Origin: a virus
Taxonomy: Duplodnaviria > Caudoviricetes
DNA length: 60,420 nt
Strand: one strand, 5' to 3'
IMG/VR virus record: IMGVR_UViG_3300032225_000805
Span: 1 to 60,420 of that record
Made by a program: the position numbers and the translations under genes. Below, in pieces: positions 1 to 60,420 of the stretch; within the stretch, counting starts at the first letter, position 1, and each line of letters starts with the position of its first letter. Below the pieces are notes generated by a model. The model saw only the letters and a program-made list of their open reading frames with translations, was not told the origin of the DNA and did no database searches.

Positions 1-1
1 A

Positions 2-3000
2 TCTGTTAGCAATCAGAAGAAAGCATTCGACTTTATTAAAGAAAGAATGGCTATCGAACAAGAGGTTAAGGGGAAGGATGAGAGTTTAACATTAGCAAAA
101 AAACAAAGAATAACTGAAATAAATAAACAACTTCAAGCTATTAGCTTAGAAACAGTAGCAGCTGTTGACAATGCCAAAGTTGGAACCGCTAACGCAGAAG
201 CAGCTCTTGCTGACATAGAAGCAAAAAAAGCTGACGTAGAAAAAAGAAGACAAGAAGAGTTAGGGGGTGCTGGTATAGTGGTAGATACGAGAACAGATAA
301 AGATTTTGCAAATGAAAAAGAGTTATATAGGGTTATTGTAGGAGATGAAGCATTTAACGATATTGTAGAAAGTGGTGTAGTTAGAGTTGGCCTATCTCAA
401 GAGTCTAAAGATAATGCAGAAAAAGCCGCTAGTGAAGGCGGAATAAATTTAGACAGAAGAGGAACTACTCCGTCTCCGTCTTTTGCAAAAGGCAAAGCTG
501 CAATGGGTTACGCAAAAGGGAACCCAAATAATTACATTATTGTTACCGAAGATGCTTCTTTACAACCATCGACTTTAGGAAGGCATGGTAAAGGAGATAC
601 AATGTTCCCAACAGACACGAATGGGAAACATCTGAAAGAACTAGATGGGAGTAAGGTAAAAGTATATAAGCATATTGGTGATGGTAAGTATGAATTAGTT
701 TATGCAAATGGTAAATTAGTAAATTCAAGCGATGCTGAATTTAATATAAATAAAAAATACGATGCAGAACTATCTACACTAGAAACACAGAAACAAGAAA
801 TAATAAACAATCAAAAAAACACACAAGGAAATGCCACTACACAGAAGCAACAGCAACAACAAGAAGGTACAGCAAAAGACAATCTCGGACAACGTGAGGG
901 AGCTGTACAAGGACAACAAAAAGATGGGAAAGGAAAAGGGGAACAACGGAGTACCGAGAACAAGGGAGCAGATAATAGCGATAGCAATCAACCAAGCGAG
1001 GAACAGAAGGTAACAGAGCTAAGAGCAGCAGAACAAGCAGAACTTGATACTAAAATACCAAACGCAGAGCAGTACAGAGTAAATGGTAAGGTAGATAGAA
1101 CCAAGCTTACAAACGATACAGATAGAAAGGCATTCGATGAGGTTTATGCTAAATATGATAAGTTAATTACGCCATTACTAGAAAGCGCAAAGCCTAAGAC
1201 AGTGTTTGACTCGTTGCCAACAGGGATAAAGGCTTCAGAAGGACAGCCTACAAGTAAGTCGCATGCCACTTTGTTTGCAGCCGCAAAGAAATCATTGAGT
1301 GCATTAAACGAAATATTCCCTAACCTAGATATTCACTTCCATGAAAACAGCGATGACTTTCAAAAGGTTTTAGATGCTACAGCAGGTGGCAGAAAGGCTT
1401 CCACTACGGATGGTAATTTTGCATACATAAAGGACAAGGATGGCAATTATACTGTTCGTATAGATATTAACTTATCTAATCCAAATGCTTCGGTTACAAC
1501 GGTTATCCATGAGGCTATACACCCTATACTACTATCAGAGTTTGGTGAAAATCCTAAATACTTTGAATACCTAAAAAATCAAGTAGCAAAGAGTGTTGGG
1601 TTTACTAAAAATATAAAGTTAAAAGAATTTATAAAGGCCTATAGCGACATAGAGCAGCCAGAAGAGTACCTTGTACAGTTAGGAGCAATATTAAAAGATA
1701 AAGAGAAAATAGAACCTAACGTATTTAGACGTATTGCTGAGGCTATCAATAAGATAGTCCTAAGGGTTACCAAAGGTAAACTTAAACCATTTGAGGATGT
1801 TAAAGACAGCAATGAAACGGTTAGATACTTTTCGTCTTTAGTAGAGGCTATTAGGACTGGTGACTTGAGCAAAACAAAGCTACGTTCACAGTCACAAGAA
1901 GCTGGGGCTCCAATGATGGGTTCCAAGCAATCAAGGGGTGGTCTTACTGCAACCGACATGAAGTCTATGACGGTTGCCGACAATGGTGACCTATTGTTCT
2001 TCCACTACGGTGACATTAAGGGGTCTAAGGTAGACGCAAGAAAAGGAACACCAAAAGCATACACAACCGACAAGCGTGTGTACACAACAAACTACTACTA
2101 CACTAACGAGAGCGATAGAGAGGGAATGGTTAGCGGAAAGGTAAACGTAGTAAGGGTACCTGCCGATAAGGTATATAGCTTTAACAAAGATGTCTTAGGG
2201 TTGTTTGATGAGGCTAAGAAAAACTCAGAGGCTCAATCAAAAGGCCAAGCATTTTCTCCTAACAGACAGGCCGATTTTATTGCCCAACTAGCAGCAAAGA
2301 ATGGGTTTGATATGATGGTGGCTAAGTGGGGTAATGGATACCGTGCTGAGTCTCCTAAGGCTCTTCCTATTGACGCAGCGTTGACTAAGCAGATGCGAAC
2401 CAATGGAAGTCTGTCTACCGCTGCTGTAGATGATAAATTAAACCAAGACATATACAATGCAGCTGCATCTAAAGCAAATGGCAACAGTGAGAAGTACAGA
2501 AGCGCATTTTATGGGATAAAAGATATTACCGCTAAGGACATTATGGAGCATCCTATTTTGTCAAGAGGTATTCCTAAGAGACTAGCAGATAAGTATAATA
2601 TCGGACAGGTTAGGTCTAAGCAGTCGAGAAGTAGTAATGAGGATATAGTATCTGCATCTGTAAATGTAGCTCCATTATATAGCACAAAAGTAAGCAATGT
2701 AGGACAAGCTGAATTAATTCATAATTCTGAACTATATAAAAGATATAAAAATAATAATGAAAGATTAGCTAAAATGTTTAATCTTAAAGTTATAAGTCAA
2801 GGAGATGGTGTTGGTGGCTATGAATTTTCAAATGGCGATGCCGTAATGGAAGCAACTACTGTAGTTAATGTAAGAGGTAAATTCTCAGACATTGTTAATT
2901 ACGCAGCAGTAGTTGGGGCTTTAGCTCCAGAAGTACAAGATGCTACTATTGCAGGTATGCATGTTGATGAAAATGATGAAAATCATAATGCAGATAGAAT

Positions 3001-6000
3001 AGCTATTGGAGTAGATAATGTAGATGCTGCAATGAAGGCTGCGGAGGACTCAGGCTTTGATAGAGATGGATTTACGTTAATAGATAATGAAATTTCATTC
3101 TTTGATGTTTTCTTTGACCCAAAAGGAAGTAAAAAACAAAAAGAAAAAACAAAAGATTTTAAAAATAAAATTGATATCTTTGAACAAAAATATATAGAAT
3201 ATGGAGGAAAAATTACTAGCCAATCAAAAAGGGCAGTCAGAAGCGAATACATCGACAATACAACGAGAAGGGACATTATCTCAAAGATTAGAAGCTCAGG
3301 GATACAGTACGGATATGATAGGTCAGGGCTTCGTGATGCACTTGCCAAGGCCGAAGAGAGAAACACAAGATACACAAGCTGGAAGTACCTTGACAAATCA
3401 GAAACAGCAAAAGAATACAGAAATTTAAGACAGCTTCAATTTGATGCTGCGGCTAATGGTACATCAATAACAGATGCCCAAAGAAAAAGAATATCTGAGC
3501 TTGAAAAACGTATGTCTAAGATTTTATCTACTACGTTTAAGTCAGATGCTAATGAATACGAAAAAGCCAAGTTAGAAGTAGATGCAATTGCAAATGATGT
3601 TGCTGGTCTAGTTGAGGATGGATATAAATCAGAATTTCCAATAAAAAGACCATCAAGAGCAGCTGTCAAAACAGTTAGATGGTATAGCTCGCAGCCTAAT
3701 TTACTAGGTGATGGAGCAAGAGCAAATGTAGTTGTAAATACCGATACTGATGCTGACTTCTTGTATGATGGATTATTAACAAGATTTCCATCACCTACAG
3801 AAAGAAATGAGAAAGCAAAAACAGAATTAGGCTATCCAAAAAGGTTAATAGAAATAAAAACCAGCAATGGTAAATTAGCTGAAATCCAAGTTATGACTAC
3901 GCAAGGATACTTAGCTAAAGATGGAGTTAAGTATTTTCCTGAAGATGCAAAATCTAAAGCAGCTGATTCATTGAAAGAAGTTAGAGGTAGATTAGGTTGG
4001 GAAATACCAGATGGCATAGGCCATTACTTCTATGAAATACATAGAGACCCAAATGTATCAAAATCATTAAGAGATGAAGCAGAGGTAGTTAGTAATAAAT
4101 ACTATGATGCATTCTTAAATAAAGATTCAAAACTTACTGATGCTGAATTTAGAGCAGATGTACAAGCATTTAAAGATAATGTAGATAAAGCCAATAAGTC
4201 AAATTGGGATGAAGGTAATACTGGAGAATCACCTAAAGAGTTAGATACATATTTAGCATCGGAAGGTAATCAAATCAAATCTAAACAGTCAAGAGTATCT
4301 GACATATTAAATGATACATTTAATCAAGAAGCTAAGAAAACAAAAATAGATAAACTAGATGTAAAAGCATTAGCTAGAAAAGTTGTTGATATAGTTAAAT
4401 CTAGTAAACTATATACACAGACAGATGACATCGAAAGAGAGAATGCAATCATTGACTTCTTAAAGAGTAAGGGCATTGTTCAGAAGAGGGTCATTGAACC
4501 TAGGAATAAAAATATAATTTCTGTAAACGAAGTTACGGCATTAAAAGACCAGATAAGACTAGAGATAAAGGCTGCCAATGATGGAGCTAAGTCTATTGAA
4601 GATGCGGTTAAAAAAATTGGAGAAATAATAAAAGGTTTAGCTAAAGGGAAGAAGATATCTGTAACATCTGCAAAGGCCTTGATTAATAAGTTCAGTAACA
4701 TGAACACAGCTAATAAAGACTCTGTCAATAGTATATTAGACTATGCTGAAAAGATATTCAACGATGCAGAGTACGCAGACAAAGTATCCCAAGTAAAGGC
4801 TCTAAATTCATTGATGAGGAGGGTTAAAAACAATGACAAGATACCTTCTGCAACTAGGTCGATAGGCGTTAGCTTTGCTAAAATAAACCCAGAGGCTGTG
4901 TCTGACATTGATGCACACTTAGAGGCCGCAAAGAAAATAAAAGATGCCTTAGTTGGTGTAAAAGAAAATGGAGTAAAGATAAGAAAAGCTATAGATATCA
5001 ATGCTATGGCAGACTACCTTAAAACTGCTATGGCAGAACAAGACGCCTATGATGCAAAGAATCCTACCACCACTAGAGTCGTAGAGCCATTAGATGAAGA
5101 AAAAGCTTTAGAGTACTTGGCAGCTGAACATGATAGTTTATTGCAGGCTGCAAAGGCTGTAGCCCCTAGCGCTGTTTTAACAGATGCAGAGATGGCTCAA
5201 TTGAAAAACTTCTTGAAGTTATCTATTGATGACTTTGAGACTATGGCTGAGAAGATAGCAGCGGTGGAGGCACTTGACAACTTTGTAAAAAATGCTGACA
5301 TGGGCAAGATTCCATTTATTTTAAATAACCAACAGGTAAATGCAAATATTAATAGAGGAGTTAAGGCTATCATGCCTAAGCTATCAAGCATGAGTTTAAT
5401 GTGGTTTAGCGAACAGAAAGCTAAGATAAGAGGGTGGTTTGACAATAAGACTTGGTATAGAGATAGCCCAAAAGACTTTAGTAAAACATTAGCTTACTTC
5501 ATGAATCAATCAATTAGAAGGGTAGATAACTTAATTGGCAATTTCAAAAACTATGATGTATTTAATAATACATTCAAATCACTGGCTAGTGGATATGCAA
5601 AATACTTATTTAAAATAAACTCAATGGATGCCGATGTTATATTCCAAAAAGTATTATCGTCATTTAATGGAGACATGTACAAAGCAGTGCAGCATTGCTA
5701 TAAAATGACAATGTATAAATTGCAATTAGAGTATGAATCTAATATTGGTAACAGAGAAGTAATACCTGCAATGATGCATCTTGAAAAAACATTGAAAGAT
5801 GGTAATTTAACTAAAAAAGATAAAGCTGAATTAAGAAAATTAATTGAAGAATTTTCTACAACAGATGCAACTACTGGAGAAGTAAAAATAGATACAGAAA
5901 AAATATGGGATAGCTTTAATAAAGTAGAACAAAAAGCGGCTGAAACACTAGCTGATTATTATGCTAAACTTACTCCATACGCTAAACATGTTGCAGTTTC

Positions 6001-8344
6001 TCTTAGAGGGGTTCCATTTAATCCAAGAGCAAATTACATGATGTTAAATGTAATAAATCAACAATCATCTTTATCTGCTACACCTCCAAGCGCTTCACAA
6101 GTGTTTACCAAGGGAAGTACTAAGGCTGGAACTATTATAGAAAGAGATGGTACGGCTCATGCAGTATCTCTTGACCCATATAATACATTTAATGCTGCGA
6201 ACAGAGATGTTATGATGGATTATTGTTTATTAAATCCAATAAAAACTGTTGAGGCTATATTTAAAAAATTAGTAGAGGATACGGCTAATGATGAGAAAGC
6301 TAATGATGTTGCAAAGTCACTAGAGTTTATTTTTAATGAGATAACAGAATCTATTATAAATAGAAGCTTTGTAATGTCTGATAAAGTATGGACTGATGTA
6401 TTTAATTTTATAAAGAAAGTTGGTGCCAGATACATGCTTGCTAAGATAGACAAAGCCCCAGCCGAGTTTGCAGGTAACGCAATTTTTGCTGGTATTGCAT
6501 ATACTGAAAATATATTAGAGGGGATAAAAAATAATGCATACCAAAGAAACTTTGAGTTATCACAAGCTATGGAAGCTCTTGATAGCTATAGCATTGATAG
6601 ATTATACCCACATAAAGGCCAATCTGGAGCATTCTTAGACCCTAATAGTTTTGATATAGATGTAAGAGACAAGAAGCACTTTATTGATGGCGCTAGTAAT
6701 GTCGCTCAAGTAGTGTATTATAATTCACTTTTACAAGCACAAAAAGGTGGAGAAGCAGTATCAGACTTTTTAGTTACTGCACCAGATTTAGCTGTTGGGA
6801 GAATGGCTTGGGAAGGAACATTGAGATTGGAATTTAAAAAAGAAACTGGTACTGAAATAGATTTAGAAAAAGTAATTAAAAAAGATTATGATTACTTAGA
6901 GAAATATAAAGATGCATTAGATAAAGCTACAACAGAGGCAGATAGAGTTATTGTTGATATAGCAAGTAGTAAAAATCCATTTGTAGGTATGGCTAAGGAA
7001 TCCGTTAGAAGAGATTATAATAGCTTTATGACTAGTATTGATGGATTTTTAAGGTCGTTTTCTAAAAATGAAAATCAGGTAGGTATGGATGCAGCGTATG
7101 CCCTTATAAAAAGTGGGAAGATAGATAGAGCAAGAGGTGTTAGATTATTGGCAGCTATCTTAGCGAGAGGAGGGGTATATAATTCTGTTAGAGCAAAGGT
7201 ATTATTACTTTTAACAGGATTAGGTTTTGCTATTGTAAATGGCATAACAGGTGGTGATGATTCGGAAGAAAAGAGAAGAAGAAGAGCAAGGTTACAACTT
7301 GAATACATGAACGTAGAGGGTGATGATTGGGCTGAAAAATCACCAGTAGTTGCTGGAAAGAAAATTTTATACGCAGGGAATATATATGAAGTTGTAACAG
7401 GAGGTATAACATCTGCTAACCCACCTTCAGATACGTCAGGTAAGATAATAACAGATGGCACTGCTAAGTATAAGTGGATTGGCACTATACCTAGGATACA
7501 AGGAAGTATTACTGGTATAAAAGATAACGTGAGCATGGGCAACTCTTTAAGAACTTATGATAAGCAATTTATAGAGAAAGCAAAGAAAGCAGCAGCACCA
7601 GAAGAAACAATGGCTCATTCATTTAATAAAGGTGCAGCTCAGTCAGCTGTAGGTATTATCTTAGGTAGAAACTCTGGAGCTATATTTAGTAATTTATTTA
7701 TGGCACCAGCTGTTGAGTATGCTAATGAAAAATTCATTCATCCAGCAATGTCATCTGACCCATACGATAAGTATAGAGATGGGATAATGTATTCAAAGAT
7801 GATTGATAGAAGTAGAAAAGACCCAGAGTTAAATTTCATTATAGATAATACTGGTGTTTTTAATCCATTCTTTAAAGCAGCTGTAACTGGATATAGAATG
7901 TTTGATAATAAATATGGAGATAGATTGAGAGAGCTTAATAAGAAGATTGAAGCCCACGAGAAAGGAGTTAAGGTTCCAAGAGAAGAGTCTTCTAAAGAAA
8001 AGTACTATGGATTTATAGCAGAGAGAGATGCTTTGTTGGAGAAACAAAAACCTGTAAAAGCAATGATGGCAAAAAATATAATAATTGCAGCGTTTACTGT
8101 AACAGGCGTATTACCTTCAGGTAAAACCATTGATGCTATTGCAGATAAAACTCTTCAAGACAAGATACTATCGCCTTCTGATATGGATGATATCATTAAG
8201 AAAATAGAAGATGCAAGGAATTATAGTGGAGGAGGCTCTGTTAGGCTAGAGAATGCTAAAGAGAATGATAAGGTTTTAGTCTACCCAGATATATACACAG
8301 ACTACACACTACAAGGCAGAAAAATACCAGCGAAGAAGCCTTAG
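2..8344 (+). CDS. Giant multidomain (polyvalent) virion/ejection protein, C-terminal part, 5' truncated
   Basis: Frame is open from nt 2 (SVSNQKKAFDFIKERM...), so ATG 47 is probably internal. Contains HEAIH zincin motif (1508-1522), RelA/SpoT-like motifs (3640-4050), three SKQSR motifs and a long helical C-terminus. Confidence 0.8.
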   Translation, partial: SVSNQKKAFDFIKERMAIEQEVKGKDESLTLAKKQRITEINKQLQAISLETVAAVDNAKVGTANAEAALADIEAKKADVEKRRQEELGGAGIVVDTRTDKDFANEKELYRVIVGDEAFNDIVESGVVRVGLSQESKDNAEKAASEGGINLDRRGTTPSPSFAKGKAAMGYAKGNPNNYIIVTEDASLQPSTLGRHGKGDTMFPTDTNGKHLKELDGSKVKVYKHIGDGKYELVYANGKLVNSSDAEFNINKKYDAELSTLETQKQEIINNQKNTQGNATTQKQQQQQEGTAKDNLGQREGAVQGQQKDGKGKGEQRSTENKGADNSDSNQPSEEQKVTELRAAEQAELDTKIPNAEQYRVNGKVDRTKLTNDTDRKAFDEVYAKYDKLITPLLESAKPKTVFDSLPTGIKASEGQPTSKSHATLFAAAKKSLSALNEIFPNLDIHFHENSDDFQKVLDATAGGRKASTTDGNFAYIKDKDGNYTVRIDINLSNPNASVTTVIHEAIHPILLSEFGENPKYFEYLKNQVAKSVGFTKNIKLKEFIKAYSDIEQPEEYLVQLGAILKDKEKIEPNVFRRIAEAINKIVLRVTKGKLKPFEDVKDSNETVRYFSSLVEAIRTGDLSKTKLRSQSQEAGAPMMGSKQSRGGLTATDMKSMTVADNGDLLFFHYGDIKGSKVDARKGTPKAYTTDKRVYTTNYYYTNESDREGMVSGKVNVVRVPADKVYSFNKDVLGLFDEAKKNSEAQSKGQAFSPNRQADFIAQLAAKNGFDMMVAKWGNGYRAESPKALPIDAALTKQMRTNGSLSTAAVDDKLNQDIYNAAASKANGNSEKYRSAFYGIKDITAKDIMEHPILSRGIPKRLADKYNIGQVRSKQSRSSNEDIVSASVNVAPLYSTKVSNVGQAELIHNSELYKRYKNNNERLAKMFNLKVISQGDGVGGYEFSNGDAVMEATTVVNVRGKFSDIVNYAAVVGALAPEVQDATIAGMHVDENDENHNADRIAIGVDNVDAAMKAAEDSGFDRDGFTLIDNEISFFDVFFDPKGSKKQKEKTKDFKNKIDIFEQKYIEYGGKITSQSKRAVRSEYIDNTTRRDIISKIRSSGIQYGYDRSGLRDALAKAEERNTRYTSWKYLDKSETAKEYRNLRQLQFDAAANGTSITDAQRKRISELEKRMSKILSTTFKSDANEYEKAKLEVDAIANDVAGLVEDGYKSEFPIKRPSRAAVKTVRWYSSQPNLLGDGARANVVVNTDTDADFLYDGLLTRFPSPTERNEKAKTELGYPKRLIEIKTSNGKLAEIQVMTTQGYLAKDGVKYFPEDAKSKAADSLKEVRGRLGWEIPDGIGHYFYEIHRDPNVSKSLRDEAEVVSNKYYDAFLNKDSKLTDAEFRADVQAFKDNVDKANKSNWDEGNTGESPKELDTYLASEGNQIKSKQSRVSDILNDTFNQEAKKTKIDKLDVKALARKVVDIVKSSKLYTQTDDIERENAIIDFLKSKGIVQKRVIEPRNKNIISVNEVTALKDQIRLEIKAANDGAKSIEDAVKKIGEIIKGLAKGKKISVTSAKALINKFSNMNTANKDSVNSILDYAEKIFNDAEYADKVSQVKALNSLMRRVKNNDKIPSATRSIGVSFAKINPEAVSDIDAHLEAAKKIKDALVGVKENGVKIRKAIDINAMADYLKTAMAEQDAYDAKNPTTTRVVEPLDEEKALEYLAAEHDSLLQAAKAVAPSAVLTDAEMAQLKNFLKLSIDDFETMAEKIAAVEALDNFVKNADMGKIPFILNNQQVNANINRGVKAIMPKLSSMSLMWFSEQKAKIRGWFDNKTWYRDSPKDFSKTLAYFMNQSIRRVDNLIGNFKNYDVFNNTFKSLASGYAKYLFKINSMDADVIFQKVLSSFNGDMYKAVQHCYKMTMYKLQLEYESNIGNREVIPAMMHLEKTLKDGNLTKKDKAELRKLIEEFSTTDATTGEVKIDTEKIWDSFNKVEQKAAETLADYYAKLTPYAKHVAVSLRGVPFNPRANYMMLNVINQQSSLSATPPSASQVFTKGSTKAGTIIERDGTAHAVSLDPYNTFNAANRDVMMDYCLLNPIKTVEAIFKKLVEDTANDEKANDVAKSLEFIFNEITESIINRSFVMSDKVWTDVFNFIKKVGARYMLAKIDKAPAEFAGNAIFAGIAYTENILEGIKNNAYQRNFELSQAMEALDSYSIDRLYPHKGQSGAFLDPNSFDIDVRDKKHFIDGASNVAQVVYYNSLLQAQKGGEAVSDFLVTAPDLAVGRMAWEGTLRLEFKKETGTEIDLEKVIKKDYDYLEKYKDALDKATTEADRVIVDIASSKNPFVGMAKESVRRDYNSFMTSIDGFLRSFSKNENQVGMDAAYALIKSGKIDRARGVRLLAAILARGGVYNSVRAKVLLLLTGLGFAIVNGITGGDDSEEKRRRRARLQLEYMNVEGDDWAEKSPVVAGKKILYAGNIYEVVTGGITSANPPSDTSGKIITDGTAKYKWIGTIPRIQGSITGIKDNVSMGNSLRTYDKQFIEKAKKAAAPEETMAHSFNKGAAQSAVGIILGRNSGAIFSNLFMAPAVEYANEKFIHPAMSSDPYDKYRDGIMYSKMIDRSRKDPELNFIIDNTGVFNPFFKAAVTGYRMFDNKYGDRLRELNKKIEAHEKGVKVPREESSKEKYYGFIAERDALLEKQKPVKAMMAKNIIIAAFTVTGVLPSGKTIDAIADKTLQDKILSPSDMDDIIKKIEDARNYSGGGSVRLENAKENDKVLVYPDIYTDYTLQGRKIPAKKP

Positions 8345-8526
8345 GGTTTCTTTGCTTGGTATCTCTCTGATAGTGTGGTTAGTTTCTTTTGTAGGATAGA
8401 TATTGACTTCAATAATGCCTTATCATCTATGTCTGCTAGTGACTCGTATATACAGTCAGTGTTTGCATTAATCTCTGCCATCTCTGCGTTTACCCAGTTG
8501 ATAAATTTGTCCATGTGTTTATTCAT
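8341..8526 (-). CDS. Small hypothetical protein
   Basis: 61-aa ORF, last gene of the minus-strand arm. TAATTTTG lies 4 nt upstream of its ATG. Confidence 0.65.
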   Translation of the reverse strand: MNKHMDKFINWVNAEMAEINANTDCIYESLADIDDKALLKSISILQKKLTTLSERYQAKKP

Positions 8527-8527
8527 A

Positions 8528-8953
8528 CTACAAAATTATCTCTTTATTGTAAATATTAGCATATCCTTTTGGTAAAATTATGTTATTAAGTTTTATTGCT
8601 TCTTTGAATAGGTAAGCAAAGTATCTCCTATCATATGTCTTTCTTGACGTTCCGAATGGTGATAATAGGAATGTTATATGCGGATGTTTTTTTGCGAAAG
8701 AAATAAACCTTTTGATATGCTTCTTCACAATCATAGGGTGCAGCCTATGGAACCTATGGGTAGAGTATGTAGGTATGCCATACCCTCTGCCTGATAGCTT
8801 GTTTATGGCACCGTATGCTGCACCGTATGATATGGCCTTTATACCTTGTGGGAGGTCATGGTTGCCATCGTTGTCTGTCTCGAATACTAGTACCTCAGAG
8901 TTTTTAAGTCTTCTAATTTCTTTCGGTAGTATTCTGTGTGCTGGTATTATCAT
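8528..8953 (-). CDS. A1S_2505-like (macrodomain-related) phage protein, degenerate
   Basis: I..L..EVLVF..GNH..YGA.YG..GRGYGIPT..FI.FAKKHP..FL pattern. Confidence 0.55.
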   Translation of the reverse strand: MIIPAHRILPKEIRRLKNSEVLVFETDNDGNHDLPQGIKAISYGAAYGAINKLSGRGYGIPTYSTHRFHRLHPMIVKKHIKRFISFAKKHPHITFLLSPFGTSRKTYDRRYFAYLFKEAIKLNNIILPKGYANIYNKEIIL

Positions 8954-9369
8954 ACCTCCCTGCTGATTAAGTCTGATTTAAAAATATTTGTGGTAAGCGT
9001 ATTCCATAGTGGCTTATTGAAGTGTCTTAGGTTTATACACGCACCAATCGTGCTAATGCTATCTATACCTACGATTACCATTGCCTTAAACAAGTCGTGA
9101 CAATTATTCACGGCATCAATTAGGTTTACTTGCGATTGGCCATACTTATTAAACTTTAAATAGAATGTTTCTAATACTGGCCTGAGTTGCTTTAGCTTTA
9201 CCTTTAATTCTTTTTGAACCAATGGCTTACCAAACACGGTAACCCTTTCGTCTCCCATCAAGTCTAGTGTGGCCTCTAGTGATAACGCTTGGATGTATGC
9301 CAGCTGTAAAATCTTGTCTCTGTTTGTTTCATCAAACTGTGCCTCTGGTATCTCTACTTCTCTTAACAT
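8950..9369 (-). CDS. Hypothetical protein
   Basis: 139-aa ORF tightly packed with its neighbours. Confidence 0.6.
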   Translation of the reverse strand: MLREVEIPEAQFDETNRDKILQLAYIQALSLEATLDLMGDERVTVFGKPLVQKELKVKLKQLRPVLETFYLKFNKYGQSQVNLIDAVNNCHDLFKAMVIVGIDSISTIGACINLRHFNKPLWNTLTTNIFKSDLISREV

Positions 9370-9716
9370 GTTGGAACTGAATGTGGTGTTAGTGTTATGC
9401 TTTTACTTCTTACCATTAAGTAAGATTTTATTTTTTCTTTAGCTGCAAAGTATAACGCAGACTCTGATGGCTGCATATCCCTAGTGCTGATAAAGTCATC
9501 CATAGTTTGGACTCCGTGTATAATACTTGAGTGGTGTCTTCCTCCTAGTATCACACCAATAGTCGCAAGGCTATCATTTGTATACTCCCTTGCAAGTTTC
9601 ATCATCGCAAATCTAGGGTATATCAACTCTTGCTTCCTTGATGAGCCTATTATCTTTTCTACTGGCTCGTTTGATAGTTCGCTAACTATCTCCAATATTC
9701 TTTCTGATGTTATCAT
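9363..9716 (-). CDS. Stand-alone DnaA domain IV (Bac_DnaA_C)-like HTH protein
   Basis: SSRKQELIYPR..M.L.REYT..SLATIG..LGGRHHSSIIHG matches the DnaA C-terminal signature. Confidence 0.85.
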   Translation of the reverse strand: MITSERILEIVSELSNEPVEKIIGSSRKQELIYPRFAMMKLAREYTNDSLATIGVILGGRHHSSIIHGVQTMDDFISTRDMQPSESALYFAAKEKIKSYLMVRSKSITLTPHSVPTC

Positions 9717-9719
9717 ATT

Positions 9720-9815
9720 TTAGTTTATGTTTAGGTTAATACTGCTTATGTGGATACACGCTGCTGATAGTAGTAGTGCAATAACTATTATTATTGCTTC
9801 TTTATGGTTTCTCAT
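9720..9815 (-). CDS. 31-aa hydrophobic peptide (not in ORF track)
   Basis: MRNHKEAIIIVIALLLSAACIHISSINLNIN. Fills the gap between the helicase and DnaA-IV genes. Confidence 0.45.
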   Translation of the reverse strand: MRNHKEAIIIVIALLLSAACIHISSINLNIN

Positions 9816-11423
9816 TTAATTTAATTTATATTTAGTTCTTAATTCTTTTTGCCATTCTGGGTAGTTATATAATCCAATGCTTACTGTTACTGAGTCATCC
9901 GTTCTAGTTACATGCTTAGATATATGCTCTATCGCTAAGTAGACATGATATACGCTGTAGCAAATAAAGTAAACAATGTTATGGCTTGACATCTCTGGGA
10001 GTGTTATTTTTTGGTATTCAGTAAGTCTTCCATTGTTCATCTTCAACTCTAAGCCAAAAAAGAAAGATGTGTTATCAAAGAAAACAGAATTATCTGGCAA
10101 CCCATTCTTAGATGCAAAATGTATCCATCTGCCATCCTTAAACATCTTACCACTATTCTGTCTCCACCAGTAGTACCCAGTCTTCTTCAAGAAGTTGTTT
10201 ACATCTTCCTGAAGCTCTGACTCATCTCGATAAATCTTACCTTCATATAAGTCAAGCAAAGATGAAATCTTTTTTAGATATATAAGTTTTTCTTTTGTTA
10301 TACTGTTTTTTATTTCAGCTACATTGTCCTCTATACTCTTAATCCCAATCTCTCTATCTATAACTCTACCAAGCTGCTTCTTATGCTTAAACTCCTTACG
10401 CTTGTCTGGCATGTCATGCTCTTCAACATTCCCACAGAAGTCTAACAGGATGCAGTCTTTCTTCCCATCACTTAGTCTGATGCCTCTACCAGCACATTGA
10501 ATGTATTTACGCCATGATTTAGTCCCCATTGCCAACATTACACACGATATCGTGGGCTCATCAAACCCAGCAGTAAGTATCTCGATACTGAACACACCTT
10601 TTATCTTTCCTTGCTTCAGATTTTTTAATATTAATGCTCTATCATTATCCGTGGTTTCAGATGTTATAACAGCAGATGGCACCCCAAAGGAATTAAACAT
10701 AGAACATAAATCAATGCAATGCTTTTTATTTACACCAAAGCAAACAAACTTTCTATCTGATGCGTATTCCAAATAGTTTGATAGTATACTGTTGTTGATG
10801 TCATCCTTGTTGATAATGCCCTCTAACTCTTCTGTGTTATAATCTGAGCCGCTTATCTTAACGCTACTCAAGTCAATCCTAAATGGCGCTAATACAACGA
10901 ATGGAGTAAGCCAACCCAGAGATATTAAGTCTCCTGTTTGGTACTTACTTACAATCGAGTCAAACCCTTCTAGCAGGTATCCATCAGATGTAACTGGCGT
11001 TGCAGATAGACCAATAAATATAGCATTCGGAAACCTATCAAACAAAGACTGCGTTAGGTTACCTTCGTAGGAGTAGTGTACCTCGTCTATTATCACAATG
11101 TCTGGGGCATCTATATCCGTATCAATCACCGTCTGTAGCGTTGCAACCAAGCACCTATAGTTTGCATGTTCTTTGGTTGAACCCTGTAGGTAAGACACTG
11201 GTAGGTTGCCAAACACATCTCTCGACTGCTGTGCTAATTGTATTCTATGGTTTGTAAACAATACCCTCTTTCCTCTCTTCACCGCTCCATCTATCATTGA
11301 GTAGCTTATAATAGTCTTCCCAAACCCAGTAGGCGCATGTACCAATATCTTTTTGTCTCCAGCAGATATCCTTTCCCTTATTAGGTTTAGGATGTCTACC
11401 TGCGGTTCTCTTAACTTATACAT
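9816..11423 (-). CDS. SF2 DExH helicase fused to C-terminal VRR-NUC (PD-(D/E)xK) nuclease
   Basis: APTGFGKT, DEVH, SAT, GFD and QCAGRGIR helicase motifs, followed by ESELQ..GLPD..LELK..GRLTEYQ. Confidence 0.85.
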   Translation of the reverse strand: MYKLREPQVDILNLIRERISAGDKKILVHAPTGFGKTIISYSMIDGAVKRGKRVLFTNHRIQLAQQSRDVFGNLPVSYLQGSTKEHANYRCLVATLQTVIDTDIDAPDIVIIDEVHYSYEGNLTQSLFDRFPNAIFIGLSATPVTSDGYLLEGFDSIVSKYQTGDLISLGWLTPFVVLAPFRIDLSSVKISGSDYNTEELEGIINKDDINNSILSNYLEYASDRKFVCFGVNKKHCIDLCSMFNSFGVPSAVITSETTDNDRALILKNLKQGKIKGVFSIEILTAGFDEPTISCVMLAMGTKSWRKYIQCAGRGIRLSDGKKDCILLDFCGNVEEHDMPDKRKEFKHKKQLGRVIDREIGIKSIEDNVAEIKNSITKEKLIYLKKISSLLDLYEGKIYRDESELQEDVNNFLKKTGYYWWRQNSGKMFKDGRWIHFASKNGLPDNSVFFDNTSFFFGLELKMNNGRLTEYQKITLPEMSSHNIVYFICYSVYHVYLAIEHISKHVTRTDDSVTVSIGLYNYPEWQKELRTKYKLN

Positions 11424-11426
11424 ATA

Positions 11427-13784
11427 TTAATTGTTGAATATTATGTGGCGACCTAAGTGGTCTCTTGACTCTGTAGGCTCTTTCTTGTACTTGAACACAG
11501 CAAACACAGCAAGCCACTTGTAAAACTTTTGTTGCGATAAGCTTTGTCTACCTCGTACTGAGAAGTCTGGATACTCCTCAACAAAGTTGTTGAACAGCTG
11601 TGACTTGCTAATCTTTACATTTGGTATGATTGGGTCTAGCGCATCGTCTCTTAATTTATCTATAATCCACTCGTAAAAAGAATGGTCTGTCTCTGAAATA
11701 AACTTTCTTGTCTCGATGTTATTAAAGCTGCTTGTTACAAGTCCTCTAGTTAAGAATAATTGTAAACAACCTATCATGTAGTTGTCAAACTTAATCCAAT
11801 CTTCCTTATCCCAACTAGCAAACAACATCCTACCAAAGTCTTGCTCAGGTGTGAATGACATATTATAGAACTGCTTGAACTCTAATTCCCATCTTCTTCT
11901 GTTATTAGAATTACCATTACCCTTGATAGCATAGTTTGTTGTGATAATTATTTTTGGAGATTTATCCATTGGTATCTTGATGGCATCTTTATTTTTCTTC
12001 TCCAACGTGATACCCTCTGTAACAATACTGAATAATCTTTCAAACTCAAAGTTTTTTCTTACATCATCAAATATTAGTAGCTGTGTGTCAGCACTCACTA
12101 GCTGATAAGGAAATGTTTTATCGAATGCAAATGCCTTACCATCTATAACTACACCCTTCTTCATCTTGTTCAACGCAGAAACAAATATACCCTTACCAGT
12201 ACCGCCTTCTGGGTGTTCACTAATAACCTCATCGTTTATTATCACAGCAGGGCAGTACCCTAAACTCTTATGGCTATGTAACAAAAATCCTATCGTTGAC
12301 TTTATGGATGACTCTCTGTCATCTCCACCTGAAATATTTGAAACAAACTTTCGATAGTCACAGTCAACATTATCGCTAATGAAGAAGTCTCTGTCAATTA
12401 TTTGCTCCTTCCATACATGGCTACCTAAGTCTATGTAGTCAATAATATCAATTGAGTTTTTATTAATTTTTGTAACGCAGTTCTTAAAGTATAGGAATGC
12501 ATAGTCCTTAGTATCTTTAGCAAACTCTGGCTTAACTGTAGCAATCATGTTAAGAAAGTCATCCTTAAAAAATCTAGTGTTGTCAGCAAAGTAGTTATAG
12601 ATAGACATATCCTTTCTATTCATCAAATATGCAAGAATAAAGTCTTTTATTTCATCCTCGCTAGAATTATATAAAATATTATTAATAAGCCTAACATACA
12701 CATAGTTGTTGCTGCCATCAGGATAGTACTTGAAGAACCCATGCTCTTCAATAAATGCTTTAAATAAATTATGAGTTATCTTTAGTGCACCCTTATCTGT
12801 CTTCGACCAGAATACATTACATTCCTTCTCAGCCGTTTCGATTGCATTATTAATTTCATCATCAGAAATATCTGCCTCCTGCAACTTTGCTCTTACCTCT
12901 CTTTTTGGGGCACCACTATCTATGATTGCCTTTACTTCATTTATCTTTTTGGTATCCTCAAAAAACTTAGTATTATATGCATCTGTTTTTCTATACGCAC
13001 TAGTAATCGTATTGTTTATCTCAGCAGTAGAAAAATCTTGCTGCGAGTAATTACTCATCGCATACTCAGCTAGACTCCTATCAATACCAAATTCATTGAA
13101 TGCCATTGCTAGGATGTAGATATTTTTATTACGCTCTCCTTTAACCAATCCGTAATCTCTCTCCCACCATATCTTTAATCTTCTAATAATCTCTGATGAG
13201 TCATTAAGCCTGATTGACTGGCTATCGTTTGTGTGGACTGCATATTCTTTTTCTGCTTGCTCTTCCCATACACTGCTGTTTTGGTTTATGTGAATATTTG
13301 GGTCATACGACTCGTAACACACCCTAGATATGTTGCAGCTAGATACATCAAAGTTATGGCTATTGTAGTGTCGTTTTAGCGCATTGAAATACAACTTGTG
13401 GTTCTCTATGTCTTTTGGTATTCTTACGAGAACCTTGAGTCCATCACCGCTTGGAGACATGAATACAGAGAATGTATATGCATCCTCTTTTAGTTCCTCC
13501 ATGTACATTTCCAATGCTAGTGTAGACTCAAAGTTATCGAAGTCAAGACATACAAATCCGCTGTGAGCCGTTACCGATTTATCATTACGCTTAGTAAACT
13601 CTCCGCAGAAACAAATGGCAGGTAATCCTTTCTTTAATAAGTCCCTAACCTCTTTGTCTGACTCGGCTCTAATCTTCTCTACTAAATCTTTCGACTTGCC
13701 AGATTTAATTCTATCCAAAACATCCTCGACATTTCTGTAAAAAGGCGTAGACGTGTCACTTAATGTTTTGAATATTGTTACCAT
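11427..13784 (-). CDS. Primase-helicase (VirE N-terminal/BT4734-like primase, PriCT, SF3-like helicase)
   Basis: KKGLPAICF.G.F, HSGFVCLDFD, SPSGDGLK, GERN, GTGKG Walker A, FDD Walker B, ITTN. Confidence 0.85.
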   Translation of the reverse strand: MVTIFKTLSDTSTPFYRNVEDVLDRIKSGKSKDLVEKIRAESDKEVRDLLKKGLPAICFCGEFTKRNDKSVTAHSGFVCLDFDNFESTLALEMYMEELKEDAYTFSVFMSPSGDGLKVLVRIPKDIENHKLYFNALKRHYNSHNFDVSSCNISRVCYESYDPNIHINQNSSVWEEQAEKEYAVHTNDSQSIRLNDSSEIIRRLKIWWERDYGLVKGERNKNIYILAMAFNEFGIDRSLAEYAMSNYSQQDFSTAEINNTITSAYRKTDAYNTKFFEDTKKINEVKAIIDSGAPKREVRAKLQEADISDDEINNAIETAEKECNVFWSKTDKGALKITHNLFKAFIEEHGFFKYYPDGSNNYVYVRLINNILYNSSEDEIKDFILAYLMNRKDMSIYNYFADNTRFFKDDFLNMIATVKPEFAKDTKDYAFLYFKNCVTKINKNSIDIIDYIDLGSHVWKEQIIDRDFFISDNVDCDYRKFVSNISGGDDRESSIKSTIGFLLHSHKSLGYCPAVIINDEVISEHPEGGTGKGIFVSALNKMKKGVVIDGKAFAFDKTFPYQLVSADTQLLIFDDVRKNFEFERLFSIVTEGITLEKKNKDAIKIPMDKSPKIIITTNYAIKGNGNSNNRRRWELEFKQFYNMSFTPEQDFGRMLFASWDKEDWIKFDNYMIGCLQLFLTRGLVTSSFNNIETRKFISETDHSFYEWIIDKLRDDALDPIIPNVKISKSQLFNNFVEEYPDFSVRGRQSLSQQKFYKWLAVFAVFKYKKEPTESRDHLGRHIIFNN

Positions 13785-13996
13785 TGTAGTTCGTTTATTT
13801 TGTTTATTAAAATTTCTGTGTAATCGCCTTTTATAATGAATGCATATTCATCAACTTTAAATAGGATATAGTTAGTAGTACTTATCTTCGTAACTAACAC
13901 GTCTAGGTTTAACTCTTGCGCTAATCTTTCTACGATGCAGACTACCTGCTGAGACCTCTTCGCTGATATTCTCTTTATTTTTAATTCTAAACTCAT
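13778..13996 (-). CDS. Hypothetical protein
   Basis: 72-aa ORF overlapping the primase start. Confidence 0.5.
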   Translation of the reverse strand: MSLELKIKRISAKRSQQVVCIVERLAQELNLDVLVTKISTTNYILFKVDEYAFIIKGDYTEILINKINELQW

Positions 13997-14180
13997 TTTT
14001 AATTCTGTTGTTTAATAAGTTAATTTTTACAGCCAGCTCCATCTTAGCCAGTCGTCTATTTGTTGACAGACCTATTATCGGACACTTCATCCATCCGTCT
14101 TGGTAGATGTATGTGTGGTATCCGTTGTCGTTTATGTAGTCGACAACCAAGATACTCTCAATGTCTTTATAGCTTACCAC
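13872..14180 (-). CDS. Hypothetical protein
   Basis: ORF in the gene-dense strand; its 3' end overlaps the next ORF by about 125 nt. Confidence 0.45.
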   Translation of the reverse strand: MVSYKDIESILVVDYINDNGYHTYIYQDGWMKCPIIGLSTNRRLAKMELAVKINLLNNRIKNEFRIKNKENISEEVSAGSLHRRKISARVKPRRVSYEDKYY

Positions 14181-14511
14181 ACTCTATCTCTCCTAAAATG
14201 TAACCAATGTTTTTTAGCTGCCTTCTCATCTTCGGTATGTTAGACTCTGACATAAACTTAGCCTTTCTGTTCTCTATCTTTACGGCAGGGTTGCATATCC
14301 AAGCAAGCCAATACTCATAGCTGTTTAGCTCTGCGTTTATCTTTCTGTTAAGCTTCTCTATGTCCAATCGTAACTTATACTCATCAGGCTCTGTTAGCAT
14401 ATACATCCTTAGCTCTCTCAAAAGCATTAGTGTTCTGTACGACTTGTTACCATCGTGTGCAGTTTTTTCTAGCTCAGATATATCTGAATCAATTTTATCT
14501 AAACTAATCAT
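14167..14511 (-). CDS. Hypothetical protein
   Basis: 114-aa ORF with coupled overlaps. Confidence 0.6.
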   Translation of the reverse strand: MISLDKIDSDISELEKTAHDGNKSYRTLMLLRELRMYMLTEPDEYKLRLDIEKLNRKINAELNSYEYWLAWICNPAVKIENRKAKFMSESNIPKMRRQLKNIGYILGEIECGKL

Positions 14512-14803
14512 TGTTTATCAATTTTATTAATGTTAATAATGACTCATTGTTTATGGTATCGAAGTCTATAGTCATACCAGTATCAACTTCACCTTTGAAT
14601 ATTTTGTTTTGCTTAAACGTAAGCCCATTCTTTATCAATAGCTTTTCTATACTATCAACCTGCTTATCCATTGCCCATGTTAGAATCTTTTCAAACTGCT
14701 CAGGGCTGTATGTTGAGTAGTCTATACCCTTCTTATCGTCAGGTATAGACTCCCAATATACGTTTAGCAATTTCCTCCTAGAATGGTAGGTCTGCATCGT
14801 CAT
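14504..14803 (-). CDS. Hypothetical protein
   Basis: 99-aa ORF with coupled overlaps. Confidence 0.6.
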   Translation of the reverse strand: MTMQTYHSRRKLLNVYWESIPDDKKGIDYSTYSPEQFEKILTWAMDKQVDSIEKLLIKNGLTFKQNKIFKGEVDTGMTIDFDTINNESLLTLIKLINND

Positions 14804-15068
14804 TGCTTTGTTGGCTAGTTGCAGCAGCAGCAGTCTCTTCGTACTTGCTTATCTTACCGTCAGTCCAGAACACTCGACCATTACCATAATACTTTCTAGG
14901 CTCTTTTGCCTTAGACTCTTCTGCTGATTGCTTCTGGAAAACGGATACGTTGTTCCCATTTAAAGGCGCATCGTTTACAGACATGGTTAGGGCTAAGTAC
15001 TTTCCGTCTTTTAATGACGCTCTGTCTATCTTTGAGCAGTCGATTGAAAATGAAATTAAACTTGACAT
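14778..15068 (-). CDS. Single-stranded DNA-binding protein (phage type)
   Basis: Small beta-rich protein ending in acidic DDADLPF, like an SSB C-terminal tip; located in the replication module. Confidence 0.65.
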   Translation of the reverse strand: MSSLISFSIDCSKIDRASLKDGKYLALTMSVNDAPLNGNNVSVFQKQSAEESKAKEPRKYYGNGRVFWTDGKISKYEETAAAATSQQSNDDADLPF

Positions 15069-15155
15069 TTTATTTATGGCTTTTTAAAGTAGCCGAACTT
15101 TTAAGGGGTGTAAAATTAATTGTTTTTTCTTGATAACAAATTAAATTATGTTATT

Positions 15156-15410
15156 TTATTGTTTCTCTAGCTGTTCTATTCTAGCCTTTAGTGCTCTAAT
15201 AGTTTTTGTTATAGCATAGTTGTATACCCATCTAGGGTCGTTTATGTTCTCCAACTCTATTGCTATCCTCTCGTTCATGTTCAGGTCGTACAGCATTGAA
15301 TCAGCGTCTTGGTTTATAAAGTCGTCTAACTTTACTATTCTTAGGTCTCCCCAGTTTTGTACCAATACGATGTTACCTTGCTCGTATTGCTTTATTATTT
15401 TATCTTTCAT
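15156..15410 (-). CDS. Hypothetical protein
   Basis: 84-aa ORF with A-rich upstream region. Confidence 0.6.
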   Translation of the reverse strand: MKDKIIKQYEQGNIVLVQNWGDLRIVKLDDFINQDADSMLYDLNMNERIAIELENINDPRWVYNYAITKTIRALKARIEQLEKQ

Positions 15411-15421
15411 AATTTTTTTAT

Positions 15422-16150
15422 TTAAAGTATTTCGTTCATATAATATTGGTCAACATCATCTGTTTTATTCTCTCCGAAGAATCGCTCATACACAGTCATC
15501 GCTTCTAAAACCTTCTGCTTACCCATCGATAAGAAATCTTCGCTAGGAGTAAACATCCCCATCCTATTTGTTACCTTCTCGATTACTAAAAAGACCAAAG
15601 GCTTCTTGAATAGCTCGCCATAGATGTATGCCTGAGAGTCATAGTTGTACTCCTTAGCACTCCACTTGAACTTATCTATGTTGGTCGTTGTCTTGATGTC
15701 GTATAAACATTTAGCACCAACAATATCAGCCTTACCCTTCCACGGTAACCCAAATAGCTCACCTACACTTGGCACCTCGTATTGATTGCCGTCTGCATAG
15801 ATTAGGTTATAGAAGTCCATGTTGCCCATCAGCGCATCCTTCATTGACTCAGCCTCTTCTGCTTCTTTGTTTAGTATGCCTATTACCTTACCACCATTCG
15901 TAGCATCCTTATAGATGTTTGTTGTTCTAGTAGATGAGTATACTATTAGGCACTCCTTAGCCTTCTCAGGCTCTAATACAAGCTTGTGGAAGTAGCTACC
16001 AATAGCCATCGCTGTGGTAGTCTCTTGCTCTTGCTTAAACATTCTAGGGTTCTTCAATAAGTCCCCAATGTCTGAGTTACTAAGGTATGCCTTACCAATA
16101 CCGCTGTAGTACTCGTTGTCGTCTTTTAATTTTTCTATTACTGATTGCAT
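15422..16150 (-). CDS. PD-(D/E)xK exonuclease (RecE/exonuclease VIII, DUF3799-like)
   Basis: LSNS, GSYFHKLVLEP, KGKAD, DIKTT, Y..QAYIY. Confidence 0.8.
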   Translation of the reverse strand: MQSVIEKLKDDNEYYSGIGKAYLSNSDIGDLLKNPRMFKQEQETTTAMAIGSYFHKLVLEPEKAKECLIVYSSTRTTNIYKDATNGGKVIGILNKEAEEAESMKDALMGNMDFYNLIYADGNQYEVPSVGELFGLPWKGKADIVGAKCLYDIKTTTNIDKFKWSAKEYNYDSQAYIYGELFKKPLVFLVIEKVTNRMGMFTPSEDFLSMGKQKVLEAMTVYERFFGENKTDDVDQYYMNEIL

Positions 16151-16671
16151 AGCTCTGTTATTTTGTTTTTAGCTGCATCTGTCAATGCACTCTTGGTTGA
16201 CAATAATTCGATTAACTTAGGTGCACCCTTATATAGGTTACTCGCTACCCATTTTTCTGTAACTGCCCAATGGTCACTGCTGATGTCTAGTATTGGTTTA
16301 TCTTTAGCAGGTTGCTTGATGCCGCCCTTTAGTCTAACACCACCAACGACATCTCCCTTCATCTTTACGGATGAGTCAATGTACAATTCGACAGCTACAT
16401 CATTCCAATCCTCAACGAATGGTGAGTTACCAGCTAGGTTTTTAACCATCTTACTATTGGTGCTGTTTAATACCAATGGCTTGATTGGTTCAACGAAGTA
16501 CGCAATGTTATAGTTGCCACGTCTGCCAGCTACATCGACATTAATCTCTTGTCTAACGTGCTTGATTGTAAAGTGTAGAGACTTACCTTGCTCTAAGAAG
16601 TCTTCTAAATCAGCACAACCTAGATGGTTTGATTTGAAGACCTTGCTGTAGTGATGTTTTGTTTGTGTCAT
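16138..16671 (-). CDS. Putative recombination/ssDNA-binding partner of the exonuclease
   Basis: KPLVLNSTN..W..VELY..V..GVRL pattern, adjacent to the exonuclease; function inferred from context. Confidence 0.45.
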   Translation of the reverse strand: MTQTKHHYSKVFKSNHLGCADLEDFLEQGKSLHFTIKHVRQEINVDVAGRRGNYNIAYFVEPIKPLVLNSTNSKMVKNLAGNSPFVEDWNDVAVELYIDSSVKMKGDVVGGVRLKGGIKQPAKDKPILDISSDHWAVTEKWVASNLYKGAPKLIELLSTKSALTDAAKNKITELCNQ

Positions 16672-16954
16672 AATTATCTATTTTTTGTTTGTGAAATTTG
16701 TATGCGTTTGATACGTTTCTTGTTATTGTTGTTCGGTTAATTTTAAATCCCTTCCAGTCATGTATAAACCTAGATATAACCATACTATTAACCCCAGTCA
16801 TTAGGGCGAATAGTACACCTCTAGCGTCTACTATCTCTCTCTTTTTAGAGTTGGAAAACATTTCCTCCTCTGAGATGTTAAACTCTCTCAGGATGTAGTC
16901 TAGTTTAGCATCCAGACTACTGAAAAAATTATTGCCGCCATCCATGATGCCCAT
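16610..16954 (-). CDS. Second, divergent DnaA domain IV-like HTH protein
   Basis: EFNISEEEMFSNSKKREIVDAR..F..I..F....RTTI. Confidence 0.6.
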   Translation of the reverse strand: MGIMDGGNNFFSSLDAKLDYILREFNISEEEMFSNSKKREIVDARGVLFALMTGVNSMVISRFIHDWKGFKINRTTITRNVSNAYKFHKQKIDNYDTNKTSLQQGLQIKPSRLC

Positions 16955-16982
16955 ATAATAAATCTTTTTATAAATAAAATCA

Positions 16983-17360
16983 TTAGTTAAAAAATATTGT
17001 GAACAATAAAACCATTGCGATAACCTCTATCGCTAGGAAGCAAGCAAACACTAAGAATATGTTCCATAGTGGTGTGTCGTCTCTGCGTTGCCCTACCTTT
17101 GATACATCGACAAACATATTGTCAATGTGCTCACACGGCACACTAGGCTTGTCTGTAAATATATACCTATTACCATCGGATATGGTGTAGTACTCCATGG
17201 CAGATGCCATGTTGTTTCTATACTTAAAGATGCTGATGTCTTCAGGATGCGTTTGCTTTAACAATTCATCTAGCTTGTATATGTTTTCTTTCTTTACCGC
17301 AACTATGCATAGCTTACCTGCTCTGAATAACTCAGCGTTTCTATTCAAATTCTCCATCAT
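16983..17360 (-). CDS. Hypothetical protein with C-terminal TM helix
   Basis: Hydrophobic C-terminus LWNIFLVFACFLAIEVIAMVLLFTIFF; start uncertain (17372, 17360 or 17357). Confidence 0.6.
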   Translation of the reverse strand: MMENLNRNAELFRAGKLCIVAVKKENIYKLDELLKQTHPEDISIFKYRNNMASAMEYYTISDGNRYIFTDKPSVPCEHIDNMFVDVSKVGQRRDDTPLWNIFLVFACFLAIEVIAMVLLFTIFFN

Positions 17361-17472
17361 AGCAGTCTGCATTTATGTGTTCTCTTTCTTGTTCAAGCTT
17401 GTACTGCTCTACTATTTGAGCCGCTCTGTAACATCCAGTGTCTGTTAGTAGCTTTATTATTTCGTCTATCAT
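17341..17472 (-). CDS. 43-aa hypothetical protein (not in ORF track)
   Basis: MIDEIIKLLTDTGCYRAAQIVEQYKLEQEREHINADCYDGEFE; ATGA overlap with the upstream gene stop. Confidence 0.5.
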   Translation of the reverse strand: MIDEIIKLLTDTGCYRAAQIVEQYKLEQEREHINADCYDGEFE

Positions 17473-17810
17473 AGTTGTGTTATTAAGTATTTTTTAATCT
17501 TTAATTCGTTCTCATCGCAGTACTTCTTCAGACTGCCGTATGTGGACAGCATCTTAAACTCTCCTTCGCAGTTGCAGAGTGCAACCTCTTTGTCTGTGAA
17601 TGGCGTTACGGATGGTGACTCTAGTCCTACTACCCAATTGGTAGCCTTGACATAACATCCATGCCCATCACCATTCCATGCCTTCAATAAGTCTACGTCT
17701 GTATTGTCAGCAATACAGCACTCTTTCGTGCAATATAGCAGTTCGTCTACCTTGTATCCGATGGATATACCATCTCCGCAATTGTTACATTGCCCTTTAT
17801 ATGTTACCAT
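17469..17810 (-). CDS. Cys-rich (zinc-finger-like) hypothetical protein
   Basis: CNNC...YCTKECC. Confidence 0.6.
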   Translation of the reverse strand: MVTYKGQCNNCGDGISIGYKVDELLYCTKECCIADNTDVDLLKAWNGDGHGCYVKATNWVVGLESPSVTPFTDKEVALCNCEGEFKMLSTYGSLKKYCDENELKIKKYLITQL

Positions 17811-17887
17811 TTTATAATATATATTATCATTGTTAATAAGAATACGATGTGTATCAGTAGGCTTAACCTCTCAATAAACCTATCCAT
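17804..17887 (-). CDS. 27-aa membrane peptide (not in ORF track)
   Basis: MDRFIERLSLLIHIVFLLTMIIYIIKW; overlaps both neighbours by a few nt. Confidence 0.45.
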   Translation of the reverse strand: MDRFIERLSLLIHIVFLLTMIIYIIKW

Positions 17888-18263
17888 AAACTAAGTCGTT
17901 TAACACTATGTATTGGAAGCAGACATCGGCATTCTCTGCGTCGTAGTCTCCATTAAGCATAGCGAATAGGTGATGCTTGTTGTCGCTGTTTAGTAAGGTG
18001 TTTAACCCTATCTCTATGTTGGCTTTGGTTATGTAACCTAGAACCTCTCCTTCGTCTTGGATATCTTCTACTGCCATGCCTCCTCCACTTAGTACAAACT
18101 TTAAAACATTCTCAGAGAATGAATATTCATTGCTTGTCTCTTTAAACCTTTTAAATTCATCACTGCGAGTAATGTAAGCCCAGTAGTCACTGCAACCTTC
18201 GATTGCTGTAACGAAGATGTTCTCTAGTACATCCTCTGTTATCTCTAATTTTAAATTGAACAT
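17880..18263 (-). CDS. Acidic phage early protein
   Basis: TAIEG..YW...DYDAENAD..FQ....YG pattern. Confidence 0.65.
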   Translation of the reverse strand: MFNLKLEITEDVLENIFVTAIEGCSDYWAYITRSDEFKRFKETSNEYSFSENVLKFVLSGGGMAVEDIQDEGEVLGYITKANIEIGLNTLLNSDNKHHLFAMLNGDYDAENADVCFQYIVLNDLVYG

Positions 18264-18559
18264 AGTAAACTATTATATTGTAATTTTAAACGTAATAAAT
18301 CAGTCCATCTCTTGAAGCTATACTTAGCCTTCAAAAACTTTTTCGCTATAGCCATCTTGGATTGTATTGCAGCTAGCCTTACCACATTTGCAAGCTGTCT
18401 AAGGTTGTGCATTAGCCTGATGCTAGATGCCTTGTTCTCTAATATCAACGTGGCTTCTTCTATTGTTGATACAATTTTAACTGCGCCATCGTTACAGATA
18501 GCACCTAGTTTTCTACTGCGTAGCGCTATATAGCCTACTGTTTTTAATTCTAATTTCAT
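18251..18559 (-). CDS. Basic hypothetical protein
   Basis: 102-aa ORF with A-rich leader. Confidence 0.55.
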   Translation of the reverse strand: MKLELKTVGYIALRSRKLGAICNDGAVKIVSTIEEATLILENKASSIRLMHNLRQLANVVRLAAIQSKMAIAKKFLKAKYSFKRWTDLLRLKLQYNSLLCSI

Positions 18560-18578
18560 TTTATTTATTTTTTAATTT

Positions 18579-18896
18579 TTAGTAAATGTATTGCTGAAGT
18601 ATTCCGTCTTCTTCTAGCGTCTTACGAATCTCATATCTCCAATTTGATGGAGGAATATATGAGCCATCTTTATTCCAATATCCAAGCTCTAATATATCAA
18701 GACTGTCTAGCGGTGGTTGCCATCCGTATCTTCTGAAGAACCAATCATTAAATTCTGCTATGTCAAATCTATCTATATCCAAGATGTAGCATTTCTTGTT
18801 AGGTAAATCAGAGCAGTCAGTTTCTAGTATAGCTCCACTAGGTGTGAGTATTGTTACATATCCCCAAGATGATTCAAGTTTAATAGTATTTTCCAT
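18579..18896 (-). CDS. Hypothetical early protein
   Basis: 105-aa ORF with A-rich leader. Confidence 0.65.
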   Translation of the reverse strand: MENTIKLESSWGYVTILTPSGAILETDCSDLPNKKCYILDIDRFDIAEFNDWFFRRYGWQPPLDSLDILELGYWNKDGSYIPPSNWRYEIRKTLEEDGILQQYIY

Positions 18897-18897
18897 T

Positions 18898-19194
18898 TTA
18901 TTTATTTTTTTGATGATTGTGAAATCTAATAAAGTCCTTCACGGACTCGTATACTATATCAATTTTTTTGGATATGTCTATGCAGACATAGCATGAGACT
19001 ACGTTCTCATATATGCCTTCCTTTCCTATTGGATAGATGTGGCAAGACATTCTCTCGATGACTACACTATACCCCATACACTCTATCTTGTACACCACAT
19101 CCATTAGCTTATTCCAATTGCTATGGTATCGTAGCGTGGTGTCTGCTGACGTATTCAATCCCATGAACTCTGCGATTAGGTTATTTTTCTTCAT
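18898..19194 (-). CDS. Hypothetical early protein (paralog of 19920..20276)
   Basis: NNLIAEFMG...WNKLMDVVYKIE..G. Confidence 0.7.
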   Translation of the reverse strand: MKKNNLIAEFMGLNTSADTTLRYHSNWNKLMDVVYKIECMGYSVVIERMSCHIYPIGKEGIYENVVSCYVCIDISKKIDIVYESVKDFIRFHNHQKNK

Positions 19195-19201
19195 GGCTCT
19201 A

Positions 19202-19486
19202 TTAGTCTAGGTAGTATTCGTTTCTTACTGCCACTACCTGAGTGCTATCAAGGTCGTAGATGATACTTGCTTCGTTGATGTAGTACTTTATATCCCAACT
19301 ATCGCCTAGGTCTGAGTGCTTATCTACATAGCATATTGCACTATCAATCTTTTCTTGCGAAATCATTTCTCTTTCTAGTTGTTGTGGTCTGTCTACTACA
19401 CCTGCAAGTAGCATGATGCCAACTATTCCAATTGTTATTGCGACACTCTGTATCGGCTTGATTAAATTGTGGTTTATCTTTTTCAT
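19202..19486 (-). CDS. Membrane-anchored hypothetical protein
   Basis: N-terminal hydrophobic segment VAITIGIVGIMLLAGVV. Confidence 0.6.
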   Translation of the reverse strand: MKKINHNLIKPIQSVAITIGIVGIMLLAGVVDRPQQLEREMISQEKIDSAICYVDKHSDLGDSWDIKYYINEASIIYDLDSTQVVAVRNEYYLD

Positions 19487-19515
19487 TTTATTAAATTGTT
19501 TTGGTTAAAAATTGT

Positions 19516-19917
19516 TTATTCACTAATGTATTTATATGTGAAATATTTTCCTAGTTCTTCTAGTTCATTTAGTTGTCTCATCCCATTGGCTTCGTCTATA
19601 CACGCATTAATCTCTGCAATGTATCTTTCGCAGTTTTCTTTCAGGAAGACCTTGCTACTTGTGAATTGGTATAGTGCTGAGTGTAATCCATTGTGCCAAT
19701 ATGAGGCAATCATCTGTGCTTTGTTTGTTGATATCATATCAATTTCTTGCGCTTCGTACAGCATTTGCTCAACAACTAAGTCCCATGTCGCTGTATGGTC
19801 ATTGCTTTGGTAACTCTCATAGTTTTCAATAATCCATTGAATTGCTTTATCGTCTACTTTAATCAATAGAGCATTTGCCACGCTCAATACGTCTTCTTTT
19901 TTAATTTTGTTTTCCAT
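19516..19917 (-). CDS. Hypothetical early protein
   Basis: 133-aa ORF. Confidence 0.6.
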   Translation of the reverse strand: MENKIKKEDVLSVANALLIKVDDKAIQWIIENYESYQSNDHTATWDLVVEQMLYEAQEIDMISTNKAQMIASYWHNGLHSALYQFTSSKVFLKENCERYIAEINACIDEANGMRQLNELEELGKYFTYKYISE

Positions 19918-19919
19918 AT

Positions 19920-20276
19920 TTATTTTTGTTTTGTTTCGTTATACCATGTTATGAATTGTACTACTCCTAAATAGGTAGTTATTTTTTTATTGTTAGGAGG
20001 TATATCTGTTCTTCTCATTGACACAATGTGTTCATCACAATGTTTCATAGGTTGGCTTATAGTAAGGAAATTATGCTCACCATTTCCCGATAGTTCTGTT
20101 ACAAATCCTAACTCTTCAATTTTTTCAACTACTGCCATTAGCCAATTCCAATCTGTATCAAATGATAATATAGTCAATGGTGCTTCACCTTCTTTATACC
20201 AATATGTCGTATTTGGATAATATGGGTGTGGTTGTGAGTATCCCATAAAGTTTGCGATTAATTTGTTGTTTTCCAT
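19920..20276 (-). CDS. Hypothetical early protein (paralog of 18898..19194)
   Basis: NKLIANFMG...WNWLMAVVEKIEELG. Confidence 0.7.
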   Translation of the reverse strand: MENNKLIANFMGYSQPHPYYPNTTYWYKEGEAPLTILSFDTDWNWLMAVVEKIEELGFVTELSGNGEHNFLTISQPMKHCDEHIVSMRRTDIPPNNKKITTYLGVVQFITWYNETKQK

Positions 20277-20293
20277 TTTGTTTTATTTTTGTT

Positions 20294-20440
20294 TTAGTTA
20301 ATTAAGTATTCAATGTTTTCAATGTTATAGAGTGACTCATCTACAGCCACTCCGTTGATGTGCATTTGATTATCAGGACTGAATCCGAACTCATACACCT
20401 TGTTGTTGGCTATCTCTACTGCCACATATTTATTCTCCAT
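20294..20440 (-). CDS. 48-aa hypothetical protein (not in ORF track)
   Basis: MENKYVAVEIANNKVYEFGFSPDNQMHINGVAVDESLYNIENIEYLIN; fills an apparent gap. Confidence 0.6.
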   Translation of the reverse strand: MENKYVAVEIANNKVYEFGFSPDNQMHINGVAVDESLYNIENIEYLIN

Positions 20441-20663
20441 TTTGTTTACGTTTGATATTTATTTGTTCAATTATTTGATATTTATTTCTAAGTGGCAATT
20501 CTACCCATTCGTTACAAATAGAATCGAGTAGTGATTCAACTTCATCATTCTCTAACCCATATAAACAATATCCAAATTGTGTTTCCAATTCATCAAATGT
20601 CATTGAGCCAAAGAAGGTGTATAATTCCTCCTCTAATTTTATAATTTTATTTAGTAAATTCAT
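20430..20663 (-). CDS. Acidic hypothetical early protein
   Basis: 77-aa ORF. Confidence 0.6.
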   Translation of the reverse strand: MNLLNKIIKLEEELYTFFGSMTFDELETQFGYCLYGLENDEVESLLDSICNEWVELPLRNKYQIIEQINIKRKQNGE

Positions 20664-20699
20664 TTTATTTAATTTTTGTTTTATTTATGATTGTGAATG

Positions 20700-21035
20700 T
20701 TAATATGCCGATACAGGTCTGTTTTGGTTTTCCTCGAATGTTGCAGACTCCCATTCGTCCTCATCATGGTTGGTCAATTCATGGAAATATTTTTCCAATT
20801 GTAGTGCCAATGCCTCCAACTTTCTTGCCTCTGTAGTAGTGAACGATGTCCTGAAGATGTTATGGTTTGTCTCTATTCTGCCTAGCATTCCTCCACCTAG
20901 ATAGTTTTGGTAGGCGCTCATCCTACTACCATGTTTGAATCCAAATTTTGCAAGGTCTATCTCTATTCCTCCACCTCTATGGCTTATCTGTTGCCTAGTA
21001 ATTGATTCCTCAATTTTGTTTCTGTAATTTCTCAT
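20700..21035 (-). CDS. Hypothetical early protein
   Basis: 111 aa; AYQNYLGGGMLG motif. Confidence 0.65.
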   Translation of the reverse strand: MRNYRNKIEESITRQQISHRGGGIEIDLAKFGFKHGSRMSAYQNYLGGGMLGRIETNHNIFRTSFTTTEARKLEALALQLEKYFHELTNHDEDEWESATFEENQNRPVSAY

Positions 21036-21052
21036 CTTGTTTTATTTTTGTT

Positions 21053-21349
21053 TTAGTTATTTATAATTTTTATGTAATCGTAATCGTTGTATACTACTAT
21101 TAAATCAAAGTCAATATCGAAATCTCCTAGAAATCCTGCAATTAAGTTTAGATTTACTTTAGAAACGTATACGCTAAATTTCTCATCATACAGAAAGTGT
21201 ATATCGTAGACTGCATCCGTTTCAAATGCATTCCATTCATCCAAATCATTAAATGATAATTCAATATTGTAGGAAATTCCATTTACATTGTGTAGTATGG
21301 TAGCCAATCTAAGTATTGGATTAGCTACTATTTTTATTTTTTCTTTCAT
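21053..21349 (-). CDS. Hypothetical early protein
   Basis: 98-aa ORF with AAAACAAG-ATG leader. Confidence 0.6.
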   Translation of the reverse strand: MKEKIKIVANPILRLATILHNVNGISYNIELSFNDLDEWNAFETDAVYDIHFLYDEKFSVYVSKVNLNLIAGFLGDFDIDFDLIVVYNDYDYIKIINN

Positions 21350-21371
21350 CTTGTTTTTATTTTGTTTTAAA

Positions 21372-21881
21372 TTACATTAATTTTTGAATTACATTAACGA
21401 ATGCAGAGTCATTGCATAGTTCATCAATATTGTTAAAAAAAGTTTCTTTATAGTGACTTGTTAAGTAACACGCTAATTTTTTAATTGTAGTTCTTTTCTG
21501 AATACTAGTAAAATTGTTAATGGATACATGGTAGCTATCGGTTACATATCGAATCCTAAGATTATTATCTCTGCATTCTTTGTCTTTCCTTCGTATAGTA
21601 ACATAGTATCTATCTATAATAGCCTCAATACCTACTCCATTTAGACTTTCATTTAGCCTATCTGCATCCTCTTTTACTCTTTGGATATTAAGCGACTCAA
21701 TATGTTCATTATTTAGTCTTATTTCAGCCATTAACTTTTCTTCCTTTTTAATTTTATCGAACACTATGTCTGTGTTGAACAACAGATTATTTTTGTTGTT
21801 CTTTTTAACATCGTTGATTCTATCAAATTCGTTGATGATTGAGTTGATAATCTTTGTTTGATTTTCTGTTAAATTTTTCAT
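21372..21881 (-). CDS. Hypothetical early protein
   Basis: 169-aa ORF with AAACAAG-ATG leader. Confidence 0.65.
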   Translation of the reverse strand: MKNLTENQTKIINSIINEFDRINDVKKNNKNNLLFNTDIVFDKIKKEEKLMAEIRLNNEHIESLNIQRVKEDADRLNESLNGVGIEAIIDRYYVTIRRKDKECRDNNLRIRYVTDSYHVSINNFTSIQKRTTIKKLACYLTSHYKETFFNNIDELCNDSAFVNVIQKLM

Positions 21882-21924
21882 CTTGTTTAATTTTTGTTTA
21901 TTTTACAATATAATTATTCGTTGA

Positions 21925-22272
21925 TTAATTTGTTTCTATAAAATATGTACTAATATATTTTTTCATTTTTCCTATATATTTTACAATAGGATACTCTAAG
22001 TTGAAAACATTTATTCTGTTGCACTCATCAGGTTCTGTTTCATAGCCTATAAATACACTATCAAATAGTTGCATTGAATGAACATTTGCATAGTCTGTTA
22101 AATAAAAAGACGCAGTATTTTTTTCTACACAATACTCATTTAGTTCTTTTAATAAATCTAATATGTCATTAAAAGAAATGTTTTTTAAATAACCTATTTT
22201 TATTTGATTGCTTCCATTTGTTATTACATACATTCCAAATGTTTTGAAGTATGTCCATTTTTTATTTTTCAT
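21925..22272 (-). CDS. Hypothetical early protein
   Basis: 115-aa ORF. Confidence 0.6.
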   Translation of the reverse strand: MKNKKWTYFKTFGMYVITNGSNQIKIGYLKNISFNDILDLLKELNEYCVEKNTASFYLTDYANVHSMQLFDSVFIGYETEPDECNRINVFNLEYPIVKYIGKMKKYISTYFIETN

Positions 22273-22292
22273 GTTATTTTATTTTATTTTGT

Positions 22293-22523
22293 TTATGATT
22301 GTGAATGTTTGTTTAGTGCCATGTATGCTTGTTTTTCAGTGTATCCATAGTACTTTGCATTAGGTTTTAGCCCTGAATTGATTCTATCAATTGCCCTTGT
22401 ATTATCGGTTGTGTGCCATGCATAGCTATCTTTATCTTTGCTATAAACTTTAAACTTTATATGCCCATAGCCTGATGGCAAAAAATTTCCTATTCTGTCT
22501 TGTAATTCTTTTAATGTTTTCAT
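22293..22523 (-). CDS. Hypothetical early protein
   Basis: 76 aa; SGYGH..T..T.AID..Y..KQA pattern. Confidence 0.6.
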   Translation of the reverse strand: MKTLKELQDRIGNFLPSGYGHIKFKVYSKDKDSYAWHTTDNTRAIDRINSGLKPNAKYYGYTEKQAYMALNKHSQS

Positions 22524-22527
22524 TGTC

Positions 22528-22752
22528 TTAAATTTTTTGAAATTTATTAATAGCTTTTATATGATTTGTTTTTTCTTTTTCTGTCATATCAATATTACAA
22601 AAATAATCATCGTCTATAAATTCAAGGTAATTTTCTTTTGCATAATCGAATGCTTCCTCCATTCCTTTCAAGCTATTAAATTTGAAATTCATCCCTTCGC
22701 TTTGCATATCGAACCAGCGTTGCATTGCTCTTAATTTTTTTATTGCTTCCAT
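22528..22752 (-). CDS. Hypothetical early protein
   Basis: 74-aa ORF. Confidence 0.6.
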   Translation of the reverse strand: MEAIKKLRAMQRWFDMQSEGMNFKFNSLKGMEEAFDYAKENYLEFIDDDYFCNIDMTEKEKTNHIKAINKFQKI

Positions 22753-22763
22753 TGTCTTATTTT

Positions 22764-23261
22764 TTAAATTGTGATTGATTGCTTACTTTTATTATCGAAT
22801 ATAGCTATTTGTTTATTTGCCTTGCCAAAAACTATTGCATCGTTTAGCTTGTCAAACTTTAGGCTTACATCTAAATACCATTTGCCCTCATATAGCCATA
22901 TCCCTAAGTACATATTTTTGTTTTTTAGCTTTTCAGCATATTGTGTGATATGGTCTACCAATGTGTCAATATCCAATGTATCCGAAATAGACTCACAGTT
23001 TTGTAAACTTGCCATGTAGCCATCGTTTGGGTTAAATGTATTGTCATATAGGCTATAGCTGATGCCATCATTTGTTAATGCATCCTTAATAATCAGATAC
23101 AAATATTTTTTGTTGCATTCCTCGAATGCCTCTGCTAATGTTTTACAGTAAGTAACTTTATATAGGTCACTATCTAAGTCTTCTCTGTAGTAAACTTCAT
23201 ATATACCTTTATGGAATGTTAGTGCTACGTTTTCGCCAAAGTTGTTAATTAAATTTTTCAT
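22764..23261 (-). CDS. Conserved phage early protein (LGxW..YLDVS..NxQxAIFD family)
   Basis: GYMAS...LGIWLYEGKWYLDVS...AIVFGKANKQIAIFD. Confidence 0.65.
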   Translation of the reverse strand: MKNLINNFGENVALTFHKGIYEVYYREDLDSDLYKVTYCKTLAEAFEECNKKYLYLIIKDALTNDGISYSLYDNTFNPNDGYMASLQNCESISDTLDIDTLVDHITQYAEKLKNKNMYLGIWLYEGKWYLDVSLKFDKLNDAIVFGKANKQIAIFDNKSKQSITI

Positions 23262-23278
23262 ATTTTTTTTTTTGTTTT

Positions 23279-23872
23279 TTAGTTGTTATTATAATTATTT
23301 CTTATTACTACCCATATTATTGCTTGGTATTCGTAACCTTTCAATCCTAATTTCTTTGCTTTGCGCAATGTTAGTGCCTCCAATTGGTCATAAATGAATG
23401 GAGATGTAGTGCTTTTATCTTTGCCATAACACGCTCTCAAGTGCCAAACATCAATTGTAATTCTATCAGCATCTAAGCTACCAACATTCCTCACGAATGC
23501 ATATGTTTTTCGTGAATCATTTGTAATTTCTACAAGATTATTCAGTATTGCGAATGCCCTAAATTTGTTGGTATTAAATGTGCAAACTTTCACATCGTTT
23601 GCACCTTTGCCCTCATTAAATGCCTTGCATACACTATATGCATCTTTTATATTTTGGTGCCATTTATTACGTGGGCTTAGTGCTGAGATAACAGCTGCAC
23701 ATTTAAGAGGGCAAATATTAAATTCATTTGCTAATTTTTGCGCCTCATTATTGGCAATTTTATACCACTCTTTGCCATCTGTAATATCCTTTGCCGTTGC
23801 CATATTAAACAAATTATCTAGTCTTTTATTGATGGCAAATTTTTCGTACTTTGTTAATCCTTTTGCTTTCAT
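23279..23872 (-). CDS. HhH DNA-glycosylase-like phage protein, first gene of the early arm
   Basis: WY..A, AAVISALSPRNKW..N, KTYAF..N, ITIDVW, YQAIIW; likely start MKAKG at 23872. Confidence 0.55.
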   Translation of the reverse strand: MKAKGLTKYEKFAINKRLDNLFNMATAKDITDGKEWYKIANNEAQKLANEFNICPLKCAAVISALSPRNKWHQNIKDAYSVCKAFNEGKGANDVKVCTFNTNKFRAFAILNNLVEITNDSRKTYAFVRNVGSLDADRITIDVWHLRACYGKDKSTTSPFIYDQLEALTLRKAKKLGLKGYEYQAIIWVVIRNNYNNN

Positions 23873-23895
23873 ATTATTATTATTTTTTAAGTTAG

Positions 23896-23944
23896 AATCC
23901 ACATCTACATTTGATGTTACACCGATAATCTGTGAATGTGGATT
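23896..23944. promoter_or_regulatory. Stem-loop in the leader of the first early gene
   Basis: AATCCACATctACA ... TGTgaATGTGGATT inverted repeat. Confidence 0.5.
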
Positions 23945-25293
23945 AATTTTTTTATACTAATATAGTTTTGATATTCTATATTAATACTTTTTTAACTACT
24001 TGAGTAACTCGTTTCCTACGTTACTTACTTTATCCTATTTTTTATCATGCTTGTATTGCAAGGATGGAAAATTTTACATTGGTAACTTACCTAACCACCA
24101 ATAAGATTTTTTTTACTTTGATATAATAGCTTATTGGACTATTATACTACATTACTTTGCTTCATGTATTGTTAGCGTTATTATTAATCTTATATAAGGT
24201 AGTAGGCTATTGCTAAAGTAGGCTATTATTATAAGATGCAATCAATCGGGGAAAGAACTTTTTTTTTGTATGCTGTTGTTGCTTGATTGCGATGTAAAGA
24301 TGCAAATAAATTTCATATTGCAATCAATTGCACACATTTATTTTTGTAAACGAGATGTTAATGATGCTGAAACGTAGTGTTTATAATACTTTCAGCGATT
24401 AAACTTTTTTTTGTATGTGCTAAAATATTGATAAATGTTAAGCAATATATTGTTAATTTATGGTGAACAAAAATAATTTTACATAACATAGGTTAACTAT
24501 TTGCATCATAGTTAGTTATAATTATTGATTAATTTAGTATTGAAATTTCATTAAGAAAAAATAATTTTTAGTGTTTTTTGGGATGGATTGCCTACGATAA
24601 GGATAACTACCTAATAAAAAAAATTATTTATGATGACTTTTATCAGCTGTAACAAAAATCATCTGTAGTAGACAATTCAGTACGACTACACATAAACGAC
24701 TACAAAAACAAATTAGTGCGCATGATATATGTCATGGTTTAATTAACCAAACATTTTGTTATGATATAAATCATGTTACGATATGATATATCTCAGCATA
24801 ATTTATTTGGTGGTTTCATTACAATTTAGTACTTGCTTTCGTACTAAATAACGTGTTACAACTAGGCAATTTTGATAGCCGAAAATAAGCGTTTGTTGTC
24901 GTATAATTAGCCGTTTGTTGTCGGTTGTTGTCGGGTAAAATCTCGACATAAATTCCAAAAATATCGACACAAAGTTGACATTTTTAGGTTTTTTTTAACA
25001 TAACGGCTCGTTAACAGAACCCCCGTGGCTGTTTTTATTTGCATTTCCTTAACGAGGTTGAGCTTGGCTGTGGGTGTATTAACCAACCATTATGTTAATG
25101 AGTGGCAAAGATGACAAAAAATGACAGGCAAATGTCGATTAATTTTTAGTTAACGCTTACTCTCCCTAAGGCTGCGTCGAAATGTCGAGTTTTAACTACT
25201 AAATCATTTTAAAAAAAAATATAAATATATAAATTATACTGTGGCGTATATGGGAAAAAAGTCGACATTTCGACGCAGAGTCTATTTTTGGTG
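23945..25293. other. Large AT-rich non-coding region at the strand switch (control region, ori or genome-end candidate)
   Basis: About 1.35 kb with no credible ORF of 60 aa or more, between divergent arms; clustered TGTCG/CGACA motifs. Confidence 0.7.
25172..25278. repeat. Inverted repeat (17 bp perfect, 22 bp with one mismatch) flanking an AT-rich spacer
   Basis: CTGCGTCGAAATGTCGA (25172-25188) and TCGACATTTCGACGCAG (25262-25278). Confidence 0.9.
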
Positions 25294-25301
25294 TAATTTT
25301 G
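25294..25301 (+). promoter_or_regulatory. Bacteroidota -7 promoter element (TAnnTTTG)
   Basis: TAATTTTG 4 nt before ATG 25306. Confidence 0.65.
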
Positions 25302-25305
25302 CATC

Positions 25306-25620
25306 ATGGGAACTATCATAAATAAGACATATATTTTTACTGGTTTTGACTACGATACGCTCCGCTTAGTCAGGGAGAAACTAATAGTGTTTTTAAGGAC
25401 AATTAGGATGCAAAGTTTAGTGACAAAAATATACCCCTCCGTAATGAACTGTGTTGTTACGTTTTACATAATCCCAGATGGGTCGTATGAGTACTGGTCG
25501 GAGAGTGAAGTGTTTGATGAAAAGATGGATAGGTTCAGTAAATGGTTTAACGCAAAAGACAGAGGTGTTCAAATGCTATGCGTACAGTATGACGAAAATC
25601 ATATTTTACGGAATGAATAG
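25306..25620 (+). CDS. Conserved phage hypothetical protein
   Basis: N...TF.I.PDGS.E.W.ES motif. Confidence 0.65.
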   Translation: MGTIINKTYIFTGFDYDTLRLVREKLIVFLRTIRMQSLVTKIYPSVMNCVVTFYIIPDGSYEYWSESEVFDEKMDRFSKWFNAKDRGVQMLCVQYDENHILRNE

Positions 25621-25638
25621 TTTATGTATATTTGCCAT

Positions 25639-25851
25639 GTGGAACTTAACTTAATCTTCTCTAGTATAAAGAATGGCGGAAAGATACGCAGGGCGTGTTG
25701 GAAACAAGATGACTATATCTACCTAGAGATAGAGAAGTTAAACTCAATGTTCAGGTACCACTCGAAGGAGTTTAGGCTTCGCAGAGACTACAGCATACCA
25801 GCGACAGATATCCTAGCGACAGACTGGGAAGTATACCAAGAAATAAAATAA
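25639..25851 (+). CDS. DUF2829/Tad2-like small protein
   Basis: KNGGKIRRACW...YIYL...DILATDWEV; likely GTG start 4 nt after TATATTTG (ATG 25624 is the alternative). Confidence 0.6.
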   Translation: MELNLIFSSIKNGGKIRRACWKQDDYIYLEIEKLNSMFRYHSKEFRLRRDYSIPATDILATDWEVYQEIK

Positions 25852-25857
25852 AATAAA

Positions 25858-26145
25858 ATGGATAGTAAAAAAGATTCAAGACTAGTAAGAGCAAAGGTTG
25901 AGGGTTACAATAAACCAAAGAAGACTCCATCTCATCCAACGAAGTCACACATCGTTGTGGCCAAAGAAGGCGATAAGGTTAAGACAATACGATTTGGCCA
26001 GCAGGGTGTATCTGGGTCTCCGAAGAAGGAAGGCGAGTCTGAGGCGTATAAGAATAGGAGAGAGGCGTTCAAGGCAAGACATGCAAAGAACATTGCAAAG
26101 GGTAAGATGAGTGCGGCATACTGGGCAGATAAGGTAAAGTGGTAA
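25858..26145 (+). CDS. Basic conserved phage protein
   Basis: KTIRFGQQG...RREAFKARH...SAAYWA.KVKW. Confidence 0.75.
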   Translation: MDSKKDSRLVRAKVEGYNKPKKTPSHPTKSHIVVAKEGDKVKTIRFGQQGVSGSPKKEGESEAYKNRREAFKARHAKNIAKGKMSAAYWADKVKW

Positions 26146-26161
26146 ATATAGATAAAGTAAC

Positions 26162-26566
26162 ATGGTAAAGCATTTATATACAGACGCAAATTATGAATAT
26201 ACTTTGGAAGTTATTTTTACTAATGATGTAAAGAAAACACTAAAGGCATTATTTAAAAGGTGGAAGATGAATGATGAGGCACTAGATGCTGAAGGTTTTA
26301 CCGTATGTTGCAAGAATGACATTACCAAATATGCTTTGATTTTTGATTACGATAAACTTACAGATAACCTTATTAGTCATGAGGTGCTTCATATATCTTG
26401 CTTTATATTAGACGATAGGACTATTGACCTTGCAGGTGGTAACAACGACTACGAAAACTTAGCGTGGCTTAATGGACATTTGAACGATATGGTTAGACAG
26501 GTGATAGAGAAAGAAAAGATTACAATACATTCAACATTAATTAAATCAAAGACAAAAAAACTATGA
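26162..26566 (+). CDS. HExxH putative metallopeptidase-like protein
   Basis: ISHEVLH...ENLAWL. Confidence 0.6.
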   Translation: MVKHLYTDANYEYTLEVIFTNDVKKTLKALFKRWKMNDEALDAEGFTVCCKNDITKYALIFDYDKLTDNLISHEVLHISCFILDDRTIDLAGGNNDYENLAWLNGHLNDMVRQVIEKEKITIHSTLIKSKTKKL

Positions 26567-27081
26567 GCAGAAAAGAATACCTGATTTCGCAGGAACACGA
26601 AACAGACCTAACACTAGAGTTAGCAGAGAGACTGCTAAAGGATAACTTTAACGCAAGCAATACGGTGGTAGTAACCGTGTCAACAGACTACTCGTCAAAT
26701 GTTGGACAGCTGTTGCGCCATGCGTTGACAAAGAATGGTGAGATTTGCGATGGATTTGGTATAGACGTACCATACCCTGACGAGAAGTGGGATGATAAAT
26801 ACACATACGAGTTAGCGTCATTGTTGAGCCTGTATAGATACAAGATGCATGGCAAGCAGATACTACTCGTTGAGGCTGGAGTTATTAGGGGTTCAAACTA
26901 TAGGTTTGTGGTAGACTGTATTAAAAAGTTAGACCAACAGAGCAAGGTATACACGCTGGCGTTGTTTGAGAACGAAGGTTCAGCGTTCAAGTCTGACTTC
27001 GTTGGAGACTTCTATGACAACGAAGTAGAAGACTTAACATTTTGGTGGGAGAAAGAAAACAATCACTGGGTAAATGGATAA
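26563..27081 (+). CDS. Phosphoribosyltransferase-fold protein with variant PRPP loop
   Basis: ILLVEAGVIRGSNY resembles the VLLVDDxxxTGxT loop; C-terminal F.WE. Confidence 0.55.
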   Translation: MSRKEYLISQEHETDLTLELAERLLKDNFNASNTVVVTVSTDYSSNVGQLLRHALTKNGEICDGFGIDVPYPDEKWDDKYTYELASLLSLYRYKMHGKQILLVEAGVIRGSNYRFVVDCIKKLDQQSKVYTLALFENEGSAFKSDFVGDFYDNEVEDLTFWWEKENNHWVNG

Positions 27082-27379
27082 TAAACAAGAAGAACTTAAC
27101 GAAGCAAAACAAAGAGCAGCTAACTATATGTCATTGAAAGGTGCATTAGAACCTATGGAAAATAAAAAAACAGCAATGCAAGAATTATTTGATAATTTAG
27201 AAGCAATTGATATAATAGTACCAAATGGAGTTAAACAAATATTCCTTAAAAAAGAGAAAGAGCAGATAGTAGATGCACATAGAAGAGTATCAGTAGGATT
27301 ATATACAGATGCAGAACAATATTACAACGAAACATTTAAAAACAAACAATATGATAAAAAAAGGAACAAAGTTAATTAA
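27074..27379 (+). CDS. Hypothetical protein
   Basis: KEKEQIVDA...AEQYYNETF motif. Confidence 0.6.
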   Translation: MDNKQEELNEAKQRAANYMSLKGALEPMENKKTAMQELFDNLEAIDIIVPNGVKQIFLKKEKEQIVDAHRRVSVGLYTDAEQYYNETFKNKQYDKKRNKVN

Positions 27380-27788
27380 AAAAGGATTCCCAGTACAGGA
27401 CTTCACAGAGGGTAATAGCTATGAGGTAAGGAGTGTAAACGATGACGGGGTTATCGTAGTTTCAGACTTAGGATACGGTGTATCGTTCAAGCCTTATCTT
27501 TGGCAATACTTTTACCAACCAACAAGTGAGGAGTTAAAGTATTCCAGCAAAAATAAAGAACTAGTAGAGTTTTTAGGATGGTTAAAAAATGATGGATATA
27601 TAATGGACTTTGACTACGAGCAGATAGCAGAATCATACACATCGAATAGAAAACCAACGGCAGCGATAGAGGTACTAACACACTACCAGCAATGGCGACT
27701 AGATGTCCATGATGACATTAAATACACATCGAAAGAGATAACGAATGCCATTGACAGCATACTAGAATACCTATATAAATTAAATTAA
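27351..27788 (+). CDS. Hypothetical protein
   Basis: Likely start MIKKG at 27351 after an A-rich leader. Confidence 0.6.
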   Translation: MIKKGTKLIKKGFPVQDFTEGNSYEVRSVNDDGVIVVSDLGYGVSFKPYLWQYFYQPTSEELKYSSKNKELVEFLGWLKNDGYIMDFDYEQIAESYTSNRKPTAAIEVLTHYQQWRLDVHDDIKYTSKEITNAIDSILEYLYKLN

Positions 27789-27798
27789 ATTAAACAAA

Positions 27799-28161
27799 AT
27801 GATAAACAGAGAAAAACTATCAGTAAGACTGAAACTAGAAATCGAAAACGGTAAGATGCTTCACCGTGCAGGGCTAAAGAAAGCATTAGAGCTAGTTGAA
27901 GGACTAGACGAAGACGAAGTGGTTGAACCAGAGACGCTAGCGATGGAGGTATATAACAACTTAATGGGAAGCGAAGACTGCGACTTACATGTAAGACACG
28001 ACACGTTCTCAGACGCAAGCGGAAGCTGGGTAGCACTAGAGTCAGACGACTCGCCATACATGGTGTCATTAGACTTCTCTGGAGATGGAACAAGGCTAGA
28101 AAACGTACAGGTATTTAAAAAAACAAAAACAGTAGTCGAAGACGAGAAAAAAGTATTATAA
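27799..28161 (+). CDS. Acidic hypothetical protein
   Basis: 120-aa ORF directly upstream of groEL. Confidence 0.6.
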   Translation: MINREKLSVRLKLEIENGKMLHRAGLKKALELVEGLDEDEVVEPETLAMEVYNNLMGSEDCDLHVRHDTFSDASGSWVALESDDSPYMVSLDFSGDGTRLENVQVFKKTKTVVEDEKKVL

Positions 28162-28162
28162 C

Positions 28163-29752
28163 ATGGCAATAGTAAAACAAGTCCACTTTGGACAGGAAGC
28201 AAAAGACTCACTATTAAAAGGGATAAACACAATAGCAGACGCAGTAAAGAGCACACTCGGAGCAAGGGGTAACACCGTGTTAATTGAATCAGAGTTTCAT
28301 GTAGGTGGGTTGACAATAACAAAGGATGGTGTAACCGTGGCAAACAGTATCAACCTAATGAACCCAACAGAGAACCTAGCAGTGGTCATGATGAAGCAGG
28401 CTGCCGACAAGACCGCAGTAACAGCTGGAGATGGAACAACGACTAGTATCGTCTTAACACAGGGTATAGTATTAGAGTCTGAGGATAAACTAAAGCCACA
28501 CATGAACAAGACGGAGGTAATGAGACACATCCGTAAGGCGGCCAAAGAAGTTGAGAAAAAACTAGACGAAACATCTGTAAAGGTTAGTGGGGATACGTTA
28601 AAATACGTTGCCGCCATTAGTGCGAATAACGATGAAGAAATAGGGGGTATTATATCAGCTGCATACGAAAGCGTTGGTGATGGTGGAGTTGTTACTGTAG
28701 AGAATAGCACTGGTGCCAAGACGTACAGCACAACGATAAAGGGAATGAAGGTTGACAGGGGATGGGCAAGTAAGTACTTCATCAACAGCCAAAAGACACA
28801 GGAGTGTATCCTTGAAAACCCTTACATCTTGGTTGCAGACCTAGAAATCAACTTAGTGGCTTCAATAGAGCACTTGTTGATGCATGCCATGAGCGAGAAC
28901 AGACCAATTCTAATCATCGGGGAGGTAAGCGAGCAGGTTCTTAATGCATTGAACACAAACGTGCAAAGAGGGATAATTAAAATATGTTCAATCATACCAC
29001 CTAACTTTGGATACAAGAAGGGAGAGGAGATGGCCGACATCGCAGCGTATGTAGGCGGAAAGTACATCAGCGAAGGAACAGGTGATAACTTAGAGTTAGT
29101 TAAGACAACAGACTTAGGAAAAGCGAAGAGGGTTATAGTTGGATTAAAGCACACGATTATCATGACAGACGATGAAGCCAATGAGAAGTCGTTACCAGAA
29201 AGAATAGATGGATTAGAAATTGAGATGGCAGAGAAGGATAACATAGACGAGAAGAACTACATCGCATCAAGGATTGCAAACCTAAAGGGAGGTGTTGCAG
29301 TGATTACAGTTGGTGCAAACTCAGACATAGAGCTAAAGGAGAAGAGAGATAGAGTTGACGATGCTGTATGTGCAACAAAGGCAGCGATAGAAGACGGTAT
29401 TCTATCTGGTGGAGGAATAGCTTTATACGATATCAGTAAAGAGATGGCATACGGAGACGATGAAGACGGTAGGGTTGCTTGGGCGATACTAAGCGAGGCT
29501 ATGCAGTATCCATTCAGACAAATCTTAATAAATGCAGGGAAGGATGTAAAGAAGGCCGAGGAAGAAATGGTTCTTAGAGACTTAGGGTTTGGATACGATG
29601 TGAAAGAAGAGAGGTTTGGGAACATGATGGAGTTCGGGATTATCGACCCAACTAAGGTAACAAAGAGCGCACTAGAGAATGCTGTTAGTGTTGCAACGAC
29701 TATATTGTCAACAAACTGCATTGTAACAAACGTAAGAGCAATAAATGAATAA
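28163..29752 (+). CDS. groEL: Chaperonin GroEL (phage-encoded)
   Basis: TLGARG, ITKDGVTVA, AGDGTTT, ISANND, GGVAVI.VGA.S..E.KE..DRVDDA, GIIDPTKV. Confidence 0.97.
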   Translation: MAIVKQVHFGQEAKDSLLKGINTIADAVKSTLGARGNTVLIESEFHVGGLTITKDGVTVANSINLMNPTENLAVVMMKQAADKTAVTAGDGTTTSIVLTQGIVLESEDKLKPHMNKTEVMRHIRKAAKEVEKKLDETSVKVSGDTLKYVAAISANNDEEIGGIISAAYESVGDGGVVTVENSTGAKTYSTTIKGMKVDRGWASKYFINSQKTQECILENPYILVADLEINLVASIEHLLMHAMSENRPILIIGEVSEQVLNALNTNVQRGIIKICSIIPPNFGYKKGEEMADIAAYVGGKYISEGTGDNLELVKTTDLGKAKRVIVGLKHTIIMTDDEANEKSLPERIDGLEIEMAEKDNIDEKNYIASRIANLKGGVAVITVGANSDIELKEKRDRVDDAVCATKAAIEDGILSGGGIALYDISKEMAYGDDEDGRVAWAILSEAMQYPFRQILINAGKDVKKAEEEMVLRDLGFGYDVKEERFGNMMEFGIIDPTKVTKSALENAVSVATTILSTNCIVTNVRAINE

Positions 29753-29912
29753 GTTTTTTTTTAAATTTATAGGCATAAAGCCTGACGGTAAAGGGTTCTA
29801 TAAATACAACCCATTAATTTGGGCAATTGTTGTACTAGCAAGTATAGCAAATGGCATTGGTGAGTGCATAGAATATTTTATAAACAGTAAAAATGAAATC
29901 TTAAGTAAATGA
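29745..29912 (+). CDS. 55-aa membrane peptide between groEL and groES (not in ORF track)
   Basis: MNKFFFKFIGIKPDGKGFYKYNPLIWAIVVLASIANGIGECIEYFINSKNEILSK; overlaps the groEL stop and has an ATGA overlap with groES. Confidence 0.6.
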   Translation: MNKFFFKFIGIKPDGKGFYKYNPLIWAIVVLASIANGIGECIEYFINSKNEILSK

Positions 29913-30172
29913 AAGCATTAGGGAAATACATAGTGATAAAAAAAATAGTAGAGGAGAAGACGAGTAAGTCTGGGTTGGTTTTAACAGCATCAGACTTGGC
30001 CGACTTGAGGTACTCTAAGGGCAAGGTTCAACTTGTTGGAACGGAAATTAAGTACATCAACGAAGGAGACATTGTTTACTACGACAAGGTAGCCGCATTT
30101 GATATCAGACTAGATGGTGTAATGCAATCAGTTATAAAGGAGAACGATGTCGTTGTTTGTACTCCTGATTAA
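29909..30172 (+). CDS. groES: Co-chaperonin GroES
   Basis: MKALGKYIVI..EEKTSKSGLVL..G.V..VG....GD.V.Y...I.E.DV. Confidence 0.9.
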   Translation: MKALGKYIVIKKIVEEKTSKSGLVLTASDLADLRYSKGKVQLVGTEIKYINEGDIVYYDKVAAFDIRLDGVMQSVIKENDVVVCTPD

Positions 30173-30581
30173 TTAAAGAAAAGTTATGCCTGTAGCCCTT
30201 AGCTCTTAGGGGTGTAAAGTTTGGCAATACACTATTCCTTTGGTAGAAATCATTTATAGGATTTTCACCAAGAAGCATTTTATAGAAATCGGTAACGATT
30301 TCTTTTGCTTTTGGGGATAGTCCATATATCTTAGTCCTCTTTGAGTCGGTATCCTTAAAAACATAAAGAAGTCCATTTTTCAGGAGCCACTTTAGTCTAC
30401 CAAACCTATATGGAAGGATTTTCTGTGCCTGATTGAAGGTATCCTCGGTAAAATAAGACTCGTGGAATAGGAAGCAGATTAGCCCCAAGTCGTCTTCATT
30501 TAAGTCGTGTTTTGCCTTTATAGTAGATTTAATTAAAATTATGTACTTTAAGAAATTGTGTTTTTCTTTATCGTATCTCAT
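30132..30581 (-). CDS. Winged-helix (MarR-like) putative regulator
   Basis: L...DL..ICFL...L..LLKNGLL...KIYGLSPKAK; start MRYDK at 30581, 6 nt after TATCTTTG. Confidence 0.6.
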   Translation of the reverse strand: MRYDKEKHNFLKYIILIKSTIKAKHDLNEDDLGLICFLFHESYFTEDTFNQAQKILPYRFGRLKWLLKNGLLYVFKDTDSKRTKIYGLSPKAKEIVTDFYKMLLGENPINDFYQRNSVLPNFTPLRAKGYRHNFSLINQEYKQRHRSPL

Positions 30582-30587
30582 ATTTGA

Positions 30588-30606
30588 CAAAGATATCATA
30601 TATTTG
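30588..30606. promoter_or_regulatory. Back-to-back TAnnTTTG promoters
   Basis: Minus-strand TATCTTTG (30588-30595) and plus-strand TATATTTG (30599-30606). Confidence 0.65.
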
Positions 30607-30610
30607 CATA

Positions 30611-30889
30611 ATGTCACTAGGTAGAACAGCGAAATTTTATAGGGATAATCCAGATGCCAGAAAACGACATAGGGAATATCAGGCAGAATACCAAAAGTCA
30701 CCGTCTCAGGTAGCAAAGAGAGTTGAGTTGAATAAGTTTAATAGAGACAATGGAACGTATGGTAACGGTGATGGTAAGGATGCAGCTCATAAAAACTCTA
30801 AGCTAGTAGGATTCAAGAGTGCGTCTGCAAATAGAGGAGATAAAAACGACAGCGCTGGAGATAGAAGAGCTAGGGGTGGTAAAAAATAA
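30611..30889 (+). CDS. Small basic HNH-like protein
   Basis: GDGKDAAH...SASANRG; start MSLG at 30611. Confidence 0.55.
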   Translation: MSLGRTAKFYRDNPDARKRHREYQAEYQKSPSQVAKRVELNKFNRDNGTYGNGDGKDAAHKNSKLVGFKSASANRGDKNDSAGDRRARGGKK

Positions 30890-30910
30890 CTTAAAAAATA
30901 AAAACATAAA

Positions 30911-31636
30911 ATGGCAGTATATAAACAACAATTAACAAACGGATACTCAAGGGCAACAAAGGTAAATCCATCTGATTCAGCATTTATACCTAACCCAGCA
31001 CAAGGAAACAACAAGTCAGAATTAGCTTCATTAACTGGAACACTAACTAGTGGCTCTTTAACAAGTATAGCTATAGGTACTGCTGGTAAGGGATATATTG
31101 TACCTCCACAGATTGTTGTAGGTACCGAATGGGCAGCAAGCACTGCAATTACATCTGGAGCTCAAATATTTTATGGAGCTAACCTATACACTGTTAATGG
31201 AAGTGGGACTACATCTACAACTCCACCTACTGACACATCAGGTAGTACAATAACAGATGGAACAGCTACTTATAGATGGGTAGGTATAGCAGCTAAAGTA
31301 AGCGCTGTAATAAATGGAAACAATACAATTGGTGGCGCATTGACACTTGTTATAGATAACAAAGGAAGTAGTTATGCTTCAGCTCCAGCACTTACAATTG
31401 TTGGCGGAACATTTGCTCCAAATCTACCTGTTGAGGGTGCATTTATTCAGTGTTATAATACAGCTACATATCAAGTAAGAGTAACTACAATAGGAGGTGA
31501 TATTGTAATATTTAAGCTTACTGCTGGAACCCAAACATTGCCAGTATTGGCAACTAAAGTATGGGATACAGATGGCGTAGGTGGTGCGTCAGGAACAGGA
31601 ACAACATTACTTACAGACATAATCGCAATGTGGTAA
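30911..31636 (+). CDS. Putative virion decoration/structural protein with inserted GxGY..P hairpin and 52-aa beta domain
   Basis: N-term V.PSD..IPNP and C-term T.GGD.V.F..G..LPV..KV..T..IIAMW flank the insertion; T/G/S rich. Confidence 0.6.
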   Translation: MAVYKQQLTNGYSRATKVNPSDSAFIPNPAQGNNKSELASLTGTLTSGSLTSIAIGTAGKGYIVPPQIVVGTEWAASTAITSGAQIFYGANLYTVNGSGTTSTTPPTDTSGSTITDGTATYRWVGIAAKVSAVINGNNTIGGALTLVIDNKGSSYASAPALTIVGGTFAPNLPVEGAFIQCYNTATYQVRVTTIGGDIVIFKLTAGTQTLPVLATKVWDTDGVGGASGTGTTLLTDIIAMW

Positions 31637-31637
31637 T

Positions 31638-31865
31638 ATGGATATAAAACTTTCAAACTGGAACAAAGAGTCACACGCTACACTGGTAATGCTAGGTGGT
31701 ATCGTTGCGTCTTTAACGGCATTTATGCCTCAATTCTTAAGTGTACTACACGAAGCCCCGTTTACGATAAGTAACGAGGTGGACAATTGGATTTTTTGGA
31801 TTTTCAAAATGGCAACTGTGGCACTTGCTGGGTTAAGCATCTTCTATAAATCATCGCAGGAATAA
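31638..31865 (+). CDS. Holin-like membrane protein
   Basis: Two predicted TM segments, near the endolysin. Confidence 0.55.
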   Translation: MDIKLSNWNKESHATLVMLGGIVASLTAFMPQFLSVLHEAPFTISNEVDNWIFWIFKMATVALAGLSIFYKSSQE

Positions 31866-31866
31866 A

Positions 31867-32226
31867 ATGATTGACGTAATAATTGAGAAGATTAAGAACA
31901 TTACACTACCAGTTGGTGTTATTTGGGGGTTATTAGGCGCAAATATATACATATTTGGCGCAAAGAATAGGTTTACATTTGGTCAAAAAATTTTAATAAT
32001 ACTAAACGGTGTTGTAGCTAGTTATTTAACTGGTATGCTGTGCGAACAGTATAGTATATCTACAGCTATGACAGCAGTTGCTGGGTATGTTAGCGGAATG
32101 TTCGGATACTCAATAGTTGTTCATGCAATAGAGAACCAAGCGAGTTGGATGCACTACTTTACGGTAAAGGCTAGCGAATTAATTGATACAATTGTTAATA
32201 AAATAAAGAAAACAATATCGAAATAA
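31867..32226 (+). CDS. Holin-like membrane protein
   Basis: Three hydrophobic segments, basic C-terminus, upstream of the endolysin. Confidence 0.6.
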   Translation: MIDVIIEKIKNITLPVGVIWGLLGANIYIFGAKNRFTFGQKILIILNGVVASYLTGMLCEQYSISTAMTAVAGYVSGMFGYSIVVHAIENQASWMHYFTVKASELIDTIVNKIKKTISK

Positions 32227-32262
32227 CATTTTATTATAAATCAATGTATTATATTTGCGAAT

Positions 32263-32547
32263 ATGGATATAGAAAAAATACACAACGATGTTGTTATTGC
32301 TATAGGAAACGAATATAATGACAAGGACTTATTTGCAAAACATTTCAACATTGCAATACAAAGAGTAAAGCCAAATGAAAATGAAAACTCTATTCTGTAT
32401 TCAGTTTTATACAGCATGCAGAATATGTTAAAAGACTATTCAAACAGCAAACCAAGAACTAAAGGTGGTAAGGTTGCTAGAGTTTTAGCTAAAATAGAAA
32501 TAGCATTATTCCCATTCTTAAAGAATTTAAAAATAAAAATTAAATAA
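32263..32547 (+). CDS. Hypothetical protein in the lysis cluster
   Basis: 94 aa; TATATTTG 5 nt upstream of ATG. Confidence 0.6.
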   Translation: MDIEKIHNDVVIAIGNEYNDKDLFAKHFNIAIQRVKPNENENSILYSVLYSMQNMLKDYSNSKPRTKGGKVARVLAKIEIALFPFLKNLKIKIK

Positions 32548-32548
32548 T

Positions 32549-33025
32549 ATGGAATCAAAAAATTTATTAAATAGCCCATTAGATATAGCAGTTTCGCAAC
32601 TTGGCGTGTCAGAGCAACCTAAAGGAAGTAACTGGGGTGAATCAATACAAAAATACCTAGCATCTGTAGGCATTACATTCCCAGCCAGCTGGTGTATGTC
32701 TTTCGTATACTGGTGTGTAAACGAATACTGCAAGCAAAACAAAATTAAAAATCCTTTAGTTAAAACTGGTGGAGTATTGGCACAGTGGAATAAAATACCA
32801 GATGCCATGAAGGTGCAAACCCCAAAAGCTGGTGATATATTCATCATGGACTTTGGTTCAGGACATGGTCACACAGGATTTGTTTCATCGGTGAAAGGAA
32901 GTAGGATAAATACTATTGAAGGGAACTCCAATGACGAAGGAAGCCGTGAAGGCTTTGAAGTTTGCAGAAAGCCAAACGGTAGATTAATAAGCTCTTGCAA
33001 GGGTTTTATTAGGCTTACATTTTAA
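32549..33025 (+). CDS. CHAP-domain endolysin
   Basis: SWCMSFVYWC, PKAGDIF, GHTGFV, TIEGNS. Confidence 0.9.
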   Translation: MESKNLLNSPLDIAVSQLGVSEQPKGSNWGESIQKYLASVGITFPASWCMSFVYWCVNEYCKQNKIKNPLVKTGGVLAQWNKIPDAMKVQTPKAGDIFIMDFGSGHGHTGFVSSVKGSRINTIEGNSNDEGSREGFEVCRKPNGRLISSCKGFIRLTF

Positions 33026-33042
33026 TAAAAAAAATAAACAAT

Positions 33043-34200
33043 ATGGGTAAATGGACATCGTTTAATAGCGAGATAATTTCACTGCTTCAAGAAAACGAGG
33101 CCATGAGCAATCATCTATGTGCACAGACAATCTTAAAGACAGAAAAGTCAAAGGATGAAAGCATAGATGTCAATAGCCTAACACAGCATATTAGAAGACA
33201 TAGGGCTGAGTTACTAGATAAAAACGAGGGTATTTATAACGCTACAGAAGAGTTAGATGTCCCGAATAGTAAGGTAAAACATCTGTGGGTTAAGACTAAG
33301 AATACATCGTTGTTTGTAAAAAACCCAGACTACAAGGACAACGAAGAAAATGATTACGAGTTATTAAGAGCAAAGTTACTAGAAGAGATAAAAGTATATG
33401 CACCTAGTATTGAGAAGATAGAAAGAGTACAAAGTACAGACGAGCATCTATTAGTATTAGACCCAAGCGATTTACATATCGGTAAGCTATGTTCATCTTT
33501 TGAGACAGGAGAAGATTATAACTCACAAATTGCTGTCAAAAGAGTAATGGAAGGTGTTAAAGGATTACTAAATAAAGCGTGTTCATGGAACGTGAACAAG
33601 ATAATTTTCATTGGTGGTAACGACATTTTACACGTTGACAATCCAAAGAATACAACAACTAGCGGTACTTACCAAGACTGCGATGGTATGTGGTATGATA
33701 ACTTTGTTATAGCTAAAAAATTATACATTGATATATTAACTTTATTAATGCAGGTAGCAGATGTACACTTTACTTACAATCCTTCTAACCATGATTTTTC
33801 AAACGGATTCTTCCTGTGTCAAACAATAGAGGCTTATTTCTCTAACTGTGAGAATATTACATTTAGCGTGGACATGAGCCATCGAAAGTATAGTGTGTAT
33901 GGCTCAAACTTAATAGGAACTACTCATGGAGATGGAGCGAAGACAGCAGACCTTCCTTTATTGATGGCACATGAAAGCCCTGAATGGAGTTCTTGTAAGC
34001 ATAGATACATCTATACGCACCATATCCATCATAAGATGAGTAAAGACTTTATGAGCGTTTGTGTAGAGAGCTTGAGAAGTCCTAGCGGAACCGATGGATG
34101 GCACCATCGAAACGGGTATCAGCATGCACCTAAGGCAATTGAGGCATTTATTCACCACAAAGACCATGGCCAAGTAGCCAGACTAAACCATATATTCTAA
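33043..34200 (+). CDS. Calcineurin-like metallophosphoesterase/nuclease
   Basis: SDLHIG, GND..H.D, SNHD, HGD, H.HH. Confidence 0.8.
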   Translation: MGKWTSFNSEIISLLQENEAMSNHLCAQTILKTEKSKDESIDVNSLTQHIRRHRAELLDKNEGIYNATEELDVPNSKVKHLWVKTKNTSLFVKNPDYKDNEENDYELLRAKLLEEIKVYAPSIEKIERVQSTDEHLLVLDPSDLHIGKLCSSFETGEDYNSQIAVKRVMEGVKGLLNKACSWNVNKIIFIGGNDILHVDNPKNTTTSGTYQDCDGMWYDNFVIAKKLYIDILTLLMQVADVHFTYNPSNHDFSNGFFLCQTIEAYFSNCENITFSVDMSHRKYSVYGSNLIGTTHGDGAKTADLPLLMAHESPEWSSCKHRYIYTHHIHHKMSKDFMSVCVESLRSPSGTDGWHHRNGYQHAPKAIEAFIHHKDHGQVARLNHIF

Positions 34201-34201
34201 C

Positions 34202-34399
34202 ATGACACAATTAACTTTTACAACCGATTGCAAAGATGAAGCTAAGGTACTTTTACATGCAGTAGAAAAATCAATAGCTGTTGCAGACCTAAGAAATAAT
34301 TTAAGATATAAATTAAAAGATACAGACTTTGGAGATTACCAAAACTTTATGGAGGAATTATATAAGGAAATCTGCGAAATAGATAGTATAGGACAATGA
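34202..34399 (+). CDS. Hypothetical protein
   Basis: 65-aa ORF, coupled to neighbours. Confidence 0.55.
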   Translation: MTQLTFTTDCKDEAKVLLHAVEKSIAVADLRNNLRYKLKDTDFGDYQNFMEELYKEICEIDSIGQ

Positions 34400-34590
34400 T
34401 GGTTAGATGTAATAATAAAAAATGCAAAAAGAAGAATGTTTGCATGAGGTTTATAGAAGAAAAGAATAGTAAATCTATTGTTATGGAAATAGAGCCAGAG
34501 ATTAATGATTCTGAAAATTTCAGGTGTGATAGCATTATTACATTTAAAAAAGACTTCAGAAAATACAGAACTATATTACAATTAAGATAA
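34396..34590 (+). CDS. Small Cys-rich protein
   Basis: C....C.....C.RF...C. Confidence 0.55.
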   Translation: MMVRCNNKKCKKKNVCMRFIEEKNSKSIVMEIEPEINDSENFRCDSIITFKKDFRKYRTILQLR

Positions 34591-34608
34591 TAGTCATATA
34601 TTTGTAGC

Positions 34609-35034
34609 ATGAAAGAAATACAAGATTATCAAGCTGCCACCAGTATAACTAACCTATCAAAGCTATTTGGTTCTGATGCAGATGGTAGTACTAAAAACTT
34701 TGTGATGTCAGACGTTTCAAAGTTTGCAAGAACGAAATCTGTAAAAACTATAAACGCTTCAAATGAAGTAGCTCTTTCTGACGCTAACAACATAATATAC
34801 TGTACCCTTGCAAGTAATTCGGTGCTAAACTTAAACACAAACGCAACAGCAGCAATACCAGTTGGGTCTGAGGTAACAGTTGTAAAAACAAACCTGTTTA
34901 CATTGTCTGTGTCACCTGCCGTTGGGGTAACACTAAACGGAGGCACATCTGCTATAACAACAACAACGTCTCAGGCATATATTGTTTTAACAAAGGTTGG
35001 AACAGATGTATGGATGTTGTCTCAATTATCATAG
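34609..35034 (+). CDS. Putative fibre/structural protein
   Basis: IPVGSEVTVV..V..AVGVTLN..L.KVGTDVW beta domain typical of fibre tips. Confidence 0.55.
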   Translation: MKEIQDYQAATSITNLSKLFGSDADGSTKNFVMSDVSKFARTKSVKTINASNEVALSDANNIIYCTLASNSVLNLNTNATAAIPVGSEVTVVKTNLFTLSVSPAVGVTLNGGTSAITTTTSQAYIVLTKVGTDVWMLSQLS

Positions 35035-35061
35035 TAAATAAATAAAATTAAATAAAATATC

Positions 35062-35292
35062 ATGAACGAAAAACTTACAGAAGAAGAATTAGCACAATTA
35101 GTAGAGGCTAGAGAGTCACTATATGTTTCACAGATGAAGCTAGGCGATGCACAATATAAGGTGCATTTAGCTACTATGGAGTTTCAGAAGTATGCAACAG
35201 ACATAGAGTCTATTCAAAAAACATTATACGAGAAGTATGGTGACTTTGAATTAAATTTAAACACAGGAGATATTATTAGAGATGGAAATTAG
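35062..35292 (+). CDS. Small coiled-coil protein
   Basis: KLTEEEL..L....L.EKYG...NL.TG. Confidence 0.65.
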   Translation: MNEKLTEEELAQLVEARESLYVSQMKLGDAQYKVHLATMEFQKYATDIESIQKTLYEKYGDFELNLNTGDIIRDGN

Positions 35293-35506
35293 GAAAATAT
35301 CTGTAGGTTTAGACTGTAAAGACGGTGCCATGCATTACATCCACGGGCAGTCTATATTAAATGGCACCCATAAAATACATTTGATAAAAATGGATGAGTA
35401 TGGATGCATAGTAATATGGATTGAAAACGACCAAAAGGAAGTTATGCAGTGGAAGTCTTTCAACATAAACATGCCAATATCAATTGAGTATAATATAAAC
35501 TTTTAA
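35282..35506 (+). CDS. Conserved phage hypothetical protein
   Basis: IRKISVG.D.K..AMHY...WK.FN.NMPISIEY. Confidence 0.7.
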   Translation: MEIRKISVGLDCKDGAMHYIHGQSILNGTHKIHLIKMDEYGCIVIWIENDQKEVMQWKSFNINMPISIEYNINF

Positions 35507-35509
35507 AAT

Positions 35510-36031
35510 ATGCGTTCACCATACTGCTTCATGTGCAGGCCTGTTGGTGGAGTTAGATATGATTCGGTAAATAAAAGTGGCCTTGTTTTAAGCGCCTCTT
35601 TAGAAGACCATACTACCACTAATAGACAGGCGGAGATAATCTCACTTCCACTAAACTATTCTGGAGAGATTCAAGTAGGCGACATCCTGCTTGTGCACCA
35701 CAATACATTTAGAAAATATTTTGATATGAAGGGAAGAGAAAAAAGCTCTCCTTCATTTTTTAAAGACGACTTGTTTTTAATATTCCCAGACCAATACTTT
35801 ATGTATAGTAGGGATGGAGTTTGGTATGCGCCAAGCCCTTACTGCTTTATGTCATTGTGCGATGAGCCATTGACTGCTGTAGTTGAGTATCCAAACATAG
35901 ACATGATAAATTCAGGAATATTGAAAGGCGATAAGGTGGTATATCAACCAGACTCTGACTACGAGTTCAGGATAGACGATAAGAAATTGTACAGAATGTT
36001 TAATCGAAATATATGCATACAACTGACCTAA
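35510..36031 (+). CDS. GroES-like protein (probably two tandem GroES folds)
   Basis: KSGLVL..A.I...P...IQVGD...VHHN, then APSPYCF...GDKVVY...YEF.ID..LYRM. Confidence 0.6.
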   Translation: MRSPYCFMCRPVGGVRYDSVNKSGLVLSASLEDHTTTNRQAEIISLPLNYSGEIQVGDILLVHHNTFRKYFDMKGREKSSPSFFKDDLFLIFPDQYFMYSRDGVWYAPSPYCFMSLCDEPLTAVVEYPNIDMINSGILKGDKVVYQPDSDYEFRIDDKKLYRMFNRNICIQLT

Positions 36032-36297
36032 GAGAAGAGATTATAAAAGCTGGAAGGATAGCTGTAAAGGAATTGATAAAGGTAGCCAAGGAGGCTATTA
36101 TAACCAATGACGAAGACAATCTATCAGCTGATAAGCTAAAGAGCGCTGCACAGGCCAAAAGAATAGCAATAGAGGATGCGTTTGCTATACTAGACAAGAT
36201 AGATGCGCAAGAGAGTGCTATTGGATTAAGTAACAACACTGCTGATATCAGAATAGTTGACACTAAAGGATTTGCAGAAAAGAGGTCATCTAAATAA
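36013..36297 (+). CDS. Putative terminase small subunit
   Basis: Helical 94-aa protein directly upstream of and coupled to terL. Confidence 0.5.
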   Translation: MHTTDLREEIIKAGRIAVKELIKVAKEAIITNDEDNLSADKLKSAAQAKRIAIEDAFAILDKIDAQESAIGLSNNTADIRIVDTKGFAEKRSSK

Positions 36298-38516
36298 TGT
36301 ATAAAATAGAAAAAGATATAGTTCCATCAAGCATAAAATCTTCCAGAAACTCTAGGGGGATGTGGACTTATGGATACAATAAAGAGTTTGATATAATTGT
36401 AATATCTAAGGATGGCACAATTGGCGATATCTATAACATAAACGATTTATTAATAGCCCTTCCAAAAGAAAAGAAGTGTGAAGCTAATGAAGAAGGTACA
36501 TGGATTCCTCATGAGATACCAAAAGAATTAGCATCCATAAAATCTCAGGCAGAATGGAATGTTAGAACCAACGAGTTTAAATCAAAATACATAGACTATA
36601 TAGAAGGAGAGTTTGATAAGAGAGCTAATGGGCACTGGTTTTTAAATAAAGGAATACCTACTTACTTAACAGGTAGTCACTACATGTACTTGCAGTGGAC
36701 TAAAATAGACGTTGGATTGCCAGAGTTCAGGGAAAGTAATAGGATATTTTATATTTTCTGGGAGGCATGTAAAGCGGACAATAGATGCTATGGGATATGC
36801 TACCTAAAGAATAGAAGAAGTGGATTTTCATTTATGTCAGGTAGTGAGTGTAGTAACATTGGAACAATTACCAGAGATGCAAGATTAGGAATACTAAGCA
36901 AGACAGGTGGTGATGCTAAAAAACTATTTACAGAGAAAGTGGTTCCAATGGGGCTTAATTATCCATTCTTTTTTAGGCCTATTCAAGATGGTATGGATAG
37001 ACCCAAAACGGAAATATCATATCGGGTTCCAGCAAGTAGGCTGACTAGGAAGACAATGTTTAGCACAGACGAAGAAGAATTAGATGGGTTGAATACAGTA
37101 ATTGACTGGCAGGCTACTACAGACAATAGTTATGATGGTGCCAAGCTTAAGTTTTTGCTTCACGACGAAACAGGAAAATGGCTCAAGCCTGAAAATATAC
37201 TAAACAACTGGAAAATAACGAAGACATGCCTGCGATTAGGTAAGAATATTGTTGGTAAATGTATGATGGGTAGTACCAGTAATGCGCTATCAAAAGGTGG
37301 AGCTGAATTTAAAGAGTTATTTGAGAAGTCAAACCCAAGAGTAAGAAATAATAATGGACAAACAACCAGTGGGTTATATGCATTATTTATCCCGATGGAA
37401 TGGAACTTTGAGGGGTATATCGATAAATGGGGGTTCCCTATACTAGAGGTACAGAAAGGGAAATCTGTTGAAACTTCAGATGGAGAGTCTGTTTCTATAG
37501 GCGTAATAGAACATTGGAACAATGAAGTTGATTCACTAAAGAATGACTCAGACGCATTGAATGAACACTACAGGCAGTTCCCAAGAACAGAAAGCCATGC
37601 TTTTAGAGATGAGAGCATAAGTAGCCTATTTAACCTTACAAAGATATATCAACAGATAGACTACAACGAGGGGATGATAGAGGGCAGGGCTTTAACTAGA
37701 GGATACTTCAGCTGGTATAACGGAGAGAAGGATACAAAGGTTATTTGGACTCCTGATAATAAAGGAAGATTTTTAGTCTCATGGATTCCTCCAGCACATC
37801 TGCAAAATAATGTAGCCGTAAGAAATAATTTAAGGTACCCACTGAATGAGCATCTAGGTATTTTTGGATGCGATAGTTACGACATATCTGGAGTAGTGGG
37901 TGGTGGTGGTTCAAACGGAGCGCTACACGGGCTTACTAAGTTTCACATGGAACAAGTTCCTACGAACCATTTCTTCCTTGAATACATATCTAGGCCACAG
38001 ACAGCTGAGATATTTTATGAGGATGTAATAATGGCAATTCACTTCTATGGAATGCAAATTTTGGCAGAGAACAACAAGCCTAGGTTACTATACCACTTAA
38101 AGAATAGGGGATATAGGCCATTTAGCATGAACAGGCCAGATAAGCCACTAGCAAAACTGTCAGTAACAGAGAGAGAGCTAGGTGGAATACCGAACACGAG
38201 TGAAGATGTGAAGCAGGCTCACGCAGATGCTATACAGACATACATAGAAAAATATGTTGGGTACGACTTAGACGGCACCTATAGAGACTCGGAAGATATT
38301 GGAGATATGTTTTTTAATAAGACCTTACAGTCTTGGGCTAAATTTGACATAAATAACAGAACTAAATTTGATGCTTCGATAAGTAGCGGACTTGCAATAA
38401 TGGCTGGACAGCGCCATTTGTACGTTCCAAAGACTGAGAATACAAAAATAAGTATTAAATTTGCGAAGTATGACAATTCTGGTAGAACAAGTCAGATATT
38501 AAATAATGAGAGATAA
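36297..38516 (+). CDS. terL: Terminase large subunit
   Basis: KNRRSGFS Walker A, LLHDETGKW Walker B, FGCDSYD nuclease, ENN. Confidence 0.9.
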   Translation: MYKIEKDIVPSSIKSSRNSRGMWTYGYNKEFDIIVISKDGTIGDIYNINDLLIALPKEKKCEANEEGTWIPHEIPKELASIKSQAEWNVRTNEFKSKYIDYIEGEFDKRANGHWFLNKGIPTYLTGSHYMYLQWTKIDVGLPEFRESNRIFYIFWEACKADNRCYGICYLKNRRSGFSFMSGSECSNIGTITRDARLGILSKTGGDAKKLFTEKVVPMGLNYPFFFRPIQDGMDRPKTEISYRVPASRLTRKTMFSTDEEELDGLNTVIDWQATTDNSYDGAKLKFLLHDETGKWLKPENILNNWKITKTCLRLGKNIVGKCMMGSTSNALSKGGAEFKELFEKSNPRVRNNNGQTTSGLYALFIPMEWNFEGYIDKWGFPILEVQKGKSVETSDGESVSIGVIEHWNNEVDSLKNDSDALNEHYRQFPRTESHAFRDESISSLFNLTKIYQQIDYNEGMIEGRALTRGYFSWYNGEKDTKVIWTPDNKGRFLVSWIPPAHLQNNVAVRNNLRYPLNEHLGIFGCDSYDISGVVGGGGSNGALHGLTKFHMEQVPTNHFFLEYISRPQTAEIFYEDVIMAIHFYGMQILAENNKPRLLYHLKNRGYRPFSMNRPDKPLAKLSVTERELGGIPNTSEDVKQAHADAIQTYIEKYVGYDLDGTYRDSEDIGDMFFNKTLQSWAKFDINNRTKFDASISSGLAIMAGQRHLYVPKTENTKISIKFAKYDNSGRTSQILNNER

Positions 38517-40926
38517 AAAAAATATATCAATTCCGAGACAAGCATTCCCAAGTACAAATACAAAAGACTCAGTAAAAGCTACTAAAGAATACGGACTAAA
38601 AATAGGTCAAGCAATACAGCACGAATGGTTTCAGGAGGGCGGAGGTACTTGCAAGTTTTTTACTAGATGGACAGATTTCCATAACACTAGATTATATGCG
38701 AGAGGTGAGCAGCCTATTCAGAAATATAAAAAAGGTTTTGGAGATGACTTGTCACATATAAATATGGACTGGACTCCAGTTCCTATTATTCCGAAGTTTG
38801 TTGATATTGTTGTAAATGGAATGTCAGACAGAACCTTTAGCACAAAGGCTATAGCTGTTGATGCTATGTCTGCTGACGAAAGGAATAAGTATCAGCAAAT
38901 GGTTAAGTCTCAAATGATAGCAAAGCCTGTATTAATGGCTATCAAGGAGAACTTTGGTGTTGATACCTTTAAGGTTAACCCAGATGAACTACCAGAAACG
39001 AATGACGAGCTTTCTTTGTTCATGCAAATGAAATATAAGCCAAGAATTGAGATAGCTGAGGAGACAGCTATTGATACAATTTTTGAATTAAATAACTATG
39101 AAAATCTAAGAGATAAGTTTCACTACGACTTAACAACTCTTGGTATTGGGATAGGTAAGCATACGTTTAATATTAATGATGGTATTAGAATTGAGTATGT
39201 TGACCCAGCAACAGTAGTACACTCGTACACAGAGTCTCCTACATTCGAGGATTGTTTCTATTGGGGAGAAGTTAAGACAGTGCATGTAAGTGAGTTGTTA
39301 AAACTAGACCCAGATATGGATGAAGAAGAGTTAGAGGAAGCGGTAAGAGGCGGACAAGAATTTGGAGACTACTACATAGGGATGTCAAAATATAGAGAAA
39401 GTGTTTTCCAGAAAGATACTGTTACATTACTATATTTTAATTATAAAACAACTAACAGCGTTGTCCATAAGAAAAAGAAATTAAATAATGGAGGAGAGAA
39501 GGTAGTTAAGAAAGACGATAGTTTTAATCCAGAGCCAAATGAGAATTTTGAAAAGATAGACAAAAAGATTGAGGTATGGTATGAAGGTGTAATGACGCTA
39601 GGGTCAAATATGCTTATCAAATGGGAGCTTTGCAAGAATATGGTAAGACCAGATGCCGCAATACAGAAGACATATTCAAACTATGTAGCATGTGCCCCAA
39701 GAATTTATAAGGGAGAGATTGAGTCTTTAACTAAGCGAATGATTCCTTTTGCAGACTTAATACAGATGACGCATTTAAAGTTGCAGCAGGTATTAAGCAG
39801 AATTGTTCCAGATGGTGTGTTTATAGATGCAGACGGTATTAATGAAGTTGACTTAGGGAATGGGGGTTCATATACTCCAGAGGATGCATTAAATATGTAC
39901 TTCACAACTGGTAGTGTTATTGGGCGTTCATACACTCAGGATGGTGAATTGAATCATGGTAAGATACCTATCCAAGAGTTAAATAGCAACAATGGACAAG
40001 GTAAAATAAACAGTTTAACTAGTACTTATAATCATTACTTAGGTATGATTAGAGATGTGACAGGTTTAAACGAAGCAAGAGATGCAAGCACTCCTGACCC
40101 CAACAGTTTAGTTGGACTTCAAAAGTTAGCTGCTGCAAATAGTAATACAGCGACTAGACATATATTAAATGCTAGTGTATATATTACAAAGATGCTTAGT
40201 GAGGCTATATCGTATAGAATTTCTGATGTGTTAGAATACTCTGACAATAGAGAAGAGTTTGCAATGCAGATTGGGAAATATAACTATGATATGCTAGATG
40301 AGATAAAAGCATTGCCATTGCATAGCTTTGGAATTTTCTTAGAGGTATCACCAGACTCAGAGCAAGAAAATCAATTAGAGAACAATATCGGTGTTGCATT
40401 GAAAGTAGGGCAGATTAATCTTGAGGATGCTATTGACATCCGAAACATGAAAAATATAAAGCTTGCTAACGAATTATTGAAGCAAAGAAGAAAGTCAAGA
40501 GATAAGCAACGAATGGATGAGCAGAAGCAGACTATGGAACAGCAAACTCAAGGTAACATCCAATCAGCACAAGCATCTAGCCAAGCAAAAGCTCAGTCTC
40601 TACAGATTGAAGCACAAGTTAAAATGCAAGTAATTCAAGCTCAATCTCAGGCAGACATGGCTAAGATGGAAAGAGAAGCTCAATTAAAACTTGAGTTAAT
40701 GAACCAAGAGTTTGAAATGCAGATGAGATTGAAGCAAGCAGAGATAGAGTTGGTTAATGGAAGAGACATGAAGAAGGAAGAAGCTAAAGATAATAGAACA
40801 AAAATACAGGCAACACAGCAATCAAAATTAATAGAGCAAAGACAAAACAAAGCAGCGTCTGTAGATTTTGAGTCAAACGAGGATTCTTTAGACGGATTCA
40901 GTCTAGGTGAGTTTGAACCGAGGTAG
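38506..40926 (+). CDS. Portal protein
   Basis: Follows terL; W.PVPIIPKFVDIVVNG, IRDVTGLNEARD, long Q-rich C-terminal helix. Confidence 0.9.
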   Translation: MRDKKNISIPRQAFPSTNTKDSVKATKEYGLKIGQAIQHEWFQEGGGTCKFFTRWTDFHNTRLYARGEQPIQKYKKGFGDDLSHINMDWTPVPIIPKFVDIVVNGMSDRTFSTKAIAVDAMSADERNKYQQMVKSQMIAKPVLMAIKENFGVDTFKVNPDELPETNDELSLFMQMKYKPRIEIAEETAIDTIFELNNYENLRDKFHYDLTTLGIGIGKHTFNINDGIRIEYVDPATVVHSYTESPTFEDCFYWGEVKTVHVSELLKLDPDMDEEELEEAVRGGQEFGDYYIGMSKYRESVFQKDTVTLLYFNYKTTNSVVHKKKKLNNGGEKVVKKDDSFNPEPNENFEKIDKKIEVWYEGVMTLGSNMLIKWELCKNMVRPDAAIQKTYSNYVACAPRIYKGEIESLTKRMIPFADLIQMTHLKLQQVLSRIVPDGVFIDADGINEVDLGNGGSYTPEDALNMYFTTGSVIGRSYTQDGELNHGKIPIQELNSNNGQGKINSLTSTYNHYLGMIRDVTGLNEARDASTPDPNSLVGLQKLAAANSNTATRHILNASVYITKMLSEAISYRISDVLEYSDNREEFAMQIGKYNYDMLDEIKALPLHSFGIFLEVSPDSEQENQLENNIGVALKVGQINLEDAIDIRNMKNIKLANELLKQRRKSRDKQRMDEQKQTMEQQTQGNIQSAQASSQAKAQSLQIEAQVKMQVIQAQSQADMAKMEREAQLKLELMNQEFEMQMRLKQAEIELVNGRDMKKEEAKDNRTKIQATQQSKLIEQRQNKAASVDFESNEDSLDGFSLGEFEPR

Positions 40927-40949
40927 TTGTTTATGTATGATATTAGTCA

Positions 40950-40957
40950 TATATTTG
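40950..40957 (+). promoter_or_regulatory. TAnnTTTG promoter for the head genes
   Basis: TAGTCATATATTTG, identical over 14 nt to the element at 34591-34604. Confidence 0.6.
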
Positions 40958-40974
40958 CTAAAATTTAATATAAT

Positions 40975-42051
40975 ATGGAATTTACTAACGTAAAACTAGT
41001 TGACGATGAAGAAAAATCATTGTCAGAAAAAGAAGCTGATGTAATTGCTGCTGCAAAAGAAGAAGAAATTGCTATGGAGTCAGAGCCTGAAGTAGCAGAA
41101 GAATCTGAGGCAGAAGCAGAGTCAGAGCTCAATGAAACAAGTGTTCTTTCATTTATTAAGAATAAGTTTAATAAAGAAGTAAGTTCTTTAGAAGACTTAT
41201 TTAACGAGAAAAAAGAAGCAGTAGACTTACCCGAAGATGTTTCGATGTACATGAAGTACAATAAAGAAACAGGGCGTGGGTTTGAAGACTTTATAAAAGC
41301 GAATAGGGATTTCACACAAGAAGAACCTACAACTTTACTTAAAGAATACTTGGCTATTATGAATCCAGAGCTTGATGAAGAAGACATGGAGTTCGAGATG
41401 GAGAAATACGAGTATGACGAATTTGATGAAAAAAAAGAAATAGCTGCTAAAAAAGTAGCTTACAAAAAAGACCTTGCGGAAGCAATTAATTACTTTAATA
41501 AACAAAAGGAGCAGTACAAAATGCCAGCAGCGTCTGTTGGAACTGGATTGCAAGAAGAGGAAAAAGAAGCGTATGAATTGTTTAAGCGGACACAATCGCA
41601 GGTGGCGACCTACGAGGAAGAGAATAATGCAAAAGTTGAATATTTTAAGCGGAAAACTGATGAGTTGCTTAATGAGAAATTTAAAGGTTTTGAATTTCAA
41701 ATTGATGGCAAAAATTTAGTATATAAACCTTCAGATATTGCTAAAATCAAAGAGCAGCAGTCTAACATTGGCACATTTATTAGTAGCCATGTTGGAGAAA
41801 ACGGATTGCTTAAAAATGCAGAGGCTTACCACAAAGCGATGGTGATGGCTTCTAACCCAGACATGATGGCTAAATTTTTCTATGAGCAAGGGGCAGCAGA
41901 TGCTACCACAAACTTTGCAAAAGATAGTAAAAATATAGATATGTCAGGAACTAGAAGTTCACCGCAATCAATTTCAAAGGGTGGCATAAGTGTTAAAATG
42001 GTTGAAGATGACGATGATTATTCTCTGAAAATAAGCAGCAACAGAAAATAA
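40975..42051 (+). CDS. Capsid scaffolding protein
   Basis: Highly acidic coiled-coil protein between portal and capsid; FFYEQG..DA. Confidence 0.75.
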   Translation: MEFTNVKLVDDEEKSLSEKEADVIAAAKEEEIAMESEPEVAEESEAEAESELNETSVLSFIKNKFNKEVSSLEDLFNEKKEAVDLPEDVSMYMKYNKETGRGFEDFIKANRDFTQEEPTTLLKEYLAIMNPELDEEDMEFEMEKYEYDEFDEKKEIAAKKVAYKKDLAEAINYFNKQKEQYKMPAASVGTGLQEEEKEAYELFKRTQSQVATYEEENNAKVEYFKRKTDELLNEKFKGFEFQIDGKNLVYKPSDIAKIKEQQSNIGTFISSHVGENGLLKNAEAYHKAMVMASNPDMMAKFFYEQGAADATTNFAKDSKNIDMSGTRSSPQSISKGGISVKMVEDDDDYSLKISSNRK

Positions 42052-42080
42052 TTAACAATTAAAAACAAAAAACCAAAAAA

Positions 42081-43517
42081 ATGGCAGGTACATTATCATT
42101 ATCACCTACTTACGGATTAACGCCTACAGCGCAGAAAATCCCAACAACAACAAACTATATTAAGGACTTCCAGTTTCTTAATCAATACTTACCAGAGCAG
42201 TATCAAAAAGAATTTGAGCGTTATGGTAACAGAAGCGTAGCATCATTCTTGAGAATGTTAAGCGCAGAGATTCCATTTGCATCAGACTTAATTAAATGGT
42301 CAGAGCAAGGTCGTTTACATACAAAATATAATAACGTATGGACAACGAATGCAGCAGGTGCAACAGCAACAGCGCAAGTTTTTAACTGCCAATCAGGAAC
42401 TGTATGTGCATTCCGTGTTGGACAGACAGTATTTATTTCTCAAAATGCAGGAACTGCAACAAATAAAGGTGTAATCACAGCAGTATCAGGTGCTACATTT
42501 ACAGTTGCTTACTATGAAGCAAGTCAAGCTATTGTGGCAGGTACTTCAACTACTAACCTATGTACTGCATTTGTTTATGGTTCAGAGTTCCAAAAAGGTA
42601 CTTCTGGAATGGCAGGAAGTTTAGAGGCTCAATCTCAATTCTTCGATAACAAACCAATTATCATTAAAGATAACTACCAAGTTAGCGGTTCTGATATGGC
42701 TCAAATAGGTTGGGTAGAAGTATCTGACGAAATGGGTGGTTCAGGTTACTTATGGTATTTAAAATCATCTCATGAAACTCGTACTCGTTTTGAAGACTAC
42801 TTAGAAATGAGCATGGTTGAAGGTAAGCCAGCAGAAGCAAGTTCTGGAGCATTAGCTACATTAAGTCCATCTACATCAACTATTACTGGTGGTGCTACTG
42901 GTACTACTAGTGCAGGTACTAAAGGTTTATTCTATGAAGTAGAGAACAGAGGTAACGTGTGGAGCGGTGGTAATCCGAACACATTAAATGACTTCGATGC
43001 AGTTATTCAAAGATTAGACAAGCAAGGAGCTATTCAAGAGAATGCAATTTTCTTAAACCGTCAGTTTAGCTTTGACATTGACGACATGTTAGCTGCTCAA
43101 AGCGCAAGTGCTATGGGTGGTTCTAGCTTTGGTTTATTTGACAACGACAAAGAGATGGCATTAAACTTAGGTTTCTCTGGTTTCCGTAGAGGTTACGATT
43201 TCTATAAAACAGACTGGAAATACTTAAACGATGCTCAAACTCGTGGTGACTTAGTAGCAGGTAATGTAAATGGTATTTTAGTTCCAGCAGGTTCAACTAA
43301 TGTTTATGACCAAGTTTTAGGCAAAAATGCTAAACGCCCATTCTTACACGTTAGATATCGTAAGAGTGAGGTTGAAGATAGAAAATACAAATCATGGGTT
43401 ACAGGTGGTGCAGGTGGTGCAACTACTAGTGACGTAGATGAAATGAGAGTTAATTTCTTATCTGAAAGAGCACTTTGCGTATTAGGAGCTAATAACTTCT
43501 TTATCTTTAAAAACTAA
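42081..43517 (+). CDS. Major capsid protein
   Basis: Position after the scaffold; W.EQGRLH, VSGSDMAQIGWVEV, RRGYDFYK.DWKYLN, GANNF; optimised codons; downstream hairpin. Confidence 0.9.
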   Translation: MAGTLSLSPTYGLTPTAQKIPTTTNYIKDFQFLNQYLPEQYQKEFERYGNRSVASFLRMLSAEIPFASDLIKWSEQGRLHTKYNNVWTTNAAGATATAQVFNCQSGTVCAFRVGQTVFISQNAGTATNKGVITAVSGATFTVAYYEASQAIVAGTSTTNLCTAFVYGSEFQKGTSGMAGSLEAQSQFFDNKPIIIKDNYQVSGSDMAQIGWVEVSDEMGGSGYLWYLKSSHETRTRFEDYLEMSMVEGKPAEASSGALATLSPSTSTITGGATGTTSAGTKGLFYEVENRGNVWSGGNPNTLNDFDAVIQRLDKQGAIQENAIFLNRQFSFDIDDMLAAQSASAMGGSSFGLFDNDKEMALNLGFSGFRRGYDFYKTDWKYLNDAQTRGDLVAGNVNGILVPAGSTNVYDQVLGKNAKRPFLHVRYRKSEVEDRKYKSWVTGGAGGATTSDVDEMRVNFLSERALCVLGANNFFIFKN

Positions 43518-43529
43518 TAAATAACAAAT

Positions 43530-43563
43530 AATAGTGGGCGACATTAAATTGTTGTCCACTATT
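43530..43563 (+). terminator. Hairpin downstream of the capsid gene
   Basis: AATAGTGGgCGACA-loop-TGTTGtCCACTATT. Confidence 0.6.
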
Positions 43564-43586
43564 ACTTTAAATTAAAATTAAATAAA

Positions 43587-44342
43587 ATGAAATCAACAAA
43601 AAAAACACAAGTAGGAAAAGACAAAACGTATGTATTGATGAGCAGCAGCTCTCCAATATGTTTCATGTTACAATCAAAAAATAGTAAGAGTTCACCATTG
43701 CTGTACTTCGATGAAGAGACTAATGAAAACAGAGCATTAAGATATGCTAAAAATCAAAAGAGTCCATTTGAAGACGAGCAAGATGGTAACGCAATACTAG
43801 AGCATGTAATGTTTGAAGATGGGTCGCTTCATGTGCCATACACAAACCCAACACTACAAAAGTTCTTAGACATCCATCCAGCCAACGGTTCCTTATTTAA
43901 AGAGTTAGACCACGAAGCTATAGCAAAGGATGAAAAAGATGCTTTATTAAAGGAGATAGATGCATTGGTTACCGCTAAGGGATTAGAAGTATCAGTTGCA
44001 GAGTCTATTTTAAGGGTATATGCTGGGGCAAATGTAGATAGCATGACTACGAGTGAAATAAAAAGGGACATATTGATATACGCCAAGAAAAGTCCTAGAG
44101 AGTTCTTAGAAGCCATAGAAGACCCAACGCTAACATTAGACAATACTGTAGCTAGGTCATTTACTGATGGTATATTCATAACAAAAAACAATGGTAGAGA
44201 TATATATTATAACTTAGAAAACAACAAGTTGAAGTTATTGACAATACCTTCTGGAGAAACAGCAGAGCAAGCATTAAGTGCGTTCTTCTTAACACCAAAG
44301 GGACTTGAAATAATGAAGATGGTTGAAAGTAAGTTGAATTAA
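43587..44342 (+). CDS. Conserved structural-module protein
   Basis: LLYFDE....RALRYA.NQKSPF.DEQ...F.DG.L.VP..N..LQ.FL..HP. Confidence 0.65.
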   Translation: MKSTKKTQVGKDKTYVLMSSSSPICFMLQSKNSKSSPLLYFDEETNENRALRYAKNQKSPFEDEQDGNAILEHVMFEDGSLHVPYTNPTLQKFLDIHPANGSLFKELDHEAIAKDEKDALLKEIDALVTAKGLEVSVAESILRVYAGANVDSMTTSEIKRDILIYAKKSPREFLEAIEDPTLTLDNTVARSFTDGIFITKNNGRDIYYNLENNKLKLLTIPSGETAEQALSAFFLTPKGLEIMKMVESKLN

Positions 44343-44385
44343 TTATCTTTGCATAACAACTTAACAATTTTAAAAAAAATAAAAA

Positions 44386-44685
44386 ATGAAAAGATTAATT
44401 TCGTTGCCTTTAGCGGCAGCCCCATTTAAGGCTATTATAGGAACAGACAATATAGCATTAATTACATTCCCATCAACAAGTACAGTGGTTATAACTTATG
44501 CTGGAGCTGTTACTGCTACATTTAAAACAACTATTACATTCACTAATGCAGACAGTACCTATGCTTCTCACAACTTAGTAGCAAAAGCAATTAATGATAC
44601 ATATAGTAATGCTGCAAGTCCAGCTGGTATTTATGAAATGCCTCCATTAGCAATAAATACAATTTCAACTGTAGCTTACGCTTAA
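44386..44685 (+). CDS. Small putative virion protein
   Basis: T/A-rich 99 aa, with its own TATCTTTG (44344-44351) and terminator. Confidence 0.6.
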   Translation: MKRLISLPLAAAPFKAIIGTDNIALITFPSTSTVVITYAGAVTATFKTTITFTNADSTYASHNLVAKAINDTYSNAASPAGIYEMPPLAINTISTVAYA

Positions 44686-44712
44686 TAATAACACTTAAAT
44701 AATGACAACATT

Positions 44713-44741
44713 AAAGCCCCTATTTTTATAGGGGTTTTTTT
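44713..44741 (+). terminator. Rho-independent terminator
   Basis: AAAGCCCCTAT-ttt-TATAGGGG-TTTTTTT. Confidence 0.8.
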
Positions 44742-44757
44742 GTTATCTTTGCTGCCT

Positions 44758-45861
44758 ATGATTGACAAAGTTAGACAGTCCGTATTGTATATCTTAAACA
44801 AGGATAACAATGGATATATTACTCCACAGGAGTTCAATCAATATGCAGGCATGGCTCAGTTAGATATTTTTAATAAATATTTTGTTGACTATGAGGAAGC
44901 CAAGCAGATGCTAAAGAATGGTAAGGCAAGCGATAACTATGCTGACACCGTTAGAAAGATAGAGTATAACATAAACGTATTCTTAGAAAATATATTAATA
45001 AGCAAAGAATCAGATACAGCTACTGCCATTGCTGCAATAAATGCAGGCACGGTATCAAGTATAGCTATAGCAAATAGCGGTGCAGGTTATTCTTTAGCTC
45101 CAAATGTATTTATCGGTAGCTCTGGTTCGGTAGCGTTTGCTGCAAATACGAGTGTTGTAAAGGGTGCAATGCTATCTAGTGGAACGAATTTTTTCATCGT
45201 AATTACGGCAGGAACCACAGGTGCTAACATTACAAGTTTTGACAAGAATAATAACTTTACAAATGGGTCAGCAGTATTAAAGTATGTAACAGTATCAAAC
45301 GGTGCTGGTTCAGGTGCCTTAGCAACAGCAAGCGTTGACACGAAGGGTAACATTTCAAACATTATAATAACAAACGCTGGTTCTGGTTACACATCGGCTC
45401 CTACGGTTACGATTGCAGCAACCAGTATAGGTAAGGGTTATGCGTTGCCATCGGATTGGTTCTTTATCGACAACCTATTCTTAGGTAACAATGAAATACA
45501 AAAGGTTAGTCCTAGAGAGTTAGCTCTATTGTTAAAGTCTCCAAGTGTTTATCCATCTACTGAGTTCCCAGTGTATAACCAGAAGGCATCATTAATGGAG
45601 GTTTATCCTAGCTCTATAACATCCGACATAGAGTTATATTATATTAGATATCCAAAGTATCCAAACTGGACTTACACTTCTATTGCAAATGGAGAGCCTA
45701 TATATAACCCATCCATTTCAGGGTTCCAAGACTTCGAGTTATATGATGAGGAATTTACCAAGCTAGTTACAATTATATTGCAGTATTCAGGTGTACAGAT
45801 AAGAGAGACACAGGTAGTGCAACTAGAGGCACAGCGTGAAGCAATGTTAAACAAAAAATAA
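44758..45861 (+). CDS. Tail adaptor/ring protein with inserted GxGY hairpin and beta-domain cassette
   Basis: VRQSVL.ILNKDNNGYITPQEFN.YA..AQLDIF...YIRYP..P.W...DFEL; start at 44758. Confidence 0.7.
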   Translation: MIDKVRQSVLYILNKDNNGYITPQEFNQYAGMAQLDIFNKYFVDYEEAKQMLKNGKASDNYADTVRKIEYNINVFLENILISKESDTATAIAAINAGTVSSIAIANSGAGYSLAPNVFIGSSGSVAFAANTSVVKGAMLSSGTNFFIVITAGTTGANITSFDKNNNFTNGSAVLKYVTVSNGAGSGALATASVDTKGNISNIIITNAGSGYTSAPTVTIAATSIGKGYALPSDWFFIDNLFLGNNEIQKVSPRELALLLKSPSVYPSTEFPVYNQKASLMEVYPSSITSDIELYYIRYPKYPNWTYTSIANGEPIYNPSISGFQDFELYDEEFTKLVTIILQYSGVQIRETQVVQLEAQREAMLNKK

Positions 45862-45867
45862 TAAAAA

Positions 45868-46737
45868 ATGCAAGATTCAGTATATTATGGAGATAGTTCA
45901 AATTTTGGGAGCTATCAATACCTACCACTAACCGAAATAGTTTCTAACTTCCTGTTGCAAAGTACAGGAGATAACTTCATCATTAACAATACGAGCAGAT
46001 TTAGCGTAGTATTTTGTGCGAAGAGAGGGATACAAGAGTTGCACTATGATGCAGCAAAAGAAACATTATCATTTGAGGGGGAAGTATCTTCTTCATTAAA
46101 AATGGTTATGCCATCTGATTTTGTAAATTACATAAAAGTTTATAGAGAAGTAAATGGTAATCTAATACAACTTGAAGAGTCTAATTCAGTTATAAGCGCT
46201 AGAGAAATGCTGAGAGACTCTAATGGCGATACAGTATACGACTCAAACGGTAATGCTGTTTTAGTAGACAGTGACTTAGACTTAGCTAGGATTAATGGTG
46301 ACGCTCAACAGATGTCTCCAGAAGGGTATTTAGGGTGGTTCATTAATAATGAGTGGTATTACCCTTATAACTATCCATTGCTTGGAATTGATATGGCTAA
46401 GATTGACTTTAACCCTACGTTTAGATTAGACAAAAAAGCTGGAGTAATTAACTTCTCTAGTGGCATGTCTGGAGAAAAAGTGGTTATAGAATACTTTAGC
46501 GATGGGATGAAGGCAGACGATGCTGACATAATGATACATAAAATGGCAGAGGAATATCTGTACATGTATATCAAGTGGGCATTATTAAATGGGAAGAGCG
46601 GCATCCCAGAATACGTTGTGAATAGAGCTAGAAGAGACAAGATGGCCGCACTAAGAAACACTAAAATAAGATTAGGTAATAACAGCCCTAGTAAGTTAAA
46701 AAAGGCTTTAAGAGGCGCATTAAATTGGATAAAGTAG
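45868..46737 (+). CDS. Tail ring/tubular protein
   Basis: GSYQY..L..IV.NF..AKRGIQEL.YD...P.DFVNY...EY.SDG..HK.AEE. Confidence 0.7.
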   Translation: MQDSVYYGDSSNFGSYQYLPLTEIVSNFLLQSTGDNFIINNTSRFSVVFCAKRGIQELHYDAAKETLSFEGEVSSSLKMVMPSDFVNYIKVYREVNGNLIQLEESNSVISAREMLRDSNGDTVYDSNGNAVLVDSDLDLARINGDAQQMSPEGYLGWFINNEWYYPYNYPLLGIDMAKIDFNPTFRLDKKAGVINFSSGMSGEKVVIEYFSDGMKADDADIMIHKMAEEYLYMYIKWALLNGKSGIPEYVVNRARRDKMAALRNTKIRLGNNSPSKLKKALRGALNWIK

Positions 46738-46738
46738 T

Positions 46739-49700
46739 ATGAACATAGTAAACACATTTACAGGAGCAAGAATGAACAAGGACATTGACGCTAGGTTAAT
46801 TCCTTCAACAGAGTATATAGATGCACTGAATGTAGATGTTATAAATTCTACTGATGGTAATAAGAATGGAGTTTTACGAAATTCAAAAGGTAATAGAAGA
46901 TTAGAAACGCCAACTGGCACAACAATAGACGTAAAAACAGTGGCAGGTGCAGCATTGACAAACCCTGTGACAATAGGGGTATGTAAGTATGAGCCGAATA
47001 ATGCTATTTATTGGCTCATAGCTTCCGACACAGAGGATATAATTGTTGAGTACATAGACAGGCCAGATACAGTAAGCGCTGTCACCGCTGGACTTTATGG
47101 AGTTGTTGGAGACATGACTGTGATACTTCGTGCTGCCAAGGCTGCTCCTACGACAGTTAGTTTGTTGGGGTTTAATAAGAGCTACTTAATATCAGGTATA
47201 AACTACTTTAACGGATTCCTACTATGGACAGATAACCTATCTGCTCCAAAAATGGTAAACATTGCAGACGCTAAAAACTGGACTGCAACAAACTTCGCTT
47301 GGAATATAGACGACATTAGTGTTATTGTAAAGCCTCCTGTAAGTGCGCCTTCATTGTTTTTAAAGAATGATACAAATATAAAAACAAATACAAAGAATAA
47401 GTTCTTGTATTTTTCTTATAGATATAAGTATGTAAACAGCCGATGGAGTGCTATGGCACCGTTCAGTAAAGTCGGGTTCTTTCCATCTGCATTTGCTTAC
47501 GACCAGAATGCAGAAGCTAATGTTGGGATGCAGAACATATACAACTCTATTGACATAACAGTAAACACTGGCGATAGACAGGTTACAGATATACAACTAT
47601 TGTTTAGAGACACATCGTCAAACAATGTATATATAATAGAGACAATAAACAAATCACACCCAATACTACAGACGGGTACTATTGCAGACAATACTACGTT
47701 TACATACAAGTCTTTTGACAACAACAAAATATATACTGCACTACCAAGCAGACAGCTGACTAGATTATTTGATAATGTTCCTATAAAAGCATTAGCACAA
47801 GACATTATAGGCGGCAGATTAATTTATGGTAACTATACTCAATTCTATGATTTAAAAACAAATTTTAATAGTTTAGTATTGCCTAACTATACTGTATCTA
47901 TAAACTCTACCACTATAGCAACTGCTGCTCCGCCTGAACCAAGCTTGAAGACAGGTAGAGATTACGAAATAGGACTAATGTATTTAGATGACTATGGCCG
48001 TATGAGTACTGTCTTAACATCGCCAAAGAATACAATCCATTTGCCATATAGTAAGGCTGGGAATAAAAACTCATTAATTCTTGATATAGCACATTTCCCT
48101 CCGAAATGGGCTACTAAATATAGGGTTGCAATTAAGCAGTCAAAAGATTCATACTATAATATATACCCAAGAGTGGCATATTTAGATGGAACTGGTACTT
48201 GGTTTAAGATAAGTAATAGCGATGTAAATAAAGTAGCAGCAGGAGACTATGTTATTATAAAAACATTGTATACTGGAGTAAGCGGAGATAGTAAGGAGTA
48301 TAAGGTACTGGAAATTTCTTCAAAAAATGTAAATGAAATAATACCAGCTAATAGTGGAGGTAGTCTTGCAGGAACTTACGTAAAGTTAAACTATACGCAA
48401 TCGATAACAGCTATGAGTACATATAGTTTTACCAATACTGGATTCCAATTTAATACTATGATTCCTAACCAAAATACAATATTTGGTTCAACTTGGATAT
48501 CTGCTGCAACTAAGATAAATATAGATTCTTCTCCATGTGTACTATATAGGGCTAATGGAACATCATTTAAAGGCGCTTCAAGTGGGGCAGACTACATTAA
48601 GGGCGTATCGCCAAGTAAAGATATAAGATATATAGTAGAGTACGTTGGAATAATCGGAGGAAATCACTGTGTAAATTATAGAGAGTTCCCAAGTCAAACA
48701 AATACAAATATAAATCCAGTTGCTATTAGGAATGTTTCATCTGGACAACAAGTTCCTGTTAGTTTACTATCCACATCTATGCCTAATATTATAATAGGTA
48801 CATTGAAAATTTATCAAACACACCAATTACAAGTTGGTGACTCTTGGAGAGTTAATGTATATTCATTATTTTTAGGTACAACTATTGGGGGGAATAGTAT
48901 AAATAAATTATCTTCTGCAATAAATACAGACCCTTTAAAAAAAGAAATAACAGGCGGAACTTTAATAGAGTTCCCATTTATAAGAGATGGAAATACAAAT
49001 TCAAATGGATATGTAATAACTCCTCCGCAATCTTTTATAGCTACTAAAACGTATGTTGATATTCAAGAGTGGTTCTGGGAAGATGGTGCATATCTAACAT
49101 TTAATCACTTATACCTTAATAACGCATCGTTAGGATATAAAAATGTATTTTTTAGGAATGCATTACCTACAATATTAAATAGCTTTAACCCAGTACAATC
49201 AAATCAGATATTTGCAACAGCAGCTAGTTCTGCAAATGCTAGTGTTTTCATGATAATAAGTAGTGGTGGTAGTGGAATATTTAGCAATGCTGTAGCTGGT
49301 GATATGCAGGTTGATATTAAAATAACATACCAAAAAAATGTGTTATGCTTAGAAACCGCACCAAAAGATACTGATAGCAAGATATTCCATGAGTGTAGTG
49401 AAGATTTCCAAATATATCAAAGTGGATACAATAGGTGTCATACTGGTGATATTCAGAACCAAACAGCAATACAACATGCTCAATTAACACTTCCATTGAC
49501 ATTTAATTGTTTTGCATTTGATAATGGCGTTGAGTCAAATAGAATTAGAGATGACTTTAACGCACCGACTATGGAGTGGTCACCTAGAGTAAACGCAGTA
49601 TCTGAAGACTATGGCCAGCAAGTACAGTCTGAGAGCTTAACCTATAGTGGAGTATACAGAGCCGATAGTAACGTAAATAACTTAAATGAGTTTAATTTAT

Positions 49701-50260
49701 CTATTGGTAACTTTAAAAACCTAGAGAAATCATTTGGCTCTATACAAAGAATTAAGTCAAGAGACAACGACTTGGTTGTAATGCACGAGGACAAGATAAC
49801 AAAGGTGTTGTTTGGTAAAAACTTATTAAGCGACTCAACGGGTGGAGGAACCGTGTCTTCTGTTCCAGAGGTTTTAGGAACACAGATATCGTATGAAGGT
49901 AACTACGGGATAAGCAAAGACCCAATGACGTTTAGTGAGTATGCTGGTGACATGTGGTTTAGTGACGTTCAGAGAGGTGTGTTACTAAGACTAAATAATC
50001 AGGGACTATTCCCAATAAGTAAAAACGGTATGCAGTCATTTTTTAACACTAGGTTTGCTGCTGATTACTCTACTAAGAAAATAGGCGCATTTGACCCAGT
50101 AAACAAGAGGTACATGTACACAGATACGTCTGTAAAGATAACCAAGCAACCAAACACTATAATCATTAATTCACCTGTAGTTGACGCTATGGGTAGTTCA
50201 TTAGGAAGCTTTTTGAACAACCCAATACTTTCGTCTTCAAACAACAATCCAATACCATAA
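46739..50260 (+). CDS. Tail nozzle/stabilisation protein, N-terminal part
   Basis: F..ARMNKD.D.RL.P..EY.DALN, WTDN..P, FSYRYKY, GRLIYGNY, NGVESNRIRDDFN, YGIS.DP..F. Confidence 0.8.
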   Translation: MNIVNTFTGARMNKDIDARLIPSTEYIDALNVDVINSTDGNKNGVLRNSKGNRRLETPTGTTIDVKTVAGAALTNPVTIGVCKYEPNNAIYWLIASDTEDIIVEYIDRPDTVSAVTAGLYGVVGDMTVILRAAKAAPTTVSLLGFNKSYLISGINYFNGFLLWTDNLSAPKMVNIADAKNWTATNFAWNIDDISVIVKPPVSAPSLFLKNDTNIKTNTKNKFLYFSYRYKYVNSRWSAMAPFSKVGFFPSAFAYDQNAEANVGMQNIYNSIDITVNTGDRQVTDIQLLFRDTSSNNVYIIETINKSHPILQTGTIADNTTFTYKSFDNNKIYTALPSRQLTRLFDNVPIKALAQDIIGGRLIYGNYTQFYDLKTNFNSLVLPNYTVSINSTTIATAAPPEPSLKTGRDYEIGLMYLDDYGRMSTVLTSPKNTIHLPYSKAGNKNSLILDIAHFPPKWATKYRVAIKQSKDSYYNIYPRVAYLDGTGTWFKISNSDVNKVAAGDYVIIKTLYTGVSGDSKEYKVLEISSKNVNEIIPANSGGSLAGTYVKLNYTQSITAMSTYSFTNTGFQFNTMIPNQNTIFGSTWISAATKINIDSSPCVLYRANGTSFKGASSGADYIKGVSPSKDIRYIVEYVGIIGGNHCVNYREFPSQTNTNINPVAIRNVSSGQQVPVSLLSTSMPNIIIGTLKIYQTHQLQVGDSWRVNVYSLFLGTTIGGNSINKLSSAINTDPLKKEITGGTLIEFPFIRDGNTNSNGYVITPPQSFIATKTYVDIQEWFWEDGAYLTFNHLYLNNASLGYKNVFFRNALPTILNSFNPVQSNQIFATAASSANASVFMIISSGGSGIFSNAVAGDMQVDIKITYQKNVLCLETAPKDTDSKIFHECSEDFQIYQSGYNRCHTGDIQNQTAIQHAQLTLPLTFNCFAFDNGVESNRIRDDFNAPTMEWSPRVNAVSEDYGQQVQSESLTYSGVYRADSNVNNLNEFNLSIGNFKNLEKSFGSIQRIKSRDNDLVVMHEDKITKVLFGKNLLSDSTGGGTVSSVPEVLGTQISYEGNYGISKDPMTFSEYAGDMWFSDVQRGVLLRLNNQGLFPISKNGMQSFFNTRFAADYSTKKIGAFDPVNKRYMYTDTSVKITKQPNTIIINSPVVDAMGSSLGSFLNNPILSSSNNNPIP

Positions 50261-52800
50261 TGAGTAAGATAATATTAGACACCGATGTATCATGGAAAAT
50301 AGAAACAAATGTTGGGTGGGTAACAGGCTTGCCAAAGGTAGGGACAGGGTATTTTGAGTACACTCCAATTTTTAGTGATAATGCAGGACAGTATGCTAGG
50401 ACTGGAAATATAACTATAACATACTATACCCCAACACCAACAATTGAGGTTATCCCAGTGACACAGACTGGGATAGGTGGATATCGTAATGCTAAAATAT
50501 TTGTAGTAGGGCTAGAGGAAGATAGTGACTTCCCAGTACGGATATCAACAAATGTTAGTGATTATATAAATTATTTCTCACCAAAGTGTAACACAGAGTT
50601 AGACATTAGTGGATTCATGGGAAGTCAAACTATCCCTAATGATAAAGAAATTCTTCAATTATCACTATACAATGTAGGAAGTCAAGATGGAGGGTATAAG
50701 CCATTCCTTCACCAATTGAACCATGCTTATTTTATAGAAACAAATTCACTATGTACTACTTATGATGAAGTTTATGACCAAGGTGCAGTAGAGTTGGATT
50801 TAACTTACAATGGAGATGATGGTTATTATGTAGATGCTACATTTAATGAAGGATATGACTATGCATACTTTGTTTTAGACTATAGGAATCTAATCCAAAA
50901 CAACTCTAATATAACTATAGATGATTTAAGTACATCACTTACTACTAACTTTTTGCTTGGAAGTGATAATGGTGGGGCTATAGTATACAGTGAAGTATTA
51001 ATAGGAACAAATGATGTTACTTGTCTTCAAGAGTTAGTCTATGACGGACAAAAAGTATTTGAAAAAAATAGTAGTGGAGGTAGTTCCATTAAATTTGTTA
51101 ACAATAACAGAGAAAATTTTTATTCAGTGTTATCGCTAAGTCCTAATACGCTAGGCAGTTCGTTTAGCGGATGGACTCCTTATATATCTGTAACCAAAAC
51201 TGCTTTAAGTGCAGTTACATTGAGTAATACCAAAAGGGATTATTACTACGATTGTTTACCTGACACACCAACGGTAAGTTATTACCATACGATGTATGGA
51301 AGTATCCCAGATGTAGGGACTCAGCTATATACCAACCCAGCATATAACATACCTACGTTTGTATCAGGATGGTATAGAAACTCAACCTATGCATTTAATT
51401 TAAACTCAGCAGGGGTAGTCATAGAAAGAAGACTACTAGCTTGTTCAGAAGCTGGAATCCCTGTATTAACAGCAGAAACTTTTAATATAGAAAATGGAAG
51501 TGATGTTGAGTTTAAGATAGTAGCAACGAATAATCCATATAAATATAGAATAACAAGCGTGTACACGGATGTGTCTGTATTAGGCGGAACGACAGGTGGA
51601 AGTTGGGACTATACAGATACAGAGGGGGCTACTAGTACAGTTAATGTGGGAATAGGAGAGACCGTTATCGTTGCAGGTAACTACAGTACGTTTACTCGAA
51701 CTAGAGGAAGCGACTCAACGATAGTAAATGGAGGCCAAGCAGCATTAGATGGGATATTTGTGACGGATGATGGTGTAATAAAAATAGGCTCAGATGTAGG
51801 AGGGACATTTAGCGCTGTTGTGGTCGCAACAAACTGCGTAGGGAATAGTGCTAACAGGACATTTACGTTTATCGTTAGTGCTCCACCAGTAGTGCCACCT
51901 ACTGATGTGTGTTGTACTTCAGGTATTCCAATAGGTGGGACAGCAGGTCAAATACTTTCTAAGATAGATGCCACTGATTATAATACACAATGGATTGATG
52001 AAGCACCAGCAGCGTCTTTCACATCGACAGTTAAGCATCAAGTAAAACTTGGGTTAGCTATTGCCAAAGGGCAAGCGGTGTATGTAACGGGTGCGGATGG
52101 GACTAATATGGTTGTTGGTAAAGCTAGTAATACTAGCGAATCTACTAGCAGTAAAACAATGGGGTTGCTTGAAACAGGCGGAAGTACCAATGCGCAAGTA
52201 AACGTAATTACAGAAGGTTTACTTACTGGGCTAAATACATCTGCTGCAACTATTGGCGACCCTGTATGGCTAGGGGTTGGTGGTGCATTAATTTATGGAC
52301 TTGTAAATAAGCCATACGCACCAGCACATCTAGTTTTTATAGGAATAGTAACTCGTGTAAATTCTAGCAATGGTGAGATATTCGTAAAGCCTCAAAACGG
52401 GTTTGAATTAAGAGAGATACATGATATTGATTTGATAACCAATGCACCAACTAACAACCAATTATTATCTTATGATAGTTCAACTGGGTTATGGGCGAAT
52501 AAAAGTGTAACTACTGCTGATATTGCAGCAAGTACCAATAAGAATTATGTTACAGATGCGCAAGCTACTGTTATTGGTAATACTAGTGGAACGAATACTG
52601 GTGATAATGCAGTAAATAGTTTGTATAGCGGACTAGCTGCAAGTAAGCAAAATACCTTAACTTTGACAACTACTGGAACAAGTGGCGCAGCTACATTAGT
52701 TGGTGCTACTTTAAACATCCCACAATATAGCGGTGGTGGTTCAAGCGCACCAGCAATAAGAAAAGCACAACCAAGAATAACTAGAGAAACATATTATTAA
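50260..52800 (+). CDS. Tail fibre/spike protein with N-terminal BACON-like domain
   Basis: SWKI....WVT...G.G....N....RTGNITI; GGTAGQIL.K....YNT.W; KGQAVYV...fibre domain; E.HD....PTNNQLL.YD. Confidence 0.7.
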   Translation: MSKIILDTDVSWKIETNVGWVTGLPKVGTGYFEYTPIFSDNAGQYARTGNITITYYTPTPTIEVIPVTQTGIGGYRNAKIFVVGLEEDSDFPVRISTNVSDYINYFSPKCNTELDISGFMGSQTIPNDKEILQLSLYNVGSQDGGYKPFLHQLNHAYFIETNSLCTTYDEVYDQGAVELDLTYNGDDGYYVDATFNEGYDYAYFVLDYRNLIQNNSNITIDDLSTSLTTNFLLGSDNGGAIVYSEVLIGTNDVTCLQELVYDGQKVFEKNSSGGSSIKFVNNNRENFYSVLSLSPNTLGSSFSGWTPYISVTKTALSAVTLSNTKRDYYYDCLPDTPTVSYYHTMYGSIPDVGTQLYTNPAYNIPTFVSGWYRNSTYAFNLNSAGVVIERRLLACSEAGIPVLTAETFNIENGSDVEFKIVATNNPYKYRITSVYTDVSVLGGTTGGSWDYTDTEGATSTVNVGIGETVIVAGNYSTFTRTRGSDSTIVNGGQAALDGIFVTDDGVIKIGSDVGGTFSAVVVATNCVGNSANRTFTFIVSAPPVVPPTDVCCTSGIPIGGTAGQILSKIDATDYNTQWIDEAPAASFTSTVKHQVKLGLAIAKGQAVYVTGADGTNMVVGKASNTSESTSSKTMGLLETGGSTNAQVNVITEGLLTGLNTSAATIGDPVWLGVGGALIYGLVNKPYAPAHLVFIGIVTRVNSSNGEIFVKPQNGFELREIHDIDLITNAPTNNQLLSYDSSTGLWANKSVTTADIAASTNKNYVTDAQATVIGNTSGTNTGDNAVNSLYSGLAASKQNTLTLTTTGTSGAATLVGATLNIPQYSGGGSSAPAIRKAQPRITRETYY

Positions 52801-52812
52801 AAAAATTAAACA

Positions 52813-53223
52813 ATGGCAGCAGGAATAGACCCAATATATGTAGCAATCCCAAAGATAGGATTTGGTGCAAATTTAACCACAGCTAATACAGCAACAGATG
52901 GAACTGGAACGGTATCTACTTTAATGACAGCAGGTTCTAATGGTGCATTTGTTGAAAAGGTAGTAGTTAGACATTTAGGAACTAATGTACAAAGTGTATT
53001 AAGAATATTTATTAATAATGGTAGTGCTAATAGTACAGCTAATAATAATAGACTAATTAGAGAGGTTACAATACCAGCTAATACATTAACGCAAACGGCT
53101 GCAAGTTTAGCTATTGATGTTCCTATTAACATACCTTTACAAGCAGGCTATACTTTAATAGCAACAATAGGGACTACTATAGCAGCAGGAATAGCTTTAA
53201 CTACAATATACGGAGACTACTAA
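52813..53223 (+). CDS. Tail-fibre-associated protein
   Basis: T/A-rich beta protein ending GDY, within the fibre cassette. Confidence 0.6.
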   Translation: MAAGIDPIYVAIPKIGFGANLTTANTATDGTGTVSTLMTAGSNGAFVEKVVVRHLGTNVQSVLRIFINNGSANSTANNNRLIREVTIPANTLTQTAASLAIDVPINIPLQAGYTLIATIGTTIAAGIALTTIYGDY

Positions 53224-54104
53224 TGACTGGACTTTCATATAAAGATAATTTTAGCCGAGTATTTGACTATACTGGTGAGATAGAAGCATTTGTTATTCCT
53301 AAAAATGCAACTTTTTTGCATATATGGGCAATAGGTGCAGGAACTAATGGTGGTGCAGGTGCATCAAGAACCGCAGGAACAGCAGGCGGTGGCGGTGGCG
53401 GAGGTGCTACTGGTGCAATAGTAACCATGTTAATTCCTACTAGGTTTTTACCATCTACTTTATACATCGTAGTGGGTAAAGGCGGTGGGCTTAGTACAGA
53501 TGGTTATACTAAAGTAATGCTTAGGAGAGGTGATACTTTAGGTGTTATAGTCGCAGATAGTTTATTATTAGCAAATACAGGCTCAACTAATGGTGGTGCA
53601 GGTTCAGCAATTGCAGCAGGTTCAGCAGGTGGAACAGCAGGGTATTTCTTAGGGAATAACTTATATGCAGGGTTAGGAACTTTAACTATTACAGCAGCTC
53701 AAGCAGGTAGTGCAGGTGGTGCAATAACAGGTCAAGCAGGATTTATTAATTCAGCTTTTTCTGGCGGTATGCCATTTTCTGGTGGTGCAGGTGGTGCAGG
53801 ATGCACTACAACAGACTTTGCAGGAGGTAGTATAAATCCTACCAGTACTGCACAACAACAATCTGGAATTACATTAGCAGGTGGTGGTAGTGTATTTGGC
53901 ATTTATGATGGTCTAAATGGATTACAATTTGAAGAGCCATTTACTTGCTATGGTGGTTCTGGTGGTGGTTCTAATAATAGTGGAACTGGTGGCAAAGGTG
54001 GAGATGGTGCTATCGGATGCGGTGGCGGTGGCGGTGGCGCAGGTGTAACAGGTGGTGCAGGTGGGCGTGGTGGTAATGGCAGGGTGGTTATAACATGGTT
54101 TTAA
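53223..54104 (+). CDS. Glycine-rich tail fibre/receptor-binding domain protein
   Basis: P..A..L.I.AIGAG..GG.G, multiple GGGGG tracts, GGNGRVVITW. Confidence 0.75.
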   Translation: MTGLSYKDNFSRVFDYTGEIEAFVIPKNATFLHIWAIGAGTNGGAGASRTAGTAGGGGGGGATGAIVTMLIPTRFLPSTLYIVVGKGGGLSTDGYTKVMLRRGDTLGVIVADSLLLANTGSTNGGAGSAIAAGSAGGTAGYFLGNNLYAGLGTLTITAAQAGSAGGAITGQAGFINSAFSGGMPFSGGAGGAGCTTTDFAGGSINPTSTAQQQSGITLAGGGSVFGIYDGLNGLQFEEPFTCYGGSGGGSNNSGTGGKGGDGAIGCGGGGGGAGVTGGAGGRGGNGRVVITWF

Positions 54105-54126
54105 AATAAAAAATAAATATACAAAA

Positions 54127-54390
54127 ATGGAAAATTTACAGTACCAAAAAGAAGTAAGCAATTACATAGACAATTTAGTAATCAAATTACAAAAGGATTG
54201 CCCTGAAAAAAGCATCTCAAGAAACCAATTTAAAAATGCTGTGCTAACTTTTACAAGTGAAAAGGAACTAAATGATTACTTAGTTTTTTCAGCTACGCAA
54301 GCGGTAAGTATCAAGGATGCATTTATTTGTGCTGATGCTTTTTTTGAATTACGTTGGGCAAAATTAGTTGAACTAATAGACAGTATTTAA
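54127..54390 (+). CDS. Hypothetical protein (possible fibre chaperone)
   Basis: 87-aa ORF ending the fibre cassette. Confidence 0.55.
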   Translation: MENLQYQKEVSNYIDNLVIKLQKDCPEKSISRNQFKNAVLTFTSEKELNDYLVFSATQAVSIKDAFICADAFFELRWAKLVELIDSI

Positions 54391-55172
54391 TGGCATATAC
54401 AGTAGCATATCAGCCCTCGGTAGATGGATTTACTTCGTTCTATAGTGGCATACCAGAGATGATGATTGGTATGAATAATTATTTTTATACCTTTAAGAAT
54501 GGTCAAATATGGAAAGAATATCTTGGTATAAGGGGTAACTACTATGGGACTCAGTATGGTAGCTCTATCAGAATATCACAAAACAATTCACCAAACGAGG
54601 TGAAGATTTTTAAGACTATATCTTTTACGGGTGATATTACAGAGGGCGAAATATCGTCATCGTTAATGACAGCGTATCTTGGGGACAGGGCATACACAGG
54701 GTATATATCGGCAAATGAGTTTGTGAACAAAGAAGGTGAGCTATTTTGTAGCATTAGAAACAACTCTGAAGGCACAGCAGAGACTGGGTCAACAATGGTC
54801 GACAAGGGTGTTGGAGTGTTGGCTGCAATAAAGGCAACTAACTCATACGAGATTATTACCAATGAGTCATTGACCATTATAACTGGCATCAACTCTACAT
54901 CTGGAACCACACTGTTTTACTATAGCGGAACAACGCTTAATGTCATAGGGTATATATCTAGCATGGAAAAAACGAATAGTGGTTATATCATAAACACCTA
55001 TGCATCTGCATTAACCCCAACGGTAGGAAGCATAATCGGAACACGGGTAAGTTCAAAGATTGAAAGCTACGGACTTAGAGGCAACTACAATATATTAGAT
55101 ATAAATATCAACTCCACAAATGCGGTGGAATTATTTTCCGTTCAGTCGAATATAATCAAATCTTTTCCTTAA
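54390..55172 (+). CDS. Tail nozzle/stabilisation protein, C-terminal part
   Basis: TVAY.....GFTSFYS..PE.MIGMNNYFYTFK.G, K.FKTI, F..KEG, ESYGLRG.Y, ELFSV.S....S. Confidence 0.7.
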   Translation: MAYTVAYQPSVDGFTSFYSGIPEMMIGMNNYFYTFKNGQIWKEYLGIRGNYYGTQYGSSIRISQNNSPNEVKIFKTISFTGDITEGEISSSLMTAYLGDRAYTGYISANEFVNKEGELFCSIRNNSEGTAETGSTMVDKGVGVLAAIKATNSYEIITNESLTIITGINSTSGTTLFYYSGTTLNVIGYISSMEKTNSGYIINTYASALTPTVGSIIGTRVSSKIESYGLRGNYNILDININSTNAVELFSVQSNIIKSFP

Positions 55173-55182
55173 ATTTGCAGGA

Positions 55183-55587
55183 ATGTACTCCAGAAAATTA
55201 CAGCTTGAAGATTACGAGGTGTTGGTTAAATGGTGGAAAGAGTGGGGATGGACAGTAGCGCCATCTCTTGAAATGCTTCCCCCGTTAAACACACATGGCG
55301 TAATGATATGCGATAAAGATGGTAGTATCTGTGCAGGGTTTGTTTATGAAACTAATTCAGCGTTTTGTTGGTTTACGTTTCCTATATCAGACCCATCAAT
55401 CAGAGGGTTTAGAAGAAAGAGTGGTGTACGTCATTTAATAATAGCCTGCGAAGAATTAGCTAGAGAACTAGGATTTGCTTATATTTACAGTAGTATTAGA
55501 AATCCAAATATGATAACACTACAAAAACAGCTAGGGTTTTCAGAAGGCGGAATAAATCACACAGAATTAATAAAAAAAGTAAATTAA
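55183..55587 (+). CDS. GNAT-fold acetyltransferase-like protein
   Basis: DY..L.KWW..W...P..LP..G....CAGF.Y.TNS..W...GF; precedes the ejection-protein genes. Confidence 0.6.
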   Translation: MYSRKLQLEDYEVLVKWWKEWGWTVAPSLEMLPPLNTHGVMICDKDGSICAGFVYETNSAFCWFTFPISDPSIRGFRRKSGVRHLIIACEELARELGFAYIYSSIRNPNMITLQKQLGFSEGGINHTELIKKVN

Positions 55588-55588
55588 A

Positions 55589-56209
55589 ATGGGAGTAGAA
55601 TTAGCAGCCGTAGGGCTAGGACTAAGCGCAATACAAGGTGTAGCTGGATTAGTCCAAGAAAAGAAAGCTAGACAAGCAGCTGAAGCATCATACAATAACC
55701 TAAAGAATATGCCAAAACAAGCCAACGCTATGAATGCAGTTGGCGTTCCTGTAAACATGTACGACCAAGCACAGGCTAACATTAACCAGCAGTCAGCAAA
55801 CATGATAGATGCAGCTAGAGAGTCTGGGGCTGCTGCTGTACTGGGAAGCGCTGGAACCATTCAGGGTGGTATAAAAAACGCTGAGATGGACTTAGCAACC
55901 AGAAAGGCACAAGATGCACTTAATTTAAGCTTAGAGAAGCAAAAGACTCAACAGCAAATAGACAGCGACTACTATAACTTCCAAAGACAGCTAGAGGCTT
56001 CTCAGATGGAGGGTGCTCAAACAGCCGCAGCTCAGGGGGCTACCCAGTTCCAACAAGCTCTTGGTGGGGCTACTCAAAACTTAACGTCTTTAGGTGTTGC
56101 TAAATATACTGGAACAGGTGCTGGTGGAAGTTCAAATCCAGTAGATATGTCTGGAGTAAATAATTTTAATTTTTTAACAGGCGTTGGTGGTAAAAAGAAG
56201 AAAAAATAG
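55589..56209 (+). CDS. Internal virion (ejection) protein
   Basis: A/Q/G-rich helical protein, first of three genes of increasing size. Confidence 0.65.
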   Translation: MGVELAAVGLGLSAIQGVAGLVQEKKARQAAEASYNNLKNMPKQANAMNAVGVPVNMYDQAQANINQQSANMIDAARESGAAAVLGSAGTIQGGIKNAEMDLATRKAQDALNLSLEKQKTQQQIDSDYYNFQRQLEASQMEGAQTAAAQGATQFQQALGGATQNLTSLGVAKYTGTGAGGSSNPVDMSGVNNFNFLTGVGGKKKKK

Positions 56210-56223
56210 GAAGATAATATAAC

Positions 56224-57642
56224 ATGATATACGCAGGATATAAACCAAATGAAACAGCAAGTCTAGGGGCAATAACTGCAACTGGTATAGACGCTATTAC
56301 TAAAATAAACTTAGAGAGAGAGAAGTTAGATGCCGCAAGAAAGGTTAAGCAGGATGCTTTAACATACAAAGCTGCACTAGAGGCTCAAAAGGATGCTAAA
56401 AAAGAAGATGCAGAAAAGAAAAAGTCTTTAGATACAATAACATCTGATTTTAGCAAAAATACAGGGACAACTGAATCCAGTATAAATTTACTTAATAAAG
56501 CTGGTACAAATATGACAGTATTTTTAACAGCAAACCCAAATGAAAAATATTCTAAGTCTTTAGCCTCTCAGTGGAGTGGGTTAAAGCAAATGACGGCTAA
56601 CATTGATAAGCATAAAGATGTATTAGCTCAAAATCCAGACGTTTCAATGCAGGCTTCTTTTTTATTTGGAAAAAATGCAGAAAAATTAGATGGTAATAAA
56701 TTACAGCCTATAGCTCAATTGACAGCTGATGGTAATGATGCCCAGTTAGTTTTAAAAGATGAGAATGGACAGACTACAACATTAGATGGGTTTGATGTGT
56801 ATGGACAAAAATTAAAAAATAAAATGCCTGACCTATATGGGGCAAATGGAATGTTTAATAACATTGTTACGCAAATAGGAGAAATTCCAAACGTACAGGG
56901 TAGGACTACTACGACTGATATAAGAACTCAAGAGAACTACAAAGCTAAAGTTGCCCAAGCACAGGCTATGGTTTTTGCAGATAGAGAAAACTTAGGTGAC
57001 GTATACTACCTAGCAACTCAAAAACGAGGGAAGGTTCCAATATATTATGAAGAAGGAGACAACCAAGAAGAATTGGCAGCAAAGGCTGGTGTAATTAAAG
57101 ATAATGCTGACTTTATAAAAATAGAATCAAAAAATGGGGTTGGTGTAGCTAAGTTAGACGAAAACCAGACAAAATACTTAAAATCTCATATAGCATCAGA
57201 GTTAGACTCAAGGGTAAATGTAAAGAAGGTTACACAACAGGAACATAAGACAGTTAATAACTTTACTGCTACACTTAAAAATGAAACACTTAAAGGAGCT
57301 GGTGAGATATACAATGGGGTATTTAAAAATGACTCACATTATATACAATTATTTAAAGATGCAGCACAGAAAAATGGAGATATGCTTACTGGATATCAAG
57401 CAAAGTTCCCATCAGAAAACCCAAAGATAAAAGACGATGTTCCGACCCCAGTATTCCAATATACAAATGGAGTAATTAAATATCTATATAAAGATAAGCA
57501 AGGTGTTGTTAATATGAAGAAGATAGACGTAAAAAAATTAGGAAAGGTAAAAGCTGCTCAAGAACTAGCGTCAGCTTTAAGCCCTGCAACAGTTAAAGAA
57601 ATGGCTGAGGCTGGGGCATTGACAGACCAAATGGAAAATTAA
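56224..57642 (+). CDS. Internal virion (ejection) protein
   Basis: Helical 472-aa protein between the small ejection gene and the giant gene. Confidence 0.6.
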   Translation: MIYAGYKPNETASLGAITATGIDAITKINLEREKLDAARKVKQDALTYKAALEAQKDAKKEDAEKKKSLDTITSDFSKNTGTTESSINLLNKAGTNMTVFLTANPNEKYSKSLASQWSGLKQMTANIDKHKDVLAQNPDVSMQASFLFGKNAEKLDGNKLQPIAQLTADGNDAQLVLKDENGQTTTLDGFDVYGQKLKNKMPDLYGANGMFNNIVTQIGEIPNVQGRTTTTDIRTQENYKAKVAQAQAMVFADRENLGDVYYLATQKRGKVPIYYEEGDNQEELAAKAGVIKDNADFIKIESKNGVGVAKLDENQTKYLKSHIASELDSRVNVKKVTQQEHKTVNNFTATLKNETLKGAGEIYNGVFKNDSHYIQLFKDAAQKNGDMLTGYQAKFPSENPKIKDDVPTPVFQYTNGVIKYLYKDKQGVVNMKKIDVKKLGKVKAAQELASALSPATVKEMAEAGALTDQMEN

Positions 57643-57660
57643 TAAAACAAACAATAAACA

Positions 57661-60420
57661 ATGGAATTACAAGACGGAGAAGTTATCCCTAAAGGAAACA
57701 CAACATACAGCGAAGGAGATGCATTGCCTTACAATGAGGCAGCACCTGTCACTACAACTGATGGGATAGATGATACAGCCAAAAGAGCTAGGTACTACAA
57801 TGAGCTATTAAATGCTGTTAAAGACAGCCCAGAGGTCGCTAAGTTTAACCTAAAGCCAAAGTCAGACACTGACATTGTATCAGACGATGAGTTAGCTGGA
57901 TTAGGCTATCAATATGCAGACGTTTATAATAAGGATAAATATACAAAGGGTAAGTTAGTTGGGATTCCATATAAGCCACTTAATGTAGCTGGGAATAGCA
58001 GTCCATTCGCTTCTATAAACTACGAACTAGGAGACCAGATAGAGAACACATTGGTTGAAAAAAAGAATAAAGAAACCCTAACAGAGTACAACACCGCAGT
58101 AACAGAGCTAAACGACCCAAGTCTTACCATTGCCAATAGTATAACTGAGATAGACCCAAAGAAGCTTAGTTATGTGCAATATAAGAAACAAAGGCAAACT
58201 ATTCCAGAGTTACCAGATGTAGCATCCCCTGAAGACATTACCCCAGAGCACATGGCAAAAGCGCAGGTTGCTATGGCATCAAATACATACAATAAAATGT
58301 TGGATGCTGTAAAGGATGATAAAGAGGTTATTGCATTAGGATACAAACCAAAAAAATATGACGACATTGTTTCCCCTAAAGATGAACAATTCTTAGAAGA
58401 AAAATATAAAGAAAAACTAAATAAAGAGTATGCTGATAAAGCTAAAAGTCTTGGGATGAAGTTTACCCCAGTAGAGAAGCTGTGGGATTTCAATAGCGGA
58501 ATAACAGAACCTATTGACAATGCAATTAATAAAAAGAACGAAAATGAGTGGTTGGCTAATACAAATAAATTAGCTAAACAATATGGCATAGCTCCATTTA
58601 AGTCAGTTGAAGACTACGACCAAACGCATGTAGCAAAATGGGATGCATATAATGCAAAGCAATTAAAGAAAAACAACTCTACTATAGCTGAGTTAAATAG
58701 TAAGTTGCCAGTAAAGGAAAGGTTTCCAATAGTAAAAACGAATGAAGAATATCAGTTTATTTTTCCTAAATTAAAGGCTGCTGCCGCCAAAGTACAGGAA
58801 GCAGAAGTTAAGAAGTTTGAGGCAAAGCAAGTTGTTGAAGCATCTAAATCTGTAGCTGAATATAACAGGGTTACTGGGAGTAGATACACACTACCAAAAA
58901 CAAAAGGCGAAGCTAAGTTAGTTTTAGAAAAGATAAATAAAGAAGTATCAACATACAAGTCAAAAAAGAAAGCTATTGAAGATTGGAATGCTAACCCTAC
59001 AGGTAATCCATACGCTTCAGTAGGTCTTCCTAGGCCTATAGATGCACAAAAGCCTACAGCAGAGGTACTTGGTGCTAGATTAAGCGGTAACGAAATTATT
59101 TATCCTGCAAAAAAAACAACTCCAGCAGAAGAAAAGGCAGCAAGAGATGCAATTAGAGCAAGTATATCTGATTTAGATAAATCTCCAAAAGGTAAATTAA
59201 TTATAGAGAACTTAAAACAGTTAGACCCTTCATTAGTTCCTACACCTACAGCTGCTAATATTAAGTCTAAGCCATTTACTTCACCTGCTCAGACATATAC
59301 AGTAACTGTAACAGATGCAAATAGACCTTACCAAGAGCAACCATCGTACCAAGTAGATAGGAATTTATCTTATGTGTTATCTGAAAAATATACAAAAGAC
59401 CTTGAAGAACAAGGAAATCTTGTGAATATATCTATTAGAGATTTAGAGAAAAAGGTTAATGACTATACTTTAAACTATGAAAATTTAAAAAATAAAATAT
59501 CTAAAGAGGGCTATACCGAAGAAAATAACAAAGAGCTAGATAGGCTAGATGCATTGAGGGATAATTTATCTAAAGAAAACAATACAGTATCAGCACTTAG
59601 TACAATAAATAAGGTATATGCTGGACATGTATTTGATGCAAAAGCAACAAGAGGAAGTCTTACTGGTGCAGCATGGAACAATTTCGTAGCTGGAGGGGAA
59701 GACATGTTAAATGGTCTTTATTCTTTAGAGAAAACTATTGGGCTTGGATTCTCAAACCCACTGAAACCATTCGGATATAATTTTGTAAATAAGAATATTA
59801 AAGGGTTATTCCAAGGAGATGAGGTAGTTAGAAATATTGATGAGCAACAAAAGAAAGATATAATAGAGTTTGCCAATCAATTAAAATCTGCTTCTAGTAT
59901 ATTTAAAGCAAATGTATCCGATGAGTACGTTCAGAAAAAATTAGAAGAAGGGAGTATTGGTAGTATACTAATGCAACTTCCTAGGTCTGTTCCTGCTATG
60001 GCATTAGGTATGATTCCAATATTAGAACCAGTTGCAGCTGAAATATTTGCACTTCAAATACTTGGAGAAAAATTTCCAGCAGCTTTAAATGACCAAAGGA
60101 ATGCAAACCTAACTATAAATCAATTATTAGCAACAACATTGCCTAATGCTATGGTTCAGGGGTATATTGAAAACATGAGCATGAAAGCTTTTGGAAAATC
60201 AATGGCATGGGTAGGCCTTACTAAAAAGGCAGGTAGTGAAATTGCTGCAAAGGAATTAATATCAGCTAAAATGTTTTCAGACTTTATCCAAAGCGGGGTA
60301 AATAAGGTAGGACTAAATAAATATATTTCTGAAAACTTTGTAAAAACAGCTGGAATATTATTAGAGCAAACTACCATTGAAGGGTTTGAGAATGTACTAC
60401 AAGATGTAACAAATAATGTA
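57661..60420 (+). CDS. Large internal virion protein, N-terminal part, 3' truncated (not in ORF track)
   Basis: MELQDGEVIPK... after an A-rich leader; no stop seen in frame to the window end (920 codons, ends EGFENVLQDVTNNV). Confidence 0.8.
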   Translation, partial: MELQDGEVIPKGNTTYSEGDALPYNEAAPVTTTDGIDDTAKRARYYNELLNAVKDSPEVAKFNLKPKSDTDIVSDDELAGLGYQYADVYNKDKYTKGKLVGIPYKPLNVAGNSSPFASINYELGDQIENTLVEKKNKETLTEYNTAVTELNDPSLTIANSITEIDPKKLSYVQYKKQRQTIPELPDVASPEDITPEHMAKAQVAMASNTYNKMLDAVKDDKEVIALGYKPKKYDDIVSPKDEQFLEEKYKEKLNKEYADKAKSLGMKFTPVEKLWDFNSGITEPIDNAINKKNENEWLANTNKLAKQYGIAPFKSVEDYDQTHVAKWDAYNAKQLKKNNSTIAELNSKLPVKERFPIVKTNEEYQFIFPKLKAAAAKVQEAEVKKFEAKQVVEASKSVAEYNRVTGSRYTLPKTKGEAKLVLEKINKEVSTYKSKKKAIEDWNANPTGNPYASVGLPRPIDAQKPTAEVLGARLSGNEIIYPAKKTTPAEEKAARDAIRASISDLDKSPKGKLIIENLKQLDPSLVPTPTAANIKSKPFTSPAQTYTVTVTDANRPYQEQPSYQVDRNLSYVLSEKYTKDLEEQGNLVNISIRDLEKKVNDYTLNYENLKNKISKEGYTEENNKELDRLDALRDNLSKENNTVSALSTINKVYAGHVFDAKATRGSLTGAAWNNFVAGGEDMLNGLYSLEKTIGLGFSNPLKPFGYNFVNKNIKGLFQGDEVVRNIDEQQKKDIIEFANQLKSASSIFKANVSDEYVQKKLEEGSIGSILMQLPRSVPAMALGMIPILEPVAAEIFALQILGEKFPAALNDQRNANLTINQLLATTLPNAMVQGYIENMSMKAFGKSMAWVGLTKKAGSEIAAKELISAKMFSDFIQSGVNKVGLNKYISENFVKTAGILLEQTTIEGFENVLQDVTNNV

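Follow-up and report, generated by a model that had tools for sequence, protein, structure and literature searches.

The window, that is the whole stretch of 60,420 nt analysed here, is a nearly complete podophage genome (about 99%) of Elemovirus-like type, linearised within its largest gene. The genes for terminase and portal, the other structural PHROGs, a gene with the crAss muzzle-protein C-terminal domain (54390..55172, plus strand; Pfam crAss_MUZ_C, E 1.3e-10) and a gene weakly similar to the T7 internal virion protein gp14 (55589..56209, plus strand; Pfam T7_gp14, E 3.3e-4, 21 bits and so under the 27-bit Pfam cut-off) are all found upstream of this giant gene. A 358-aa gene between the portal and capsid genes (40975-42051) carries no annotation. 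The gp14-like gene is followed by a 472-aa ORF (56224-57642) and then by the giant gene. In T7 the order is gp14-gp15-gp16, where gp16, of 1318 aa, includes a transglycosylase but no effector array. As in that block, the largest gene comes after a gp14-like gene closing the structural module and has hydrophobic segments in its arms, and by its place in the gene order it corresponds to T7 gp16. The phage appears to be a Flavobacterium-type podophage, with the giant protein probably internal to the virion.

The giant gene is present in two parts, both on the plus strand: 57661-60420, which encodes the N-terminal 920 aa (P0002) and runs off the contig end, and 2-8344, which is open at its 5' end and encodes the remaining 2780 aa (P0001). 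The first-pass annotation had given its extent as 300-4300, which is corrected here. Judged against the relative P0008, about 117 aa are absent at the contig join, as P0002 is 91% identical to P0008 aa 1-917 and nothing in the window corresponds to P0008 aa 918-1036; the whole protein would have roughly 3,800 aa. Giant homologs (n=102) range from 1792 to 4731 aa, and the Elemovirus homolog, of 3694 aa, is annotated as 'structural protein'. The predicted layout includes conserved N- and C-terminal regions with hydrophobic segments, a zincin-type metallopeptidase (HEAIH...EE) and, after it, putative effector cassettes that are unrelated to each other. A hydropathy scan found a single hydrophobic segment in P0002 (aa 780-800) and two in the conserved C-terminal region (aa 2400-2418, nt 7199-7255, and aa 2687-2705, nt 8060-8116). 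This region (P0001 aa 1432-2780, 4295..8344; all features numbered on P0001 lie on the plus strand) is 57-96% identical across about 1300-1360 aa in eight close relatives, and parts of it are 21-29% identical in distant relatives, Elemovirus included. The assignment to the phage polyvalent proteins is supported by a fold match (E 1.4e-7) with proteins named 'Large polyvalent protein associated domain' and by the account of such proteins in the available part of PMC5512222.

The zincin-like metallopeptidase domain (aa 405-628, 1214..1885) contains HEAIH (aa 503-507, nt 1508-1522) and, downstream, EEYL (aa 554-557, nt 1661-1672) with invariant E554/E555, as well as an invariant His447 at the end of a strand; in 19 sequences, H43, H99, E100, H103, E150 and E151 are invariant. 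In the AlphaFold2 model the order is a helix, three strands, the HExxH helix and a later helix with the Glu, in keeping with the original reading of a zincin motif at these positions just before the first junction. The fold matches of the region are weak (M10 peptidase, E 0.085, prob 0.91; SprT, E 0.11, prob 0.97; collagenase, prob 0.16); none is significant against PDB, where the best E is about 0.09, and there is no Pfam match, MPTase-PolyVal included. The zincin signature is present, and peptidase activity is predicted from it.

The peptide SKQSR is found exactly three times, each in the plus-strand frame of the giant ORF, and none of the six frames of the window has a further copy. Copy 1 (aa 641-645, 1922..1936, codons TCCAAGCAATCAAGG) is at the junction between the zincin and cassette A, copy 2 (aa 872-876, 2615..2629, codons TCTAAGCAGTCGAGA) between cassettes A and M, and copy 3 (aa 1427-1431, 4280..4294, codons TCTAAACAGTCAAGA) where cassette M gives way to the conserved C-terminal region; the three copies and their different codons agree with those first noted. 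The number of copies expected from composition is 0.002. However, some 5-mer occurs at least three times in 54 of 5000 protein shuffles, so the window by itself is suggestive and not overwhelming; that the motif is real is settled by the comparative data, because SKQS is invariant in relatives. AlphaFold2 also places the motif at domain boundaries, as first proposed, with all three copies below 50 pLDDT. Copy 1 falls in the sole internal segment below this value, 15 residues between two folded domains in a two-domain model (model residues 225-239 = aa 629-643). Copy 2 is at the ends of both its models and copy 3 at the end of the cassette M model (model residues 551-560), where low pLDDT is partly expected. 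The models therefore put the motif in flexible linker, internally for copy 1.

SKQS does not vary across 41 distinct 20-residue contexts from 12 close relatives and loci, with three to eight copies per protein, and each boundary between cassettes is a flexible linker with [EQ]-[IV]-[KR]-S-K-Q-S-[RKL]. Among 22 junctions, SKQS is encoded by 10 different 12-nt versions, the last Ser using both TCN and AGC codons, which bears out the early claim that the peptide rather than the DNA is conserved and indicates that selection acts on the peptide. When nine close relatives are split at SKQS, cassettes of exactly kept length and varying order are obtained: A is 231 aa in all nine, C is 200 aa and D is 355 aa in five each, and H is 484 aa in three, while pieces G and I are flanked by two SKQS copies just 20-27 residues apart. 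The upstream context IPSKEVIK-SKQS, for example, is joined to KTNNALKD, RTEDALKD or VTAWHGSP downstream. Two of the three sites interrupt the BLAST homology to relatives: at site 872 it ends at aa 881-889 in seven of eight close relatives (at 922 in the other), and at site 1427 it resumes at aa 1424-1431 in six of eight (at 1481 in two). Cassette M is also found in other lineages with the same start and end points. These fixed-length units in new combinations show, at the level of sequence, that relatives swap cassettes exactly at the motif, as had been suspected. In P0007, with eight SKQS copies, DUF3293, DUF3990 and ART-PolyVal are each in their own inter-motif piece by Pfam, the latter two each under the Pfam cut-off. 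The cassette profiles are mutually unrelated in hhalign (all at most 8%), except K with Q (60.6%) and H with the zincin (35.4%).

In distant relatives the junction motif takes a similar form, S-[KR]-[SAQ]-[QS], and distant lineages each have their own repeated junction peptides. These variants, picked out by eye, include PI-SKAQ (five copies, L014), SRSQ (four, L028), SKSQKGD (three, plus SKSQL, P0039), PKRQ (four, P0051 and P0058), KTKAGRT (three, plus RTKAGRT, P0034) and PQFS[KR] (P0009, P0014 and P0017). Giants with a zincin (n=163) contain the loose pattern [ST][KR][SAQ][QS] 361 times, where 181 are expected. The 91 giants without one, a set that includes contig fragments such as P0016 and P0087, contain it 76 times, where 87 are expected. 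The two-fold enrichment is thus seen only in homologs with the HExxH...E zincin (Mann-Whitney p 2.8e-6), so that motif and predicted zincin co-occur by a statistic that ignores shared ancestry. A junction motif follows the last helix of the zincin in nearly all of 27 viral loci. Where relatives lack the zincin, acidic linkers without a junction peptide come after the same RelA/SpoT domain; by a strict regex, the motif comes after RelA/SpoT in 5 of 31 zincin-bearing and 3 of 53 zincin-less proteins.

Cassette M (aa 877-1426, 2630..4279; AlphaFold2 pLDDT 88.4, pTM 0.82) comprises an N-terminal alpha/beta part (about aa 882-1098), long helices (about 1107-1201) and a RelA/SpoT nucleotidyltransferase (about 1208-1396). 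The RelA/SpoT-like unit of the first-pass annotation corresponds to the end of the 872-1427 cassette, and it is specifically Tas1-like: the top Foldseek match is Tas1 (6ox6_A, E 1.6e-6, TM 0.78 normalised to the target, 27% identity), followed by CapRel, Rel and SAS1, and a profile search against PDB matches about aa 1182-1368 to the Tas1 toxin domain (E 3.4e-8). The 'SAM-lyase-like' label for aa 877-1100 finds no support, as there was no PDB sequence match and the listed fold matches include nothing of this type. In relatives the two halves of cassette M occur apart from each other, and no motif is found between them, so not every domain boundary is marked. The domain would most likely synthesise (p)ppApp or (p)ppGpp. 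Tas1 itself (PDB 6ox6) is an effector that Pseudomonas aeruginosa delivers by type VI secretion, and it makes (p)ppApp, according to the available parts of PMC10083569 and PMC12691689. The two share a toxin domain by profile and fold and, as proposed here, a bacterial target; in contrast to Tas1, the proposed carrier is a phage protein and not a T6SS, and the alpha/beta domain and long helices precede the toxin domain, packed with it as one unit. An HD-type hydrolase was not found in the genome and no immunity gene was recognised; an injected Tas1-like toxin seems costly to a lytic phage.

Cassette A (aa 646-871, 1937..2614) is an alpha/beta domain outside named families. It has 287 matches (E<=0.001) among 1.84 billion representatives, mostly within giant proteins with a few stand-alone, and no Pfam family is matched by it or by the domain in 10 small relatives. 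The earlier 'ART-like' reading of 641-872 is weak: Foldseek gives matches to ART-PolyVal-like viral models (E 0.015-0.019), Pfam gives none, and the hhalign probability with the ART-PolyVal cassette of a relative is 0.5%. By its modelled fold, cassette A is possibly ART-like.

Here it is proposed, with about even confidence, that this is a polyvalent ejection protein cut at its junctions by its own zincin and working in the manner of MARTX toxins; cleavage, the identity of the protease and injection are inferred. The giant protein would be packaged in the capsid and exit together with the DNA. The embedded zincin would cut its own C-terminal junction first and the other junctions later, and the products would be the 231-aa cassette, possibly ART-like, and a 555-aa cassette with the Tas1-like RelA/SpoT pyrophosphokinase as its catalytic part. 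The freed cassettes might manipulate the host immediately, and the conserved arms would be left at the ejection conduit that spans the envelope. A recognition peptide that is short and lies outside the folds would let cassettes be exchanged as exact units. The scissile bond, the timing, packaging and ejection, and effector action are conjectural parts of this scheme.

MARTX toxins of Vibrio likewise have conserved N- and C-terminal regions around a strain-variable effector array, and their embedded protease cuts between effectors, freeing them in the target cell (available parts of PMC4453568, PMC6315884, PMC5218395 and PMC11296635), where here cleavage is proposed. As described there, they use an inositol-hexakisphosphate-activated cysteine protease, carry RTX-type repeats, are secreted by bacteria and have a eukaryotic target, in contrast to a zincin, a phage capsid as the proposed vehicle and a bacterial target. 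The likeness is in the mode of working only, with no claim of homology.

An unlikely alternative is that another protease, of phage head maturation or of the host after ejection, cuts the junctions, and that the zincin is an effector or a cell-wall peptidase aiding the conduit. Giant phages of the phiKZ/SPN3US type cleave their packaged ejection proteins at a short consensus motif with a prohead protease that has its own essential gene, and this enzyme processes many head proteins as the head matures (available parts of PMC5694885 and PMC10052503). For phi24B gp47 (2811 aa), a polyvalent ejection protein with LPD domains plus a metallopeptidase, which is abundant in virions and does not show in the cryo-EM map, and whose ejection has been proposed, the authors suggest a wall-degrading metallopeptidase, and the available part of that report mentions no processing or junction motif (bioRxiv 10.64898/2026.04.10.717836). 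Effector MPTases are also allowed in the available text of PMC5512222, and the window has unannotated ORFs, for example the 358-aa gene mentioned above. However, no protease gene of the phiKZ/SPN3US kind was found: the families S78, S77, ClpP and S49 have no match in the genome at E<=1, and no peptidase was detected with PHROGs and/or Pfam in 20 late-region ORFs and two replication ORFs (11427-13784 and 9816-11423). A prohead protease typically has several head proteins as substrates, whereas SKQS is confined to one protein and absent from all other virion ORFs in the window. The enrichment of the motif only alongside the zincin, which the first motif adjoins in nearly all loci, also argues against a separate protease.

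Similarly improbable is an uncut linker element, whether a docking or unfolding signal in packaging or tail passage, a modification site, or a requirement at the protein level that coincides with points tolerant of in-frame cassette recombination. The MPTase-bearing virion RNAP of N4 is packaged unprocessed (available part of PMC5512222), and boundary recombination alone would suffice for cassette exchange. Nevertheless, the DNA is conserved no further than the peptide demands, and the 10 codings with TCN and AGC serines make a recombination signal unlikely. A motif that recurs at each boundary, varies by lineage and is tied to a peptidase is what polyprotein processing sites look like, and the closely spaced SKQS pairs of pieces G and I are hard to fit as spacers between folds. 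A chance origin of three copies of a 5-mer in a long protein rich in lysine and serine, with coincidental boundaries, is refuted, the shuffles notwithstanding, by the composition expectation, the invariant SKQS contexts, the three to eight copies per protein and the fixed cassette lengths, and has a negligible probability.

Self-processing by the zincin, the preferred reading, agrees with previous predictions for polyvalent proteins, in which MPTase domains would free the other domains by autoproteolysis, either within the head or once injected (Iyer, Burroughs, Anand, de Souza, Aravind 2017, PMC5512222, available part). Those proteins are also late-gene giants joining RelA/SpoT, ART and DUFs with an HExxH...E metallopeptidase. 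In the available text no cleavage site or junction motif is named ('linker' occurs 0 times and 'cleavage site' in a reference title only), and the zincin and other domains found here fall below every Pfam PolyVal model. What is new beyond the known polyvalent proteins is a conserved, lineage-specific junction peptide that defines the boundaries, and the exchange of cassettes between them as exact units.

The giant gene of the window is carried on the plus strand by two open reading frames at the contig ends, P0002 (57661-60420, 920 aa), which is open at its 3' end, and P0001 (2-8344, 2780 aa), which is open at its 5' end; residue numbers refer to P0001 unless stated. P0002 aligns to residues 1-917 of the relative P0008 with 91% identity, and P0001 begins at P0008 residue 1037, leaving about 117 aa missing at the contig join (P0008 residues 918-1036 have no counterpart in the window). 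The frames at the contig ends do not join, as the reading frame stops at 60420 and the next one runs from base 2. From the alignments to P0008, both frames are parts of a single gene of roughly 3,800 codons that was split when the contig was linearised and lacks about 117 codons, and the IMG/VR record (60,420 bases, linear, completeness rating of about 99%) represents a permuted, slightly incomplete genome. The first-pass annotation had located the motifs of this gene correctly, including HEAIH (residues 503-507), EEYL (residues 554-557) and the three SKQSR copies (nt 1922, 2615 and 4280, each coded differently), and had taken the gene to be smaller than it is.

The late region lies on the plus strand, with the terminase, portal and structural PHROG families all upstream of the giant gene, which is preceded by a T7 gp14-like gene (Pfam E 3.3e-4, 21 bits against a cut-off of 27 bits) and then a 472-aa open reading frame. 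The gene order of T7 puts gp16 in the corresponding position. The named relatives in the phage collection comprise only 68 records, all Flavobacterium phages of the genus Elemovirus; megablast of the giant gene against this collection gave no match, and an Elemovirus homolog of 3694 aa, annotated as 'structural protein', matches parts of the giant protein. Hydrophobic segments are found solely in the conserved arms (P0002 residues 780-800; P0001 residues 2400-2418 and 2687-2705). A Gln/Gly/Lys-rich low-complexity spacer (residues 265-335, nt 794-1006) is located upstream of the zincin and differs in length among relatives. Elsewhere in the late region, the Crassvirus muzzle protein C-terminal domain crAss_MUZ_C (54390-55172, plus strand, Pfam E 1.3e-10) is present although the named Elemovirus relatives are not placed in the Crassvirales, which may point to a common tail or muzzle module. 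G+C is at its minimum (0.30, compared with about 0.36 for the window) at 20001-24000, in a block of small minus-strand open reading frames immediately preceding the change of strand near 24 kb.

The SKQSR copies 1, 2 and 3 lie at residues 641, 872 and 1427; a six-frame scan of the window shows no others, and the count expected from composition is 0.002. Some 5-mer occurred three times in 54 of 5000 shuffles, so in a single sequence the motif is only suggestive. The shorter SKQS is found in no other virion open reading frame of the window. Outside the giant gene it occurs only once, C-terminally in a small minus-strand open reading frame near nt 22787 (NKSKQSITI, then stop), and a role for it in the system was discarded as chance.

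The boundary idea was examined by comparison among relatives. A homology search with residues 420-1460 recovered 102 giant homologs of 1792-4731 aa, and the eight closest relatives (P0005-P0008, P0010, P0012 and P0013 among them) have 3-8 SKQS copies each, with a different sequence after every copy. BLAST homology to these eight stops at residues 881-889 in seven (922 in the other) and restarts at 1424-1431 in six (1481 in two); thus, copies 2 and 3 bound a 555-aa piece that is replaced as a whole. In other lineages, alignments of the same piece run from 869-879 to 1418-1434 for its five closest carriers (P0009, P0011, P0014, P0015 and P0017). When nine proteins were split at SKQS and the pieces clustered, the cassettes had exactly conserved lengths in varying order, including cassette A with 231 aa in all nine, C with 200 aa in five, D with 355 aa in five and H with 484 aa in three, as well as short pieces of 20 or 27 aa, all flanked by an N-terminal part of variable length and a conserved C-terminal part. 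In P0007, the Pfam domains DUF3293, DUF3990 and ART-PolyVal each occupy a separate inter-motif piece, and the giant proteins of the relatives together add DUF3293, DUF7178, ART-PolyVal and DUF3990, with ART-PolyVal and DUF3990 below the Pfam cut-offs in both cases. The exchange of cassettes at the motif, which the first-pass annotation had named as a check, is thereby borne out both by the exact-length units and by the BLAST breaks at copies 2 and 3.

The cassette profiles are mutually unrelated by hhalign, except for K with Q (60.6%) and H with the zincin (35.4%). In the latter case, columns 282-350 of cassette H (e.g., P0008 residues 2111-2589) align against columns 14-88 of the zincin profile, and judging from this profile match the cassette array may contain, in H, another zincin-like domain in degenerate form. 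For the giant protein of the close relative P0005 (4166 aa), the precomputed Pfam column contains PF01817, presumably chorismate mutase type II; a metabolic domain of this kind would be out of the ordinary for a cassette.

The junction has the extended consensus [EQ]-[IV]-[KR]-SKQS-[RKL] over 41 distinct contexts, and identical upstream contexts are fused to different downstream cassettes. A recombination signal acting at the DNA level was rejected as unlikely from the codon diversity of SKQS, which is coded in 10 ways over 22 junctions, with the last serine as both TCN and AGC; therefore, selection acts on the peptide. The modular, motif-bounded architecture is a solid conclusion.

In structural models, the motif lies in segments of low confidence. 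The AlphaFold2 model of residues 872-1431 (32-row alignment, pLDDT 88.4, pTM 0.82) falls below pLDDT 50 only at model residues 1-8 and 551-560, which are SKQSR copies 2 and 3. The model of residues 405-880 (38-row alignment from locus sub-segments, pLDDT 79.3, pTM 0.46) contains two folded domains joined by a linker below pLDDT 50 at model residues 225-239 (residues 629-643), which holds copy 1, and its C-terminal residues 469-476, holding copy 2, are also low. Copy 1, in an internal linker, is the clean case, while for copies 2 and 3, located at the ends of the models, some loss of confidence would be expected anyway. For the second model, an earlier alignment (A3, zincin-bearing giants and cassette A homologs) was discarded because the zincin was misaligned, with no homolog beyond the close relatives P0005 and P0010 covering HEAIH, and was replaced by alignment A5 from locus sub-segments.

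The putative peptidase next to copy 1, a zincin-like domain at residues 405-628, has H447, H503, E504, H507 and E554/E555 invariant in 19 sequences. Its modelled elements are, in model numbering, helix 15-31, strands 39-43, 67-73 and 79-86, helix 94-110 with HExxH and helix 149-161 with the Glu. The part of PMC5512222 available describes the MPTase core as an N-terminal helix, a three-stranded sheet, the HExxH helix and a later helix with the Glu, and an invariant His at a strand end for the phage-type MPTase; the zincin resembles this core in both element order and His position. No Pfam match was obtained for the zincin, including MPTase-PolyVal PF18818 (E<=1 on the protein and E<=10 for the genome), and the fold search of the zincin and cassette A model against PDB returned nothing below E 0.09. 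In BFVD, the zincin has weak matches to an M10 peptidase (E 0.085) and SprT (E 0.11), and its region has strong matches to proteins named 'Large polyvalent protein associated domain'. Searches of the complete 2780-aa sequence against Pfam and PHROGs were uninformative (Ntox34, E 0.12, and phrog_18125, E 0.0059). Against PDB sequences, phmmer matches for the zincin, for cassette A and for the N-terminal half of cassette M did not exceed chance level.

Beyond the close clade, 27 zincin-bearing viral loci were compared, and nearly all of them have a linker with S/T-[KR]-[SAQ]-[QS] directly after the final zincin helix. The junction peptide recurs downstream as PI-SKAQ five times in locus L014, SRSQ four times in L028 and [ST]RQQ twice in L035, and other lineages repeat SKSQKGD, PKRQ, KTKAGRT or PQFS[KR]. 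The candidate junction peptides of Elemovirus are TRQQ, SRFQ and VRMQ. In 33 locus proteins, the loose pattern was observed 111 times against 44 expected. A zincin HMM recognized 31 of the 102 homologs in a first pass and 45 after four iterations; therefore, many relatives truly lack the zincin or are fragments. With the iterated HMM used for sorting, the loose pattern occurs 361 times against 181 expected in 163 zincin-bearing giants, and 76 times against 87 expected in 91 zincin-less giants (Mann-Whitney p 2.8e-6), although the proteins share ancestry, so the occurrences cannot be taken as independent, and some of the zincin-less entries are fragments. The zincin-less relatives have the same RelA/SpoT domain followed by acidic linkers lacking the junction peptide. 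A strict regular expression after this domain separates the two groups poorly (5 of 31 zincin-bearing against 3 of 53 zincin-less) because the motif differs by lineage; the lineage variants at this position were read by eye.

Cleavage by another phage protease was considered. Six-frame searches for the prohead protease families S78, S77, ClpP and S49 gave nothing at E<=1 in a record in which about 1% of the genome is missing, and no peptidase was seen among the 20 late-region and two replication open reading frames scanned. These results, together with the lack of SKQS in other virion proteins, the co-occurrence of zincin and motif, and the first site being always beside the zincin, favour self-processing. 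Here it is proposed that proteolysis at the junction motif is probable, and that the embedded zincin is the enzyme responsible with roughly even chances.

In the cargo, cassette A (residues 646-871) has 287 matches in 1.84 billion representatives, mostly within giant proteins, and no Pfam family. It may be ART-like, judging from fold matches to ART-PolyVal-like BFVD models (E 0.015-0.019, probability 0.95-0.99, TM 0.29-0.39), next to a PDB fold match to MbcT with a probability of 0.41; Pfam gave no match, and hhalign against the ART-PolyVal cassette of a relative, a profile of one sequence, gave a probability of 0.5%.

The RelA/SpoT-like unit is supported in the C-terminal half of cassette M (residues 877-1426), which by Foldseek matches Tas1 (E 1.6e-6, TM 0.78 over the target, 27% identity), then CapRel (1.6e-4), Rel and SAS1. 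A five-sequence profile also matches Tas1 in PDB (E 3.4e-8, profile positions 51-237); Pfam RelA_SpoT (PF04607) gave no match. Homologs of this domain share the motifs IKRP-R-A-VK-RWY, GDGAR and AEIQV-T with little or no variation; these presumably correspond to the basic ATP-binding motif, DxxGxR and ExQxRT of RSH synthetases, with Met or Ile here in place of the Arg of the last. The N-terminal half (residues 882-1098), previously called SAM-lyase-like, has no sequence match, so this name is without support: phmmer of residues 877-1131 against PDB gave only a chance-level match (imine reductase, E 1.5), and SAM lyase is absent from the fold matches listed for the cassette, which are mostly to the RelA/SpoT half. 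The two halves also occur apart, the first alone in P0096, P0097, P0100 and P0101 and the RelA/SpoT domain alone in more than 40 relatives. There is no junction motif between them (residues about 1100-1135, nt 3300-3400), and in the AlphaFold2 model they are packed together (pTM 0.82). The toxin-like half may be regulated by the other. An alarmone hydrolase (HD_4, HD), which might rationalise a Tas1-like cargo, was not found in the genome. In locus L006, a TAG codon lies in frame within the RelA/SpoT-like domain (10001-10858), at a position taken by Glu in the near relative L005 (FNS-stop-KRDE against FNSEKRDE); gene disruption, an error in sequencing or recoding could each account for it.

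The late-gene location of the giant protein and its combination of zincin, cassette A and cassette M agree with the late-location and multi-domain criteria for polyvalent proteins (Iyer et al. 2017). The part of PMC5512222 available predicts autoproteolytic release of fused effectors by MPTases, describes N4 vRNAP as packaged uncut and names no cleavage site. The accessible portions of the literature searched contained no defined cleavage site and no demonstrated processing for polyvalent proteins. From what is available of the preprint on phi24B (bioRxiv 10.64898/2026.04.10.717836), its 2811-aa polyvalent protein is proposed as an ejection protein, and processing is not reported there. As far as the excerpts available describe them, the closest analogue by way of working is the MARTX toxins (PMC4453568, PMC6315884, PMC5218395, PMC11296635), and the closest phage precedent is the processing of ejection proteins by the SPN3US prohead protease (PMC5694885, PMC10052503).

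Overall, the initial observation stands and is extended, and its interpretation holds in part; packaging, ejection, timing and effector activities of the giant protein are presumed here. A broader and more doubtful proposal is that, in a large podophage family with Flavobacterium-like hosts, the ejection protein at the gp16 position might be a self-cutting, plug-and-play effector injector, a viral counterpart of MARTX. The specificity of the zincin would drift with the lineage-specific junction peptide (SKQS, SKAQ, SRSQ, PQFS[KR], PKRQ, KAGRT and others), freeing interchangeable cassettes in the host at time zero, one of them here a Tas1-like alarmone synthetase.

A junction peptide that is conserved as protein, differs between lineages, goes along with the peptidase and bounds units of exact size makes the release prediction of 2017 directly testable. 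If the broader proposal is true, no processing site of a polyvalent protein would have been defined before this peptide, and sequence alone could serve to predict which mature proteins uncultured phages inject. The peptide also provides a rule by which giant metagenomic phage proteins, hundreds of them, can be divided into mature products. It shows a way in which phages may shuffle anti-host enzymes with their folds left undisturbed, and the presumably injected cargo of a phage is found to include a toxin domain like that of Tas1, a type familiar from warfare between bacteria.
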